Source: Orbicella franksi (lineage: Eukaryota). From it: a DNA stretch of 64,000 bases. Shown here in pieces: positions 1-64,000 of the stretch. The first letter of the stretch is position 1, and every line of letters begins with the position of its first letter. The notes below the pieces were generated by a model, which did not search any database, was not told the origin of the DNA, and saw only the letters and a list, made by a program, of their open reading frames with translations. The translations under genes and the position numbers were made by a program. Location of the stretch: positions 5,952,001 through 6,016,000 of the forward strand of contig OZ116709.1 of assembly GCA_964199315.1 (NCBI GenBank), in the 5' to 3' direction.

Positions 1-620
1 TGCATGGTGTGGTATGCAGGACTGGTCTATTCAACAGTCTAAACATGAAACAAGCCATTAAGGACAGTGCAACTCCCAGACACTTAGAACTTTCAGAAGG
101 CTAACCGACTCGTTCCCAGTGCAGTCAGGGCGTGGGAGAGGTGCTGTCCGTTGTGGTCGTTATTATTTGCATGAAAATATTAAAACTGGTCAGAAGTGCT
201 TGAGAGTTTTTCCTGAACGATCGTGCTAGTAAGATTGGTTTTATATGTGAAAAATTGGTGCAAACATTTTGCTTCATATTGCAAAGAAAGTCACAAAAGC
301 CAACATACATGTTCGTGTATTACGTAAACACGTCTTATTTACTTGGAAATCTCCACCATTTTACTTAAATTCAACTTACATTATAACCGGAGTTAAGGCA
401 GATGGATCTGGCTCCTCTTATCGCTTCCTTGAGAGCTGAAAAATTCAAGAAACGGCAATGAACGAAGCAATCCGATTTGGGAACTTTTACAAACGAAATC
501 GATAATACTGAATCGTAGCAGTCTGTCTTTTAAACTGTAACTTGCACGATTAACGCATAAAAACACAAAATACACCTCACCTTTCTGACATCTAAGTCCT
601 CTTAATGATACTGAAAACAT
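1..620 (-). CDS. Probable 5' coding exons of a nuclear gene for a mitochondrially targeted protein (partial, runs off the left edge)
   Basis: ATG at 620. Exons 620-581, 435-380, 143-106 and 38-<1 have GT-AG ends and matching phases (1, 0, 2). They give MFSVSLRGLRCQKALKEAIRGARSICLNSGYNHLSHALTALGTSRLLNRPVLHTTPC, which is Arg/Ser/Leu-rich and almost free of acidic residues, like a presequence. The acceptor of exon 3 is weak. Confidence 0.5.
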
Positions 621-1716
621 ATTTACGAGTCCAAGAGGTCGGAGTGGCTTTTATGTTGATAAAATATCACTTCTTTTCGTTCGAAGCTAACTTTTCGGCA
701 TGTCACGTTGTGGTGAATTCGAGCCCGCGAGAAATATGGCCTGCATCGAACAACTACCGATGAATACGTGGTGTAAGAAAACTACTCTCCAGTCCCTTTT
801 CTAACAAAGGGCAACCATTTGCTTTCGTCCTTCCATCACCAATTTCTGGTCCGTCTACATTTCACAAGGTTTGCAGTTTGATACCTAGTGGTAATTTGGA
901 TTAACGTGGCACACTTCATCGTCAACTGTCAGAAATTAAACTTTCAAGATCCTTTCTCCAAGGAATCGCTTTCCCCTTCCCCGTCCCCGCTTCTCACGGA
1001 CAAACCAAGAAACCACATCCATCACAACGGATGAATTCTGTACTTTTATTGAATAAATCAAACGTTATATCGAATAATTTCAGGGCAAAATATATGTACA
1101 AAGAATATGAATTAAAGCAACATGAACTCAATTAGGACAAGTAAACTCCCTTGATAGATAGAGTCATAGCAAAGTGGGCATCCATTACGGACGCCTCCAG
1201 AGAGCAGACAGAGGCTCCAATTCAAGAGCGTGTTTATTCTTACGGCGCAAGTCTTTCAAAAACCAGGGATAGCCCCTCTTTAATCTTAATCAGTGAAGTA
1301 TGACTCTAAATAATGCACCCTCCGACTAAGATATAAAGGGACTACTCGAAGTCAATAAATAAAATCAGCATAGTTCCAAGGACATGCAAGAAGGAGAATT
1401 AACCAGTCATCGGACTTTTGAACTGACACCTTCCATGATGTAGGCAAAAACAAGAACAGTAACAAGACAACAAAATACACTTTTTCTTCGTTGCCATGGT
1501 ATTAAATGTCACGTAACTATCACGGGTTGCTTTCGTGACCCATCGACCAGCGTAATACCTTAAAGATTTCAAGACATGCAAGAATTTATGAATTGTCTAT
1601 TGTCCCCGTAAAAATACTCGATCATAATACAGTCAACCGTTCATTAATCGTATTCGTTCATTCATTTGCATAAAGAAACTTGAGAGGGTGTTTATATTTT
1701 GTAGTGCTTTTTCTCT

Positions 1717-3057
1717 CTACCAAAGGGGCGCTAAAGGATGGAAGATCAACTCGGGGAACTGTCTGTGTGTAGAATCAGGAAAATAAAAGTTCACTCCTGC
1801 ACAATTCACTTGATCTTTCTTTCCAATGCACTGCGGCAAATCCAACTCGGCGGGTGAGAACATGGTGATAAAATATTTTGCACTCTTTCTGACGAGAATA
1901 GGCTCAGTGAAATACACATCAAAGCCAGGTAAACCTTCGGTTCCTCCAAACTCCACTGTATAGCTACCTTGCACGCAACTCACACAGCTGCGATTGCTGT
2001 CTAGCAGTTTCGTTATGACTGCATAGTTGTCGTTGAGCTTCTGGCCGCTCAAAATGATCCGCACTCCGCTAATACACACCGGTTGATCAGCTATGAAGCA
2101 AACGCTGTTGGTGCTTTCGTATGGAACAAATAGGCGAGGTGGTTCATTTACGGACAAGCGGCGACAGCGAAGAGGCTTGATCCCTTGCCGCGCCGGATGA
2201 CGAGCCTTATTTAGCCGAAGGGGAGAATGATCGTGATCTAACTGCGCGAGAACGAAATCAGAAGCGGAGAGCCCTTGTGTAAATTGGGAATCTTCGAATG
2301 TAAGAATCCCAGATGCCAAACTGTGATTGAGCAAATCACTGTCTTTTATAAGCGAGAAACGAATGTGAGCCATTACTCCCCCAAGAAACTTTCTGATATT
2401 CTTAGCGATCGGTTCCAGCGAGTGCGCTTTACATTGTGCTCCAGCCCAGGAAATGACTGCACGGTATAATTCGCGCTCGTCAATGTCTAAGGTCTCTCGC
2501 TTCACTAGAGCTTCCAAGATCTTTCCAGACGTGGAAAGAAAGCTTTTGGAACGAAGGCATTGCCGGGTCTGGAGATCAACGATGTTCCAACATCTCTCTT
2601 GCAGTTGGTCGGTGTCACCGAACAACTCACATTGTTTCAAAATGTCCAAAGCGTTATTGGCGTCGATTTCGTTGCTCAAGAACTCGGCACATTCGTCCAG
2701 CAAGCCAGGTATCATGTACTTTTCAGCCAAATACATTACACGGAGAACGCATTCAGCCGTTAAATGGGTTTCGTCCGAATACAAGAAGCGAAAAAGTTCC
2801 AACAGACTGTTGGAGTCTGCATCCACAAGCTCAACAGAGTCACTTTTCTCTGACAAATCTCCGTAGAACATTTTGTAGAACACAGGGCTTCCAATGGCCA
2901 GCACGTACTTGTGAGCTGGGATTGACATCTTTCTCTCCGTTTCGCTCTCTCTTACGATGAAATTTATATCGCTCATAAGCGAATTATTGTACATTCGTTT
3001 GTTGCGTTCCCTCAGACTGAGCGACAGAGTTTTGAAATCAGACGGTAAATCGTGCAT
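1717..3057 (-). CDS. BTB/POZ-BACK-PHR protein (BTBD1/2/3/6-like), single coding exon
   Basis: BTB motif SDINFIV...IPAHKYVLAIGSPVFYKMFYG...LFRFLYSD. BACK region LYRAVISWAGAQC...HIRFSLI. Degenerate PHR-like C-terminus VCFIADQPVCISGV...FTEPILV...FPELIF. The ORF-track start at 3126 is GTG. The first in-frame ATG is at 3057, and an upstream exon cannot be excluded. Confidence 0.85.
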   Translation of the reverse strand: MHDLPSDFKTLSLSLRERNKRMYNNSLMSDINFIVRESETERKMSIPAHKYVLAIGSPVFYKMFYGDLSEKSDSVELVDADSNSLLELFRFLYSDETHLTAECVLRVMYLAEKYMIPGLLDECAEFLSNEIDANNALDILKQCELFGDTDQLQERCWNIVDLQTRQCLRSKSFLSTSGKILEALVKRETLDIDERELYRAVISWAGAQCKAHSLEPIAKNIRKFLGGVMAHIRFSLIKDSDLLNHSLASGILTFEDSQFTQGLSASDFVLAQLDHDHSPLRLNKARHPARQGIKPLRCRRLSVNEPPRLFVPYESTNSVCFIADQPVCISGVRIILSGQKLNDNYAVITKLLDSNRSCVSCVQGSYTVEFGGTEGLPGFDVYFTEPILVRKSAKYFITMFSPAELDLPQCIGKKDQVNCAGVNFYFPDSTHRQFPELIFHPLAPLW

Positions 3058-4905
3058 ATTGGACGGTAGAAAATTTCCTTTGACAGTGTCCGCTAAATGA
3101 AGAAATGCTTTACTACCGTTTTCCACGTTAATGCCAAAAGATTTCCTTCTCCAGTTCTTGAGACGGTTAACAATCTTTATAGAAACAGCTAGAACTCTCT
3201 TTTGTCTTTGTTATGGAGGTGTCCATTTCGTCACGCACGAACATGCCACCCAACATGTCATCATCCAAACACTGATTTAATTAAAGATTTCCGGTCTCAA
3301 ATACGTGGCGAAAAAAACCTTTTGATTTTAATAACCTTTCCGAGTTTCGTTTCCCTCGTTGTGTCTTTTTTTAAAGGTTGAAATCTTTAGCAAACGTGGT
3401 GTTTACTCGTAAAAAAATTTACTTGTCACGGTACAAGTGAGCCAATAAAACACTCGTAATCAATTACTGATGCTTGCGTGTTCCGCGGATTATCTGGCTC
3501 TTTATATGACCTAATCACAACAGACCTTCTAGCTTGGTCTTGAAAAAAGGCGCTTCATTTTAAAGGTATAAAAAGTTAAACGACTTCTTTACGGAAATAT
3601 GATGCAAGTGTTGGCTTTGTGAATTGAAAGCCATTTGCTTTGATATGTTTATGTAATTTGTGACGTCACATTCGCTAACAAAGAATTTTGTGTACATTTT
3701 GCAACCTGCACTGTGCAATACAATTGGAAAAGAAAAATCAACTTGACTTGGAAATTTGTCTATGATCGAGACTCGCGAAGGTTTTAGGCCGTTCGAAATT
3801 GCCTGAAAAATTATCAAATGCAACAAATCTTTAAAATTTGATGGATCATTGCTACACGCACGGAAGCCCTTTACAAGTGTGACTTCATTTGTTGAAACGA
3901 ACTGTCGATTTGGTCACGACATAAATAGAGGACTGGGTTCAATTTCCGCCGCTCCACCCCGGAACTTGCTCCTTTCTAAAACAGCAGCTCAATAAAAAGA
4001 AAACGTACTCTGTCCAGATTCTGATCCCTGAAACTTCAGCACGAAACAGAGAAAGTGTCTATAGCTAGTGACGAGACGTCAGGGGTGCGATACGATTCAA
4101 GAACGGGACGTGTACAATTCACTGGGTTCACATCGAACATAAACCTCAAAAGTGATACTTTGTTAATACAAAAGCATTCCAAAGGGTCCAGATTGTATAT
4201 GATTTGGACGGACATTGTCAGCAAAAAATGTTCTCAAGACGGTTTATATCCATAAGTTACCCTGATGGGTCTCGCTGTCTCGCATGCAGGGTATTCATAA
4301 GAAGTCCTGTTAAAATCAGTCGAGCGAAAAGCGCACCCACCTATATTGGATTAGGACACAAAACCAGAACAACGTTTCCTCGCGTGCAATTCAAAATGAA
4401 CAATTTCCTGTCAAGCGGAGTATTAAAAGTGACGTATACATCATACACACAGAGAACCCCGTCCGACTGTACACTCACGATAGGCACATTTCTATCAAGG
4501 GAGGGTGTGCGTACGTTCAGTTTGCATGTAAAACGTGCCCATCAGGAAACGAGGAGTGTTCTATCACTCAATGTTCTAGCCTCCTAATTAGGAGTCTGTA
4601 CGGCAACTAGTTTAACGTGCGCAGGAAAAGTCTTCAGTATCACCCTAGAAAGCCCTGTAAGACCCAGTGAAAAATACGTGTGCGAGTACGAGTCTGAATG
4701 GTAACTGACCGTTGTCACGCTAAATATCACGTCGTTCGTAAACTCACTCGCACGCCAGAGGGAAAAGCCAGATAGGAGCGCTTGAGCGCGAGACTCAGAC
4801 ACTAGAGCCCGCTCGCACGCTAACACGCAACATTCTTAACTGGTAAACCTTCGTCATGCAATAAATTGATTCATTAGTGAAAGAGAACCCTTATTTCTGA
4901 TTTTA

Positions 4906-5189
4906 CAGGGTTCGTACCCTTTTTCAAAAACAAATTTCCAGGACTTTTCCAGCACTTTTCCAGGACTCAGACTGATTTTTCCAGGACTCTAAAATTCACA
5001 TTAACCCTTTCACTCCCAAGATCTTAATATTAATTCTCCTTACTGTCTGCCATACATTTCATATTTTTTTACTTGAGTTTAACAGATTTCCAGAACTTTC
5101 TAGGACCAGTAGCCCTTTTCCAGGACTTTCCAGTCCTGGAAAATGCCACAATAAAATTCCAGGACTTTCCAGGACCCGTACGAACCCTG
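4906..5189. mobile_element. MITE with 12-bp TIRs CAGGGTTCGTAC and an apparent 6-bp target duplication ATTTTA
   Basis: Perfect TIRs at 4906-4917 and 5178-5189. ATTTTA flanks both sides. At least six internal TTCCAGGAC motifs. Confidence 0.8.
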
Positions 5190-5223
5190 ATTTTACCCTG
5201 CATATAGGGACTTATCCCCTGAA

Positions 5224-5455
5224 AGGAACTCAGTCATGGCATTTTGAGTTATTTTAGCTACGTACAAATTATCTTTAAATTGAAGGAAACCCGAAAATAG
5301 TAGTTCACTAAGATAGAAAAACACCAAAGAGATAACAATAAACAATAAAAGACTAGGGATGGTTAAGGATGGAGAAGATTAACATGGATTACAAACGATG
5401 AACTTGAAAAATTTAGGCTCAACTTTTCAAGGTGCACAAGCGTGACGTGGCTTCT
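5224..5455. mobile_element. TTAA-flanked MITE family (Kolobok-like), older copy
   Basis: Homologous along its length to 32061-32293. A broken copy lies near 38780-38982. Confidence 0.7.
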
Positions 5456-6619
5456 TTAAGTACAGGTACGGCATGTCCTGATTGCACAGGGTGATATGAA
5501 AATTTTGGGCAGTCTTAGAGTTTTGAGTGGAAGGCACCATTTTTGCGTGAGTCACTTTCAGACCAGAAAGTGTACGTTTTGGGCTAGAATAGCTCTTCAA
5601 GTACACCTTATTTAACAACGTCAAAAACCAAGACACATTTGGCAGTCTTAAATGACAATGCTTAAAAACAAAGCGATCAGTTCCAACTGCAACTAAATAG
5701 TTTTACAACACTGTGCAATATTAAAATACAAAACATTTCACGATAAAAAGCAATCGTAAAAATGAAAATTGATTATCAACAAAGGGAAAATAATCTAGAT
5801 CATTTTCTCTCGTTACCAACCAATCCACATGTGCACAGTTCTAATAACTTAACTCTTAACAAAATACATCTTCTAAATAGAGATGGCTAAGTGAAAAATT
5901 CCTGTAAAAGTTCTGTCTACAGAGCAATTGGAACAAACGAATGCGCGTATATACATATTTCCTATTATTTACAATTATATATAAAATCTCGTTGCATGGC
6001 AACCATAAATGTGCTATCAGTCAACTTTTACCCACACGAACGAAAATAACCACGTGACCGCGACTGTCAAAATCAACCCATCATGCTCTAATGTACATAA
6101 AACAGAAATTGTCATGAGAATTTTTCCCGCCTAAAAAACCGCAGCTATCGCCTCATATTTAACTTTACAACTGTACTCTTTGTAACGCCTTGTAGCAACC
6201 TTGTTGAAAGTAACGCGTCAAACAACGAAAACCGGAAGTGGCGTGGAATTTTTGTTCAAGACCGCTGAACGCGGTACGGTAGGGTTTTCCTAAGAGGTTC
6301 AAAAATCCAACGCCGCTCTGGTTTCCGTTACTTAGAAGTACTTGAGAGTTTGACTGTTTGAGGCAAAAATGAGCAAGACGTTCGCAACAGTGACAGTCCA
6401 AATTATAGAGCGATAAACTAGGAGGATAACAGCATTAAATTCCCCATGCATATGCAGCGCACAAAACGTCCTTCTGAGGAAATATCTCAGTTGATTTGGC
6501 TTGAAATTTAAGAGCGGTAGGTTTGGCGGGAACTGCGCGCGCAGTGCGTTAAACCGATGCGCATTTAAGACTACATATACACTTAACATACAAGCGTTTG
6601 AAACTACATCTCAGACAGT

Positions 6620-9600
6620 TTAGCATTTCGAGAAACCTAATTGATCAGAATGAGATCGTCGCCAGAGCCGTGGATTTGCATTGTTTGTGTTTTCCCTCGC
6701 CGAGTCGTCCACGAATATAGGATTGTGTACAACTGCAGCATGTTTCCTCAACACTTCCTCAACCGGTTCATACATGGGGTTATCTCGCGCAATGGCTACG
6801 GCATCGCCTGAAAGTCTTATTTCAGTTTCTGTGGACGTGTTGTCGCCATCAGATTTGGTATCACCGTCTCGTTCGGGTTCAGCGATAAACGCAGGATTTT
6901 CAAAGTTGAACTTACTTCGTTGCATCATTTCTCGAAACGGCGAGCTCACCTCAGGCTTGCTTCGTCTATTGTGGTATTCAATCCGCGCATTTTTCGATCT
7001 GTATTTTCTTCGTTTTCTTCTCCTCCACACGATAATCAGGACGATGATGATAACAACTAGCAATACGATACAGCCGATCATCGAGTAGAGTCCCGCGGGA
7101 CTAATTCCCGTACGGTTCCCGCTTCTGCTGCCATCCTCAGTCACAGCAGCGGCTTTATCGCAAGTCTTTCCAAAGTAATTCGGTGGACACACACATGAAA
7201 AGTCTTTCTCTCTTAAGGGATAGCACGTCCCCCCTTGAAGACAGGGATCGGGTTCACAGTTCCTCCAATCCAGTTCACAGTTTACTCCAGTCCGCGGATA
7301 TTTACACGGCGTGCAATTCTGCCCGCCATAGCCTGGCGCACACCCTGAGCAGTTTCCGCCCCACGGTTCCTCACACCGGCACGAGAACTTCGTAGGATCT
7401 TCGGCATACGAAATGCACGTGCCGTTGCGAGGACAGATCGTCGGGTTTTCCCGACAGATTGTATCGTCCGTGTCGCAATTAACCCCAATATACGGATCTT
7501 TACACAGGCAAATGAAACCGTTTACTTTGTCGACGCATGTGCCGCCGTTAAGACAGCTGGCCGATTTACAGTCGTCAATGTTCGCGTCACAGAGCCTACC
7601 ACTGAAGCCCGGCTTACAATTGCATTTAAAATCGTTGACGAGATCTTCGCAGTACTCTGTTCCGTTCATGTTACAAGGACTGGGTCGACATTCATTGATT
7701 TCCACATTGCAGTCGGGAGGGGACCATCCTGGTCTACAGTTACAAGAGTAATTTTTCCAGCCACCAAAACCATCTTGACATCCATCGATTGAGTTACCCG
7801 GATGGCATGGATCGGGGTCACAGTAGTTGATGTCACTACAGCGAAAGCCGTCACCAGTAAAACCGAGTTTGCACGAACACGAGGCTCGTCCCGGACCCGC
7901 TCGAGAGCAGATCGCGTATGGACTACAAAAGCTCTTATTCATAGAACATACATCTACTTCCGCTACTGTGATGGTCAAAATATTGCTCGTACTCAGTCCT
8001 CCGCGGTCAGTTGCACGTACTCTGAGGAGGTATTGATCACGTGACCACGCATTTAGCTGACTTGCCACCACAAGGTTTTGTCCGCTGACCTGGAAGTCTA
8101 CCATGATTTCGTTTTGCTCTCCTTCGACTGTAATATTGAATGAGGTATCGTACACATCTTGATCTTCCACAATAAATCTCCCGAGGATGTATCCAATAGG
8201 GGAACTTTCCAAAACGTCCACTTTCGTCTTTCCGTCGAGCGTAACACTGCTCGGCGGTTCGTTCACATCGGTGATCGCGACGTCAAACGTTTTAACGAAT
8301 TTTAAGTCTGTCAATACTTCGCGCGTTGTCAGTTGTACCGTGATGAGTGGCGTGGCTTCGTGATCGAGCGGAATTCGTGAAACGACGATAAGATTTCCGA
8401 CCAGACGAAACGGTACACCTCGTGACGTTAACTCGAAGGAGTAACCAGTCCGCGTGAAGTCTGCATCGATGATAATAAAGCTTGTAACGACTGCTCCATT
8501 ACTTGCATTTTCTGGAATTGTCAACGAAGAAAAGATGACATCCGTCGGCGCTTCAGGCACGTCTAAGACAAAAACAAGCAAAGAACTAATAGTGGACATT
8601 TTGGGAACGCCATCATCGGTGCATTTCACATACAGCGTGTAGTTCGCCCTTGTTTCGTAATCAAGCCTCTCACGAACTAATAGAGAGTTGGTTCCAGGCT
8701 GAATCATAAACTCCGTCGGCACCGAGTTCACATCGCTTGAACGTTTTCTCCGCGAGTTCGATGGCGTGTGCACGTCGACCGTGACGAGAAGTTTAGCTTT
8801 GGCCTCGCTAATGAGTTCGCACGCATGCGTCTGGGGCCGCACGGGATTGTTGGCGTTATCTTCGTCGATGACCCACAAATAAGCTACAATGGTGATTCCG
8901 ACATCAGCTGTTTCATTTACAGTCGCGACAGCCTGGGTCACAAGCTTAACGTCCGACGCGTTAACCGGGGGATTCGGACTCAAGATTGTGTCCCCTGGGG
9001 AGTCTGTGAAGATCACGTTCGATGGAGGATCATTCGCATCTAAAACTCGAATTACAAAATCTCTTTCGTAAGACAAGCCACCGCTGTCGCTACACAGAAG
9101 CGTGATGTTATGCGTGGAGTGTTTCTCGTAATCTACAGGCAATCCGTTGCCAGTTAAAAACAGCTCAATGAGCGACACGTTTATCCTGACTCCAAATCTC
9201 CCAGAGCCGTCGTTTAGAAGTCGACAGTGAAACCACTGGGAGAAAGTATCGGGATCTTGTACTGTAACGAGTCCCACGACTGTTTCGATGGGTGAGTTCT
9301 CTTTAACACTTGCTGGAGCCAGCTGAATGCCGTACGGAGGCTCATTTACGTCGAGAATGGGCAGCGACAAAGTCACAACCTTGGAGAGCCACGAGTGCAC
9401 ACCATCATCTGTAGTCGTTACAGTGATGTTTACATGACGGTGTAGTTCATAGCTGAGAGCGGTGCTGTCCGCCACATACAGCTTGTTCGTGTCTCCAAGA
9501 GAGACAACGCCGCTTGGAGTTTGAGCTTGGATAACGTAGGTGTGTGTCTGTCCGCTGTCCTCGTCCAGTGAGGTCAGTTCTCCAATCAGTGAGCCAACCT

Positions 9601-12600
9601 AAAAAGAGATACGTACCAGTAGTTCAGTTAGCTAACGGAGCGATTACGTCATCTTTTATCTATCTCTCTTACTGTAGAACAAGTAATAGAAAACAGTCCA
9701 GTTTCAAATATAAAGACTGCAGACGCATCTGCACAATACAAGTCATACTATGTCGTAACAAATTCACCCTTATTGTCACAGTCCACTCTGTGGAGTACAA
9801 ATAACTCGCGAAAAGGGTACAAATATCCCATGATATTTCAGTCTGAAAGACAGGTTTAAAAGTTTTTTATAGTTGTTGTCATTCTAATCCTTTGCTGCGC
9901 GAGAACGAAAAGTACAAGTCAGCTAAAACGTTGGTTAACCTGAAAAGTAAGTCGCTATTAGCAGATCCGAGTTACTATCTCTTTGCCTAACCCCAAAACT
10001 AAATCACCAGAGCTCGTTATTTGACCCAAAGGCAAATACTACATTGTTGCTTCACTACAATGTTGATTAACCTCAGATGAATGTCTGATCAACTGACGCC
10101 AAAACTAGATTACTGATACAGGTATAGTGTGTAGAAAGTAATCAGGCAATTATTTTGATTTTGGTTTTACTTTGGTTTGAGATTGACTGAGTAGTCTTAA
10201 TGGTAAGTAATTGGTTTGGTTTTGGTTTTACGACTCTCAATTGAAAACCGCTCTATTAGGATCTGAATGTGGTTTATCTGACAGCTAAGAAAGGACTTGG
10301 TGCTAGTGCTGAGCTAACACACTTCGTTACGTTATCAATAACACTAGACCTACCCGCTCACCTTAGTATTTTCAGGAATAGCTGTCCCTTGTGGTAACAC
10401 TATTCCTGTCGGCGCGTCATTGACATTGAGTACACTGACCACCACCCTTTGCGTCAACATTTGGTTACCGCTATCAGTCGTGGTAATGTTTATAAGGTAA
10501 ACGTTTTGCTCTTCGTAATTCAACCTCACAAGAGCTTCCAATCGGTTGCCTACAATGTTAAACACCGTGTCCGGTGATACGCTGTAGGAATGGTTTTGCC
10601 ACTTGTCCTGATCAGCAGTGCGCAGGATAGCAACCAGCGATCCTGGACTCAAATTCTCGGCGATCTAAAGAACAAGACAAAATAATCAAGAATTCAGTTC
10701 TCCTTACAGTGACAACATCTTGTTACAAGAATAAAGGGAGAAAACGTTTGCGTCAGACCAGTGGCCCACCCAGGCGAAGCTTTCTACTCCTCCCTAGATG
10801 GGATGTTAGTTCATCGCAGGATTACGTCCCACCCCAACTGAAGTATTAAATTCGCCGGTATCCATTTATACACCTGGATGGAGAGGGGCACTATGAGAAG
10901 ACCCCGGCTAGGGCTCGAAGCAGGAACGCTCGGTCCGGAAAACAGCGCGCCTCCAAGACTAAAGAAAATCATCAGTTAAAGGACATTTTGTATTGACTTA
11001 CCACTAAATTCTTAGAACTAAGATTTTAATAAAAGTATGTTGATCAGTAATAAGAATTACTATTTTGATTATGGAAATTTGTGTTAATGATAACAGTAAA
11101 ACCTAGTGGCCTCTAATTACTAATCCGCGGCGAGATGACACTGCAACATGAAGCCGGACGTCGAAGCTAGATAACGAAATTTAAAATTTTAAAAGGGAAT
11201 TTCTGAGTAGACGTTTAACCCTTAGATTTCTTTAAACTAAAAGTGTGCCTGGCTGACAATAAATGAGCAGCCGTATAAAGACCGTACGAGACCACGAAAC
11301 TTTTATAATCGTTGGACAGCAAATGCCAAACATTGAGACAACCTGGTAACAAAAATCAAGCAATCTTCGCTATCACCCATCCCAGTAGACCACGATATCT
11401 GTCGTTTGTTACCAATTACGATTGTTAGAGTACAATTTTATACCAAAAACAGAGGCGAGGAAATGAAGCACCATGAAGTACCTCGAATTTTCCCGACGAT
11501 GACTCTATCCTGATCGGCGGCTCATCAACGTCTGTCAACTTTACAACAAACTGCTGTTGAGTTGCTTCGCCATCCTGATCCTGACATTCAATGTCTACCA
11601 AATGATCTGGACCATCCGGGTCTTCAAAGTTTAACATCCGGGAAGCCAACACTGTCAGTGCCAAACCGCTGACCTTGAACCTGCCGCCAGCGTCGTTACG
11701 CAATCCACAAGTGATGCTTTGCGGGACGAACGCTTCATCCGGGTCAGTGACATTTATGATCCCCACCACAGTCCCAGTGGGTGAATTTTCTGCTATCACG
11801 TGGTTACTGAGTACAATCGAAGTGGGGGCCTCGTTTACATTTGTGACGTAAATGGTGAAGCTCTGATTGACAGTGAGGGAGTGGTTAGCATCCTTGATCT
11901 GTACTGTGATGTGGTGAACCTGAGCTATTTCGTAGTCTAGCGGCCGTCGAGTCATCAACTTCCATGTGTAAGAGATGCTCGTTGGACGAAGCTGAAGAAA
12001 ACAGACAGCTTCAGTATTGACACGCTACCGTAATAACAGCTACAATGTCGGTGACTTTAAAAAAGAAAAATTAGGACTATCCCCTCCTCTAGTTCAAAGA
12101 TGGAAAAAAATAGCGCGTTTTGATTTAAAAGCGAATCCTCTCTTGATTTTGAGCCGCGAGAGGGGAATGTCATTTCTGTTTTCATTCCGGACAAGACCGT
12201 AGATCTATCACTGACCAATTCCTACTGAATAACATTCTCAAAAATATTGCCAACTTCTGCGATGCCGTTGCTTCTGTTTTGCAACAAGACCGGGTGCAAA
12301 ACCTGCAAAAATCTGAACAGCCTTCAAATGAATAGCCTTCACATGTCAAATCGGGCCTACTTTTGAACTAATTCAGTATTTACATTTACCTCAAAAACTG
12401 ACCCAGGGTCACTTAGGATCTCAATAGAGAGGGGGCTTAGCTGAGGGTCTTTGAGAGTGATCACACCAACCAGTGTACCAGCCAGGTTCTCGGCCACGTG
12501 GTTATGATGAAGTACCAAATGTTCCGGTGGTTCATACACGTCAATCACCTACAAAGATAAAATTGAAGGGTTTACTCACTGGAAAGCGATTTTGAGGATT

Positions 12601-15600
12601 GGAGGCAGAATTGTCAGAATCAATATTGGAGAATATTTCTTACTTGGATGCGAAACACCTCAAAATTCGTTGCCCCTCCACTTCCATAAACACGGATGAC
12701 CACATTGTACTCATTCTCCTCCTCGTAATCCAGCGGCCGCGTTGTCACCAAGTCTGGTGAATTTACAGCGTTTCCGCTAGCCAAAGCAAAAGTTCCGTTG
12801 GCATCATCATCCAACTGGAAAACAAGAGTATCATTCGGATCAGATGTCCTGGCCGTGACATGCCCTATGACACTGCCTGCGGGCTCGTTTTCTTTCACAT
12901 CTGTGGAATCCAACGAGATGTTCATCTTCGCTGACAGAAGGTTGCTCCTCACTTCAATATACAGGGTCGTTGGGAAGCTTATACGCTTGCCGTCACTACA
13001 GAACACGTGGATAGGATGACGAGACGACGTTGCGTTCGTCAGCGGTTTCTCAACAAAGAGCTGAAGCCCAGAGACTCTGAACAAGCTTTCAGGATCCAAG
13101 AGGTAACAGACATGCGAGTCACTCGGGTCTTCATCCACAACAATAAACGACCCCACTAGACTCCCCACGGAAGCATTAGAACTGACAACCTGATGCGACA
13201 AGCTCACGGCGCTCGGAGCATCATTGGCGTCCAGGACGCTGATGTTAAAGCTCTTCGCGATAATAAGTCCTCCTTTATCCCGGCACCTAATCTCTACACT
13301 GATCACACGCGAGCTGTCCAGCGCTTCGAAGTTAATATCCCCGTTGACAAGAACAGCGCCGTTTTCAATGTTAAAGACATCATCGTTCACCACATCACAG
13401 ATTCCGGGATCATTATGATCAGGGTCCGCCATTGTTATATCTCCTACGCGGTAACCAATACGTTCATTCTCTTCCACGCATATCCCGGATGAAGATCCGC
13501 AGGGTTTCTCTGGGTGAAGGATAATATCCGTTGGGGCTTCATTCTTGTCGAGCACTGTGATGTTTAAAGCCTGTTCAAATGAAAGTCCAGCGCTGTCAGT
13601 TGTTCTCAAGACAATTGGTAAAGGATTTTTTATTGTCGTTTCGAAATCAACGTCGGCGAAAATTTTTAGTGTTCTCCCTTCGACCGAGAAGACGCCGCTG
13701 GGATTGGAAACTAGAGCAAACGTGTGGTTATCATGGAGGTCTGGATCCCGAGCGCTCAGCGAACCAACAACGGTACCCAGCGGTGCATGCTCAAGAAAGG
13801 CATCCGCAGACAACAAAATACCGCTTGGATTTTCATTCAGATCAAGCAGGCGAATCTCAACCGATGACGTCACGCTCTCACCAAAAGGATCAGTAGAACG
13901 CACTTTTAACGTCCAAAGATCACGTGACTCGAAGTTCAACCGCTCCGCCCAGGCAACCACTAGGGACGATTTGTTAATAAAGACTACTTCACTGCCTCCT
14001 ACAATGGAATAAACGTGTGACTGTCCGAGGTCTTCGTCCACTGTTGAAAAGTTCCCTATCACGGAACCGTTCTGGGTTCCCGCCGGGGTATGTTCTGAGA
14101 ACTCGGGGATTACACCCCCGCTAAATAGAAGCCCCGTTGGGGGATCATTACAGTCCATAACTGTGATATTGAAGACTGATATACTGGACAGCCTCGGAGA
14201 ACCGTCATCTTTAGCTTCGACTGTCAAACGGAAGCTTGACGTTTCCTCGTAGTTCAGTTTGGAATGAAGCGTCAACTCGCCGCCAACGAGTCGAAATCTG
14301 TCGCCAGCATCTGTGAGCGAAGAATAGATGATTTCTTGTCCGGAGTCAACATCTGAAGAATTAACAATGCCGATGACAGTTCCAAGAGAGGCGTTCTCGT
14401 AAATCACCGACGAGGATATTGTAGGTGGACCTGCCAGAAAAACAAACAAAACAAAAAGAAATTAAACAAATTGCATGGTCTGGTCAAAACAGTTTTCTTC
14501 GGTAGGAAAAAGCACCATTTATACACCGGGGAGAGTAGCTCTGTGAGAGTAAAGTGTCTCGCTCAAGAATACGACGCGAAGGCCCCGGACAGAGTTTTAA
14601 TTTAAACCGCTTCAACTAGAATTCAACATGACCACCATTAGGCTATTGATACTCCTATGCTAACTTACTTGGTGGTTCATTGACATCTGTGACGTGGACA
14701 GTCAGGTTCTGTTTGATGGACAGTTGTGGCACACCACTGTCTATAGACATGAGACACACCGTGTACACTGACTGTCTCTCGTAGTCCACTGCACCAGCCA
14801 GGACCAACGTGCTGGCATTATTGTCCACATCAAACACACCAGCGCCGTCAATCACCGAATAAGTAAAGAACTGCTCTTCATCATTGTCGACCGTGGTCAG
14901 TCTTCCTATTACAGTGTCAGGAGGTGAGTTTTCAGGAACAAAAGGCGAAGACAGTAAGATTCCGAGAGGCGGACTGTTGGAGCCTGGGAGCTGACTTGCG
15001 CACTGGGCTTTGATGACACTCCACCGACCGGAGGCTTGACACGTGATGACGCTTGAACCAATCAGAAATCCTTTGGTACAAGACAGCGTGCAAGCCTTAC
15101 CATAACTGAAAACAGAACAAAACGGCTTCAGAAACGTTTCACTAAAACATATTCGGTGTCAAAATATGGCAAAGAGTGTCGCAATAGTAAATACCAAAGT
15201 CATCACACTGGTCAATTACAAAGGACACGGTCAAAAATCCCGGGTCAAAAACTCGAAGCAAATACACCTACAGTAGTTGACATGAAGCGCGGGAAAAGGC
15301 ATGTACGCGAGTCATGACTGGTTTTAGTTTTACCTCTGACTGGATGGCAAAGTAGTCCGCGAGATTTTAAGCCAATCGTGTAGTATAGAATGCGAAACCA
15401 AAGCAAATGTGAATTATTTTCGACACTCAATTGAAAACCGCTCTAAAGGCTAACCTAGTAAGTTCTCGAATGACACTATAGTCTCTACCTAACCGGAGTG
15501 CTATTCGCTTCTTGATTGACGTACTCTTCTCTATCTAACCAAGACACTTTTCTTTTAAAATACAGTCGAACCTCCACTAACAGCCTTCTCTCTACAACGG

Positions 15601-18600
15601 GCACCTCTCTACAACGGCTACCTTTTGGTCCCGACGGACGGTCCATACATTCACTATTATTTTAACCCTCTACAACGGCTACTTTCTTCTGCCCCCAAGT
15701 AGGCCGTTGTGAAGAGGTTCGACTGTAACCTAAGATGCTACTGCCAGTCATTCCAATAGCTATACCTGCCTACATGGTGTAAGTTGTCATCGACTGTCTC
15801 TCTAGAATTGATATCTAACCTGTACTGAACTGCAGTGCCGTCACACTTCACCACAATTCCCGGAATTCCGTCAGGTTTCCCACAATCCATCACGTCACAT
15901 GTGCGCCCGTCATCTGATAAAGTATGACCAGCGTCACAGCTGCACACGTAAGAACCAATAGTGTTGACGCAACGATGCTGGCAGGAGTGATTTGATTGGC
16001 TACATTCATCAATATCTGCACACGTCAATTGATCACTGCTCAGAAGGAAGCCTGGGTTGCAGTCACAGTGGAAGCTTCCTCTGGTGTTGACGCAGAGCTG
16101 CTGGCAGGAGTGTTGGCTGGTTAAACACTCATTGATGTCATCACAAGTCTTGTTTACTGGATTGTAAGCGAGTCCCGAGGAGCACAGACATTTGTAAGAA
16201 CCTGCAATGTTCTCACATTGATCTGAAACAGGAAATAGGAAATAGTTCAACTTCCACATGGTGGTTGAATCTAACATATAAGTCTGAGGAGAAAACCCCA
16301 GTGTCTGACCTTTCAAGTGAAAGCTATTGGGCAATACTTTTATGTGGTACTGTTAATTATGATGTACAAGGTGGTTCCAACTTTCACATCTGTGACCAAT
16401 AAAATGAAAGCTTTTTAGCGGTACTTTCACGTTACACTGTTATGTATGATGTAAAAGGTGGTTCTAATTGAGTTTAAACTCTACCTTTAACTTAAGTTAA
16501 ATTAGTTACATCAGAAAAATGACGACTCATGCCATTAAGCTAATTGGCTAAAACTTCAAAAGGTACCAACTGAAGATACATGTAACCCCCGCAATGTCAT
16601 GTTAGATTTGAACATAGTACACAGAACCAAGCTTTATATTTAAACGACACAAATGTAATGACAATCACATGGTCACTTTCATATTGGGTCACCTCCCTCA
16701 GGTGTCAATGATGACGATTGAGACTTTATCATTCCAATGTCTTTACCTGGGCACTGGTGGGTGAGTGTCTGGCATTCATCTATGTCCTCACAGCTGTGTT
16801 TATCAGCTGCCAGCATGTATCCAACGCGGCATGAACAGTAGTATGAGGACTCTGTATTGTTGCAGCTAAACTCACAGCCTCCATGATTAATGCGACACTC
16901 ATCAGCATCTGAAATAAAAAAAACATGGGATCCTTAAGTTTGTCACTTCGTCCATAAAAGAGACTATTGCTCCAACTAGCATTCTTAGCTCTCTCTATTC
17001 AGTTGATACTAAAATGGGCCACAGGGTGACTGTTACATGAGCGACTAAGAGCTACTAAGGTGGAGTACATGTTTCTGGAAAAAAAAAAAATTTTAGTAGC
17101 AGTCATCATCATCATCAATTCCAGTTACCCAACTGGAAAATAATTAAAATTTCATACACCTTGCCCAATTTATCTTCTTTTTTGGGGGGGGGGGATGGGG
17201 GGGGGGTTATGTTAAACTGTCATGCTCTCTCAGCAACTCTATGCTACTTTTATGTACTCTTATACAATTTTGAACCACCCAAATTTTTTGTAAGAGTAGA
17301 ATCATTGGCAATTTCATCTCTTGTCTTCATCAGGACTGGGCAAAATTGCACTGAGGTGCATACACATACACATGTACCTTGGCAAGATTTCTTGTCACTT
17401 TGTAAAGTGTAGCCCTGCAAACAGCTGCAGTTGTAGCCACCAGGAAAATTGATACACAGTTGCGCACAGTCTCCACGACTGTAGCTGCATTCATTTATGT
17501 CTGAAAGCATTAACAAATAATCAATGGTTAACATACATATATTTGTCTCATTCATCAAGTACATATTTATAACAATTTATGACTCGCAACACTTCTTATT
17601 AATAATAACTGTATAAATTAATATCTGACCTTGACATGTCTTATCATCAGATGCAAGTTCAAATCCCAAGGGACAAAGACACTTATATCCACCAATCAGA
17701 TCTAGGCATGTATGACTGCATCCTCCATTTTCTACCTGACATTCATTAAAGTCTGCAAAAGATCACAAAAATGTCTTAAGCTATTAATTTATTAGGGATG
17801 ACATGACAATGACATACCAGCCCAACATGGCCCAACACCCTCTTCTTTACAGACTCAAACTGGGACAAATGATTGAATTTTAATGACAAACAGCTATCAA
17901 ACAAAACTGTGGCATTCAATATCAATTTTTCAGTCAACAGTGAAATACATGCCATGGATGCACACTCACCTAATTTTCTTCTAGTGATTCTTATCATCCT
18001 AATATTCTAACATGTCATGAATGTTTCAAGACATTTATTATTTTATTAATCTGTTTATTTCTGCAATCAGTTCCAGAAAATATCAATACCCACCCCAGGG
18101 AAGCTTATTGGAAGTTCCAAAGAAGGGAGAGGGGTGTCTCACAAGCCAAGATTTTCAAAGGAAAGTACGAAACAGTCTGGAATTTTCAGAGGGATGGGTT
18201 TCAAACCAAAAAAAAAAATCTGTGGGAGGGGTACATGTATGAATATTTTCTGGAACAACTCAAAAGGTGATTAATTACACATTCAAGATCTAACTGAGTC
18301 ACAGATTTAAAGTATAACAGCTCAGCTAGTGCCTGTTGACTGGCAACTCATAATTTACCTGCTCCTGGCTGCCGATCAGGATGATACACATGCAGCGCCG
18401 TAGGTCTTGTCATACCACCAGTTATGCTGACCCTGTCATCACCATCATCCTTGTTACAGTGCTCAATGCTATGCCGCTGCCAATCACTCCAGTACAGCCT
18501 GCTGCCAAATTGGGTCAATGCATAGGGATGATATACCCGGGTGCGATCAATCAAAACGCTACGATTCTGACCATCCAAGGATGATTTTTCAATCTTATCT

Positions 18601-19990
18601 GTATTAGCATCTGCCCAGTACAGCATCTTGTCAACATAGTCTAATGCAAGCCCATTTGGCCAAACAATACCTGCATTTACAAGCACCTCTTTCTGTGTCC
18701 CATCACTCATTTTTGCTCTTAATATCTTTGGTTCACTTCCCCAGTCTGTCCAATACACTTTATCATTCGCTGGATCAACAACAATAGCTCTTGGCTTGTC
18801 ATGCCCACTGCTAATTAATGCCTGACGCTGTGTGCCATCTAGATTAATAACCTCAATAATTTTCTTATTAGCATCTGTCCAAAACAGCTTTCGACCAGTC
18901 CAGTCAACTGCCAAGTCTTCAGGGATTCCCAAGTCTTCCACTATAAAATCCTCAATTTTCCCAGAATCCAGGCCATTATTGATATGCACCCTCTGAATTT
19001 TTTTCACACCAATGTCTGACCAATAGATCATCTGTGTTTTAAGGTCAAAATCCAGACCAACAACATTCGTCAAGCCACGCACAACATAGTTATATCCAGT
19101 GCCATCAAGATTCACTTGACGAATGTCCACGGTGTTACCAAAGATGATAAAAGGTTCTGAGCTGAGAGACTGTGACAATCCGACTAAACAAATTAAAACT
19201 GAAAGAAAAAGTCACAATTATATGAACTATCATAATGTTAGAGTACAAGTAAGCCTGAGTTAAATTCTTTGAGCCATGATCATTGTCTACATGTATTAGT
19301 GAATAGGAAATGATGAAAGAACCTTTCAGATTCATAGATTCCCAATAGAATACCTGTGGCTGAGTGGCTACTAATACATGTTAGACATAAATTCAATTCC
19401 AAATGCAATCATCTATCTGTACTGTATTATCCATATACTGACTAAGGTGAGTGATTCTCATTAGATAGTTATTTACAGTGCAATCCTGATTTTTCTATAA
19501 CCTCCAAGGGAAATGAAGATTGGTTTGAGAATCAGGTAGTTCGAGAAATCAGAGGTAAAATTCCAGTGCTGAGAGGAGGGCCTGATGACTTTTGGTTCGA
19601 GTTATTACTAATTAATTGGGAGGTTCAAAAGATTCCGGGTTTGAGAAAGCGGGATTCCACTGTATAATGAAACAACCCAATCATGCATGATGTCATTTTG
19701 CAACATAATACTCTTTGCCTTCCCACAGTGACTTTTTTTTGAAAGGAATGTCACAAAAAAGTGGCTTATTTGATAGAAATGTTAAACAAATTCTCTATTT
19801 GAAAGTATTATGAAATTCTCTCATAATACAAATTAATATTACCAGGTTTGGACTAAAAGGGTTAAAGATGTAAAATTTTATGCACCGCTCTCTATTTAAG
19901 CTGGGTAAATATTTTTTTTTACTCACCAAAACAAACTGTAGACAATCCAATTAGCAACCTCCAAACTTGAACGTGGTACAAGATCATCAT
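6620..19990 (-). CDS. 2583-aa type I receptor: signal peptide, YWTD propeller, 5 cbEGF, Sushi, about 15 cadherin repeats, about 6 EGF, TM, NPx[Y/F] tail
   Basis: Coding exons 19990-19927, 19183-18359, 17500-17378, 16908-16747, 16222-15820, 15105-14669, 14430-12644, 12548-12390, 11991-11482, 10664-10362 and 9598-6620. All are GT-AG and phase-consistent, totalling 7752 nt. Signal [27 protein letters not shown]. Propeller motifs YWSD/FWTD/YWTD/YWAD/YWSD. Cadherin motifs DxNExP, DxD and [28 protein letters not shown] followed by RRRKRRK. Confidence 0.9.
10753..10954 (-). mobile_element. SINE family A, degraded copy (another fragment at about 14505-14635)
   Basis: Reverse-complement similarity to 22119-22400. 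Confidence 0.65.
15563..15725. mobile_element. Tc1/mariner-type MITE (TA|CAGTCGAACCTC...GAGGTTCGACTG|TA)
   Basis: 12-bp TIRs with TA flanks. Related TACAGT-ended elements lie near 19475-19645 and 57120-57390. Confidence 0.75.
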
Positions 19991-20832
19991 TCCACGGAAA
20001 CTCGAACACCTAGTGACAGAGATTTTCAGATTTTTCGTGACTTTAAATTTGAAAACACCCTTTAAATGTGAAGTACAAGTCCAGTTGCATGGAGAAACAA
20101 AGAAACACGAACATTTGATATATTTAGCCTCTGAACAATGGAACTGAACACAAAGGAAGCGACGTGGAATCCCCTCATTTCCTCTTATAATATTGATTTA
20201 AATTGAAATTACTGAAGCACGCAAGTGCTGAAACGTACATTTTTGAGAAGTTAAATAACAACTCTTTGAATTTACTTTATGTTTTTGCAAGCTGGTGAAA
20301 GTAAATTAACCATTGACTCACTTAACTTAAGTTTTTATCAGAAGACTTTACACGCGACCCCGCATCAATTGCAAATTAAAAAGAGGTTGGTTTAATCAGT
20401 TTCCTCTTATCAACCTCGATCTCGCAAAAATTTGTACAGAAAGTAAACAAACCAACCAACAGACCCGTAGAACTCGGATGTTTTCATTCATTCGGAGAGG
20501 CATGCAGTTTCATAAGCTCAAGTCATGAATTTTTAATATGTCATGGGGCATTGAGCTCTTATTTTGCAATTTGAGCTAATTTGCAAATGAGTTCGGTCGA
20601 ACAGCAGATATCGAAACACTTTGCTTGTAAAACGTACAATACTGCCGTTTTAACGCAAAAGATACCGCGTTTAGCAAATCAGCCAGCAGTGACAAATTCC
20701 AAAGTACAACGGACTGACAATATCAATAATTAAAGCCAGAAGAAAACACACGGGACGTAAACGGGATGTTCCTAAGGTAGACATTAATCCTGCCTTCACG
20801 AACAACAAAAACTTCCCTCGACTTAAGCTTAC

Positions 20833-21391
20833 CTTAACGAAGACAAAGCAATCGTAGATATCTTTAGCGCCCAGGTACTACGTTAGGTCGAGTATAACAG
20901 CGTTGTTGGCCGCTTATCTAAGTAAATTCTTCTGTCCGCTGGCTGTTTCTTCACTGGCTTTCGAACCAGGGTACTGGAGTTGACGGTCCAAATATTTTGG
21001 GTGCTCATGTTGTCGACCACTTGTCACAACAACAAAGTGATGAACCACAAAATAAACAAAGCAGAGAGGTTGACTCCCGAGGATGATGGGATAGTTGGTC
21101 ACTTAACATTGACAATGTTACTCTTTGGTTTGCAAATTGCTGCAAAATAAAACTCTGCATGAGCTCGAAAAATTGAAGGAAATGTTTTTGCAAACACGTT
21201 CGGTTAGTCTTCGAGTCAACTCGGTAAAGTTCGGTATCAGTCGGGGAGCAACGAACAATAATCCGCGCTAGCCTGGGGACACGTAGTAAACAAAAGGGAA
21301 GAGAATGCAGAGGACTCGGATGGCTACGTCTGAGGTGTAACTTTCGATAGTTTTTCCCCGTACACTGAAAGACGCTCTAGAAACTGACGTG
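20833..21391. promoter_or_regulatory. Putative bidirectional promoter with first exons of the receptor gene (minus) and the DsbA-like gene (plus)
   Basis: Strong minus-strand donor AAG|GTAAGC at 20833 and plus-strand donor GTG|GTAAGT near 21391. The interval is relatively CpG-rich. Both ATG-bearing exons are preceded by acceptors (20009 and 21823). TSSs are not determined. Confidence 0.55.
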
Positions 21392-21822
21392 GTAAGTAGC
21401 TAGGGAAACTACCGCGTCGATCAGAGTACAGTGTTAACCGAATAAGATTCTGATCTTCTATGCATTGGGAGAAGTAATTTTACTAGGTCGTCGACTGGGC
21501 CGACGACACTTGGTTCTCGGTCTTTCATTTCTCGAGAGCTAGTTCATTTTTACTTGAAACAACCATGTATTGGAAACGTTGTACCATATGAATATGCAGT
21601 TGATATGGACCCACTATTAAGGCCCCCCACAGGAATCCCTATAAGAAGGTACCAAAACTTAAAAGGCACTGTAAGCATATCCCATTAAAATTTGTGCCAT
21701 TTGCGAGTCCCTCACTCTCCACTCTGTGCCCCTCCAAGGTAAAATAAACTGAGATCAGCTGTCTTTATGTTGTTGTATAGGTCCATCTTGTGATCTAAAT
21801 TATAGTCTAATTCTTCACACAG

Positions 21823-22754
21823 ATGATCAACATCGATGTCTACTCTGACCTGTCCTGTCCGTGGTGCTATGTTGGAAAGGCACGTCTTGACAAAGCCATT
21901 CAGAAGTTCACAGATGCCAGCATCACTGTCAATTGGCATCCATACATCATTGACAAAAATATCGCTCCGCTGGGTGAAGATTATATGGCATACAACACAA
22001 GGAGGTAAAATCAGGATATCTACTAACTGACAGACTGGTGGTCAGGCAGTTAGAAAGACAGATCTGATAGAGTCTGATAGATGTAGAATTACAGCAAGGT
22101 ACATCTCCGCCATCTTGTGGAGGCATGGTGGCCTCATGGTTAGTGCCCTAGTCTTCGGATCAAGCGGTCCGGATTTGAGCCCTGGCCAGGGTCATTGTGT
22201 TGTGTTCTTGGGCAAGACACTTTTCTTACAGTGCCTCTCTCCACCCAGGTGTACAAATGTTACCTACGAATTAATTGCTGGGGGTAACCCTGTGATAGAC
22301 TAGCATCCCATCCAGGGAGGAGTAGAAATACTCCTAGTCGCTTCATGCTACGGAAAGCGGGAAAACCTCCAGCCTGATGGACCACTTGGCTGGTATACTT
22401 AACCTACCTACATTTCTGCCAACTCTCCTAGACTATACAGGAGTCTCTTGGATACAGCCCAAATCTCCCAGCCTCCCATACACGCCACCAAATCTCCTAC
22501 TATATGAAGTTAAGTGCTTAAACTACATTTTTTACTCTTATTTTGAATCATTTTAATGGTAGAATTGGTGGAACCCTAGTTTTAACATGATTTGATGGTG
22601 GTTGATGAGGTACATGTAAAATTAGTGATCTCCCAGATTTAGCTTACTTGGCATCTCAGATATAGGAAGATTAAAAGATAGGCAAGTAGGCAATAATTTG
22701 CTTATTTGATCCATTTATGAATTGATAAATTGATCAACTGATTGATTGATCAAC

Positions 22755-22785
<31 letters not shown>

Positions 22786-22900
22786 CTGATTGATTGATTG
22801 ATTGATTGACTGCTTGCATATGTGATGGGCCGATGAGGAATTGTCTGATAGGCTGCTTGCTTGCTGGCTTGAATAATATTATTGATTGATTGACTGTCTC

Positions 22901-22941
<41 letters not shown>

Positions 22942-23058
22942 CTGCTTGCATATGTGATGGGCCAATGGTGAATTGTCTGAAAGGCTGCTTGCTTGCTGGC
23001 TTGAATAATATTATTGATTGATTGACTGACTCATTGATTGATTGATTGATTGATCGAT

Positions 23059-23089
<31 letters not shown>

Positions 23090-23764
23090 CTGCTTGCATA
23101 TGTGATGGGCCAATGATGAATTGTCTGATAGGCTGCTTGCTTGCTGGCTTGAATAATATTATTGATTGATTGACTGACTCATTGATTGATTGATTGATTG
23201 ATTGATTGCTTGCTTGATTGGCTGATTCCTTGGCTGATTGATTGCTTGCTTGCTTGACTGACAGACTGACTGACTGACTGATTCATTGACTGACTGACTG
23301 ATTGCTTTTTAAGGTGGGGAGGTGATGGCTGGACAAGATCACTAAGACAGGCAGGACAACAAGATGGATTGGAATTCAAGAACTGGAAGACATGGCCTAA
23401 CTCTTTACATGGCCACCGACTCATTCATCTAGCTGGGATTCAGAAAGGCCCTGAAGGACAAGCAAAAGCTAAGGACCTTTTGTTTCATATGATTTATGAA
23501 GATGGCAAAAATGTCAGTGATGTAGACACTTTAATTGAAGCTGCAAAGGAACTGGGCTTGGAAGGTGGCAAGAATTATCTCAAGGCATCTCATGATGTGG
23601 ATTTGGTTTTATCTGAAGATTCTCGTGCAAAATCTCACATGAAGATATCTGGTGTGCCATATTTTGTTATATCTGGTGACGATAAACAAAAGAAGGCTGT
23701 GTCTTTGTCAGGTGCTCAGGGCACAGAACGGTTTTTAGCAGCATTTAGTCATGTTGTTCAGTAG
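21823..23764 (+). CDS. FrnE-like DsbA-family thioredoxin-fold oxidoreductase, about 210 aa
   Basis: Exons 21823-22004 and 23314-23764 joined in phase 2 (AG|G). Motifs IDVYSDLSCPWCYVGK, VNWHPY, WPNSLHGHRL and ISGVPYFVI (cis-Pro loop). No signal peptide is evident. A short upstream coding exon (MATSE, near 21320) is possible. Confidence 0.9.
22119..22400 (+). mobile_element. tRNA-derived SINE family A, near full-length copy
   Basis: A-box/B-box-like head (TGGCCTCATGGTTAG...TTTGAGCCC) and shared body CTTGGGCAAGACAC...CATCCCATCCAGGG...CTAGTCGCTTCATGCTAC, which recurs elsewhere in the window. Confidence 0.8.
22715..23305. repeat. Compound satellite: (ATTG)n/(GACT)n arrays with three copies of an embedded roughly 70-bp unique module
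   Basis: The module TGCTTGCATATGTGATGGGCC...GGCTTGAATAATATT starts at 22811, 22943 and 23091. Confidence 0.9.
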
Positions 23765-24798
23765 TCCTTGTAGAGCTAGTATTATTAGGGGTGTCACACA
23801 ACACTTGTCCCCATGCAAAGTTGTGTGTGACATTATTGTTATTGAGTGTTTTATTGTAATTATTTCTCTCAAGTGGCTTCCAGAAAAGAAATGTTCAACT
23901 TAGATGTTTTATTGAATAGATGTTGTAACATCCACAAGTCTGAGTGTTTGCAAGGAAATGCAAATTCTGCAAAGTAAATGTATGATTGTTTTCTTTCAAG
24001 ACTGATTCTCTAGGAGTGATTTCTTTAAAATTCCAGTTAGTTACCATTTTAACTTAAGTTTAACACCATATTTTTTTGTTTTTTGCTTGTCTTGTGTGTT
24101 TTTTTTTTGTTTTGTTTTTTCAAGTTATTTAACATGAGCTGTTTGCATCAGGGCCAAAATTTGCAACTTAAGACTTTGTAGTCTTCATAATCTTGTATCC
24201 CTGAGGCAAGCAGCTTAGGATGGGGCATATTTTTGAAGTGGAGTCAAATGTGCTGCATGCAAAACACAAGGCTCACATACAAGCCAGTTCCTTTCACCTC
24301 TTGGGTCCATCTCAGTCAGTTCATTTGTTCCCAGATCACTTGTCACTTGGTCAACTACTTGCTCTTTGCAGTTTTTTAATTTCTTCCTTTTTTGTTTTGC
24401 CGGTTCGATTGAGGGTACACCATAAAATTCTGATAATAAGCCTTGGGTTGATGGCAAGCTTGTTACTGGGGAAGGGGACAAGAGAGGGAGGTTTATTGGG
24501 GAGATTATACCACGATTATCAGTTGAGCAAGGCACAACAGAACTTCGGTTACGAAGGTTTGGACAGTTTACAGTGTTGTAACAATACCGTGTCCTGCAAT
24601 TATGCACGCCTTGCTGCCAATGATGTCAAAGGCTGACAAGTTGTCACTGGAAATAGAGCCAGTTGCCCGTGACAACAACGTGAGTTGAACGTTGAAACTT
24701 GGTCATCAAATTTTCGTCGCGCCTTACTCAACTGATAATCGTAGAATTAGGGTGTGAGGCTTATTATCATAAATTTTATGGTATATAATGTCATCTCC

Positions 24799-26421
24799 TC
24801 ATTGGAGAGGAGCAACCTTGTTAGTTTTAAATCGAAACCATTTGCGAGCCTCCCTCGCCTTCTTCTGTCCGTTGTCTTCACTCTCCATCGTTAGTTGATC
24901 AACATCTTCAAGTGAGTTTGTTGAAGTGTTCCAGGATGAAGCAGAGCATGACCTTGCTCTCGCACCACGTTGCACGTTCTTCCCACTTTTCGGCGTGCAG
25001 GGTTTCTGGAAGTCTTCATCCAAAGTTGTGGAACTTTGCCATGGTTCTTCTTCACTGTGGGGACTATCCCGTGAATTGGTTAAAGAAGCGCCAGCTGTCG
25101 CGCCCAACTTCCCGTTTTTCTCGCTATGCGAGATTGATTTAAACTCAGTGAAGGGCCAGGAACAAGCAACTTTTGGTTGCTCAAACTCTTCTTCAGGGGA
25201 TTTAAGTACCCTGAAGGGCCAGGAACAAGTAACCTTTGGTTCCTCGAATTCTTCGTCCATGGTTGTGGAACGGTCCCATGAGTTGGTGGAGGGAGAACTA
25301 GTTGTAGCGCTTGCCTGCCCATTTCCCTCACTTTCCGTAGTTGATTTGATCTCTCTGTGAGGTCTTCCAACATTTGGTTCCTTGAATTCTTCTTCCAAGG
25401 TTGTGGAACTGTCCCATGAGTTGGCAGAAGGTGTTGTATTTGCGCCATTTGTCTCATTTTTAGTCTTTTCTGAAGTCGAATTGACCCGATTACAGGGACG
25501 GCCAGTACTTGCTTTCTGAAAACCTTGGTTCGACTTGGAGAAACTCTCCCACAACGCAACGACGCGGGATCTCGTTTTCACGCTCTTCCTAAGCTTGTTC
25601 GTTACGCTCGCGGAGGCCTTTTGAACCTCTCTGAAGTCACGGCCAGTTCTTTGTTGTTGAAGATCTTCATCTGAATTGATGGGACTGTTCCACGAGGTCT
25701 CGGTAGAAGGGCTTGTGCTCGCAGAACTGAAGCTACTAGAGCAGTTATCCGAGCTGCTGTCACGGCAGTCTTCAACTGCCACGCCAAAAATTTGCGCAAT
25801 GGTTTCGTCGGTTGGCAGAGCCGCGTGTCCGCTGTCTGGGTCCCGTGCCGCTGCCTTCTTGATTGCATTTTTAATCTTCTTTATGATTCGTATTTTATTG
25901 GCGCGCGCCTCCTCCTCTTGGCTGTGGATGTGTTTCGTCCTCGGACGGCGCCGTGGTTTTCTCTTCAGCTTTTCCTCGGCAAGCTGTTCCCTTTGCTCGA
26001 GTTTCTTGGAACACACCTGTTTCCATCTCGAAGAGCGCGGTGGCGGCAGTGAAATGTGGGGCTTGCCATTGAGTCCGGATGGACCAGGCTCGCTCTCCGC
26101 GCTGTTTCTCGCTTTACCTGTACCGTTCTCACTCTCTTCTTCTTCTGACGGAAATGACGATGTATCTGAGGAGATCTCATCGTCGGCCTCGAAGCCAAGA
26201 ACTTCAGCGCTGGAAGATACCACCGAGGCACTCTCAGTGTCTTCTCTCAGATCTATTAACTCAGATTCCCACGAATCTGCGTTTGAAGGACGGTTCATGT
26301 GGATTTCAACCTTGGGTGTCCCCCCACTTTCTCCGCTTCCATCTTTTCTCTTGACTTTGTCAAATTTCCCGACTTTCTCGACTCTACTAACTGAACAAAT
26401 CAGCGAATTACAGCTCCCCAT
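24799..26421 (-). CDS. Single-exon 540-aa orphan; Ser/Glu/Lys-rich, predicted disordered, MGSCNS N-terminus, internal repeats
   Basis: True ATG at 26421 and TGA at 24799-24801. A 1.6-kb open frame in an AT-rich genome. No domain recognised. Confidence 0.75.
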   Translation of the reverse strand: MGSCNSLICSVSRVEKVGKFDKVKRKDGSGESGGTPKVEIHMNRPSNADSWESELIDLREDTESASVVSSSAEVLGFEADDEISSDTSSFPSEEEESENGTGKARNSAESEPGPSGLNGKPHISLPPPRSSRWKQVCSKKLEQREQLAEEKLKRKPRRRPRTKHIHSQEEEARANKIRIIKKIKNAIKKAAARDPDSGHAALPTDETIAQIFGVAVEDCRDSSSDNCSSSFSSASTSPSTETSWNSPINSDEDLQQQRTGRDFREVQKASASVTNKLRKSVKTRSRVVALWESFSKSNQGFQKASTGRPCNRVNSTSEKTKNETNGANTTPSANSWDSSTTLEEEFKEPNVGRPHREIKSTTESEGNGQASATTSSPSTNSWDRSTTMDEEFEEPKVTCSWPFRVLKSPEEEFEQPKVACSWPFTEFKSISHSEKNGKLGATAGASLTNSRDSPHSEEEPWQSSTTLDEDFQKPCTPKSGKNVQRGARARSCSASSWNTSTNSLEDVDQLTMESEDNGQKKAREARKWFRFKTNKVAPLQ

Positions 26422-28599
26422 GATTAAGCGAATCTTCTCTCAGCGAAAAAAATTCTCAATGCTGTCTTGATTGTGACGCAAATGTTATTAGCGATTGACG
26501 TGTCCTGATAAACTGCAAGTGCGCGCGCAAAATAAGGCGAGTATCCTTACTTTCAATACTGGCATTTTTTTCTCTTTAACTCTTCCTCGCATGCAGTCTT
26601 TTTAATAGAATGACAGATGTAAGTATTTTTTTAGAAAAAAAAAAGATTACAGCATTTTACTAAGTCTTTATTTCCTGTTTCTAGTTGTATTCAAATGATG
26701 TCTTTCAATCAGTTCTTCGGCGCAAAATCATGTAAGCGAGACTTGTGCGGGTTTCATGTACCTTGGGTACTGCGCGAGGTCCTGGGTACTGCTCCCGAGT
26801 TTTGGACGGCCAGCAAAATTTTTTCACAAACTTCCTGAAATAAAATACCTCATCTTAAGGTACTGTTTATTTATAAATTCAGATGTCGAAACGGTTCTAA
26901 CAATGTTTTAGGCTTTTCTGTTGGGCGTGGACATTTAGTCGCCGACAGAAGGGCACTTTGTCACCGGAAGAAATTTGGTTCTCTAATTAGAAGAATTCTA
27001 CTTGTATACTAATGCAATTGCCACAATCTGATTGGCTGAGCCATCGTAGACTATGCATGTGGCTTGAGCCTGTCTACAAAATGACGTTTTTTGTTTGTCT
27101 AAAGATTCGGAAGAAGATTCAGAGATATCATTTGGTAATTTAATTCCGCGGAGACTACAAAAAGGACATTCACTGTTCTGCGATAATAAAATTTTAAAAT
27201 TTTTGAATGACTTGATGATCGTGTACACAGCTGCATGTTTCAAATTGCAATTTAGCTAAAATTTCGCTAAAACATGAATACTGCTTACATTGCGGAGAAA
27301 TAAGGAAATTTATTAAGAATTCTACTTAAACAATTACTTTACCTTGGCCCCATCACCTATCACCTCAGTGATCAAGAGCAGATCATCTAGTTGTTCAGTA
27401 GTGACGTTTTCACTTGTGTCGGAAAATGATTGGTGCTACACCCGTGTCATCTTTTCATCCAATCGTGACGCATAGTTTTCCTGCGCCTTGCGTCAGCTAC
27501 GTGTATTGGAGTGGTTCATTGTTTTGCATGTGTCCTTTGTGATTGGCTAGAGTGATTTCTTCGGTTTAGGTTTCACGACACTCAATTTGAAGACAGCTCT
27601 CAAAGCCCATGGGCTTATACTTAGCGGCAGGAGCGCAGTGACCATATACGCACGTGCGCACCTCCGGAAATCTCGAAAAAATAACTTTTATAAATTTGCT
27701 TGCAAAGATTGTCTTTAATAAGTTAAGTCGGTCGGTTGACAGTCTAGTCTCTCATATTAAACCTGCTAACAATTATCTCAAAGGCTGAAATATAACCAAC
27801 GCAAGTTACCAAATGTTCAACGCTTTTTCATGTTGTGAGTTATGAAACTCCTGTTCCCTGGAAAACGAGGGAAATGGCATTTGCGAGCCAGTAAATATAG
27901 AAATTTCTCTTCGGTGCGTACTCCACGAAAAATGTTCGCTGCCCCCCTAGGGAGGGCTTTACTTTGGAGGCTAGTTTGGCTATGCGGTTGGGTATATTTT
28001 CCAAGAGGGGTGTGCGGTTATTACTGGAATTTTACAGTAATATGATATCCTTACTTACTCGCTCCCTTAATCCTCTTCGTCCCCTGTGGGACTTAAGGCA
28101 ACAGCAACCCCCCTCCATTCATCCCTATGTTGTGCAACATGCAGTGCCTCGCCCCAAGTGAGTTTTACCACACTCGGCTCAGCCATGACAGTTCAGCGCC
28201 AGGTGGTTTTTTGGACTACATCATGCAAACTGTTCTGGCGTGTGTGTGCAATAATCAAGTTAGTTTATTTACCTTAAAGATTGATAACTTATGCAAGATA
28301 TGGCAGCGTGTATCATTACTGAAGAAAGAAAGATTTAAATCAAATGGAGCTAAAAATCAAGCAAGTCGTAGGATGGGTTAGATTTCCGTCTGGTTCAAGC
28401 CCTTTGTATACTAAAGTAAAAAGTAGCAATGTTTGTATTTGTTACAAAGAGGCGTTTTGGATGGACGTTCTGCGTTGGATTGTCTTGCAATAATAACTAC
28501 TTCTCGTATTGATTAGAGGGAATTCTGAAGCTCATTAATAATTCATCAAGTTTAAACAAAGGAAATCATGACCGTGACGGTGTTTGGATACCCGACCTT

Positions 28600-28815
28600 A
28601 ATTAGCATAGATTTTTACGGTTTTATTTCTCCGTTCTCTCCTTAGTTTTAGTTTCCATTGAGAAGTTATATCAAACACTTTAGACAGTGTTTGACCACAT
28701 TTCCAAACACCTCGAAGTTCGTCAAAAGTACTCCGCTGCGCGTTGCATTTTCAACTTTCTTCTCGGTGTTCGGAAATGTGGTCAAATACGGCCTTTCGTG
28801 TTTGATATATTACAT
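28600..28815. repeat. Dispersed palindromic repeat (ATATCAAACAC...GTGTTTGATAT family); inverted copy at about 33600-33840
   Basis: TCCAAACACCTCGAAGTTCGTCAAAA...TTTCGTGTTTGATATATTAC matches the reverse complement of 33650-33830. Confidence 0.75.
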
Positions 28816-28832
28816 CTAAATCGGAGGCAAGC

Positions 28833-29019
28833 TATAGACCCTTTTCATAAATGGCTGCCAATTATAAATTCTTTTGTAAGTATTAAAATTAGCCTGCCTA
28901 ACCTCGTTCTTGACTTGATAATTCAAAAGAATTTTTACTCCCCAACGAGTTTAGTGAGGCTAATTTAAATACATACAAAAGAATTTTAAATTGGCAGCCA
29001 TTTATGAAAAGGGTCTATA
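28833..29019. mobile_element. Young MITE with 31-bp perfect TIRs (TATAGACCCTTTTCATAAATGGCTGCCAATT)
   Basis: The two ends are exact reverse complements over 31 bp. Confidence 0.8.
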
Positions 29020-30253
29020 TCTTGCTGTTTGCCGTAAACGTCATTCTGAAGATGTTGACCGTAAACAGAGGAAACTCTGGTCCTTTTTCGCTTGAAATTA
29101 GACGCGTTTGGGGTACATTTATATTTTCCTCGCCTGAAGGACTCGTGACCAATAAACGAATCTGCTTATAAAATGTAAAATATATCTTATACAATACCAC
29201 TTTCATTATTTACAACTTTCATTAAAAAATTAAAATTCTAAATTAGTTCTAATCTCATATCATTCTCTGTCCCAAACCCACGCCCACCTCGGGTTGGTAA
29301 TTCCAATTTAACGACGAAAATTCCTATTTACACCGGCGATTATTATACAAAAATCTGCGATATCCATATATGGACAATTCAACATTATGGTGAGGATACA
29401 TTGACCCTTTCATAAGAAGTGCAAAGCTCTCTTACTGAGGTGTGTCCTCTGTTAGTTTTCGAGCCAGGCTAAAAACAGTGTTTAAACTGCAGCAAACTTG
29501 ATGGGAGTGCTAGAATTAACCTTTCTTGACACGAAAGTCGTGCAGTATAATTTGATCAATCGAACGAGGGCCTGCAAGATACAAGGTCTGTGAAGCACTG
29601 CGAAGTAGGTGGGTGTGACGTGTAGCTCGAGCTCGAGTGGTGATTGTGCACAACCCAAAAGCACATCGGAGTCGATAAAAAAGTGAATTATTTATGTTCC
29701 GTAAAACATCACTCATGCAGGGTGTGCATGTAGGGGCCCTTAACCTAATCAGAATTGTTGGGACAACACTGGAAAATCCGACGCGCAAAGAATTAGGATG
29801 GTCATGTTTTAGATCCTTATTTTCTGATCTGCTTCAATCGAGTTTAATTCTCGGCGTTCAGCGGTCGACGTGCACGTATAATTTCACCTAGGGTCTGGAT
29901 TTAATCTTATACACGTCCTAGATATTGTAGTAATCATTCAAGCCCAGGTTCGGAGGATATTAAGAAGTCTGTAGACGTCATAACCGATGGTCGACCTGGG
30001 CCAATATTCCTGTTCGTTTGAGTTCTCCTCTTTACATGCTCTTCGCTTTAAGGTCCTTCATCCTTAAAGCCCTGACATCAATATATAACGTCTCCCAACT
30101 TGCCTCCGCATGTTACACATAATACCAGTAGTGAGAACTTGGAATGTATCGAGACAGACTCTTCACGGTGGTCATTCACTTCATCCTCGCGCCCCGATAT
30201 CTTGACTTGATGGTGATACCCTTGGGAGAAATGAGGCTTTCATCATTCCCCGG

Positions 30254-33200
30254 CTACGGCTTCACAATTTTTCCAGCCGAGGTACTCCTTGTCCCTCTCG
30301 CTGACCAGTTCCGTCGGAATTTTGGCGACGATTCTTTCTCGCTCTTTTTTGGCCGGTAAGACGAGCTCGCGCGCTTAAACGGCAGTGGAATGAAAAGGTT
30401 CTTTCCAGCAACCGCGCCAGCTAAAGAAGTAAGGGAAGAAGACAGCGAAGTAGATGACGACCCCACTCTTACGTCCTCGGTACTCGAGCTGTGAGCCAGT
30501 GGTTTGATGGAAGCGACGGACCCTGAGCGTTGAGTTTTTTGCTCCGTCGTGGGTACACCGTACACTTCCACAATTGCTTCCAAGAACTTCACAAAAAGTT
30601 GCGCTCGGTTGGCGTGACCTCTTTGTTCCTGAAGAAACAAAGAAGAAATTGCATGTTTGGTTGTGCCCAGGAACAAATCATTTGACACTTCAGAAAGATT
30701 TTACTAGTTACTCTTGTAGCCTGTGAACAGGCTCCGGTTGGGAGGGTCTGTTCACGGCTGGAAGGGCTGAGAAGAAATTGGCTAATAGTGAAGTGGCCGA
30801 GGGGTTTCGTCCCGTTTCCCCCTCGCCCCATCCTGGACTAGAGAGCCTGTTCACAGGCTCAACACCTATCACCAATTACTCTTGTTGATTTACAACAGTT
30901 AAACACAATGATTCGTCCATGTTTTAAAGAGGAAACATTTGACTACTTGGTTAAGCAAGAGCTTCATTGCACTCTCTTCACTTTGGTTGACTCGTTGACA
31001 ACAGAAGAGCAATTTGAAGGAAAAGAAACTAATGTTCCAGGAAATTCAGATTGGAGGAGAATACTGAGAACATTTCAAGACAAACGAGCAAGAAAATTAA
31101 GGAAATCACTAGTCAAATATTACCTTAAACTTTGTAAAATGACTGAATCCAGAAAATCCGAACGCTGAAAACGAAAGCAAGTAAAGCAATCAATTGTCTT
31201 TTCTAGTTAGTTCTCAGGCATACCATGAAAGTGAAAGAAAGAAATATTTCAAATAAACATAATAGGTTTAAGAAGCCCAACTGGCAGGAGGCACACCAGT
31301 TGGATATTTACAAGCACGAGCGAGGAGTTGAACTCGGTTCTGTCGAGAACAAATCCAGCTTAGTGGACAGAGCGGGACTTGAACCCGCGAACTTCGGATT
31401 TCAAGTCCAGCGTCCTAACCACTCGGCCACGCTACCAAGGGCCATTGCAGTTCTCATTAATTCTTTAATTCATACTCTGACCTCAATTCACCACTCATTT
31501 TACTCATATACATCACGTTAACTACAGTGTTAAACGAACTACACAAGAAAGCTGTTCGTTTTACTCACTTGAGAGATAACTGGACTTGAGCACAGGATCT
31601 TCAGTTTGTTTGACAGCACTCATGGAGTGCACTATAGTCTGTATAGCTTTCAATGTGGCCACATCATCCGAATGACCGAGCACAATGGACAGATCAGAGT
31701 CCAACAGATTATAACTGTATGAAGACAATCAAAACACTTGGTTAGAAGGTTTAGTCCTCGGTAGTCGTTACAAGGATCGTCACGCAACGATTCTATCAAG
31801 AGTTGCGTGACAATTCAAACTGGAGCTTACAAGTTTATTTACAATTAAGCCCCGCTAGGTCGAAATCTCAGGGAAACGAAAAAATGTTCGAGAAGAGGGA
31901 GGGATTCGAGAAAGCTGATGGTAACTGACTGACAAAGTGTATCCACGTAAGAGAAAAAATTTCAGGCTTCACTTGAAGAAAGTATATTAAATAATGAACT
32001 AAGTTTGATATGAAACATCTGAAACAAAGGCGAATTGTATGCGATGCTCTTTATACTTAAAGGAGCTCAGTCACGGTATTTTGAGGTATTTTGGCCATGT
32101 ACAAAATTACCTTAAAATTGAAGAAACGTGAAAATAATAGTTCACCAAGATAGAAAAACACCAAAAAAATTATAATGAACCATAAATGAACAAGGATGGT
32201 TAAGGATGCAAAAGATTAACACGGATAAGAAACAACGAACATGAAACATTTAGGCTAAACTTTTTAAGATACGAAAACTGTGACGTAGCTCCTTTAATTC
32301 GCCCTTTAGAAACGAGAAGAAATCTGGGGCGAGTCTCATCTCACAGTGTCTTGTGGGATCGTTACTGGGGACAGTATAGCTGCTCGTCTTTTGTTTTGTC
32401 CTCAATGATGATCCCACGAGCCACTGCGTTTCTTTGTCATTTCTAAAGTGGCGGATGAGACCTTAAATCTAGATAAACAACTTGTAAGCACAGAACAGTT
32501 TTCAGTTGTCTTTTACCAAAAACCTTTGAAGCATATTTGAATGGCATATAGTTCACCAATAACGAAGAGACTTCCTGTAGCAAAAGCGATAACTTAACAA
32601 ACAACAGATGTGAAGACGAGGGTAGAAAATTAACAACTCACATAACAGGGAACACCCCTGGGAATACCAAGCTGGCTTCAGCGAGAACCTCGTACAAATA
32701 CCGCGACTCCACATCCCCAGTGATGTGCTCTAATAAGATTGCCTGTCAAAATAACATCGTTTTATCATCCTGATTGCATTAAGTTTTATACAATTGATTG
32801 GATTCCACGGGCGCTGCCTCTTACTGGAGAATAAACTGTTTCATCTGAGTATAAAGCAGACAAGTCATTCGAAATTCATCTATAAAATTATCATAAAGCA
32901 TATAAAAGGGCTAGAATCATGAATCAAAACCACCATAGAACACGCCGGTTACTAAATAATACTCGAGAAATAAAAAGAAATAAATCAATGTAAAAATGAA
33001 CGAACGAACGAACCATCGTACTCGCCTGCAGTTGGTGTTTTTTCAATTTCTCTCGTGTCAAATTCCCGTCCCTTCGTTTTAATGACAGTCTAATAACTGG
33101 CTTTGATTTCTCAAATTGTTAACTATTCCATACTCGTTACCGTAGTTTCCTTCGTTAAAAAGTACCAAGTAACTTTAGATTTGACATATTTTTGACATCG

Positions 33201-36200
33201 CTAGAAAGAAGTGTCTCTATTTATAGCTGGATTTCAGTAGGACAGCAGAAAAATCCGTCGAAAAAAGAAGTCGAAACCATCTCAACATTTCCCTTACCAG
33301 TGTCGTCAATAGCAGGGCCTGGGTCTGAGTATCGTTCACTATCCCTGGGTCCAACAACATGTTTTGACATTCCGAGGGCCACGCAAAGGCCTGGTCATCA
33401 GGGTTGTCATCAGTGGTAATTACGATGGACACTTGGTGCTCCGTATTCAACGAGGTTGAACTTCCGGCGATGGTGCTGTCCAGTCTTTCTGGGTAGGGTA
33501 GGGTTGGGCTGTCAGGTTCCTTTTTGTCGCCTGGGCGTAGATTGGAGCGGACCTCCTCACACACAGGCAATAACGCTGAAATTAACAAGGTCACGTTTAA
33601 GATATCCAAACACCGAGAAGAATATACGACGTGTAGCGGTGGTATTTTTGACGAGCTTTGAGGTAATATATCAAATACGAAAGACAGTGTTCCATCGGGA
33701 TATCCAAACACCGAGAAGGGAATAGAAAATACGACGCACAGGGAGTATTTTTGACGAAATTCGAGGTGTTTGGATAGCCGATGAAAAACGTTCATTTCAT
33801 CGAGTGTTTGATATACCTTCTCCATCGAAACAAAAACTAAGGAGTAAACGGAGAAGTACAATCGTCAAAATCTAAGCTCTTCACTTACCAGCCAAGTATG
33901 CAAGGTTGTCTTGGTTGACTACAAAGGAACCACGGCTGTAATGAAGATGAAAATCTCTCGCTTTTACTCTAGAAATTAGACTTTTTTATGTATTTTTGCG
34001 ATGACAAAAGTACGGGATGCGGGATTCTCGTGATAAAGGAGCGGGAATGCGGGATCAGGACCCCATCCCCACTTCAGACCCTGTTTATTAAACCTTAAAG
34101 TGAATGCACCATGATTGCTTGATCGATCAACAACAAATAACACAACTTAGAGTTAAACAACGGGTTGAAACGTCACCGCAGGTTTGCATCGTAACAGAAG
34201 CGTTGCTAATGCCAGTAGAGACTAAAACTAATTTAACGGACATAGCTGAATAAACTATCAAGATCACATAAAACCCCCAAAATAATGGGGTTTTAGATGA
34301 AAAGAACCCGTATAGGAGTGAATAAGTTCGTCTCGTATTCCTGAAACCTACATTTTCTTCTCAAAGCTTTGAAGCCATCGTATTACAGCACGTGAGAGAA
34401 GTTACTTAAAAGCTTTGAACGAAGATCTCTTTAGTATATTAGCAGCGTTATCTCCAGTACGGTACAAGTCCAGCTATTCTAAGACCATATTTACCCTGTC
34501 TTACGCTTGCTTGTGATGTTATGCATCAAGTTCAGGATACGAATGGCTCGTGCGGACGAGGTGGCCTGGGGATGATATACTCCTAGAACGAAAATCGCAC
34601 ATGTACTAAACTCGTTTTTCCCAATCTAGTAAGTTAACAATTAGATTATGTGCTCGAGATTTCTATGAGGTGATAGCTGATGAGGCCGTAGTCCGAATCA
34701 ACTATCTTAGTGTTATGGAATGGGAGAGAACAAAGGAACAATCACAGCCAATCACAGGGGCAATACTGTGATCAACCAATCAGAAGTCGAACCATACACA
34801 ACGTGTAGCCACCAGCAAGCGCGCGAAAATTTACGTCACTCAAATAGACCTCTTTAGCTTGGGCGGTTTGGTTTCCTATAGCAGACCACGTGATGATATT
34901 CTTGAGAATTCTTGCTTTCAAATTTTTAAATAGTCGCATGTATATCAATGAATAATTTTAAGATGAATAAAAGAAAAATTCTCTAGAGAATATCACGTGG
35001 TCTACAATGGAAAAACAAAGCGCCCAAGCTAAAGAGGTCAACTGCGCGATGGGTCTTGCTCTTGCACCTGATTGGCTAAAAAGGCACTCACGCTGATCGC
35101 TTAGAACAGCTTACATGAGTTTTTTGAACCTACTCTAGAGTTATGCCAGTACACGAGACCAAACTGAGCTCTAAGCAGGTAAGCCCATACCTTTGACTAG
35201 ATGCACCATCAACGCAAAGTGGAAGTTCTGCGAAAATTGAAGACCGACAAAATGATCCATTTGTTTACAGTGAAACTCTAGCAGAGGTTCTTCACGAACT
35301 GCCATGAGAACTTTGTCCACTGGCTGGGAGAGAAAGAAAACAATTGAAAGAGCTTATCTCAGAGATCGGAACTAGCTCTGCTATCTCACTTACAAGTGTT
35401 AAGTCATAAAATACAGTTCAACCGCCAGCCACAGCCACACGTCCATACAGCTGCCGGGCTTTCGCCAACCCATACACTATATAACGACACTGAAACCACC
35501 TCTCCACAAAGGCTAGTAAATTCACCGTTGCAGACAGGTTCAAACGCATGTTATACGAATTNNNNNNNNNNNNNNNNNNNNNNNNNNNNNNNNNNNNNNN
35601 NNNNNNNNNNNNNNNNNNNNNNNNNNNNNNNNNNNNNNNNNNNNNNNNNNNNNNNNNNNNNNNNNNNNNNNNNNNNNNNNNNNNNNNNNNNNNNNNNNAA
35701 ATATATGTTTTTTTGAGTCGTCAATTCACTTAACACTGGAGCATTTAAACCGAACGTTATCAAAATCTCAAACCAACCTCAGATTCGAAGGCGCCATGTG
35801 TTTCAAGTGTTATGAGGCTCTGCTCCACCAGCGCCAGGCCACAAGGATAAAGAGAGACCTCTGACAACTAAACGAAACACACACTTCATTAACGTTTAAA
35901 TTCCAACTGCGTTCGTTCGTCTTTACAGTGTATAGTACTTTCACTTTACCTGAAGCACTGCAACAGCAATCCAGAAAAATGCCTTGTGAAACTTGGAATC
36001 CTAAAACAAGTAAAGCAGACTTAATCATGTTAAGTTTTACGGACGCACACACAAAAAATTATGTTGACCTAAGGTAATCAGGAGCTGGGATCGACAGACA
36101 GACAGAAAGACGGACAGACAGACAGGTAGATACATCGTCTAACAACCTGACCCATGTACTACCTGTCTGGTTCTGAGTGACTTACCAAATCAATTGACTG

Positions 36201-39200
36201 GATTGGCTATCTAACAGACAGACCGACCGATAGATAGACCGTTTTACCGACCGATTTACCGACCGACCTTTTGACTGACTGACTGACTGACTGACTGACT
36301 AACTGACTAACTGACCTCGCACGAATGAACGGACGGTAAGTCTTGTTTCAGCATAAAAGTGAAATAAAAAAATTGCGCCTAACCTTGTTGAGAATCACCT
36401 GAAGTCTTGACAGGCACATGAACGCAGCTTCCACCAAAACAAGGTCATTGTACGAGCTAAGAGCCTGTCAGAAAGAAACCCGTCACACGTCTGTAAATGA
36501 AATGAACTGCAAAACGAAATTCTGCACTTTTACAGAATTTTTTTCCTTTTGGGTTTAATCTCCTTTCCCAAGTGTCTTTCTACCTACATTAGCCCTTGTT
36601 TCGAGGTTCCTTTCGAAATAGAGCTAATTTTGTACATCACAAAAAAGACTTTCTCTTCTTCTTTCTTTCTATATCACAACATAAAACTCAAGTGACCGGG
36701 AAAGACCCCTTACCATAATCAACACGTTTAAGACTTTCTGTACCAGTCTATCGTCCGCTTCTTTGCAGATACAGCCAAGAACTACTATGGAGCGAGGCTG
36801 GAGTGCAGGGTTGAACTCAAAAGCAAAACTGCAGAAAAGTGGAAATACGATAATAAGGCCACGGATGATGTGAACAAATTAAGTACCGAAACCATAAACA
36901 AAACAAATATCAAATGGTAGCGTGGCCGAGTGGTCTAAGGCGCTGGTTTAAGGCACCAGTCATTTCGATGGCGCGGGTTCGAATCCCACCGCTGCCAAAG
37001 AAGATTTTTCTTTTTTTGAAATCACAAGGCGGTAAGAACTGCCTTTTTCGTAAGCTTTAAAATGAACACTGGTGCAAAACCCTCCTTGTGAAAATTATAC
37101 CGCAAATTGGTAGTTCTTTTTGTCCCCAAAGAAATCTAGCGGGAGCATACCTCCCAGACGTTTCACGAAAGGACGCGTACGATCTCACGGAAAAATAGCT
37201 ACATCTGTAAAATAGCGAGAGACGTGTTTTACCAGACAACTATTTCACCCGCAATCATCTTAAAATAGGCCTAGCGCGTTCAATGCAAGTTACTGAGCAC
37301 GTGAGAGGTATCTAAATGCCTGAAAGAAGTCACATACGTTTTACATCAGGAGAACTGTATTTCGGGAAAAAGCACACTTACTTTGACGCTAATTCTGTCC
37401 ACTTTTTGAGCCATGTGCATTCTGGCAAGTCCTTCATGCAACTCTGTTCGGCAAAATAAAATTCGAAGGAAAGTCAGTTAACCGGCCCTTATCTTAAGCT
37501 AGGACAGACTTGTTACAGATAGTCACGTGGTCAAGTTCCTTTTGGCTAGTGTTGCGTTACCTCCATTATTTCCAGCAGTAAGTCAGTGATTGTTTCCATT
37601 GCTGTCATGCTCAGTGGCTCTCCTTCACAGTCCCTCAGTGTGTACCTTCCTTGGTAGGTCGCTTTGAAAGCTTTAACAGCTGGCGTTTTTACCTTGGAGA
37701 TGCCTTCAAATTGACGATTATAACTGTTTGTTAATTTATCAAACGTGACAGAATCATCTAAAGTAGCATGACGCAATGCGCGACAGTACCGCCTTGAATG
37801 CTGTGACGCAGCGCGACTGATAACGCGGCGTGACCGAGGGCGTGACAAAATGCAAAGGTAGCGCAAGCAACTAGCATCCATTTGTATCTCATTTATGGAG
37901 ATTTCAAATCAAAAATATACCAAAATGCAAGCAAAAGTTAATAATTCTAGCTTATAACAAACAATGTTCTACTTGTTACACTTACCAAAGAGAAGATAAA
38001 ACTTGGGCGACGAGAGTTCCGCCAGCCGCATACGAAGAAGTTTATGAGTTTCATCTACCAAGATGGAAAAAGAAACTCAATGAATTATCGTTTCTCAGCC
38101 CAACTTAAAACAGAGAAGTGTACGCATACGAGATTAAAAAGCCATATTTAAGGTTATTCGGGCTTTACATAAGATATCTAAGTTTTCTCTTCGAGTCATC
38201 AGCAAAAAGTCAGGCGTGCAGATACGAGACACCCGGAGGGTACTCCCAGAAAAATTGGGTGGGGTGTGCGGTCCGCTTCCCAAAACCCTTGCCCTATTTA
38301 TGACCAAAATCTGCGAGTTTCCCTATCCTATTTATGACCTGACCAAAAATTTGATATCCTATTTATGACCGTTGCGGCTGGCTCGATACCCTATTTATGA
38401 CCAAAACGGCTGAAAAACCATACCTATGGAGCCCATATAAGGGAGTACTCCTGGGTTAGGGAAACACCCGGCAGCGTTAGAGTAAACTTAAATTTCCCAG
38501 GAGTAAACTGTTACAGTGGGACTACTTCAACCATGGCCACCCAACAACATCACAATCGTCACATATCATTGATCTAAGCAAGTTGCGCACCACAGAAATA
38601 ATAAATTTGTGACCAGTTTTAATGCTTTAACACTCGATGCTATTCGTCAATTTGCAAATAATTTCAGTTCTCGGTCGGCCTTGATTGTAGTAATCAGTCG
38701 GTATGATGCCTCCGAATATTCTGAAAAATTTTCAAGTTCGTCGCTTGTGATCCGTGTTAATCTTCTCCAGTCTTAGCCATCCTTGTTCCTTTATGGTTTG
38801 TTATTATCTCTTTGATGTTTTTCTATCTTAGTAAACTACCATGAAGACATGATTGATCATCGCAGTTATGTACACAACTTAATTTTCTACTATCAAACTA
38901 CTATTTTCAGGTTTCCTTCAAGTCAAAGGTAATTTCATAGGTGGCCAAAATAACTCCAAATACCGTGACTGAGCCCCTTTAACACTCACTCACCACTGAA
39001 CTTGATACAAGAGCAGGTACAGAGCGAGTGGATAATGTTGATAACCAGTCCATGGATTGAGGCGCGGATGGTTGGTGGACCAGTCGAGACGAGAAGAGCG
39101 ACGAGATGAAACAGGTACGGGATGTGACTGGCAACTGGAAAGAAACAAGCAGTATCACTGTATGTATAGCTTCGGGTGAATTTCAGGACCACTACCAAAT

Positions 39201-39888
39201 GAAATAAATCAAACATAGAGGTACCACGCTTTGTTCTTCAGTCTCCGATTCCTATAGGCGAATCTTTGCCTACATTTGTTTACATTTTTCCTCATTAACA
39301 AACGACTTTGCGCAGAGAAGGCATCGCGCTACACACGAATTGACTACAATCATTTAAACTTGGACATCGGTGAAACGTTTGGCTCTTTGGGTGTAATATT
39401 GGAGGAGAAATTGGCTTTCAAAAACAAGCAAAATTTCTCAAAATTTCTGATTGTTTCCACACGGTTCTCGTTCGTTTGTCACATTGACAGTAACGGTATG
39501 TGTGAAATTATCGAGTTGGCTGGTCAAACAAGCTTTGTCAATTATGTAAGGGTTCATCACATGCATGATTTGTCCATTGCTGCAAGGTTTCGTCTTGAAA
39601 TTGGCGGTTCATCTTATTTGTGTGTATGTCCACTCATAGCCTGCGAATGCAGACGTATTTCCTGCTGTCCTTGTCTCCGCCGAAAATGGGCGGAGACAAG
39701 CGACAACTGGAAATACGTCTGCATTCGCAGGTTCGTCCAGTAGGTGCAGCTAGAGAAATCTTACCATCGAGGCAATCGTTGAAGGAAAGCATAAGAAGAT
39801 ATCTTGTGAGGATAGCAATGTCGTCCCACATGAGGTGCTGTTCAAGGCGAAGAGTTGGAGAAATAAAGGTCTTGCTGATGAGCTGGTT

Positions 39889-39921
<33 letters not shown>

Positions 39922-39928
39922 AAACAAA

Positions 39929-39959
<31 letters not shown>

Positions 39960-42900
39960 AGTGAAAAAAAATCAGCGTAACTAGGAATTGAAGGGAAACG
40001 GTGATCAGAGTATAATTGCGTTTGAAGATGTCATTGTAAAGTTAGGCTGACAGGATATAAGAATAAGCATATCGATCAATCATTAATGGAGAACGTCTTA
40101 CCGAGTCCAGCCTTCCGATGACCTTACGTGAGACAACTTGCACGTTAGCTGACGCCAAAGCCACGGCAGTGTCGGCCATAACTTCTGCCTTTACAGATCC
40201 AAGACCACCTGTAGCACTGGCCTGAAGCAATAAAAATGCATTTTACAGTTGGCTTGTTCTACTGTCGTAAAAATTGTTGATTAGTTTATCTGGATAAAAG
40301 CGTGACGCTTAAGCTAGTCTCTCCTCTACAGAGGCCTCATTCGTGCTGCCTTCACTGTCTAAGCTTGCAGTTCGAGAGCCTGGGGAGAGGGAACGTCAGT
40401 CGATGCGGTAAAAAAAGATGTCACTCAACATCAAAACATGTGACTTACTGGAAAAGGCAGCACGTATGTCTTTCTGATCCATCTGATGCCACAAAAATAT
40501 TCGTATGCGGCATTTTAACGTATAATATAAATGCGAAATGCCATCAAATCCACACAGAACTCATCACAAGGAGTAAAGAATTATAAACAGTAAAAACATG
40601 GATGTACGTTCGTGAGAAAATACCTTTATGAAGCAGTCAAGAACTGTGTCCAACAACTCGGTCACTTTTCCCACATTGCCCCAGATTGTTGCTTGAACTG
40701 ATGGATACATGGTCTACAACAAGGAAACAATAACTTTATTGCTAAAGGTAAGAGTTTTGAGTAATCAAAACATGAACTGAAAGAGTGCAGTTAAGCTCAT
40801 GCCAAACTCCACAGTTTACAAATATCAGAAATGGAAAGTGTGATGAATATGATAAAGGCATTTGAAAGGCGGCATTTTGATCAGAGCACGGAACCTACCC
40901 CTTTTTCTTTCACAGTCAGGTTGATCAGTTCTTCAAGAATACGCGTCATTTTCACTTTCTGTGGATCATCGGCAGGAAACCTGCAAAACCTTAAAAGAAA
41001 GAGAATCCGTTTAATTTGGAAAAAGTGATGCTGAGGTTTTCTATCTAGAATTCTGCGTACTTGATTTACGACGCGTTGACCAAAGTCAATTTACGACAAA
41101 CACTCTTTTCCAGGTCTCCATAATGAGGAGGACTGGACGAGGAGTGTATAGGACTGCCTGTACAACTCATAAATGAGACTGATCTAGTGACTGACAATGC
41201 GAATGCACAGAAAAGCTCTGCCGATGAGGTATTTTCAAACTTTTGCGAACCTAACTAAAAGAGATGTTACGATACAACAACGTTGTATTGCTTATAACAA
41301 GGCCAAGCTTCATTTGAAAATGCAACACTTGCTGTTCAACTGATGAAAACATTGACTAACTGACAATAACCAACCTTGCTAAATTTGGTAGCCAAGGCGC
41401 CATGTACTCCAAACACAAATGCTTGAGTTCATAATCTGATTTTACAAAACCTGCAATACATTCCTCTAAGAACTGAAGTGAAGAAAGCAGAAAAACTTAC
41501 ATCAGATTAAAACAAAGAAAATGCTTTGATTTTTTAAAGGGTTATACACTAATGAATTAACTGAGAATAATAATATACGTATTCTTCTCATACCTCAAGT
41601 GTAAGCTGGGGTTCTCTAGCAGCAAGTTTCTCGCTGATGCCAACAATAAACAGTGTGTTGTTTGCAGGAATGCACAAACCTGGAGAGATGACGCAAAACG
41701 CAACTTTAGCAAATCATAGTCAATTACAGTGAAACATTTCTGTGCTACAAAGCGTTTCCTCACACACCGCTGGGAGCCATGCCAAGTCGAACCACACAGC
41801 CTGACCTTTATTGACATAAGAACATAAGTCTTACAATGACACAAAAAAGTGGTTAGAGAATAATTTCACCTCAACTTAACACATTCTACAAGTACTTCAC
41901 GGGTGGGTGGGTGGGGCATGTCAGGCAATGGCGGATGGCAAAACAAAAACTGAAACCTTACACAGGTCACGTGACCTGAAACCCCCCCGCACACCTGTAC
42001 CCAGACCGTGGCTCCCAGCCGTGTGTGGGAAAAACGTTTTCCGCTTCTTTCGTTCCTCAGCCAACGGAAAACCACACTTCACTCACGTGCCCATTACCCA
42101 TGCAAATTTATTGGAAAAAAAGAAAGTGTCTACATACGAAAAGAGTTCAACTTCCACAGGATTTGTTTGGTGCACTAACATGGCCGCCGTTTCATTGTCT
42201 TGGAACACCAACATGGCTGCCATGACGTCATGTAAAAACGTTGTATAAACCAGCGGTTGCCATACAAGGCTCATGCGCAATTCCTGTTTAAACTACAGTA
42301 TTATTCTTTTACCAGCTTAATCTCTATTGCCTCGATTAATTCTGAGAATTTTTGCGCTATCCCTTCCGCCTAAGCAAGGAGACCAAAAGTGAAAACCCTT
42401 TCAGTAGGAATGTTAATGCAAAAGACCTTTTTCACGATTTAAATGAAATGGCCTGAAAAAGACCTCCCTCACTCGAGCTTAGTTCCTTCAGATAAGCCCA
42501 CACTAAGAACAAACCTGTTCCTTCTAAAAGTCGTTCCTCGATTTTCAGGTTAAACGACTTTGTCACTGAACACAGAAGATTGTAAGCAGCCAGGCGAAGA
42601 CTGGGATCTGAAGTACCAAGATTCAACAGCGCCTGTAAGTAAAAACAATAAAAATAATAATCTTAAAACCGACTTACCACTGCTACAGGATGAAAGATTT
42701 CTCAAATAAAACTCACAACTCAACCTAATTCTCTCCTTTGACTGTTTGGTCATGCATGCGCACGACGAAAACCTCAGATACTTACTCAAGGTACTAAGTC
42801 CAGAGATACCCGTTAAGCCTAGTTCACACCAACGAAATAACGACATAACGACATAAGAAGGACGCCATGTGGTTATGTTTGCAGTGTGAACATCGTGATC

Positions 42901-45900
42901 TTTTCTTCATGTCTTTATGTTGATGTTCATATTACCGACAGAAACAATTATGTCGTTATATCGTCATCACTATGTCGTTATGTCGCTAGTGTGAACCAGG
43001 CGTTGGAATCAAAAGGTGAAAACAGTGGCGTATAAGCTAACGTCTTACCATGTTGAGTAACGTCCCAGGAACATCTTTAGGTTTGATCTTTTTGCTTGTG
43101 GCTGTGGATGAATCCTGAAAAAGAGTAAACACAAAAACATGACTACTTGTTAATGGACAAGAACTACAACACCCGTTAGTGCATACGTGCGGCACGAAGA
43201 CTTACAGGTTGTGACAACTGCCACCTGGTCTTGACATGCGTGACAGCTTGGACAATCTGCTCGCAGTCATTGCTCATCAGTAGAATACCTGGACCGACAT
43301 TTGCAAGCTTTAGCAGACAGAGGTTCTCGTCTTCAACTGTGGCCTGTAAAAAATGGGGTGAGCATTTAGTTAAGGTAACTGGCGAAACAAGCTAAGAGTA
43401 GTGCAAAAAAATAATTGCACCATATTTAAAAGCTATCTTGTACGCATATTCTAGTCTGATGATGGTATAGATCCTACCGAAATACAACTTCTAGTTTCGC
43501 CAATTGCTGTCTGAATTTCAACACAATGAACATTCTCGGATTATCATACATTCCTTAGCCTTATTAATTGTTCCCAAATCACTAGGTACAAAATCAGATT
43601 TAATGGCGACTGATAGAGTTAGCATTTAGCCACTCAAACACACGTCCATTAGAATACAAGAAAGTTTGCGAAGATACTTTTTTTAATCTGCAAGCACCAG
43701 CATTTGTTCAGAGACTCTCCCTTGCCTGACCTAGGAACAGGTGTAAGGAAAGATATCACTACAGTTCTCACAACATAAGTAACTTACCCCTTTAACTTCG
43801 GAAGCATAATACACGTCATTTAGAATGCTAGAATAACCCAACACTCTATGCCTTTCTGGAGTGGTGATCTGAACTGACGTAGGTCCAACCTGAAAACAAC
43901 AAAATCAAGAGGTTAGAGCGACAGTTAGAGCGGTGTTTAAGGCATGAAGCCATTAGGGGTATTACTACCCCACCTCACCCCCACCCCGCCTGGATGACAT
44001 GCAATATTCTACCCCACCATAACCCCCAGCGTTTCTCTTAGGTGCCTAGGCAATTTCCCGCTTTCGAAACGAGAAGAAATCTGGGGCGAGTCTAGTCTCG
44101 CAGTAGCTTCTGGGATCGTTACTGAGGACAATATTTCTTCTCATCGTTTGTTTTGTTCCCAGTAACGGTGCCACAAGCTACTGGGACACCAGACGTCCTG
44201 GGTTTCTTCTCGTTCCCAAAGTAACGAATTGTTAAAATTCATTCATTCCCCTGCGTAGCCCGCAAAACAGGCGGATTAGTGAGGCAGATATTTTTGACTC
44301 GTGCTTCGCGCAAGTAGTCGCGCTCCGCGCTCGTGTATCGCGTTTCGCGCTCGTGTATCGCGTTTCGCTCTCTGCCCTACTAATCTCCCACGTGGAAAAT
44401 GCACAAGTGTTTTTGCCCAAACGAAAACGCGATGGCCCCGGGCAGGAGTTCGTAACTCGCTAATCATCAACCCAAGGAACCTCCCAAAACGAGAAGATTA
44501 TTTAAACAATAAATACTACTTTACCAAACGGGGAAATAAAATCGCTAATCACCTTGACTAAAACGCTACTTCTCGTTGACACCCGAAAAGCGGGAAAAAC
44601 CTGTGGAAAACAAACGAAACAAAGCAATACTTAAAGCATGATTTCCTATAGCCTGATCCAGACTCTGGTTTGTGGGGGCGAGAAAAAGGGAACATGGCGA
44701 GAGTGAGACCGCCTTTCTCGCTCCAAACCCCTCACATTTTTTTTTCCACTCGCTTGTCCCCTTTATCAATTTCAAGTTGATAAATACGTAAGTGCGAACA
44801 ACAGTAGTTCGACCTTGTAGATCACACTTTGACAAATGACAGGAAGCCAATAGGATTGCTAACACCTAACACCATGAAATCAGTATTATATTTAATGTGT
44901 TTATATTCTTTAGAGGACAACCCCATTGAGGAGTACGTTAGTGGAACCATTACCTTTAGTTTAATTACTTTAATCAACGTAGACGAAGAAACAATGTTTT
45001 AAGAACTGCTTGCCTTCAAGTCTTCCTCCAGGGACACAGTGGAGCTTGGTAGCTTGAGTTCACTTGGACTGACATATTCATGCAGTTTACTTAGTGACTC
45101 GCAAACGCGCACTACAGAACGGCCCTGTATGAGACACAAAGACATATTTCACTTCAATAGATAGAAATTTGGTATTACATATAACAAAAGAATTGCATCG
45201 GCCATAACTGCTATTCCACCGCACAACCTCTCGCTTAGGCTCTGAGGAAATGTGTGTCCTGCAAGGACTATCTACATAGCAGCAATTCTCGTTATTAAGC
45301 ACAGAAGTAACATTTTTGACTTCACTGACTACAGCACTATGCAAGGCATATATCATATGTGACAGCAGAAGAACTTACCATTCTTCGCTCAAACCAGGCT
45401 CAGTAGTAAGAAATCCTATCAAGTGGAATTAAAGCTAGCGATCCAAGTGATTCATTGTTTGTAGAAACCCTTTGTGGGAGCATTAGCTAGCATTCAAAGA
45501 GTTTCAGAATCTTCTTGTCCAATCAAAATACAGAGTGAGCATCGATAAGCTGTGACGTCAGTGACACGCCAAGTTGCTAAGTGACGTGCTCAATCGACTT
45601 TCGATTAGAAAAAAAAACGATTTACACACGCCACAAAACTTTTATGTTATCTACAACACACTGTCTATATTATTTTAGTATAAATCTACTAGCGTTCTAT
45701 CACGAATGCCGTTCTCTGATTGGCTACGCTACTCACTATCTATTCTGTGATAGATTGTGAGTAGCGTAGCATTGCGCCCATGTTAACAAAGTGACGGCCG
45801 CTTTTTGGCGTTTTCGAAGTGTCTGTGAAGAGGATTTAGATAAAGTTTTGAACGACTAGTAGATTTATACTAAAACAATTAGATTATTCGCTCTCGATTT

Positions 45901-48900
45901 CTATGCGCGATAGAAATATCGAGCTCATAATCTAATTGTTTAATATCACACTGCCTTCTCTCTTTCCTTCCCTACTACTGTATGTTGTTCTCTGAGTGCA
46001 GTCAATTTTGTAACAACTACCTTGAGTGGAGACAAGTGGCGCTCGTTGTACTTGGCATACTGCCTCAGCGTACTACTACAGTTGTACATGTACGCTGCCA
46101 TGAGATTCTTCACTGCACCGTCAGGGACAACTGTCAAGAGCTTTAAAACTGTACTTGGCTGGAACAAATCAACAACACGATTAAAAGCACAGCAACAGAA
46201 GAAAACAAACAAGTCAATTTAGGACAAGGAAGCCAGCTCTTGAGAACGGCGTCCCATGTTTTAGGTGGATGCCTGAGCAATGCTTCCCAGTTGTTAAAAG
46301 AAGCTACGACACGGTTTGCGGCATCTTGAAAAGTTTACCTTAATTTTTCAAATACATCGTTAGTAATCCGTGTTAATCTACTCCGAGGAGTTCAACTAGG
46401 GTCTACCAAGAAACAATTCCAGCAGGCAAGTGATCAGAGCGGGGCTTGAAACCGCGACCTCCGGATTTCAAGTCCGGCGCTTTAACCACTCGGCCACGCT
46501 GCCTCCAGCCTTTAGGACGCGTTGTATAAACTGCTTTTTACTTACACTAAATCGGTTTTCCAATGTCGTGTGGGTAAAGTCGACCACTAATTCCCAAGGC
46601 CTGTCGATGCAGCTTTCTAGTGTAAGCAAGGCGTGATAAATAAGAAGTTCGTCGCTTATTTGGTCACCCCTGCAAATAATAAACATTTCCGAGAAACATC
46701 AGGCATATTGTAGACACACCAAGTAATTTTGCAATCATTTTAATAGACTCAGTCCTCGTCACGGTGACAATTGGCTGCACCGTGAAATAACGAGGCCTTG
46801 TAAATAATCGATTACCGGTCATTTAGCCCCCAAATCGATTAGCCCTTAGCAAATTAGCCCTCAACCAGAAGTCGAATAGCCCCCAAATAGACAGTGTTTT
46901 CGACTTCTGCCTGGGGGCTAAATGGTTAGGGGTTAATCGAACACAATGAATCTTTACCCAGTGTGACAAACCTCGGAACCCGTTATTCGGGGCGTCACGC
47001 AACGAAATAACGGTTGCGAAAGAGACTGAACCCAACTTAATACACAACCAAAGGATGTTACCTTGATGTAACACTAAATTCTCAGAAGTGACAGTAAAAT
47101 AAACGCTTGGCAGCCAGTAAAGAGAATCTATATTTCACTGGGGATGAAAGGGTTGCAAACACGTTTGACTTCAATTTTCTTTTCTAAAGTATAACACAGC
47201 ACCTGAATCGTCTGGCAATATAGTAAAACACTGGATGTCCTCCTTTGGATTTTCCACCCTTAAAAACGAAAAAATTAAACCAAGTAAACTTCCACTTCCA
47301 AATTAATGTCTCTTGACATGTTAAGAAAATTACCATTTCAAATGTAAAATACCAGTATTTTAGTTTGTAAAAAGGCAAACATAAAGCAACACTGTAGTGC
47401 AGTTCAACCACAGTGTAACTAACAGTTTCGTCGCCGCAGCGCAATCGCAAACTGAATGCTTTCGACTGCAAAGCAGTTTTATCGCCGTTTCACTACGCTG
47501 ATTTAAACCCAATTTAACAACACTTTGACGAACATTAACTGCAAATTGAAAGCGGTTTCAAAGTTCTTTCATTACAAATAGGCCATTTTCGTATTATCGG
47601 TATTGGAGTGGAACTACAATCCTGGTCAAAAGTCTTGGGATACTTTGCACTTTTGCCAACATATGGCCTTCCTGTCCATCTCCCCCTCCCCACCCCCAAC
47701 ACAATGTTGATGTTGATTCATCCAAAGTAGACCCACTACTCCAATATTGTTTTTGGAGGGGGGAGGGGGGTTCGGCAAATGAAATAATGACTTCCCACTT
47801 CAAAATAAAGCGTCACCGGTTGTCATTTTGTCAAGTGTCCCAAGGACTTTTGGCCAGGATTGTAGCTTGCAATGGAGGTTTATGCAGGGGAATAAATGAA
47901 TTTGAAAAAATTCCCGCATTAGCCCCAGTAGCAAGCTAGTTCCAGTCAAATTCCGAGACTACGAAAAGCGTATGCGACCATGTTGAAAGTTATTATAGTG
48001 GTCGCTACCATTGCTTGATCGAAATTCTCGCTGTCTACTAACAAAGGATGAAGAAACCACAGATGTTCGTACATGTCTTTTCCTTCTATCTTTAATGCTG
48101 AGGCACTGGGAACTTCCCTCAACAGGGGGAAGCTTACGTTTCCCATAACATCATCCGGCATTGTCGCGTGCGCTTTTACGCTTTTGTAGGACAATCTTTC
48201 TCGAGACAGCTGTATATCACGACACCTTCAAAGAACGACAATGTAGAGTGTTCCCTTAGGCCCAATATGTTACTGATTTATGACAGTAAATTTTCAACCA
48301 AAGGACCTCAAAAGAAGCTATACCACTCGCTTCAACAAAATCTAAAGAAAGGAAAACAGTATTGAAAAAAACCTAACATAAAACGTACTTGATAAAACAC
48401 ATTTAAAGCTTTCATGGCCTGCAAATCGTCGCGACTCTCTTCAGCGTGTCGTGCCATGAATTCCTCAAACCGTGCGCCATCTTGCCACCGTCTAAACGAC
48501 AAACAGCAAAAAAAACAACAACAACAACGTTACACTACCTCTACTGCAATGGCCGGCGTGCACGAAGGAACTAGTCCCTGCAAAAAGTCGCGGAGACAAG
48601 TCCCTTCGTGTGAACTAGCCATTTTTGTCAAAAACTCTAGTAAATTTAATTCTTGTCCCACGAATTTAAACCGGCTTGAACTGAAGGGACGCTGAAGTCT
48701 CGCGACTAACGGTTTGTCTGAACTGTTCGTGGGACAGGTCGCAAGGACTAGTCTCGGGGACTTATCCCTTCGAGTGCCGAGCATAGGAAACGAAATTTAG
48801 CCAATATCAAGCTGCAAACAAAAATGCTACTTTACAGTTGCATAAAGTCACTCTTTGGTTTTGCATGACTACCGAGGCCCTTTCGCATAAGGACTTTCTT

Positions 48901-51900
48901 TTCAAAAACAAGACACCAAACTTTCTACTCTTCGTTCACCAAGACCTGCGACGAGGACACACACGTCTGTACGCAGAAACCCTGGTACAGTACCGTGCTA
49001 AACGTTTCTTCAGTAGTTAACCGGAGTGAGAAGTGAGTGGATCAGGAACTGCCATAACACACCACTAACTTCAACAAACTGACAACGCTGGGACAAAGCA
49101 TTAGTTGTTTTAAATGCTGGAGCAATTCTGAAGTTTTTTTTTCCATAACAAAAGCATACTTGAGGAAGTGGATTAAGCACAAACCTAGTCTGATACTCTC
49201 CACAAGTATTACTGACAAATATATGCTGCATGTATCTTGCTTTTTCCCAAAGGATTTATTTAATTTTATTGTCACATATAAATGGGACAGCAGAAAATCC
49301 CCTAGAATGCGATGTCGCTACATGTAGGTGTAGAAGTGCAATAATTAGCACAATTAAATGATTTTATAAACAGGGCTGAAACTTACACGTGTGAAAAATG
49401 ATTTTTCTGCTGATCAGGTGGTCCGAGATGAGCTAGAAGAGTCGACATTTTCTCAAACGGTCTTCTACCAAACGTCTTGAATTCACTGAAAGAGAAGAAT
49501 GGATTATGTTTGAAAACCCATCTGGAACCAAGCAGGTGTGCTATTTATCGGTAAGTTCTTTTTTATTGATCGTTTTACTTTCGCTTCATCGCCCCTCTAG
49601 GTCTTTAGTCAAACCGCAAAAAGATTAATTTGGCTCCAGCTAACTAGTCTATATTAGCGTTCCATCACGAATGCCGTCCTCTTATTGGCTATACTACTCA
49701 TTATCTATTCTGTTGTACATAGTGAGTAGCCTAGCTGTGTGAGGTTGTTAACAAAATGGCGACGCCCGAGTCAACTATTATTCACAGAAATCGAGAGCGA
49801 GTAATCTAATTGTTAAATAGAAACCTTAGCCTGTGACCATTTATTTCATATACCTGCCACTGAACCATAGACTAAGCATAATGACAAAAATTCTACTGTT
49901 CAAAATCTGATGGGAGTTGCGCAGAAAATCATCCTCTATCCGTTTCTTTTGCACAAATTCGTGCAATTAAACAAAAAGTCAAGTTATAAATAACAAATAC
50001 AATAAAATTCTACGATAATTTTCACAAAGCGGATCACTGCTCACCTTTTCGTCGCCAGATAAGTGCCGATCTTTTCTTGGTGATCCCATAAGAGTTTATG
50101 AAGGCTTAATACGCTGCTGTCACTAATGAAAGAGTAACTAGTGCTGTCCTCGTCTCTCTTGCAGGGACACTTTGACGAGATGACACTGAAAAATCTGCAA
50201 AGTACAAAATATCCATCCAAATCTGATTCAATTCAACTCTCTGTAAAGTGATGGACACCTGTTTCCATCCGAGATTTATTTTGAGCGATTTTTCAATACT
50301 ACATGAGTTGGGACAAGAACTACAGATACATGTGGGGTGTCCAATTGTCAAAGGTAGAGCCTTTAGGCTGATGTATAGAGGGTATTACACGGCGGCGCGA
50401 AGATATGAATTTTAGTTTCGAATGGCAAACCATCATAAATATGTTGTTTCTTCCTAATGGGCCATTTTCGTATTCTCGGTATTGGACTGGAACTAGCGTG
50501 CCAGCGAGGCTCATGCGTGGAATCTTTTCAAATGTAAATGACATTAATCTCCTTTTAATGATATTTCCCCGCATGAGCCTCCATTACAAGCTAGTTCCAG
50601 TCCAATATCGAGAATACGAAAATGGCCTATTATATCGCGTGAAGGAAACAGACTTACTTTCTCGCCTTATCAAAGTTTGCTTGAAGGAAACCGTTAAACG
50701 GTTCCATGTGTTTCTCTTTAGTAAACAGCACATGATTGGCCAAATTCTGAAGAACCTGAAAACAACAACGAAATATTCAATTATCTCTTTACAAATTGGC
50801 CAAGTCTTGCAGCACGTCTAACCTCACAAAAAGGAAAAAACTAAGGTAACAATTCTGCCACCCTCTCCTACCAGGTCGATTTGGAATTTGTAAATGCTAG
50901 TTTTGAGGAGAGAGGGGGGAACGGAGTACCCGAGGGAAATCCCTCGGAACAAGACGAGAACCAGCAAGAAACTCAACCCACATATGACACTGGAGGCAAG
51001 TGTTTTCATCACTACGCCATCCCTGCTCCCCACTGCGTCAAACCGCTTAAAAACAGTGCCACTATGACAAATCAAAGAATGACAGCTTGCTATTAAGCAC
51101 CCACCTTTGACAATAACATAAGTCCTCTTCCCAGCTCTTCTGAAGGAACCTGGTCAATAATTCCAGTTGCATGTGGTGACGCTTAAGAAAAAACGTTTCC
51201 TTAATGTTAGGCAAGTCTCAACGCATAATATGTAACAATATTTTTCCGGCCAGAACTTCATTCAGAGGTTCTTAACAAGCGATTTTTGTACTCCAAGATG
51301 GAAACTATGGTCAATTGTAATTGAAATTGAGCTACTCAGGTTGAACAGCTTTTTCTCATGTCAACAAGCACGTTTTATCAGTAGTTTTACTCTTCAGACA
51401 TTTGGCCGTTTGTACTGTAGATTAAGTTTCAAGTACGGTAATAATATCAAACTGTTTGATAGTTTTACATGTTCTCCGTTAATATCTATTTACTATAGAC
51501 TGGGGAAAGTAACATTTGTGTCATCTTGTAAATGAAATGTCATATCATGAAGTATTCCTCTGGACAAAAGAAAAACGATGATTAAACGATGATTAAAGTC
51601 TGAACTACTTGTCATTTAATTTGACTAAGAAATTATAAGACATTATAGTTATAGACACTTAGATATTATTCGCTGACAATCAAAGACATTGTGTTGGAGG
51701 CCTTAAGTAGATTAGCGCACAAAGTTAAACATACTTATTGCTGGGTTGATGAACCTCAGAAAGAACGCACTGCCCACTGCTTCTAAGCTGTGCTTAGGAA
51801 ATCTCTGATGAACAGTCTATGGACAACAAAATCATGTATCATTTAGATCACGTGGCGACTCTGTTAACTGCCTAGTGGCACATAAGGCCTTATGGTTAAG

Positions 51901-54900
51901 TCTTAATTCGAGCCCAGTGGTCCATCAGGTCGGCGCTTATCTTCGGTTTCTGTAGCATGAAGCAACTATATTTCTACTCCCCCCTGGATGTGATGCTAGT
52001 CCGGAGTCAAGCCCACTAACCATGAGGCGACTGCGCTTGCCTATAATGCCTTGTAGGTTTTATCAATTTACTTCATGCGATTAGCCCATTGTCCACCCAA
52101 CCAACTGAGAGGACCAAGGACAGATCTTTGTCAAACCGCTACCGTTCGACCACTAAAACAAGGACGGTTAGCCCTACCAAAGACCAACCTACGTACAATC
52201 TCGGACAAAATCTGTCGAGACAAAGACATATTAAAGCCGTTCTCCTCAAACTGCGATGCGAAAACGACACCCCCAGCCCAGAAATGCCCCCTCTCACTCT
52301 CCCTTCTCAATGTTGTCCTATGTTTTTTGGAAAATATCTTTTACGACGAACCATTCACGCACAAAGCAACATTGAAAGAGGGAAAGGGCGAGGAAAAGTA
52401 GGTAATAAGAGTGCGAATGTCTTATAAGTGTACTTTTGACTCAGTTGTCTCAACAGTTTTGTCCGCGATTGTAGTCCCTTTCAGCATAGCTAACCGGATA
52501 TGCAAGCTTCACCACCACGGGTAACATTAATCAACGACATCGCTAAGAGAAAGTTAGCTATAAATAAAGAAACATAGAACTGCAATCCAACAAAAAAAAC
52601 ACGGTGCAAATCCCAATCATATTATGGCCGTCTCAAGAATTGTTCAACAGAGTAGAATTTAAAGCTGTGTACAGCTTTAAATTCTTAAAAGGCGCACTTA
52701 CCTCCCGTAGACAGTTGCACAGACTTCGCAGTTGAATGGGGAAGCTAAAAGAATGAAAGGATTAGGATGAGAAACTTGTTTCTGCGCCATTAATATTTAA
52801 TCTTTTCTTCGCTCTCAAAGTATATACAAGATAAGAAAGAACTTCGGCGTTCAGTCAAGCTGAAAGAAAGATTCACTTGACCGGACGTCACTTCTGTTAA
52901 AAGTCTAGCCTGTTTCAGGCTCTCAGTCAGTGAGAACGATCAAAAAAGCGTTCAGGTGACGAACAGGGTCTTGTAAAGAAAAAGGAGAGGGTGCCTTGAG
53001 GCCATTAAAAGTCATACACAGCTTGTCCAATCGACTACGAGTATTCCCACTTTCGATTAGTCCGTCGTGCGTGACGCGAAAGAAAACCGCGAGAAAAAAA
53101 ATGGCCCCGCAAATTCCTGGGGGCGAGAACCACGCGTCTCGTCCCGTTTCGTCTCGCATCTCGTCTCGTCTCGCGCGCGTCTCGCCCCCACGATTTCACG
53201 CCGTCATTTTTTTCCTCGCGGTTTATTTACGGTCTCGCTCCACGGACCAAGCGAACGAGGGACAGTCCAATCGTTGGACAAAACATAAAATACAATTTAC
53301 CTCTCAGCAGAAATGACAATCTCATTGATGAATTTCTGTGCCGCTTTAATCAGATTATTCCTGTTCTCTTCCACATTTTGGCCTTTTTCAAGCCTGGTAT
53401 TGAAGAAACAAAACAATTAAACAAAATGCAATAACACAACTAGCAATAAGACTACATGTACAGTACTATCTTGTAAACAAACCTCGTGGGATCGACTTCA
53501 AATGAGATCCGTTCTTTGTACATCGGAGCTATGAGTGGTGCTAACAGTGTGTGAAGGTAATTACCACCAAATGCCTTAAAACAGTACGCCATGGTTTTAC
53601 TTGAGAGGCTGTTTCCTCTGAAAAGTGTCTGCATCCCCTCTGTGCTGTACACCTGGTCAAGTAAAGGTTAATGTGTCTTAATCCGTCTTAACGTTTACCA
53701 CGCGTTTCAGAACTATTCTCCTCGGACGACTTACAGTGTATGTGATTACAGTGTATGTGATTACGGTGTATGTGATTACAATGTATGTGATTACAATGTA
53801 TGTGATTACAGTGTATGCAATTACAACAGCCGTCACAACGGTGAATTTATTTCATTAACCCTGTTTTGACTGGGCTTTTTTAGATTTCCTCAGCCTGACA
53901 CGAGTAGGGAGTACGCTAGTCTGGACGAACTGGTGGATGGTTTGCACCTCAGGGAAACTCTCCACTAAAGGAGGACAGCTTAGCAAAACCCTGCTATTAA
54001 AACTGTTTAATTAACATTACAGCTTGAACTGAATAACTTTAGATACGGCGGATTTCCAATGCCATTGCTTGTGAGGTCTGAGGTCCCTTCCTATGCAGTC
54101 TTCTGTTCCCCCTGCATTTGCAAATAGCAATAATCGCTCGTTTGATTTCTAACAAGACTGTACTGTACTCAAGTGCTTTGTAAATGAACAAACCTCCATA
54201 GCGAACAGGTTATTCAGCAATTGCGGTAGAATCTGCCTGTCATCAAACAGCGTGACCAGAACATGAGCCAGTTCATCCTGAAATACAAAAAATAAAGGTG
54301 AAGTCTGCATACGAGACAAGTGGCCCATCAGGCTGGTGTATCTCTCTGGTTTCTGTAGCGTGAAGTGACTAGGAGTATTTCTACTCCCCCCTGGATGGGA
54401 TACGCTTGATGCGCCGCGTTTCTCCTCTATTTTTTCGTGCGCCATTTTTCGCGCTGCGTCCCAACTAACTGAATGCCTCGAAGAGAAAACCTTGGACATT
54501 GCCATTCTACAATGATTTTTGCAAAATATAGCTTACCATCTGTTGTGCTGGTACCACACTAGCCAAGGCCATGACTATAGGGAGCTTGCCCTTTTCTCCT
54601 GTTAGAGTCAGCAAATCCACCAGTCGATCAAACCTGTCCATCAACACTGTGTCTGCCAAATTGTCGAATTCAGTGCCCTAAAAATGAACATTTGCACAAG
54701 TCAGCCATAAGTAATACAGTAACTACTTATGGATAAAATAGAGGGCCTAACAGGAAAACCTGGTGATGACAAACTGCTTGCTCTAAACAATAAAATACTG
54801 AGGCAACATGTTTGTTCAGTCAAACTATTGGGTCATTTCTTTTGGTCTTGTCCTGAACAAAACTATACTCGGTTTTCCTTAATTAATGACTCCTTTAATA

Positions 54901-57900
54901 TCTTCTTTAATATCGCCAGATTTTGGATGCCTGTCAGTAGTTCAATAGAGGTCTGCTTTACATCATGAGTAATTATCTAACCGTCCTCCTTAGTTTATAA
55001 GGATTTTAAAATCAAGCCCATTCCCTAGGCGTGATCTTGTTACAAGATCGTAAAAAATGGCTCCATATATAAACAGAGGATAAATGTACAGTAAAATAAA
55101 TATCATCAACCAGAGTATTAGCAAAATAAAGCTGTTATCACAAACCTGTTGAAGAATCCTTGTAAGCACCTCCATAAACACAGTTCTTGTCTGCAAATCG
55201 TCATGGTAACCAAGGCCTACAAAGATAAAGGAATAAACCAACCTTAAACATTTACCATAAGATGGCAATGAAAATAGATGAGGAACCTCCCTCAACAAGT
55301 GTAATCCAATAACTGCCCGTTGTCCATATTGTATTGCCATTTCCATCCCCACAAACATTACCTACCATAACGTACAAATGGGCTCCTGGCACTTGTCAAT
55401 CTCTGCTCTACATGTAGTCAAATTATTACCGTTATGTTCCTATGATATAAGTGTGTACATTTTGGGCATCATGAAATTGAGCTTCGAATAGCCGAAAAAT
55501 CTCTGTCTAACACTCATTACACTACAGGTGTCCTTGCATAAAATTTTGGACGTTTTAATTTCAGATACATGTTCAATTTTCAGACACTTTAATCCTATTT
55601 CGGACAAAAAATTTCGGACACTTTTCTAAAACACAGCTCAAGTAAATTTACGCCTACAAAACACGAATTAAACTGAAGCAACATCTGAGAAAACGATAGA
55701 ATGGCATTTTCCTGCATTATATTTTCCATAAAAGACACATTTTCCTTTCCAGTGATAAATAGAACGAGCAAAACCCAATCCAAGTTCTAGATCTCTCATG
55801 ATGAATATTTTCTTGGAGTGCATGTGATGGCATCGCCCAAGAAACTACGTACTTTAAAAGTTTCATACCGTACTCTAAATATTTCGGACGCTTCAAATTC
55901 CGGACACTTAAAAATTTCGGATGGTTTTAGTTTCGGACACTTTCTTTGTCCGAAATGTAAATCGTCCAAAAAAATTTTCTAATACAGATCTGCTTTTTTT
56001 CAATTCTTATAATCATTGGAGAAATAGATGACAAGGTGCCTTTAAATACAGCTGTGTGCCAGGTCTCTCTTTACTTACCTATTGCATACATGAGCCCAGT
56101 ATCAATATTAGCATTCAGCAGATTGGACATGGCCTGGACTGTGTTTTGATGCAGTGTTTGAGATGCGCTGTGATTTACGTCACCTTTGTCCTCCCGCTGT
56201 TCAGCTGTTATTGTACCCTTCTCTCTGTTCATCAAGTTCATGAATAGAGTGAAGTACCTAAATTTGAGTGTGCAATAAAAAATAAACTCACTTACAGGGC
56301 TTCTAAGCAAGGACTAAGCAGTATATTAAAGAAAATATCCGTCGTTGAAAAACATTTCCACCATGTATTGGACGAGTAGTCTTGACCAAAACTACCGGGA
56401 AAAAAGGTGCATTTTTTGCCACATAAGCATTCTCATTATGTTTTTCATAAAAGAAACAAACACCTTCCTTTCCAGCATATTATTATCATTTGAGCATGTG
56501 TGCATCATCATAGTATCTCCTCTTATTGCGCCAGTAGGCTGCCATAAGGCTGCTCCGAATGGGGTCACCACCTTATCATAGTGGGGCAGTTTGTTTGTCT
56601 CTATGACCCCTACAGCTATGTCGGCTGGAGTGTTGCACTCCTGATAGGGTCACCCATGCTGATGCATCGAAGGGTAGAGACCAGACAAAGAGTGATCTCC
56701 TGTTCCTCCAGGTTGGGGTTTGGGCGCAGTTAATGGCCCTATCCCATGAGAAAAGCTAGCTGTTACAGAAACCGAAAGCGAGCATGCACAAGTGACCAAA
56801 TGAAGTCACACACACACATGCATGAACAAACTAAAAGGTGAAAAGCCTCTTGAGGTCCAAGTATTTTGCAAAATATTTTCCCCTAACTCGTGTTACACTC
56901 AAATTGTCAAGGCTCACTTGAGAAAGAGTTGTGACTTGGCCTCCACAATGTCTGTCTCCATTCCTTCAGGTTGCAGGGGTAAACCTGACAGTAGTGAAGC
57001 TATTGCACGCATGACAGTGGCATCGAGGTCTCTAAGAAACAAAAAAAAAGGGTTTGTGGATCAATTGATTATTTGTCATCAAATGTTACTGAAGAACAGA
57101 AGTGGGTTTTAATTTTGAAGTACAGTGCAACCCCGTTAATACGGTCACCAACGGGCCATGAATATTTGGCCGCATTACCGTTAATACGTCCAAATACTCA
57201 TGGCCGTATTAACAGGGTAGGGTCAACTTTCGTGACTGGTCTACTTTCAGTGACCTCTTGAAAGATACATGTATATCATAATTGACGGATTAATGGGGTT
57301 TTCTTATAAAAAAGCGAAAGGTCGTTCTGTCTGGACAAAAATGACTGCCCATAGTAAGGGGGTGGCCGTAAGGCGGAGTTTCACCGCACAATCAGACCTC
57401 CACTTCCATTGTCTAATTGTGGTGAAATGGACACTGGGTTATGGTCTCAGACACACACAAGCACTACATTTTTTAAGCTTTCATAAGTTGGCATATTTCT
57501 CTACAAGGAACACATATTCTTGTTGCAAGGGGTTGTCTACGTATTTTGTTAGACGTATGCCTTAAGTATATAAAAACTATCATGGTAGAATTAATAAACA
57601 AGCCTTAAAAGGCTGGCAATTCCAAATTGAGAGTTTAAAAGAGCTACTCACTTGGACAAGACAGAGAGCTCCGCAGGGATCCCCTCAGCCTGATGGTGTT
57701 CGGCAGATGGAAGAACCCAGTCAGTCAGGTATTCGACCAGCTTGTTTCTTAGCTTCACTTCTTGGTGAAGTAACAACTCATCTCTTTTTGCCATAACCTG
57801 TCACCAACACCATTACAAACCATCAACTATTGTTTACCAAAATAAATAGGGAGCTATTCTATGAGCATTATACCGATCAACAAACCGATCGCAACATTCG

Positions 57901-60900
57901 AAGTTTCTTCAACCACGCATCCGTTCAGTACTTTTTCTTCGGCCGTTTGAACGGCTGCCATCATCCGTTCGAACGACTAGCATCATCTGGTCAAAATTTT
58001 TCGTAAGCCCTTCGAACCTTTTCCTGTGCTGTTCGAACGTGACAGCATCCGTTCGAAATTTTTCCTCGCCGTTCGAACGGTATTTGAAACCATTTTAAAT
58101 TGCTTTAACATCCGTTTCCCACCCTTTCGTAAGCCGTTCGTTTTGACCATTTAAGAGATATCCGTTAGAGTACGTTTTGGTGTGAGATGTCACGTTCGTT
58201 AGTCCATCCCGTTATGTTTATTGTTGGATAACAACTGCTTAATTAAGCGTTTCTCAACAACAAATTAAAGGTCAACTTATCATCAGCTTCCATCCATTTA
58301 TTTGCACACAAATTTATTTCACTCGTTGCCAAAATCCTTACCACGTCAATTAGTTGGCAGAGTTTACATTTAATCTGCAGGGACTGGCGGCTGACTGGAA
58401 GGTTTCTTGCATACCTGAAAAACAAGGAGACTTTGTTACGTTCAAGAGACATGCATGATGAGCAAGAGTTTACGATTGCCTTCAGGAGTGACAGTCTTGC
58501 ATGTTATGGAACCTTCCCAAAAACTGTTGCTACAGGACATAAGTTCAACGTACATGTATGTATAATATTATTATTATGATTCTCTTGGAGCTAAATTTCT
58601 GGTCATTTCAATCCATATTCTGATAGTTAGGCACAGTTAGTGCCTTTCTTCAAGATCTAAAGGGCATCAAGACTAACTTGCGCCACACAAATCAATTAAA
58701 CTGTTCTTGTTTCATTACAAAAAAGTAACAACATGGTAACAAGAATACTGACCTTACAAATGACAAAATCATCGCATCAATACCACTCATCTGAAAGTAA
58801 TCTTTGCGTCCAAGTTTCTTTTCCAAGATGTGCTTAATTATCACAATAATCTGCAGAAAACAAACCAACAAGAATGGTCTCTCACTGTAACACTTGAAGT
58901 AGCCTGCGAGGAGGCTCTCGTGTGTTGCGGCACTAGCAAAAGCGAAGGCGTGAGAGACGAATCGGCGAGGGGGGTGTCTCATTTTTAACGGCATGCTTCG
59001 CTCACTGACTCATCTCTCACAGCTTTGTCTTTGCCTGCGCCACAGCGTATGAGAGCCTGGACAAAGTCCACATTGGAAGGTATTGAATAAGGCTGAAATC
59101 TCAGATTAGTATCTCAAGTATTACAAATAATCATCTTTTATGGTTGACGTGGTAATTGGTAAAACATAAGTTTAGTGACAAGATTACATTAACTGTATGT
59201 ATCTTTGCTTTGTCTCCAGGTCACAGTGGAAGTTAGGAGTATGCCCCCCTCCCCATCCTTTACACATACCTGTTCAATGAAGAGAGTGTGCTTGTCTTGA
59301 ATAACCGCCTAAAATGTAAAGAACTTGGTTTGAGCCACATACAATAATGAATAACAAAAAATTTCCAGGTACAATAGAGGAGTGCTCATGAACAGCTCTT
59401 TTATTTATAAATTATTTCCATATTCTGCACGAGAGGAGAGCAAAGACCACCTTTTGCCTTGTATAACCATGCCTGTCACAAAAGCATTCGTGAGAAGCTT
59501 TTGCAATCTTTATTGTCTAATCACAAATATCGTGTACATATGCATGGCACTTCAATAGTCACAATGTCAGGATCATTCAGTGGGATAGACTGTTGGCAAC
59601 CAGTTTTTTCTCTAAGGGTCACTTAAACAAGTGTTTAGTCATCGGGAACGCAAAAGGGCGGTATGGCCGAGAGGGAATAAGGCAGGATGCATGCCCATGT
59701 CTCGTCCCATTCCCCTTTAGGCTAAAGCGTCTCACCTCATGACCCCTGCTGAACTTCAAGAGAAAACAGACTACCAATTATCTAACTATGGGATTTCAGT
59801 TACGACGTTGTACTTTGTGAGTGATTTTACCAAATCAGCAAGCTCAATCAATTCTTGTTCCCAGACGTTGCATTAAACCAAGCCTCTTTTGGTCTACAAG
59901 GTCTGCTTTTTAATGATCTTTAACACTGACAGGGAAAGGCTAACCTGGCCAGAAGGTGTGAAGAAACTGTTGACCACTATCATAATCTGCGTCAGCAGAA
60001 TGGGGTAAAGTTTTGGACTGAGCTCAACACCAACCAACTCATTTACTGTGCTGCGTATCTGTACAGATAAATTTGCCATTAATTAATAAATTAAAATATC
60101 ACAAAGATAATAGCTAGTAAATCCTGTTTTGGCTGGCCACAATCAGACACAGTGATAACTATCTACAATACAGCAATTACATTAATACAATTCATGCAAG
60201 TTTTGGATGTAGTTTCTTGACGCAGCTCTGGTATTTAAGGCTGAATGTTCCAGTTATTGCCTCCACTTTCGATGACCTGTGCACAAAACCTTTTGCATGA
60301 ATTGCCACTAGCATGCCTCTCATCAACCACAAATCAAAATAAATGTTCAGAACAAGACAGTTCATTACAAGCAGTTCATGCATATATCTTGCAGCATCTT
60401 ATACTGTACCAACCTGTAAACCTGTTTTTTCATTACTGCAAACTAGAAGACTCAATAAGTCTTGCATAAACCTTGTACGGATATAAAGAAAATAGGTTAA
60501 AATTAAAACAGGTGAAGGCAAAATAACACCTCTAGACATTGGTACCCTTGTGATGACTTTCTAGTGTCATTTTATGGGAAGTATATACATTGTTTACAGG
60601 AGGTTAAATAGAATATTTCTGGCGTGGCGTAATAAAACCTCATAAGCCTCGGGCAGTGCTAACCCTCAACAATTTGCTACCGTACTATAAGCGTACATAC
60701 AGGACATAAATTTTAGTATTAAATAATTCAGATTAGTTTACCACAAACAGAACTGACTTACTTTGTTACTGTAGCACATTCAGTGTTGTGTTGTTCAGTT
60801 GTGGAGTGCACAGATGAAGGGAGACTCCGGCTGTATCTTCTACAACAAGTAGAGAATTTAAACAAAAACATTTCTAAAGATGAAAATGTAATAAACCATG

Positions 60901-63869
60901 TAGCCTCAAATCTCAGTGACAAAAAGACAGTTTAACAGGGATGACAACATTGACATAAAGGGTTTTTTCCTTATGCTGTTATGTTCATGTTGTTATGTTG
61001 CTTTATTATATGGCTAGCTCCGTGAGCGGGCAAGATGAATCAAATCCTGTGCTGTGATTGGCTACCCAAGAGGGCAAAATGGAGCTATCTTGCCCGCTTG
61101 GGACTACCCCTCATGTCCCGCAAGAAAAATTTCCCCGAAAGCCAGATAATAAATCTTTTATTGACCAAGCTTGTTCAGTCAAGATTGCTGGATATTGGCT
61201 TCGTTCTTTTATTGCGAGTTTATGGACCCCGACTCCATCTCAGTCCATAAACACGCAAAAAAAGAGCTTGGCCAATATCCAGCCATCTTAACCTCATACT
61301 TGGTCAATAACCCATACATGATGTTGTTATGTTGCTATAATGTCATTATGTCAGGACATTCACACTGCAAACATAACGATATAGCACCCTTCTTATGTGG
61401 TACTAAAAATAATCTCGAAACAACATAGCTGTGAATAGAACAATACCTGATTGTTTGTAATGAGGTCAAACACACTCCTCCTAATGAACAAAGAAACCCT
61501 GTCATGTATGTCCATTCATTTAAAGATGCCTGCATGAAATGAAAATGAAAACAAATGAGTATTTATGAACAAGATGGTCACTTTATCTACAACGACATGA
61601 AATTTGGTTGCAACAAATGCATCAGTTGTTCCAAAAAATATCCATACCCGACCCAAGGAGGGCTAGTGGAAATTCCAAGGGGTAGGGGGTTGGAACACAC
61701 GAAAGGAATGTTATGCTTCTGATTTTTTTAATAAACAACGAAACTGAATGATTAACGTTGTAACTTGCACATGTGCCAGTTACAGTGTAGTAGTAAAGTA
61801 GTGAAACCTCTAGCATACATAAACTACAGTAGCAAAAATGACAAAAAAATATAATTTCATGTACCTGCATATTTTCAGTGGTGATTTTTGATCCTGATCT
61901 CCGCCTCAAATATTTTTGCACATCTATCGAAGAGGAGTCTTCTTTAGCAAAGTGCACAAGGTCAAAGGTTAACCTCTGCCATTTTGAGTAAGTACTTTCC
62001 CAGGCCTGTTACGAAGTAAAACATATAAGCACAACAGTTACCTGGCTTTGCATTGTTATCACAGAAGCCAATCAAAATCCTGTTGAAACGTCAGATTTTT
62101 TCTCAGCTTTCACTGCAAGTGAAAATAATGTCTTGAATACTTATAAGTGATCTAGTTCGAAAATGATTTCTTAATTAACATGGCACAGATGGTCATGTGA
62201 CTAAACAAAATAATGTTCACAGAAATTCAGATGAACACCAAATGACGCATTGCACCAAATGAAACACAATCAAGCAAAGCTTAGAAAATAATTACTGAAA
62301 TACACCTGTTATGAGCTATTTGAGGCAAGCACCATTATGTGGACATAATTTTAGCAAAAGACACTTACGGTACATTCACATTCAAAATGCTGTACCTGAA
62401 TGTTTCCTGCCGTTTGTCGGTCAAGCTGCCTTAACAAAGCCATGATGCGTTTTTGTAGTGCTGCTCGACCTGCAATAGAATAAAATGTTAAGAAACTTTA
62501 ATCTCAGTTTATTTTGACTCATTTCTTATATTTCATGATGTTCTTCAGTTGATATAACTGGGAAATCTTTTTGAAAATTTCATGTTAAAACTCCATCCTT
62601 TTCAACTGTAAGCAGTGACATAACTAGCACTTACTTGACAGATTAGCGATTGAGCACAAAATTAAATCTGTCGATAGACTACAGAGGCTACTTAGCTTAC
62701 CAAGAACACTTCAAGTTATCCACTACACAGTCAGGGGATAAGAATGCCATTATTGGAAAATCTTCGTTGAAACACTCATAAAGTTAAATTCAATTTTCAT
62801 CTCCCAGTCAAGGAATAGCGCAAGTACTCATAGCTGCTAGAAGTTGCTACAACATCACAGCACAATCAAATGCTTGGTCTACATACAAGCCAAGTGACCC
62901 ATCAGGCAGACGCTTATCACTGGTTTCTGTAGCATGAAGCGACTAGGAGTATTTCTATTCCCCCCTGGATGGGATGCTAGTCCATCACAGGGTTACCCCC
63001 AGCATTAAATTTGCAGGTACCCATTTATACACCTGGGTGGAGAGAGGCACTGTGAGAGTAAAGTGGTTTGCCCAAGAACACAACACAATGTCCTTAGCCA
63101 GGGATTGGACCCAGACTGTTCGATCAGATGTCAAGCGCACTAACCACACCTTCCTGCAATCATATCCTTAGCAAGACAAACACTGTGGGCCCAAATTGGT
63201 CTCTAAGACCAGAATTCACCATCAAGTGATACTTACCAGCTGTGAATTTGGTGGCCTCATTTGACAGCTCATTGTACACATTCAAGTTTTGGGAGATTTG
63301 AAGTACATTAAGAGTCTCTGAACTCTGGACAATGTCTGCTTCATTGCACATTTGGCCAAAGCAGGCGAGAGATATCAACACTGTTTCCATATCTGGATTC
63401 CATAAATAAGTTAAAAATACTTCCTGAAAGCCAAAACAAATGATACGTCATGCCATATGATTTCTTTCAACTTACAGCTAAACTTTCTTCAGCATTGACA
63501 TGTACATGCAAACTTTGGCTTAAATGAGCTTTTCCTTGGAGATAAACTGCATTAAAACATAACTAAAGAAACTTAACAATTGCATACCAGATTACAAAAT
63601 AACAATAAATATGGAGCTACATAAAATTATTGGGCAATACATACACTTTGTACGTATCAACCCTCCTGGCACCTTATATGTCAATACCCTAGAGAATCTA
63701 TCTGGCTGAAGTAAAGAACTTCTACTCTTAAAAAAATAGAAAAATGAAAATTTAATTTAATATCATTTATGCTTCATGTATTTCACCAATAGCAGAGAAT
63801 GGCACACACCTCAAGTTTAGTTTGAGAAACTGTACAGATTGGTATGTGACAACCTATGGAAGCTTGCTC
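30254..63869 (-). CDS. NF1: Neurofibromin (RasGAP, Sec14-PH, HEAT-like C-terminus): 3' 57 coding exons, 2033 aa; 5' part lies beyond the window
   Basis: Exons: 63869-63810, 63423-63237, 62469-62396, 62005-61865, 61529-61447, 60839-60762, 60471-60414, 60058-59945, 59308-59270, 58850-58753, 58414-58342, 57797-57652, 57031-56918, 56257-56079, 55216-55146, 54677-54537, 54277-54194, 53652-53483, 53393-53301, 52744-52702, 51816-51735, 51181-51105, 50755-50658, 50185-50045, 49485-49387, 48491-48389, 47258-47203, 46669-46546, 46158-46021, 45124-45014, 44600-44553, 43889-43788, 43343-43206, 43114-43049, 42632-42515, 41679-41594, 41472-41375, 40980-40899, 40713-40624, 40221-40102, 39882-39765, 39134-38994, 38054-37986, 37703-37561, 37443-37382, 36828-36714, 36464-36384, 36000-35950, 35867-35778, 35323-35191, 34582-34495, 33935-33889, 33575-33298, 32742-32642, 31714-31569, 31164-31124, 30628-30254. 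The sum is 6102 nt and all phases are consistent. Hallmarks: GRAALQKR, arginine finger [62 protein letters not shown]. Confidence 0.97.
30718..30860. mobile_element. MITE with AGCCTGTGAACAGGCTC TIRs; related (T)AGCCTG-ended elements at about 39628-39735, 52908-53260 and 58900-59060
   Basis: Terminal inverted repeats are visible directly. Confidence 0.65.
31255..31437 (-). mobile_element. tRNA-derived SINE family B (Leu/Ser-tRNA-like head); second copy at about 46375-46506
   Basis: Minus strand reads AGCGTGGCCGAGTGGTTAGGACGCTGGACTTGAAATCCGAAGTTCGCGGGTTCAAGTCCCGCTCTG followed by a shared non-tRNA body. The acceptor stem does not close, so this is not a tRNA gene. Confidence 0.75.
32061..32293. 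mobile_element. Kolobok-like MITE: TTAA|AGGAGCTCAGTCAC...GTGACGTAGCTCCT|TTAA
   Basis: TIRs match at 12/14 and TTAA flanks both sides. The superfamily is inferred from the RR termini plus the TTAA target. Confidence 0.75.
32305..32445. repeat. Dispersed repeat GAAACGAGAAGAAATCTGGGGCGAGTCT...; second copy at about 44067-44220
   Basis: The two copies are directly similar. Confidence 0.7.
34844..35039. mobile_element. MITE (GACCTCTTTAGCTTGGGCG TIR) apparently inserted into a CCAATCA/TGATTGG-type repeat
   Basis: TIRs are visible. Host-repeat halves lie at about 34760-34843 and 35040-35140, and host family members occur near 10190-10260, 15240-15445 and 27460-27600. Confidence 0.6.
35562..35698. 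other. Assembly gap (137 N) inside an NF1 intron
   Basis: Run of N. The flanking exons 35867-35778 and 35323-35191 join in frame, so no exon need be hidden in it. Confidence 0.99.
36100..36330. repeat. Degenerate tetranucleotide repeats (GACA/GACC/GACT)n
   Basis: Seen directly. Confidence 0.8.
36916..36997 (+). tRNA. tRNA-Leu-AAG: tRNA-Leu(AAG), 82 nt, intronless
   Basis: GGTAGCG/CGCTGCC acceptor stem plus A discriminator. Anticodon arm CTGGT-TTAAGGC-ACCAG. Variable arm GTCAT-TTCG-ATGGC. T-loop GGTTCGAATCC. T-runs at about 37007-37017 fit a Pol III terminator. Confidence 0.95.
39896..39961. repeat. (AAAT/AAAC)n microsatellite forming the polypyrimidine tract of an NF1 acceptor
   Basis: Seen directly, just upstream (in gene orientation) of exon 39882-39765. 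Confidence 0.9.
42823..43002. mobile_element. MITE with GCCT(A/G)GTTCACAC TIRs and internal (ACGACATA)n repeats
   Basis: GCCTAGTTCACAC...GTGTGAACCAGGC. Confidence 0.65.
45670..45945. repeat. Dispersed repeat TTAGCGTTCTATCACGAATGCCG...CTACTCA; partial copy at about 49650-49815
   Basis: The two copies are directly similar. Confidence 0.65.
47617..47862. mobile_element. TA-flanked MITE (CAATCCTGG...CCAGGATTG) nested in a GGCCATTTTCGTATT-type MITE; related copy at 52196-52471
   Basis: TA on both sides. Removing it restores GAACTA|GC, as in the intact host copy at 50456-50631. Confidence 0.75.
50456..50631. mobile_element. MITE with roughly 40-bp TIRs (AAT(A/G)GGCCATTTTCGTATTCTCG...)
   Basis: Long near-perfect inverted termini. 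Confidence 0.8.
51893..52040 (-). mobile_element. SINE family A, internally deleted copy (3' fragment also at about 54305-54400)
   Basis: TTTCTGTAGCATGAAGC...TTTCTACTCCCCCTGGATG core is shared with the other copies. Confidence 0.65.
53731..53825. repeat. 15-bp minisatellite (TTACAGTGTATGTGA), about 6 copies
   Basis: Seen directly. Confidence 0.9.
57890..58225. repeat. Repeat built from multiple CCGTTCGAACGG-like palindromes (probable MITE interior)
   Basis: Many CCGTTC/GAACGG half-sites. Confidence 0.55.
61001..61315 (+). mobile_element. Dispersed element (TATTATATGGCTAGCTCCG...TTGGTCAATAACCCATA) interrupting an ACATA-rich repeat
   Basis: TGTTGTTATGTTGCT occurs near both flanks. The class is not determined. 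Confidence 0.5.
62881..63150 (-). mobile_element. SINE family A, near full-length copy
   Basis: Reverse complement aligns with 22119-22400 over about 260 bp. Confidence 0.8.
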
Positions 63870-64000
63870 CTGTGGGAAAAGCAAATTAATATAATGATTA
63901 AATTGTCCTTTAAGATACCAAGAACCCAGGGCTGTCATTAAGGACTGTAGCCCATGCTTAAAAGTAGATTCCTCTATCATAATGGAATCGTAAACCAAAC

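Follow-up and report, generated by a model that had tools for sequence, protein, structure and literature searches.

The window, a 64,000-nt stretch of DNA from Orbicella franksi, contains between positions 6620 and 19990 of the minus strand a single expressed gene of 12 exons that encodes a type I membrane protein of 2,629 aa. Joining of the exons and translation placed the start ATG at 19990 and the stop codon at 6620–6622 on the minus strand, and gave a coding sequence (CDS) of 7,890 nt with no internal stops. The encoded protein comprises, in order, a signal peptide, a YWTD propeller, six Ca-binding EGF modules (cbEGFs), a Sushi module, 15 cadherin repeats (ECs), approximately 6–7 EGF-like modules, a TM and a short tail. 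The exons and features are as follows.

19927–19990, minus: exon 1, ATG 19990 and the first 21 signal-peptide codons, ending in phase 1 (RNA joint 19198/19927, translation).
18359–19198, minus: exon 2, remaining signal peptide and complete six-bladed YWTD propeller (RNA joints, Pfam).
18363–19154 (aa ~37–300), minus: YWTD propeller at the mature N-terminus (Ldl_recept_b, E=2e-36).
17630–17752, minus: exon 3, cbEGF1, starting DFNEC (EGF_CA/FXa_inhibition, RNA joints).
17378–17500, minus: exon 4, cbEGF2 (DINEC), containing RGD (Pfam, RNA joints).
16747–16908, minus: exon 5, cbEGF3 and the beginning of cbEGF4 (Pfam, RNA joints).
15820–16222, minus: exon 6, remainder of cbEGF4, cbEGF5, cbEGF6 and the first third of the Sushi-like module (three EGF_CA matches, RNA joint).
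14669–15105, minus: exon 7, remainder of the six-Cys Sushi/CCP module and EC1 (Sushi and Cadherin within one open frame).
aa 551–608, minus: whole Sushi/CCP module, split between exons 6 and 7 (Pfam, AlphaFold fold match).
12644–14430, minus: exon 8, EC2 to most of EC7 (Cadherin, E=3e-42; RNA acceptor; donor inferred and ortholog-validated; EC profile).
12917–12949, minus: EC6–7 linker, non-canonical, without the DxNDxP motif (EC profile).
12390–12548, minus: exon 9, end of EC7 and first half of EC8 (GT/AG, frame, gap-free Stylophora alignment).
11482–11991, minus: exon 10, second half of EC8, EC9 and the beginning of EC10 (Pfam, splice sites, frame, Stylophora alignment, EC profile).
10362–10664, minus: exon 11, most of EC10 and the beginning of EC11 (Pfam, splice sites, frame, Stylophora alignment, EC profile).
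6620–9598, minus: exon 12, EC11–EC15, EGF-like region, TM, tail and stop codon 6620–6622 (Cadherin, EGF, EGF_3; EC profile).
8741–8752 (aa 1920–1923), minus: polybasic RRKR followed by S, within an insert in EC13; candidate furin-type site.
7148–7948 (aa 2180–2470), minus: membrane-proximal EGF-like region, 40 Cys, ~6–7 modules (four EGF and EGF_3 matches in the ortholog slice).
7025–7096 (aa 2472–2495), minus: single TM, a hydrophobic run followed by RRRKRRK.
6623–7024, minus: cytoplasmic tail of 134 aa, without a Pfam domain.
6887–6904, 6770–6784 and 6713–6727, minus: tail motifs FENPAF, DNPMY and HNPIF, respectively.

A 2,737-nt contig of polyA RNA runs from exon 1 into the first large cadherin exon through joints at 19927/19198, 18359/17752, 17630/17500, 17378/16908, 16747/16222, 15820/15105 and 14669/14430, every one of them GT..AG on the minus strand. 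The joint 15820/15105 is present in two RNA contigs, and raw RNA reads cross 15105/15820 (two reads), 14428/14667 (two) and 16908/17378 (three). The initial annotation had singled out 15820/15105 and 14669/14430 as key junctions linking propeller and cadherin exons; both are exact in the RNA contig and crossed by raw reads, and the contig joins exon 1 through cadherin exon 8 on one transcript. RNA joints end at the acceptor 14430; exons 8–12 were joined by GT/AG, frame and orthology, and these downstream junctions are validated because the model matches, over its full length, the independent annotation of the Stylophora protein XP_022800387.1 (77.8% identity, 9 gap positions in 2,635 columns). 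The RNA contig, the open CDS and this alignment together bear out the single phase-consistent gene model proposed initially. That two adjacent genes, for a secreted propeller/EGF protein and a cadherin, were merged by model-building or read-through is scarcely credible and already refuted: all that speaks for this reading is that, in general, an assembled contig may span two neighbouring genes, whereas the joint between the EGF and Sushi exons is spliced, in frame, cuts through one Sushi domain and is seen in both contigs and raw reads, and the same colinear protein is independently predicted in three other phyla. An Rfam search of the locus gave no match.

Pfam analysis of the open frames identified Ldl_recept_b, EGF_CA, Cadherin and EGF, as well as Sushi together with Cadherin in a single exon. 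LDL-A (PF00057), Laminin_G and Cadherin_C were absent from these frames and from the precomputed Pfam list of the ortholog, in agreement with the initial reading that LDL-A, laminin-G and a catenin-binding domain are missing. The propeller, which had been described as complete and at the mature N-terminus, indeed gave the Ldl_recept_b match listed above, and exon 2 aa 9–279 align to the whole propellers of LRP6 P1, LRP4 and LRP2; single-propeller scores were 223–225 bits for LRP6, LRP4 and LRP2 versus 144 bits for nidogen. We counted six cbEGFs instead of the five reported initially, and an EC profile refined the estimate of approximately 15 cadherin repeats to exactly 15. The predicted Sushi domain is a six-Cys Sushi-like module that scored 28 bits against a profile cut-off of 20.7 and was confirmed by fold, as all top PDB fold matches of its AlphaFold model (pLDDT 89.8) are CCP modules. 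Canonical DxN[DE]xP-type motifs occupy 11 of the 14 EC linkers, and the best solved-structure match of the EC2–EC7 segment is CELSR1 (125 bits), which together with protocadherins represents the nearest solved relatives of the stalk. The membrane-proximal EGFs and TM were likewise recovered as a 40-Cys EGF-like region followed by one TM. A search of the ESM Atlas with the head and EC1–5 returned only bacterial Ig/cadherin-like clusters, with a best score of 0.76 that is below the useful range. Two candidate features were rejected: the RGD in cbEGF2 as an integrin signal, relatives including other corals having RGG or NGG, and a HigB_toxin match in an EC exon, which was under the cut-off and attributed to chance.

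Having far more than the at least two tandem ECs with inter-repeat Ca-binding motifs that define it, the protein belongs to the cadherin superfamily. Classical cadherins are defined by Cadherin_C and a free EC1 N-terminus, whereas here EC1 is preceded by the Sushi module, six EGFs and the propeller. CELSR/Flamingo proteins share an EC array plus EGF modules and provide the best structural match for EC2–EC7, but they carry HormR, GPS and 7TM, whereas the coral protein has one hydrophobic segment near the C-terminus, its single TM, and no 7tm, HormR or GPS matches. Hedgling, lefftyrin and coherin, reportedly described as chimeric cadherins of early-branching animals by Abedin and King (2008) and by Nichols and colleagues (2012), likewise fuse EC arrays to unrelated N-terminal modules, in sponges and cnidarians, and were lost in many bilaterians; however, coral Pfam matches include no Hedgehog N-domain, VWA, Ig, cohesin or phosphatase, and the present family persists in echinoderms. 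Where hedgling has an N-terminal Hedgehog signal domain and VWA, the coral N-terminus is a YWTD propeller, without a Hedgehog or VWA match. Nidogen combines NIDO, EGF and a YWTD propeller, and heads in the present family are either NIDO (Dysidea) or a propeller; nidogen is, in contrast, secreted, without cadherin repeats, TM or tail, and its propeller is a weaker match.

The proteins after which family members have been named were compared in the same way. LRP6 P1E1, LRP4, LRP2 (megalin) and LDLR have a six-bladed YWTD propeller followed by EGFs, a single TM and a short tail with a FDNPVY-type PhixNPx[YF] motif. The coral protein possesses the defining propeller–EGF module, single TM and NPxY-type tail motif of the LDLR/LRP family but no LDL-A repeats, and it differs further in its one propeller at the extreme N-terminus and in the 15 ECs between head and membrane. 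Fat, Fat4 and Fat-like proteins share a long EC array followed by EGF-like modules, a single TM and no catenin-binding domain, but the propeller/cbEGF/Sushi head is missing from them, and they have ~34 ECs, Laminin_G between EGFs and a conserved intracellular domain of 456–542 aa (PMC7430989), against 15 ECs, no Laminin_G and a 134-aa tail in the coral protein. These differences, with the lack of LDL-A, a catenin-binding domain and 7TM, sustain the initial claim that the protein fits neither the LRPs nor classical, Fat, Dachsous, Celsr or hedgling cadherins. The database names of family members are automatic, either “protocadherin Fat 4-like” (NCBI) or “LRP1” (original Stylophora annotation), and both fail on the defining features of Fat4 and LRP1. 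A true Fat4 ortholog or LRP1, acting in planar polarity or lipoprotein uptake, is suggested by these names only; the features above already refute this very improbable reading, and other Fat 4-labelled cadherins are 24–28% identical to the coral protein versus 33–41% for family members in other phyla.

Those members, the colinear orthologs of Oscarella, starfish and crinoid, reveal a family that is also widespread among corals. The full architecture occurs in a homoscleromorph sponge (Oscarella), stony corals, starfish (Patiria and Acanthaster) and a crinoid (Anneissia), and its presence in sponges and echinoderms marks an old family rather than a coral oddity. Propeller-headed members are XP_022800387.1 (Stylophora), XP_065830750.1 (Oscarella), XP_038054823.1 (Patiria), XP_022098055.1 (Acanthaster) and XP_033123556.1 (Anneissia); the uniqueness implied by the initial annotation is thus contradicted by the same domain order, already in public databases for these five genera. 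The coral protein has both the colinear architecture and the PhixNPx[FY] tail of a propeller-headed 15-EC cadherin. A demosponge member (Dysidea) has NIDO in the propeller’s place, a brachiopod member (Lingula) is without a propeller, and hemichordate members are partial models; all complete members have 15 ECs, the six-Cys Sushi module and ~40 Cys after EC15. No member was detected in vertebrates, arthropods, nematodes, Nematostella or Hydra. We found no published name or description of the architecture in the literature searched; an earlier one by Nichols et al. (2012) or by Hulpiau and van Roy (2011) may exist. A 2023 genome-wide survey of echinoderm cadherins omitted the family. The UECDH that it lists is a distinct protein: its accessions differ, and it is reported to be missing from Patiria and Anneissia. 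Judged by sequence, the coral gene is an ortholog in an old cadherin-superfamily lineage, apparently an unnamed animal receptor family. Taken jointly, the identification of gene, transcript and family is close to certain.

In a tree built without nidogen, LDLR, pro-EGF and SORL1 propellers, the cadherin-linked propellers formed one clade (support 98/83, in 100% of bootstrap trees), and the coral propeller scored 325 bits against Oscarella and ~225 against LRP6 P1. Because the propellers form a single clade, fusion of head and stalk most likely occurred once, before sponges and eumetazoans split. A morphogen co-receptor resembling LRP5/6 or LRP4, whose propeller–EGF unit would bind Wnt, Dkk, an agrin-like or similar ligand and signal, would account for LRP6 P1 and LRP4 being the best single-propeller matches and is compatible with the tree, where the LRP6 P1/LRP4 first-propeller group and the cadherin-linked clade share an unresolved polytomy of four branches. 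We nevertheless consider it improbable: the cadherin-linked propellers group in a clade of their own, the protein has a single propeller, which is absent or replaced in some members, and neither coral nor sponge tails contain a PPP[ST]P motif.

The tail had been described as LDLR-style. Three NPx[YF] motifs are present, but likeness to LRP tails is at the motif level only: the best match in a set of ~200 proteins has E=0.036, and therefore no homology is claimed. The first coral motif has an aromatic residue at −3 of N, as is typical of LDLR-type signals; it ends in F and therefore cannot be phosphorylated. A [FYL]xNPx[FY] motif lies ~40–48 residues past the TM in sponges, corals, Glandiceps and Lingula; it is not at the aligned position in starfish, and the crinoid model is without a TM. 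In the family alignment the EC13 site is dibasic or polybasic in corals, starfish, crinoid and hemichordates, and absent in sponges and Lingula. LRP1 and FAT1 are furin-cleaved, and by analogy the eumetazoan ectodomain is probably cleaved at the polybasic EC13 site.

The explanation towards which we lean, with some reserve, is an ancient LRP-headed 15-EC receptor with a ligand-binding head and adaptor or endocytic coupling by its tail. Classical N-terminal strand-swap adhesion is impossible because EC1 is capped by the Sushi module, EGFs and propeller; ligand binding is therefore likely to fall to the head. The stalk would be mostly Ca-stiffened, given its canonical linkers, with EC6–7 as a likely hinge, and, assuming ~4.5 nm per EC as is usual, would place the LRP-type head ~60–70 nm above the membrane. 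Through PhixNPx[FY], of the LDLR FDNPVY type, the tail could engage PTB adaptors, such as Dab, ARH and Numb, and so mediate signalling or uptake by clathrin; this endocytic or adaptor mechanism is proposed tentatively. Since the head can be exchanged, as for NIDO in Dysidea, or missing, as in Lingula, the core function may lie elsewhere than in the propeller’s ligand.

The initial hypothesis of a distal head that captures ligands and is coupled to endocytosis is consistent with the conserved PhixNPx[FY] motif, and we infer that matrix anchoring or adhesion explains the features about equally well. As an anchor, the head would bind a matrix partner, the 15 ECs would act as a spacer or tether or pair laterally or antiparallel, and NPx[YF] would connect through FERM/PTB domains to the cytoskeleton as in integrin beta. 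The nidogen propeller binds laminin, and NIDO and YWTD propellers co-occur in nidogen; NIDO in the Dysidea member accords with such a role. Pairs of NPx[YF] also occur in integrin beta tails, where they bind talin and kindlin, not endocytic adaptors, and several spaced motifs of this kind are found here. Stalk length has been invariant over >600 My, suggesting a spacing function, and CELSR1 and protocadherins, the nearest solved stalk relatives, act via EC–EC contacts. Set against an anchor are the propeller’s greater proximity to LRP6, LRP4 and LRP2 than to nidogen, the lack of a free EC1 N-terminus and the LDLR-type aromatic of the first tail motif, none of which is decisive; we regard this reading as rather unlikely. 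It is plausible, short of probable, that the family represents an unclassified pan-metazoan cadherin lineage that arose before the sponge/eumetazoan divergence, when one fusion joined both the head and the tail of an LRP-type protein to a 15-EC stalk of invariant length. On this reading the lineage persisted in sponges, corals, echinoderms, hemichordates and brachiopods, and its members act as long-reach receptors, either endocytic or matrix-binding.

Accounts of how cadherins evolved usually centre on the classical, Fat, Dachsous, Celsr and protocadherin families, plus a few chimeras such as hedgling; the family described here would add another basal-animal lineage, with a strikingly fixed stalk length, that borrows both ends of an LDL-receptor-type protein. 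The wrong names “Fat 4-like” and “LRP1” hide this family, which the recent echinoderm survey missed. Through it, the way in which early animals joined ligand-binding and endocytic modules with adhesion modules can be put to the test in a defined case, and the tractable systems in which it is present include Patiria embryos, Oscarella buds and coral cell atlases. For coral biology, it provides a candidate surface receptor that is broadly conserved in reef builders.

The window, with a GC content of about 40%, is AT-rich eukaryotic DNA, and the sequencing runs (RNA and DNA) that contain its sequence are from stony corals. The minus strand of positions 6620-19990 carries a row of long open frames, to which Pfam assigned the following domains:

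18351-19211, minus: Ldl_recept_b
four small frames, minus: EGF_CA / FXa_inhibition
14658-15158, minus: Sushi and Cadherin within a single frame
12623-14461, 11428-12024 and 10353-10664, minus: Cadherin
6623-9598, minus: Cadherin, followed by EGF, a hydrophobic segment and a tail

As the initial annotation had claimed in reporting neither LDL-A repeats, laminin-G nor a catenin-binding domain, Pfam found no LDL-A, Laminin_G or Cadherin_C in these open frames.

RNA reads and contigs were considered over 14000-19990. A single 2,737-nt contig from polyA RNA run X3 splices a 5′ exon, whose end is at 19927, to seven others:

19198-18359, 17752-17630, 17500-17378, 16908-16747, 16222-15820, 15105-14669 and 14430 onward, minus: exons joined in the X3 contig

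All joints read CT..AC on the plus strand, that is, GT..AG on the gene's strand. The joint between EGF and Sushi sequences is also spanned by a contig from a second run, X1, and in a third library, X23, raw reads span 15105/15820, 14428/14667 and 16908/17378. The two junctions proposed as critical by the initial annotation (15820/15105 and 14669/14430) are both exact, and its single transcript of propeller and cadherin exons is borne out by the one contig running from exon 1 into the 14430 exon. Because the EGF/Sushi joint cuts a single Sushi domain in two and keeps the frame, a read-through joining two genes is untenable. Exon 1 opens with an ATG at 19990, and its phase 1 join to exon 2 completes the signal peptide; the five downstream junctions were inferred from GT/AG sites and frame. 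The resulting coding sequence of 12 exons (7,890 nt, 0 internal stops, 2,629 aa) is 77.8% identical end to end to an independent NCBI model from Stylophora pistillata (XP_022800387.1, 2,633 aa), with gaps at 9 positions in 2,635 columns. Judged from this alignment, every exon of the model is present and its joins are correct. Both the gene and its unusual architecture are genuine, and the gene is expressed.

The intron between exons 6 and 7 holds a piece of about 35 nt (15413-15447) that occurs once in the window and matched no Rfam family; its RNA word depth reaches about 8,600, where the gene has about 130, and reads and contigs diverge on both sides into many sequences, with some joints switching strand. 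It resembles either a dispersed repeat or a short sequence that numerous abundant transcripts have in common. Downstream of the cadherin gene, on the same strand, lies a neighbouring gene, a 497-aa open frame (1720-3210, minus) with BTB/POZ (E=2e-19) and BACK (1.5e-8) domains. Upstream, an (ATTG)n microsatellite within a 132/148-bp tandem array of 2-3 copies (22698-23304) gives rise to long 'SINQSINQ' pseudo-ORFs, and in a stretch of strong AT skew (-0.22) a 546-aa frame (24802-26439, minus) is overlapped by a 269-aa frame (25661-26467, plus), neither with a Pfam match. The orthologous locus on L002, a contig of a more distant relative, has the same large cadherin exons, including a 618-aa exon resembling the window's 613-aa frame that holds exon 8, and a reverse-transcriptase ORF (RVT_1, 16461-17723) just downstream.

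The propeller starts a few residues past the predicted signal peptide, and over residues 9-279 the translated exon aligns with whole six-bladed propellers of LRP6 (P1, 225 bits), LRP4 (223), LDLR (164) and nidogen (144). Five Ca-binding EGFs (cbEGFs) had been counted; there are six, each opening with D-x-[DN]-E-C, and Pfam also finds six in the ortholog slice. The RGD of cbEGF2 occurs in this genome alone among the family sequences compared. The proposed Sushi domain, whose six Cys and Trp are all invariant, scores 28 bits against a Pfam cut-off of 20.7; modelled in isolation (pLDDT 89.8), its nearest solved structures are all CCP/Sushi (MASP-1/2, PAPP-A, E-selectin SCR, CR2, CD55 and factor H; TM 0.64-0.79).

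A profile built from the clear cadherin repeats (ECs) refined the earlier estimate of about 15 to exactly 15. Canonical DxN[DE]xP motifs occupy 11 of the 14 EC-EC linkers, EC7-8 and EC13-14 being degenerate and EC6-7 having none, so the suggested Ca-rigidified stalk holds for most of its length, but the stalk probably has at least one hinge. An insert in EC13, unmentioned in the initial annotation, holds RRKR followed by Ser, a candidate furin-type site; corals, starfish, the crinoid and hemichordates share this polybasic site, whereas Oscarella, Dysidea and Lingula lack it. The membrane-proximal EGFs, transmembrane segment (TM) and LDLR-style tail described previously are all present: beyond EC15 lie 40 Cys in EGF-like modules, one TM and a 134-aa tail with three NPx[YF] motifs (FENPAF, DNPMY and HNPIF). 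A [FYL]xNPx[FY] motif about 40-48 residues past the TM, followed by one to three acidic NPxY/F motifs, recurs in corals, both sponge lineages, Glandiceps and Lingula. In the family alignment it is absent from the aligned position in starfish, whose far longer tails include an additional PPPYSPP and bear NPxF motifs more distally; no TM is detectable in the crinoid model.

Among the matches of a HMMER search of 1.84 billion representatives, with the C-terminal exon as query, are proteins colinear through the ECs, EGFs, TM and tail. Their own names and those of cluster mates assign them to the following species, and their design was analysed with Pfam and local profiles:

Oscarella lobularis XP_065830750.1, Anneissia japonica XP_033123556.1 (crinoid), and the starfish Patiria miniata XP_038054823.1 and Acanthaster planci XP_022098055.1: signal peptide, propeller, cbEGFs, six-Cys Sushi; 15 ECs, about 40 Cys past EC15
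Dysidea avara XP_065892061.1: signal peptide, NIDO replacing the propeller, remainder of the design retained; 15 ECs
Lingula anatina: signal peptide leading directly to EGFs, without propeller; 11 ECs detected in the model
Glandiceps talaboti: model incomplete at the N-terminus, beginning within an EC, with the head outside it
Saccoglossus kowalevskii: family member

Full-length identity between phyla is 33-41%, against only 24-28% for the next-best cadherins, and the remaining top cadherin representatives, ~140 of them, lack propeller and family tail alike. Among corals, the C-terminal exon matched 14 clusters at 68-92% identity; a further two, more distant, match at 55-57%. Word-indexed searches returned other families only from Nematostella, Hydra, Clytia, Rhopilema, molluscs, arthropods and vertebrates, a non-detection rather than proven loss.

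All these non-coral members are automatically named "protocadherin Fat 4(-like)", and the original Stylophora record, PFX19427.1, is labelled LRP1. In cnidarians, the automatic "Fat" naming by NCBI extends to short-tailed proteins composed of other domains (PMC7430989). As the initial annotation held, Fat4, LRP, classical cadherin, CELSR and hedgling are each ruled out by a missing defining feature. It also knew no named protein with this order; a full-text literature search, whose coverage excluded Nichols et al. 2012 and Hulpiau & van Roy 2011, likewise turned up no cadherin described as having a YWTD head and no paper citing the family's accessions. For Acanthaster, Patiria and Anneissia, a 2023 genome-wide survey of echinoderm cadherins (PMC10734073) gives ten, and none of the family's three echinoderm accessions is among those it lists. 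Neither outcome that would have refuted the initial annotation, two separate genes or an already described family, emerged from the literature covered. The design is nevertheless already in the databases: it is an ancient family, a distinct cadherin-superfamily lineage held under wrong names.

The eight cadherin-linked propellers group as a single clade in a 73-propeller tree (support 98/83, in 100% of bootstrap trees), which is consistent with a single fusion, nidogen, LDLR, pro-EGF and SORL1 propellers being outside the sampling. Its nearest neighbours (93/77) are two propellers of P0308, a 3,532-aa hypothetical protein of the coral Oculina patagonica with several YWTD propellers, Sushi and HYR. 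A mostly Myxococcota bacterial cluster in the ESM Atlas combines Cadherin_5, Big_9 and Ldl_recept_b; such propeller and cadherin-like combinations apparently arose independently in bacteria.

Strand-swap adhesion of the classical type requires a free EC1 N-terminus. Here about 600 residues of head precede EC1 and bury it, so the ECs most probably act as a long spacer, which, if extended, would measure about 60-70 nm at the ~4.5 nm generally taken for one EC. The count of 15 ECs does not vary between sponges, corals and echinoderms, an argument that stalk length matters. The head would be of the type through which LRP4/5/6, LDLR and nidogen bind protein ligands. LDLR-type motifs are bound by Dab, ARH and Numb PTB domains without phosphorylation, and the first tail motif, having this form, could recruit them. 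On the strength of ligand-type head, LDLR-type tail motif and spacer stalk, we tentatively rank first an adaptor- or endocytosis-coupled ligand receptor, although at somewhat less than even probability. A matrix or adhesion tether, favoured by the NIDO variant of the head, the fixed stalk spacing and NPx[YF] motifs spaced in an integrin-like way, ranks second and is less likely. An LRP5/6-like co-receptor comes third.
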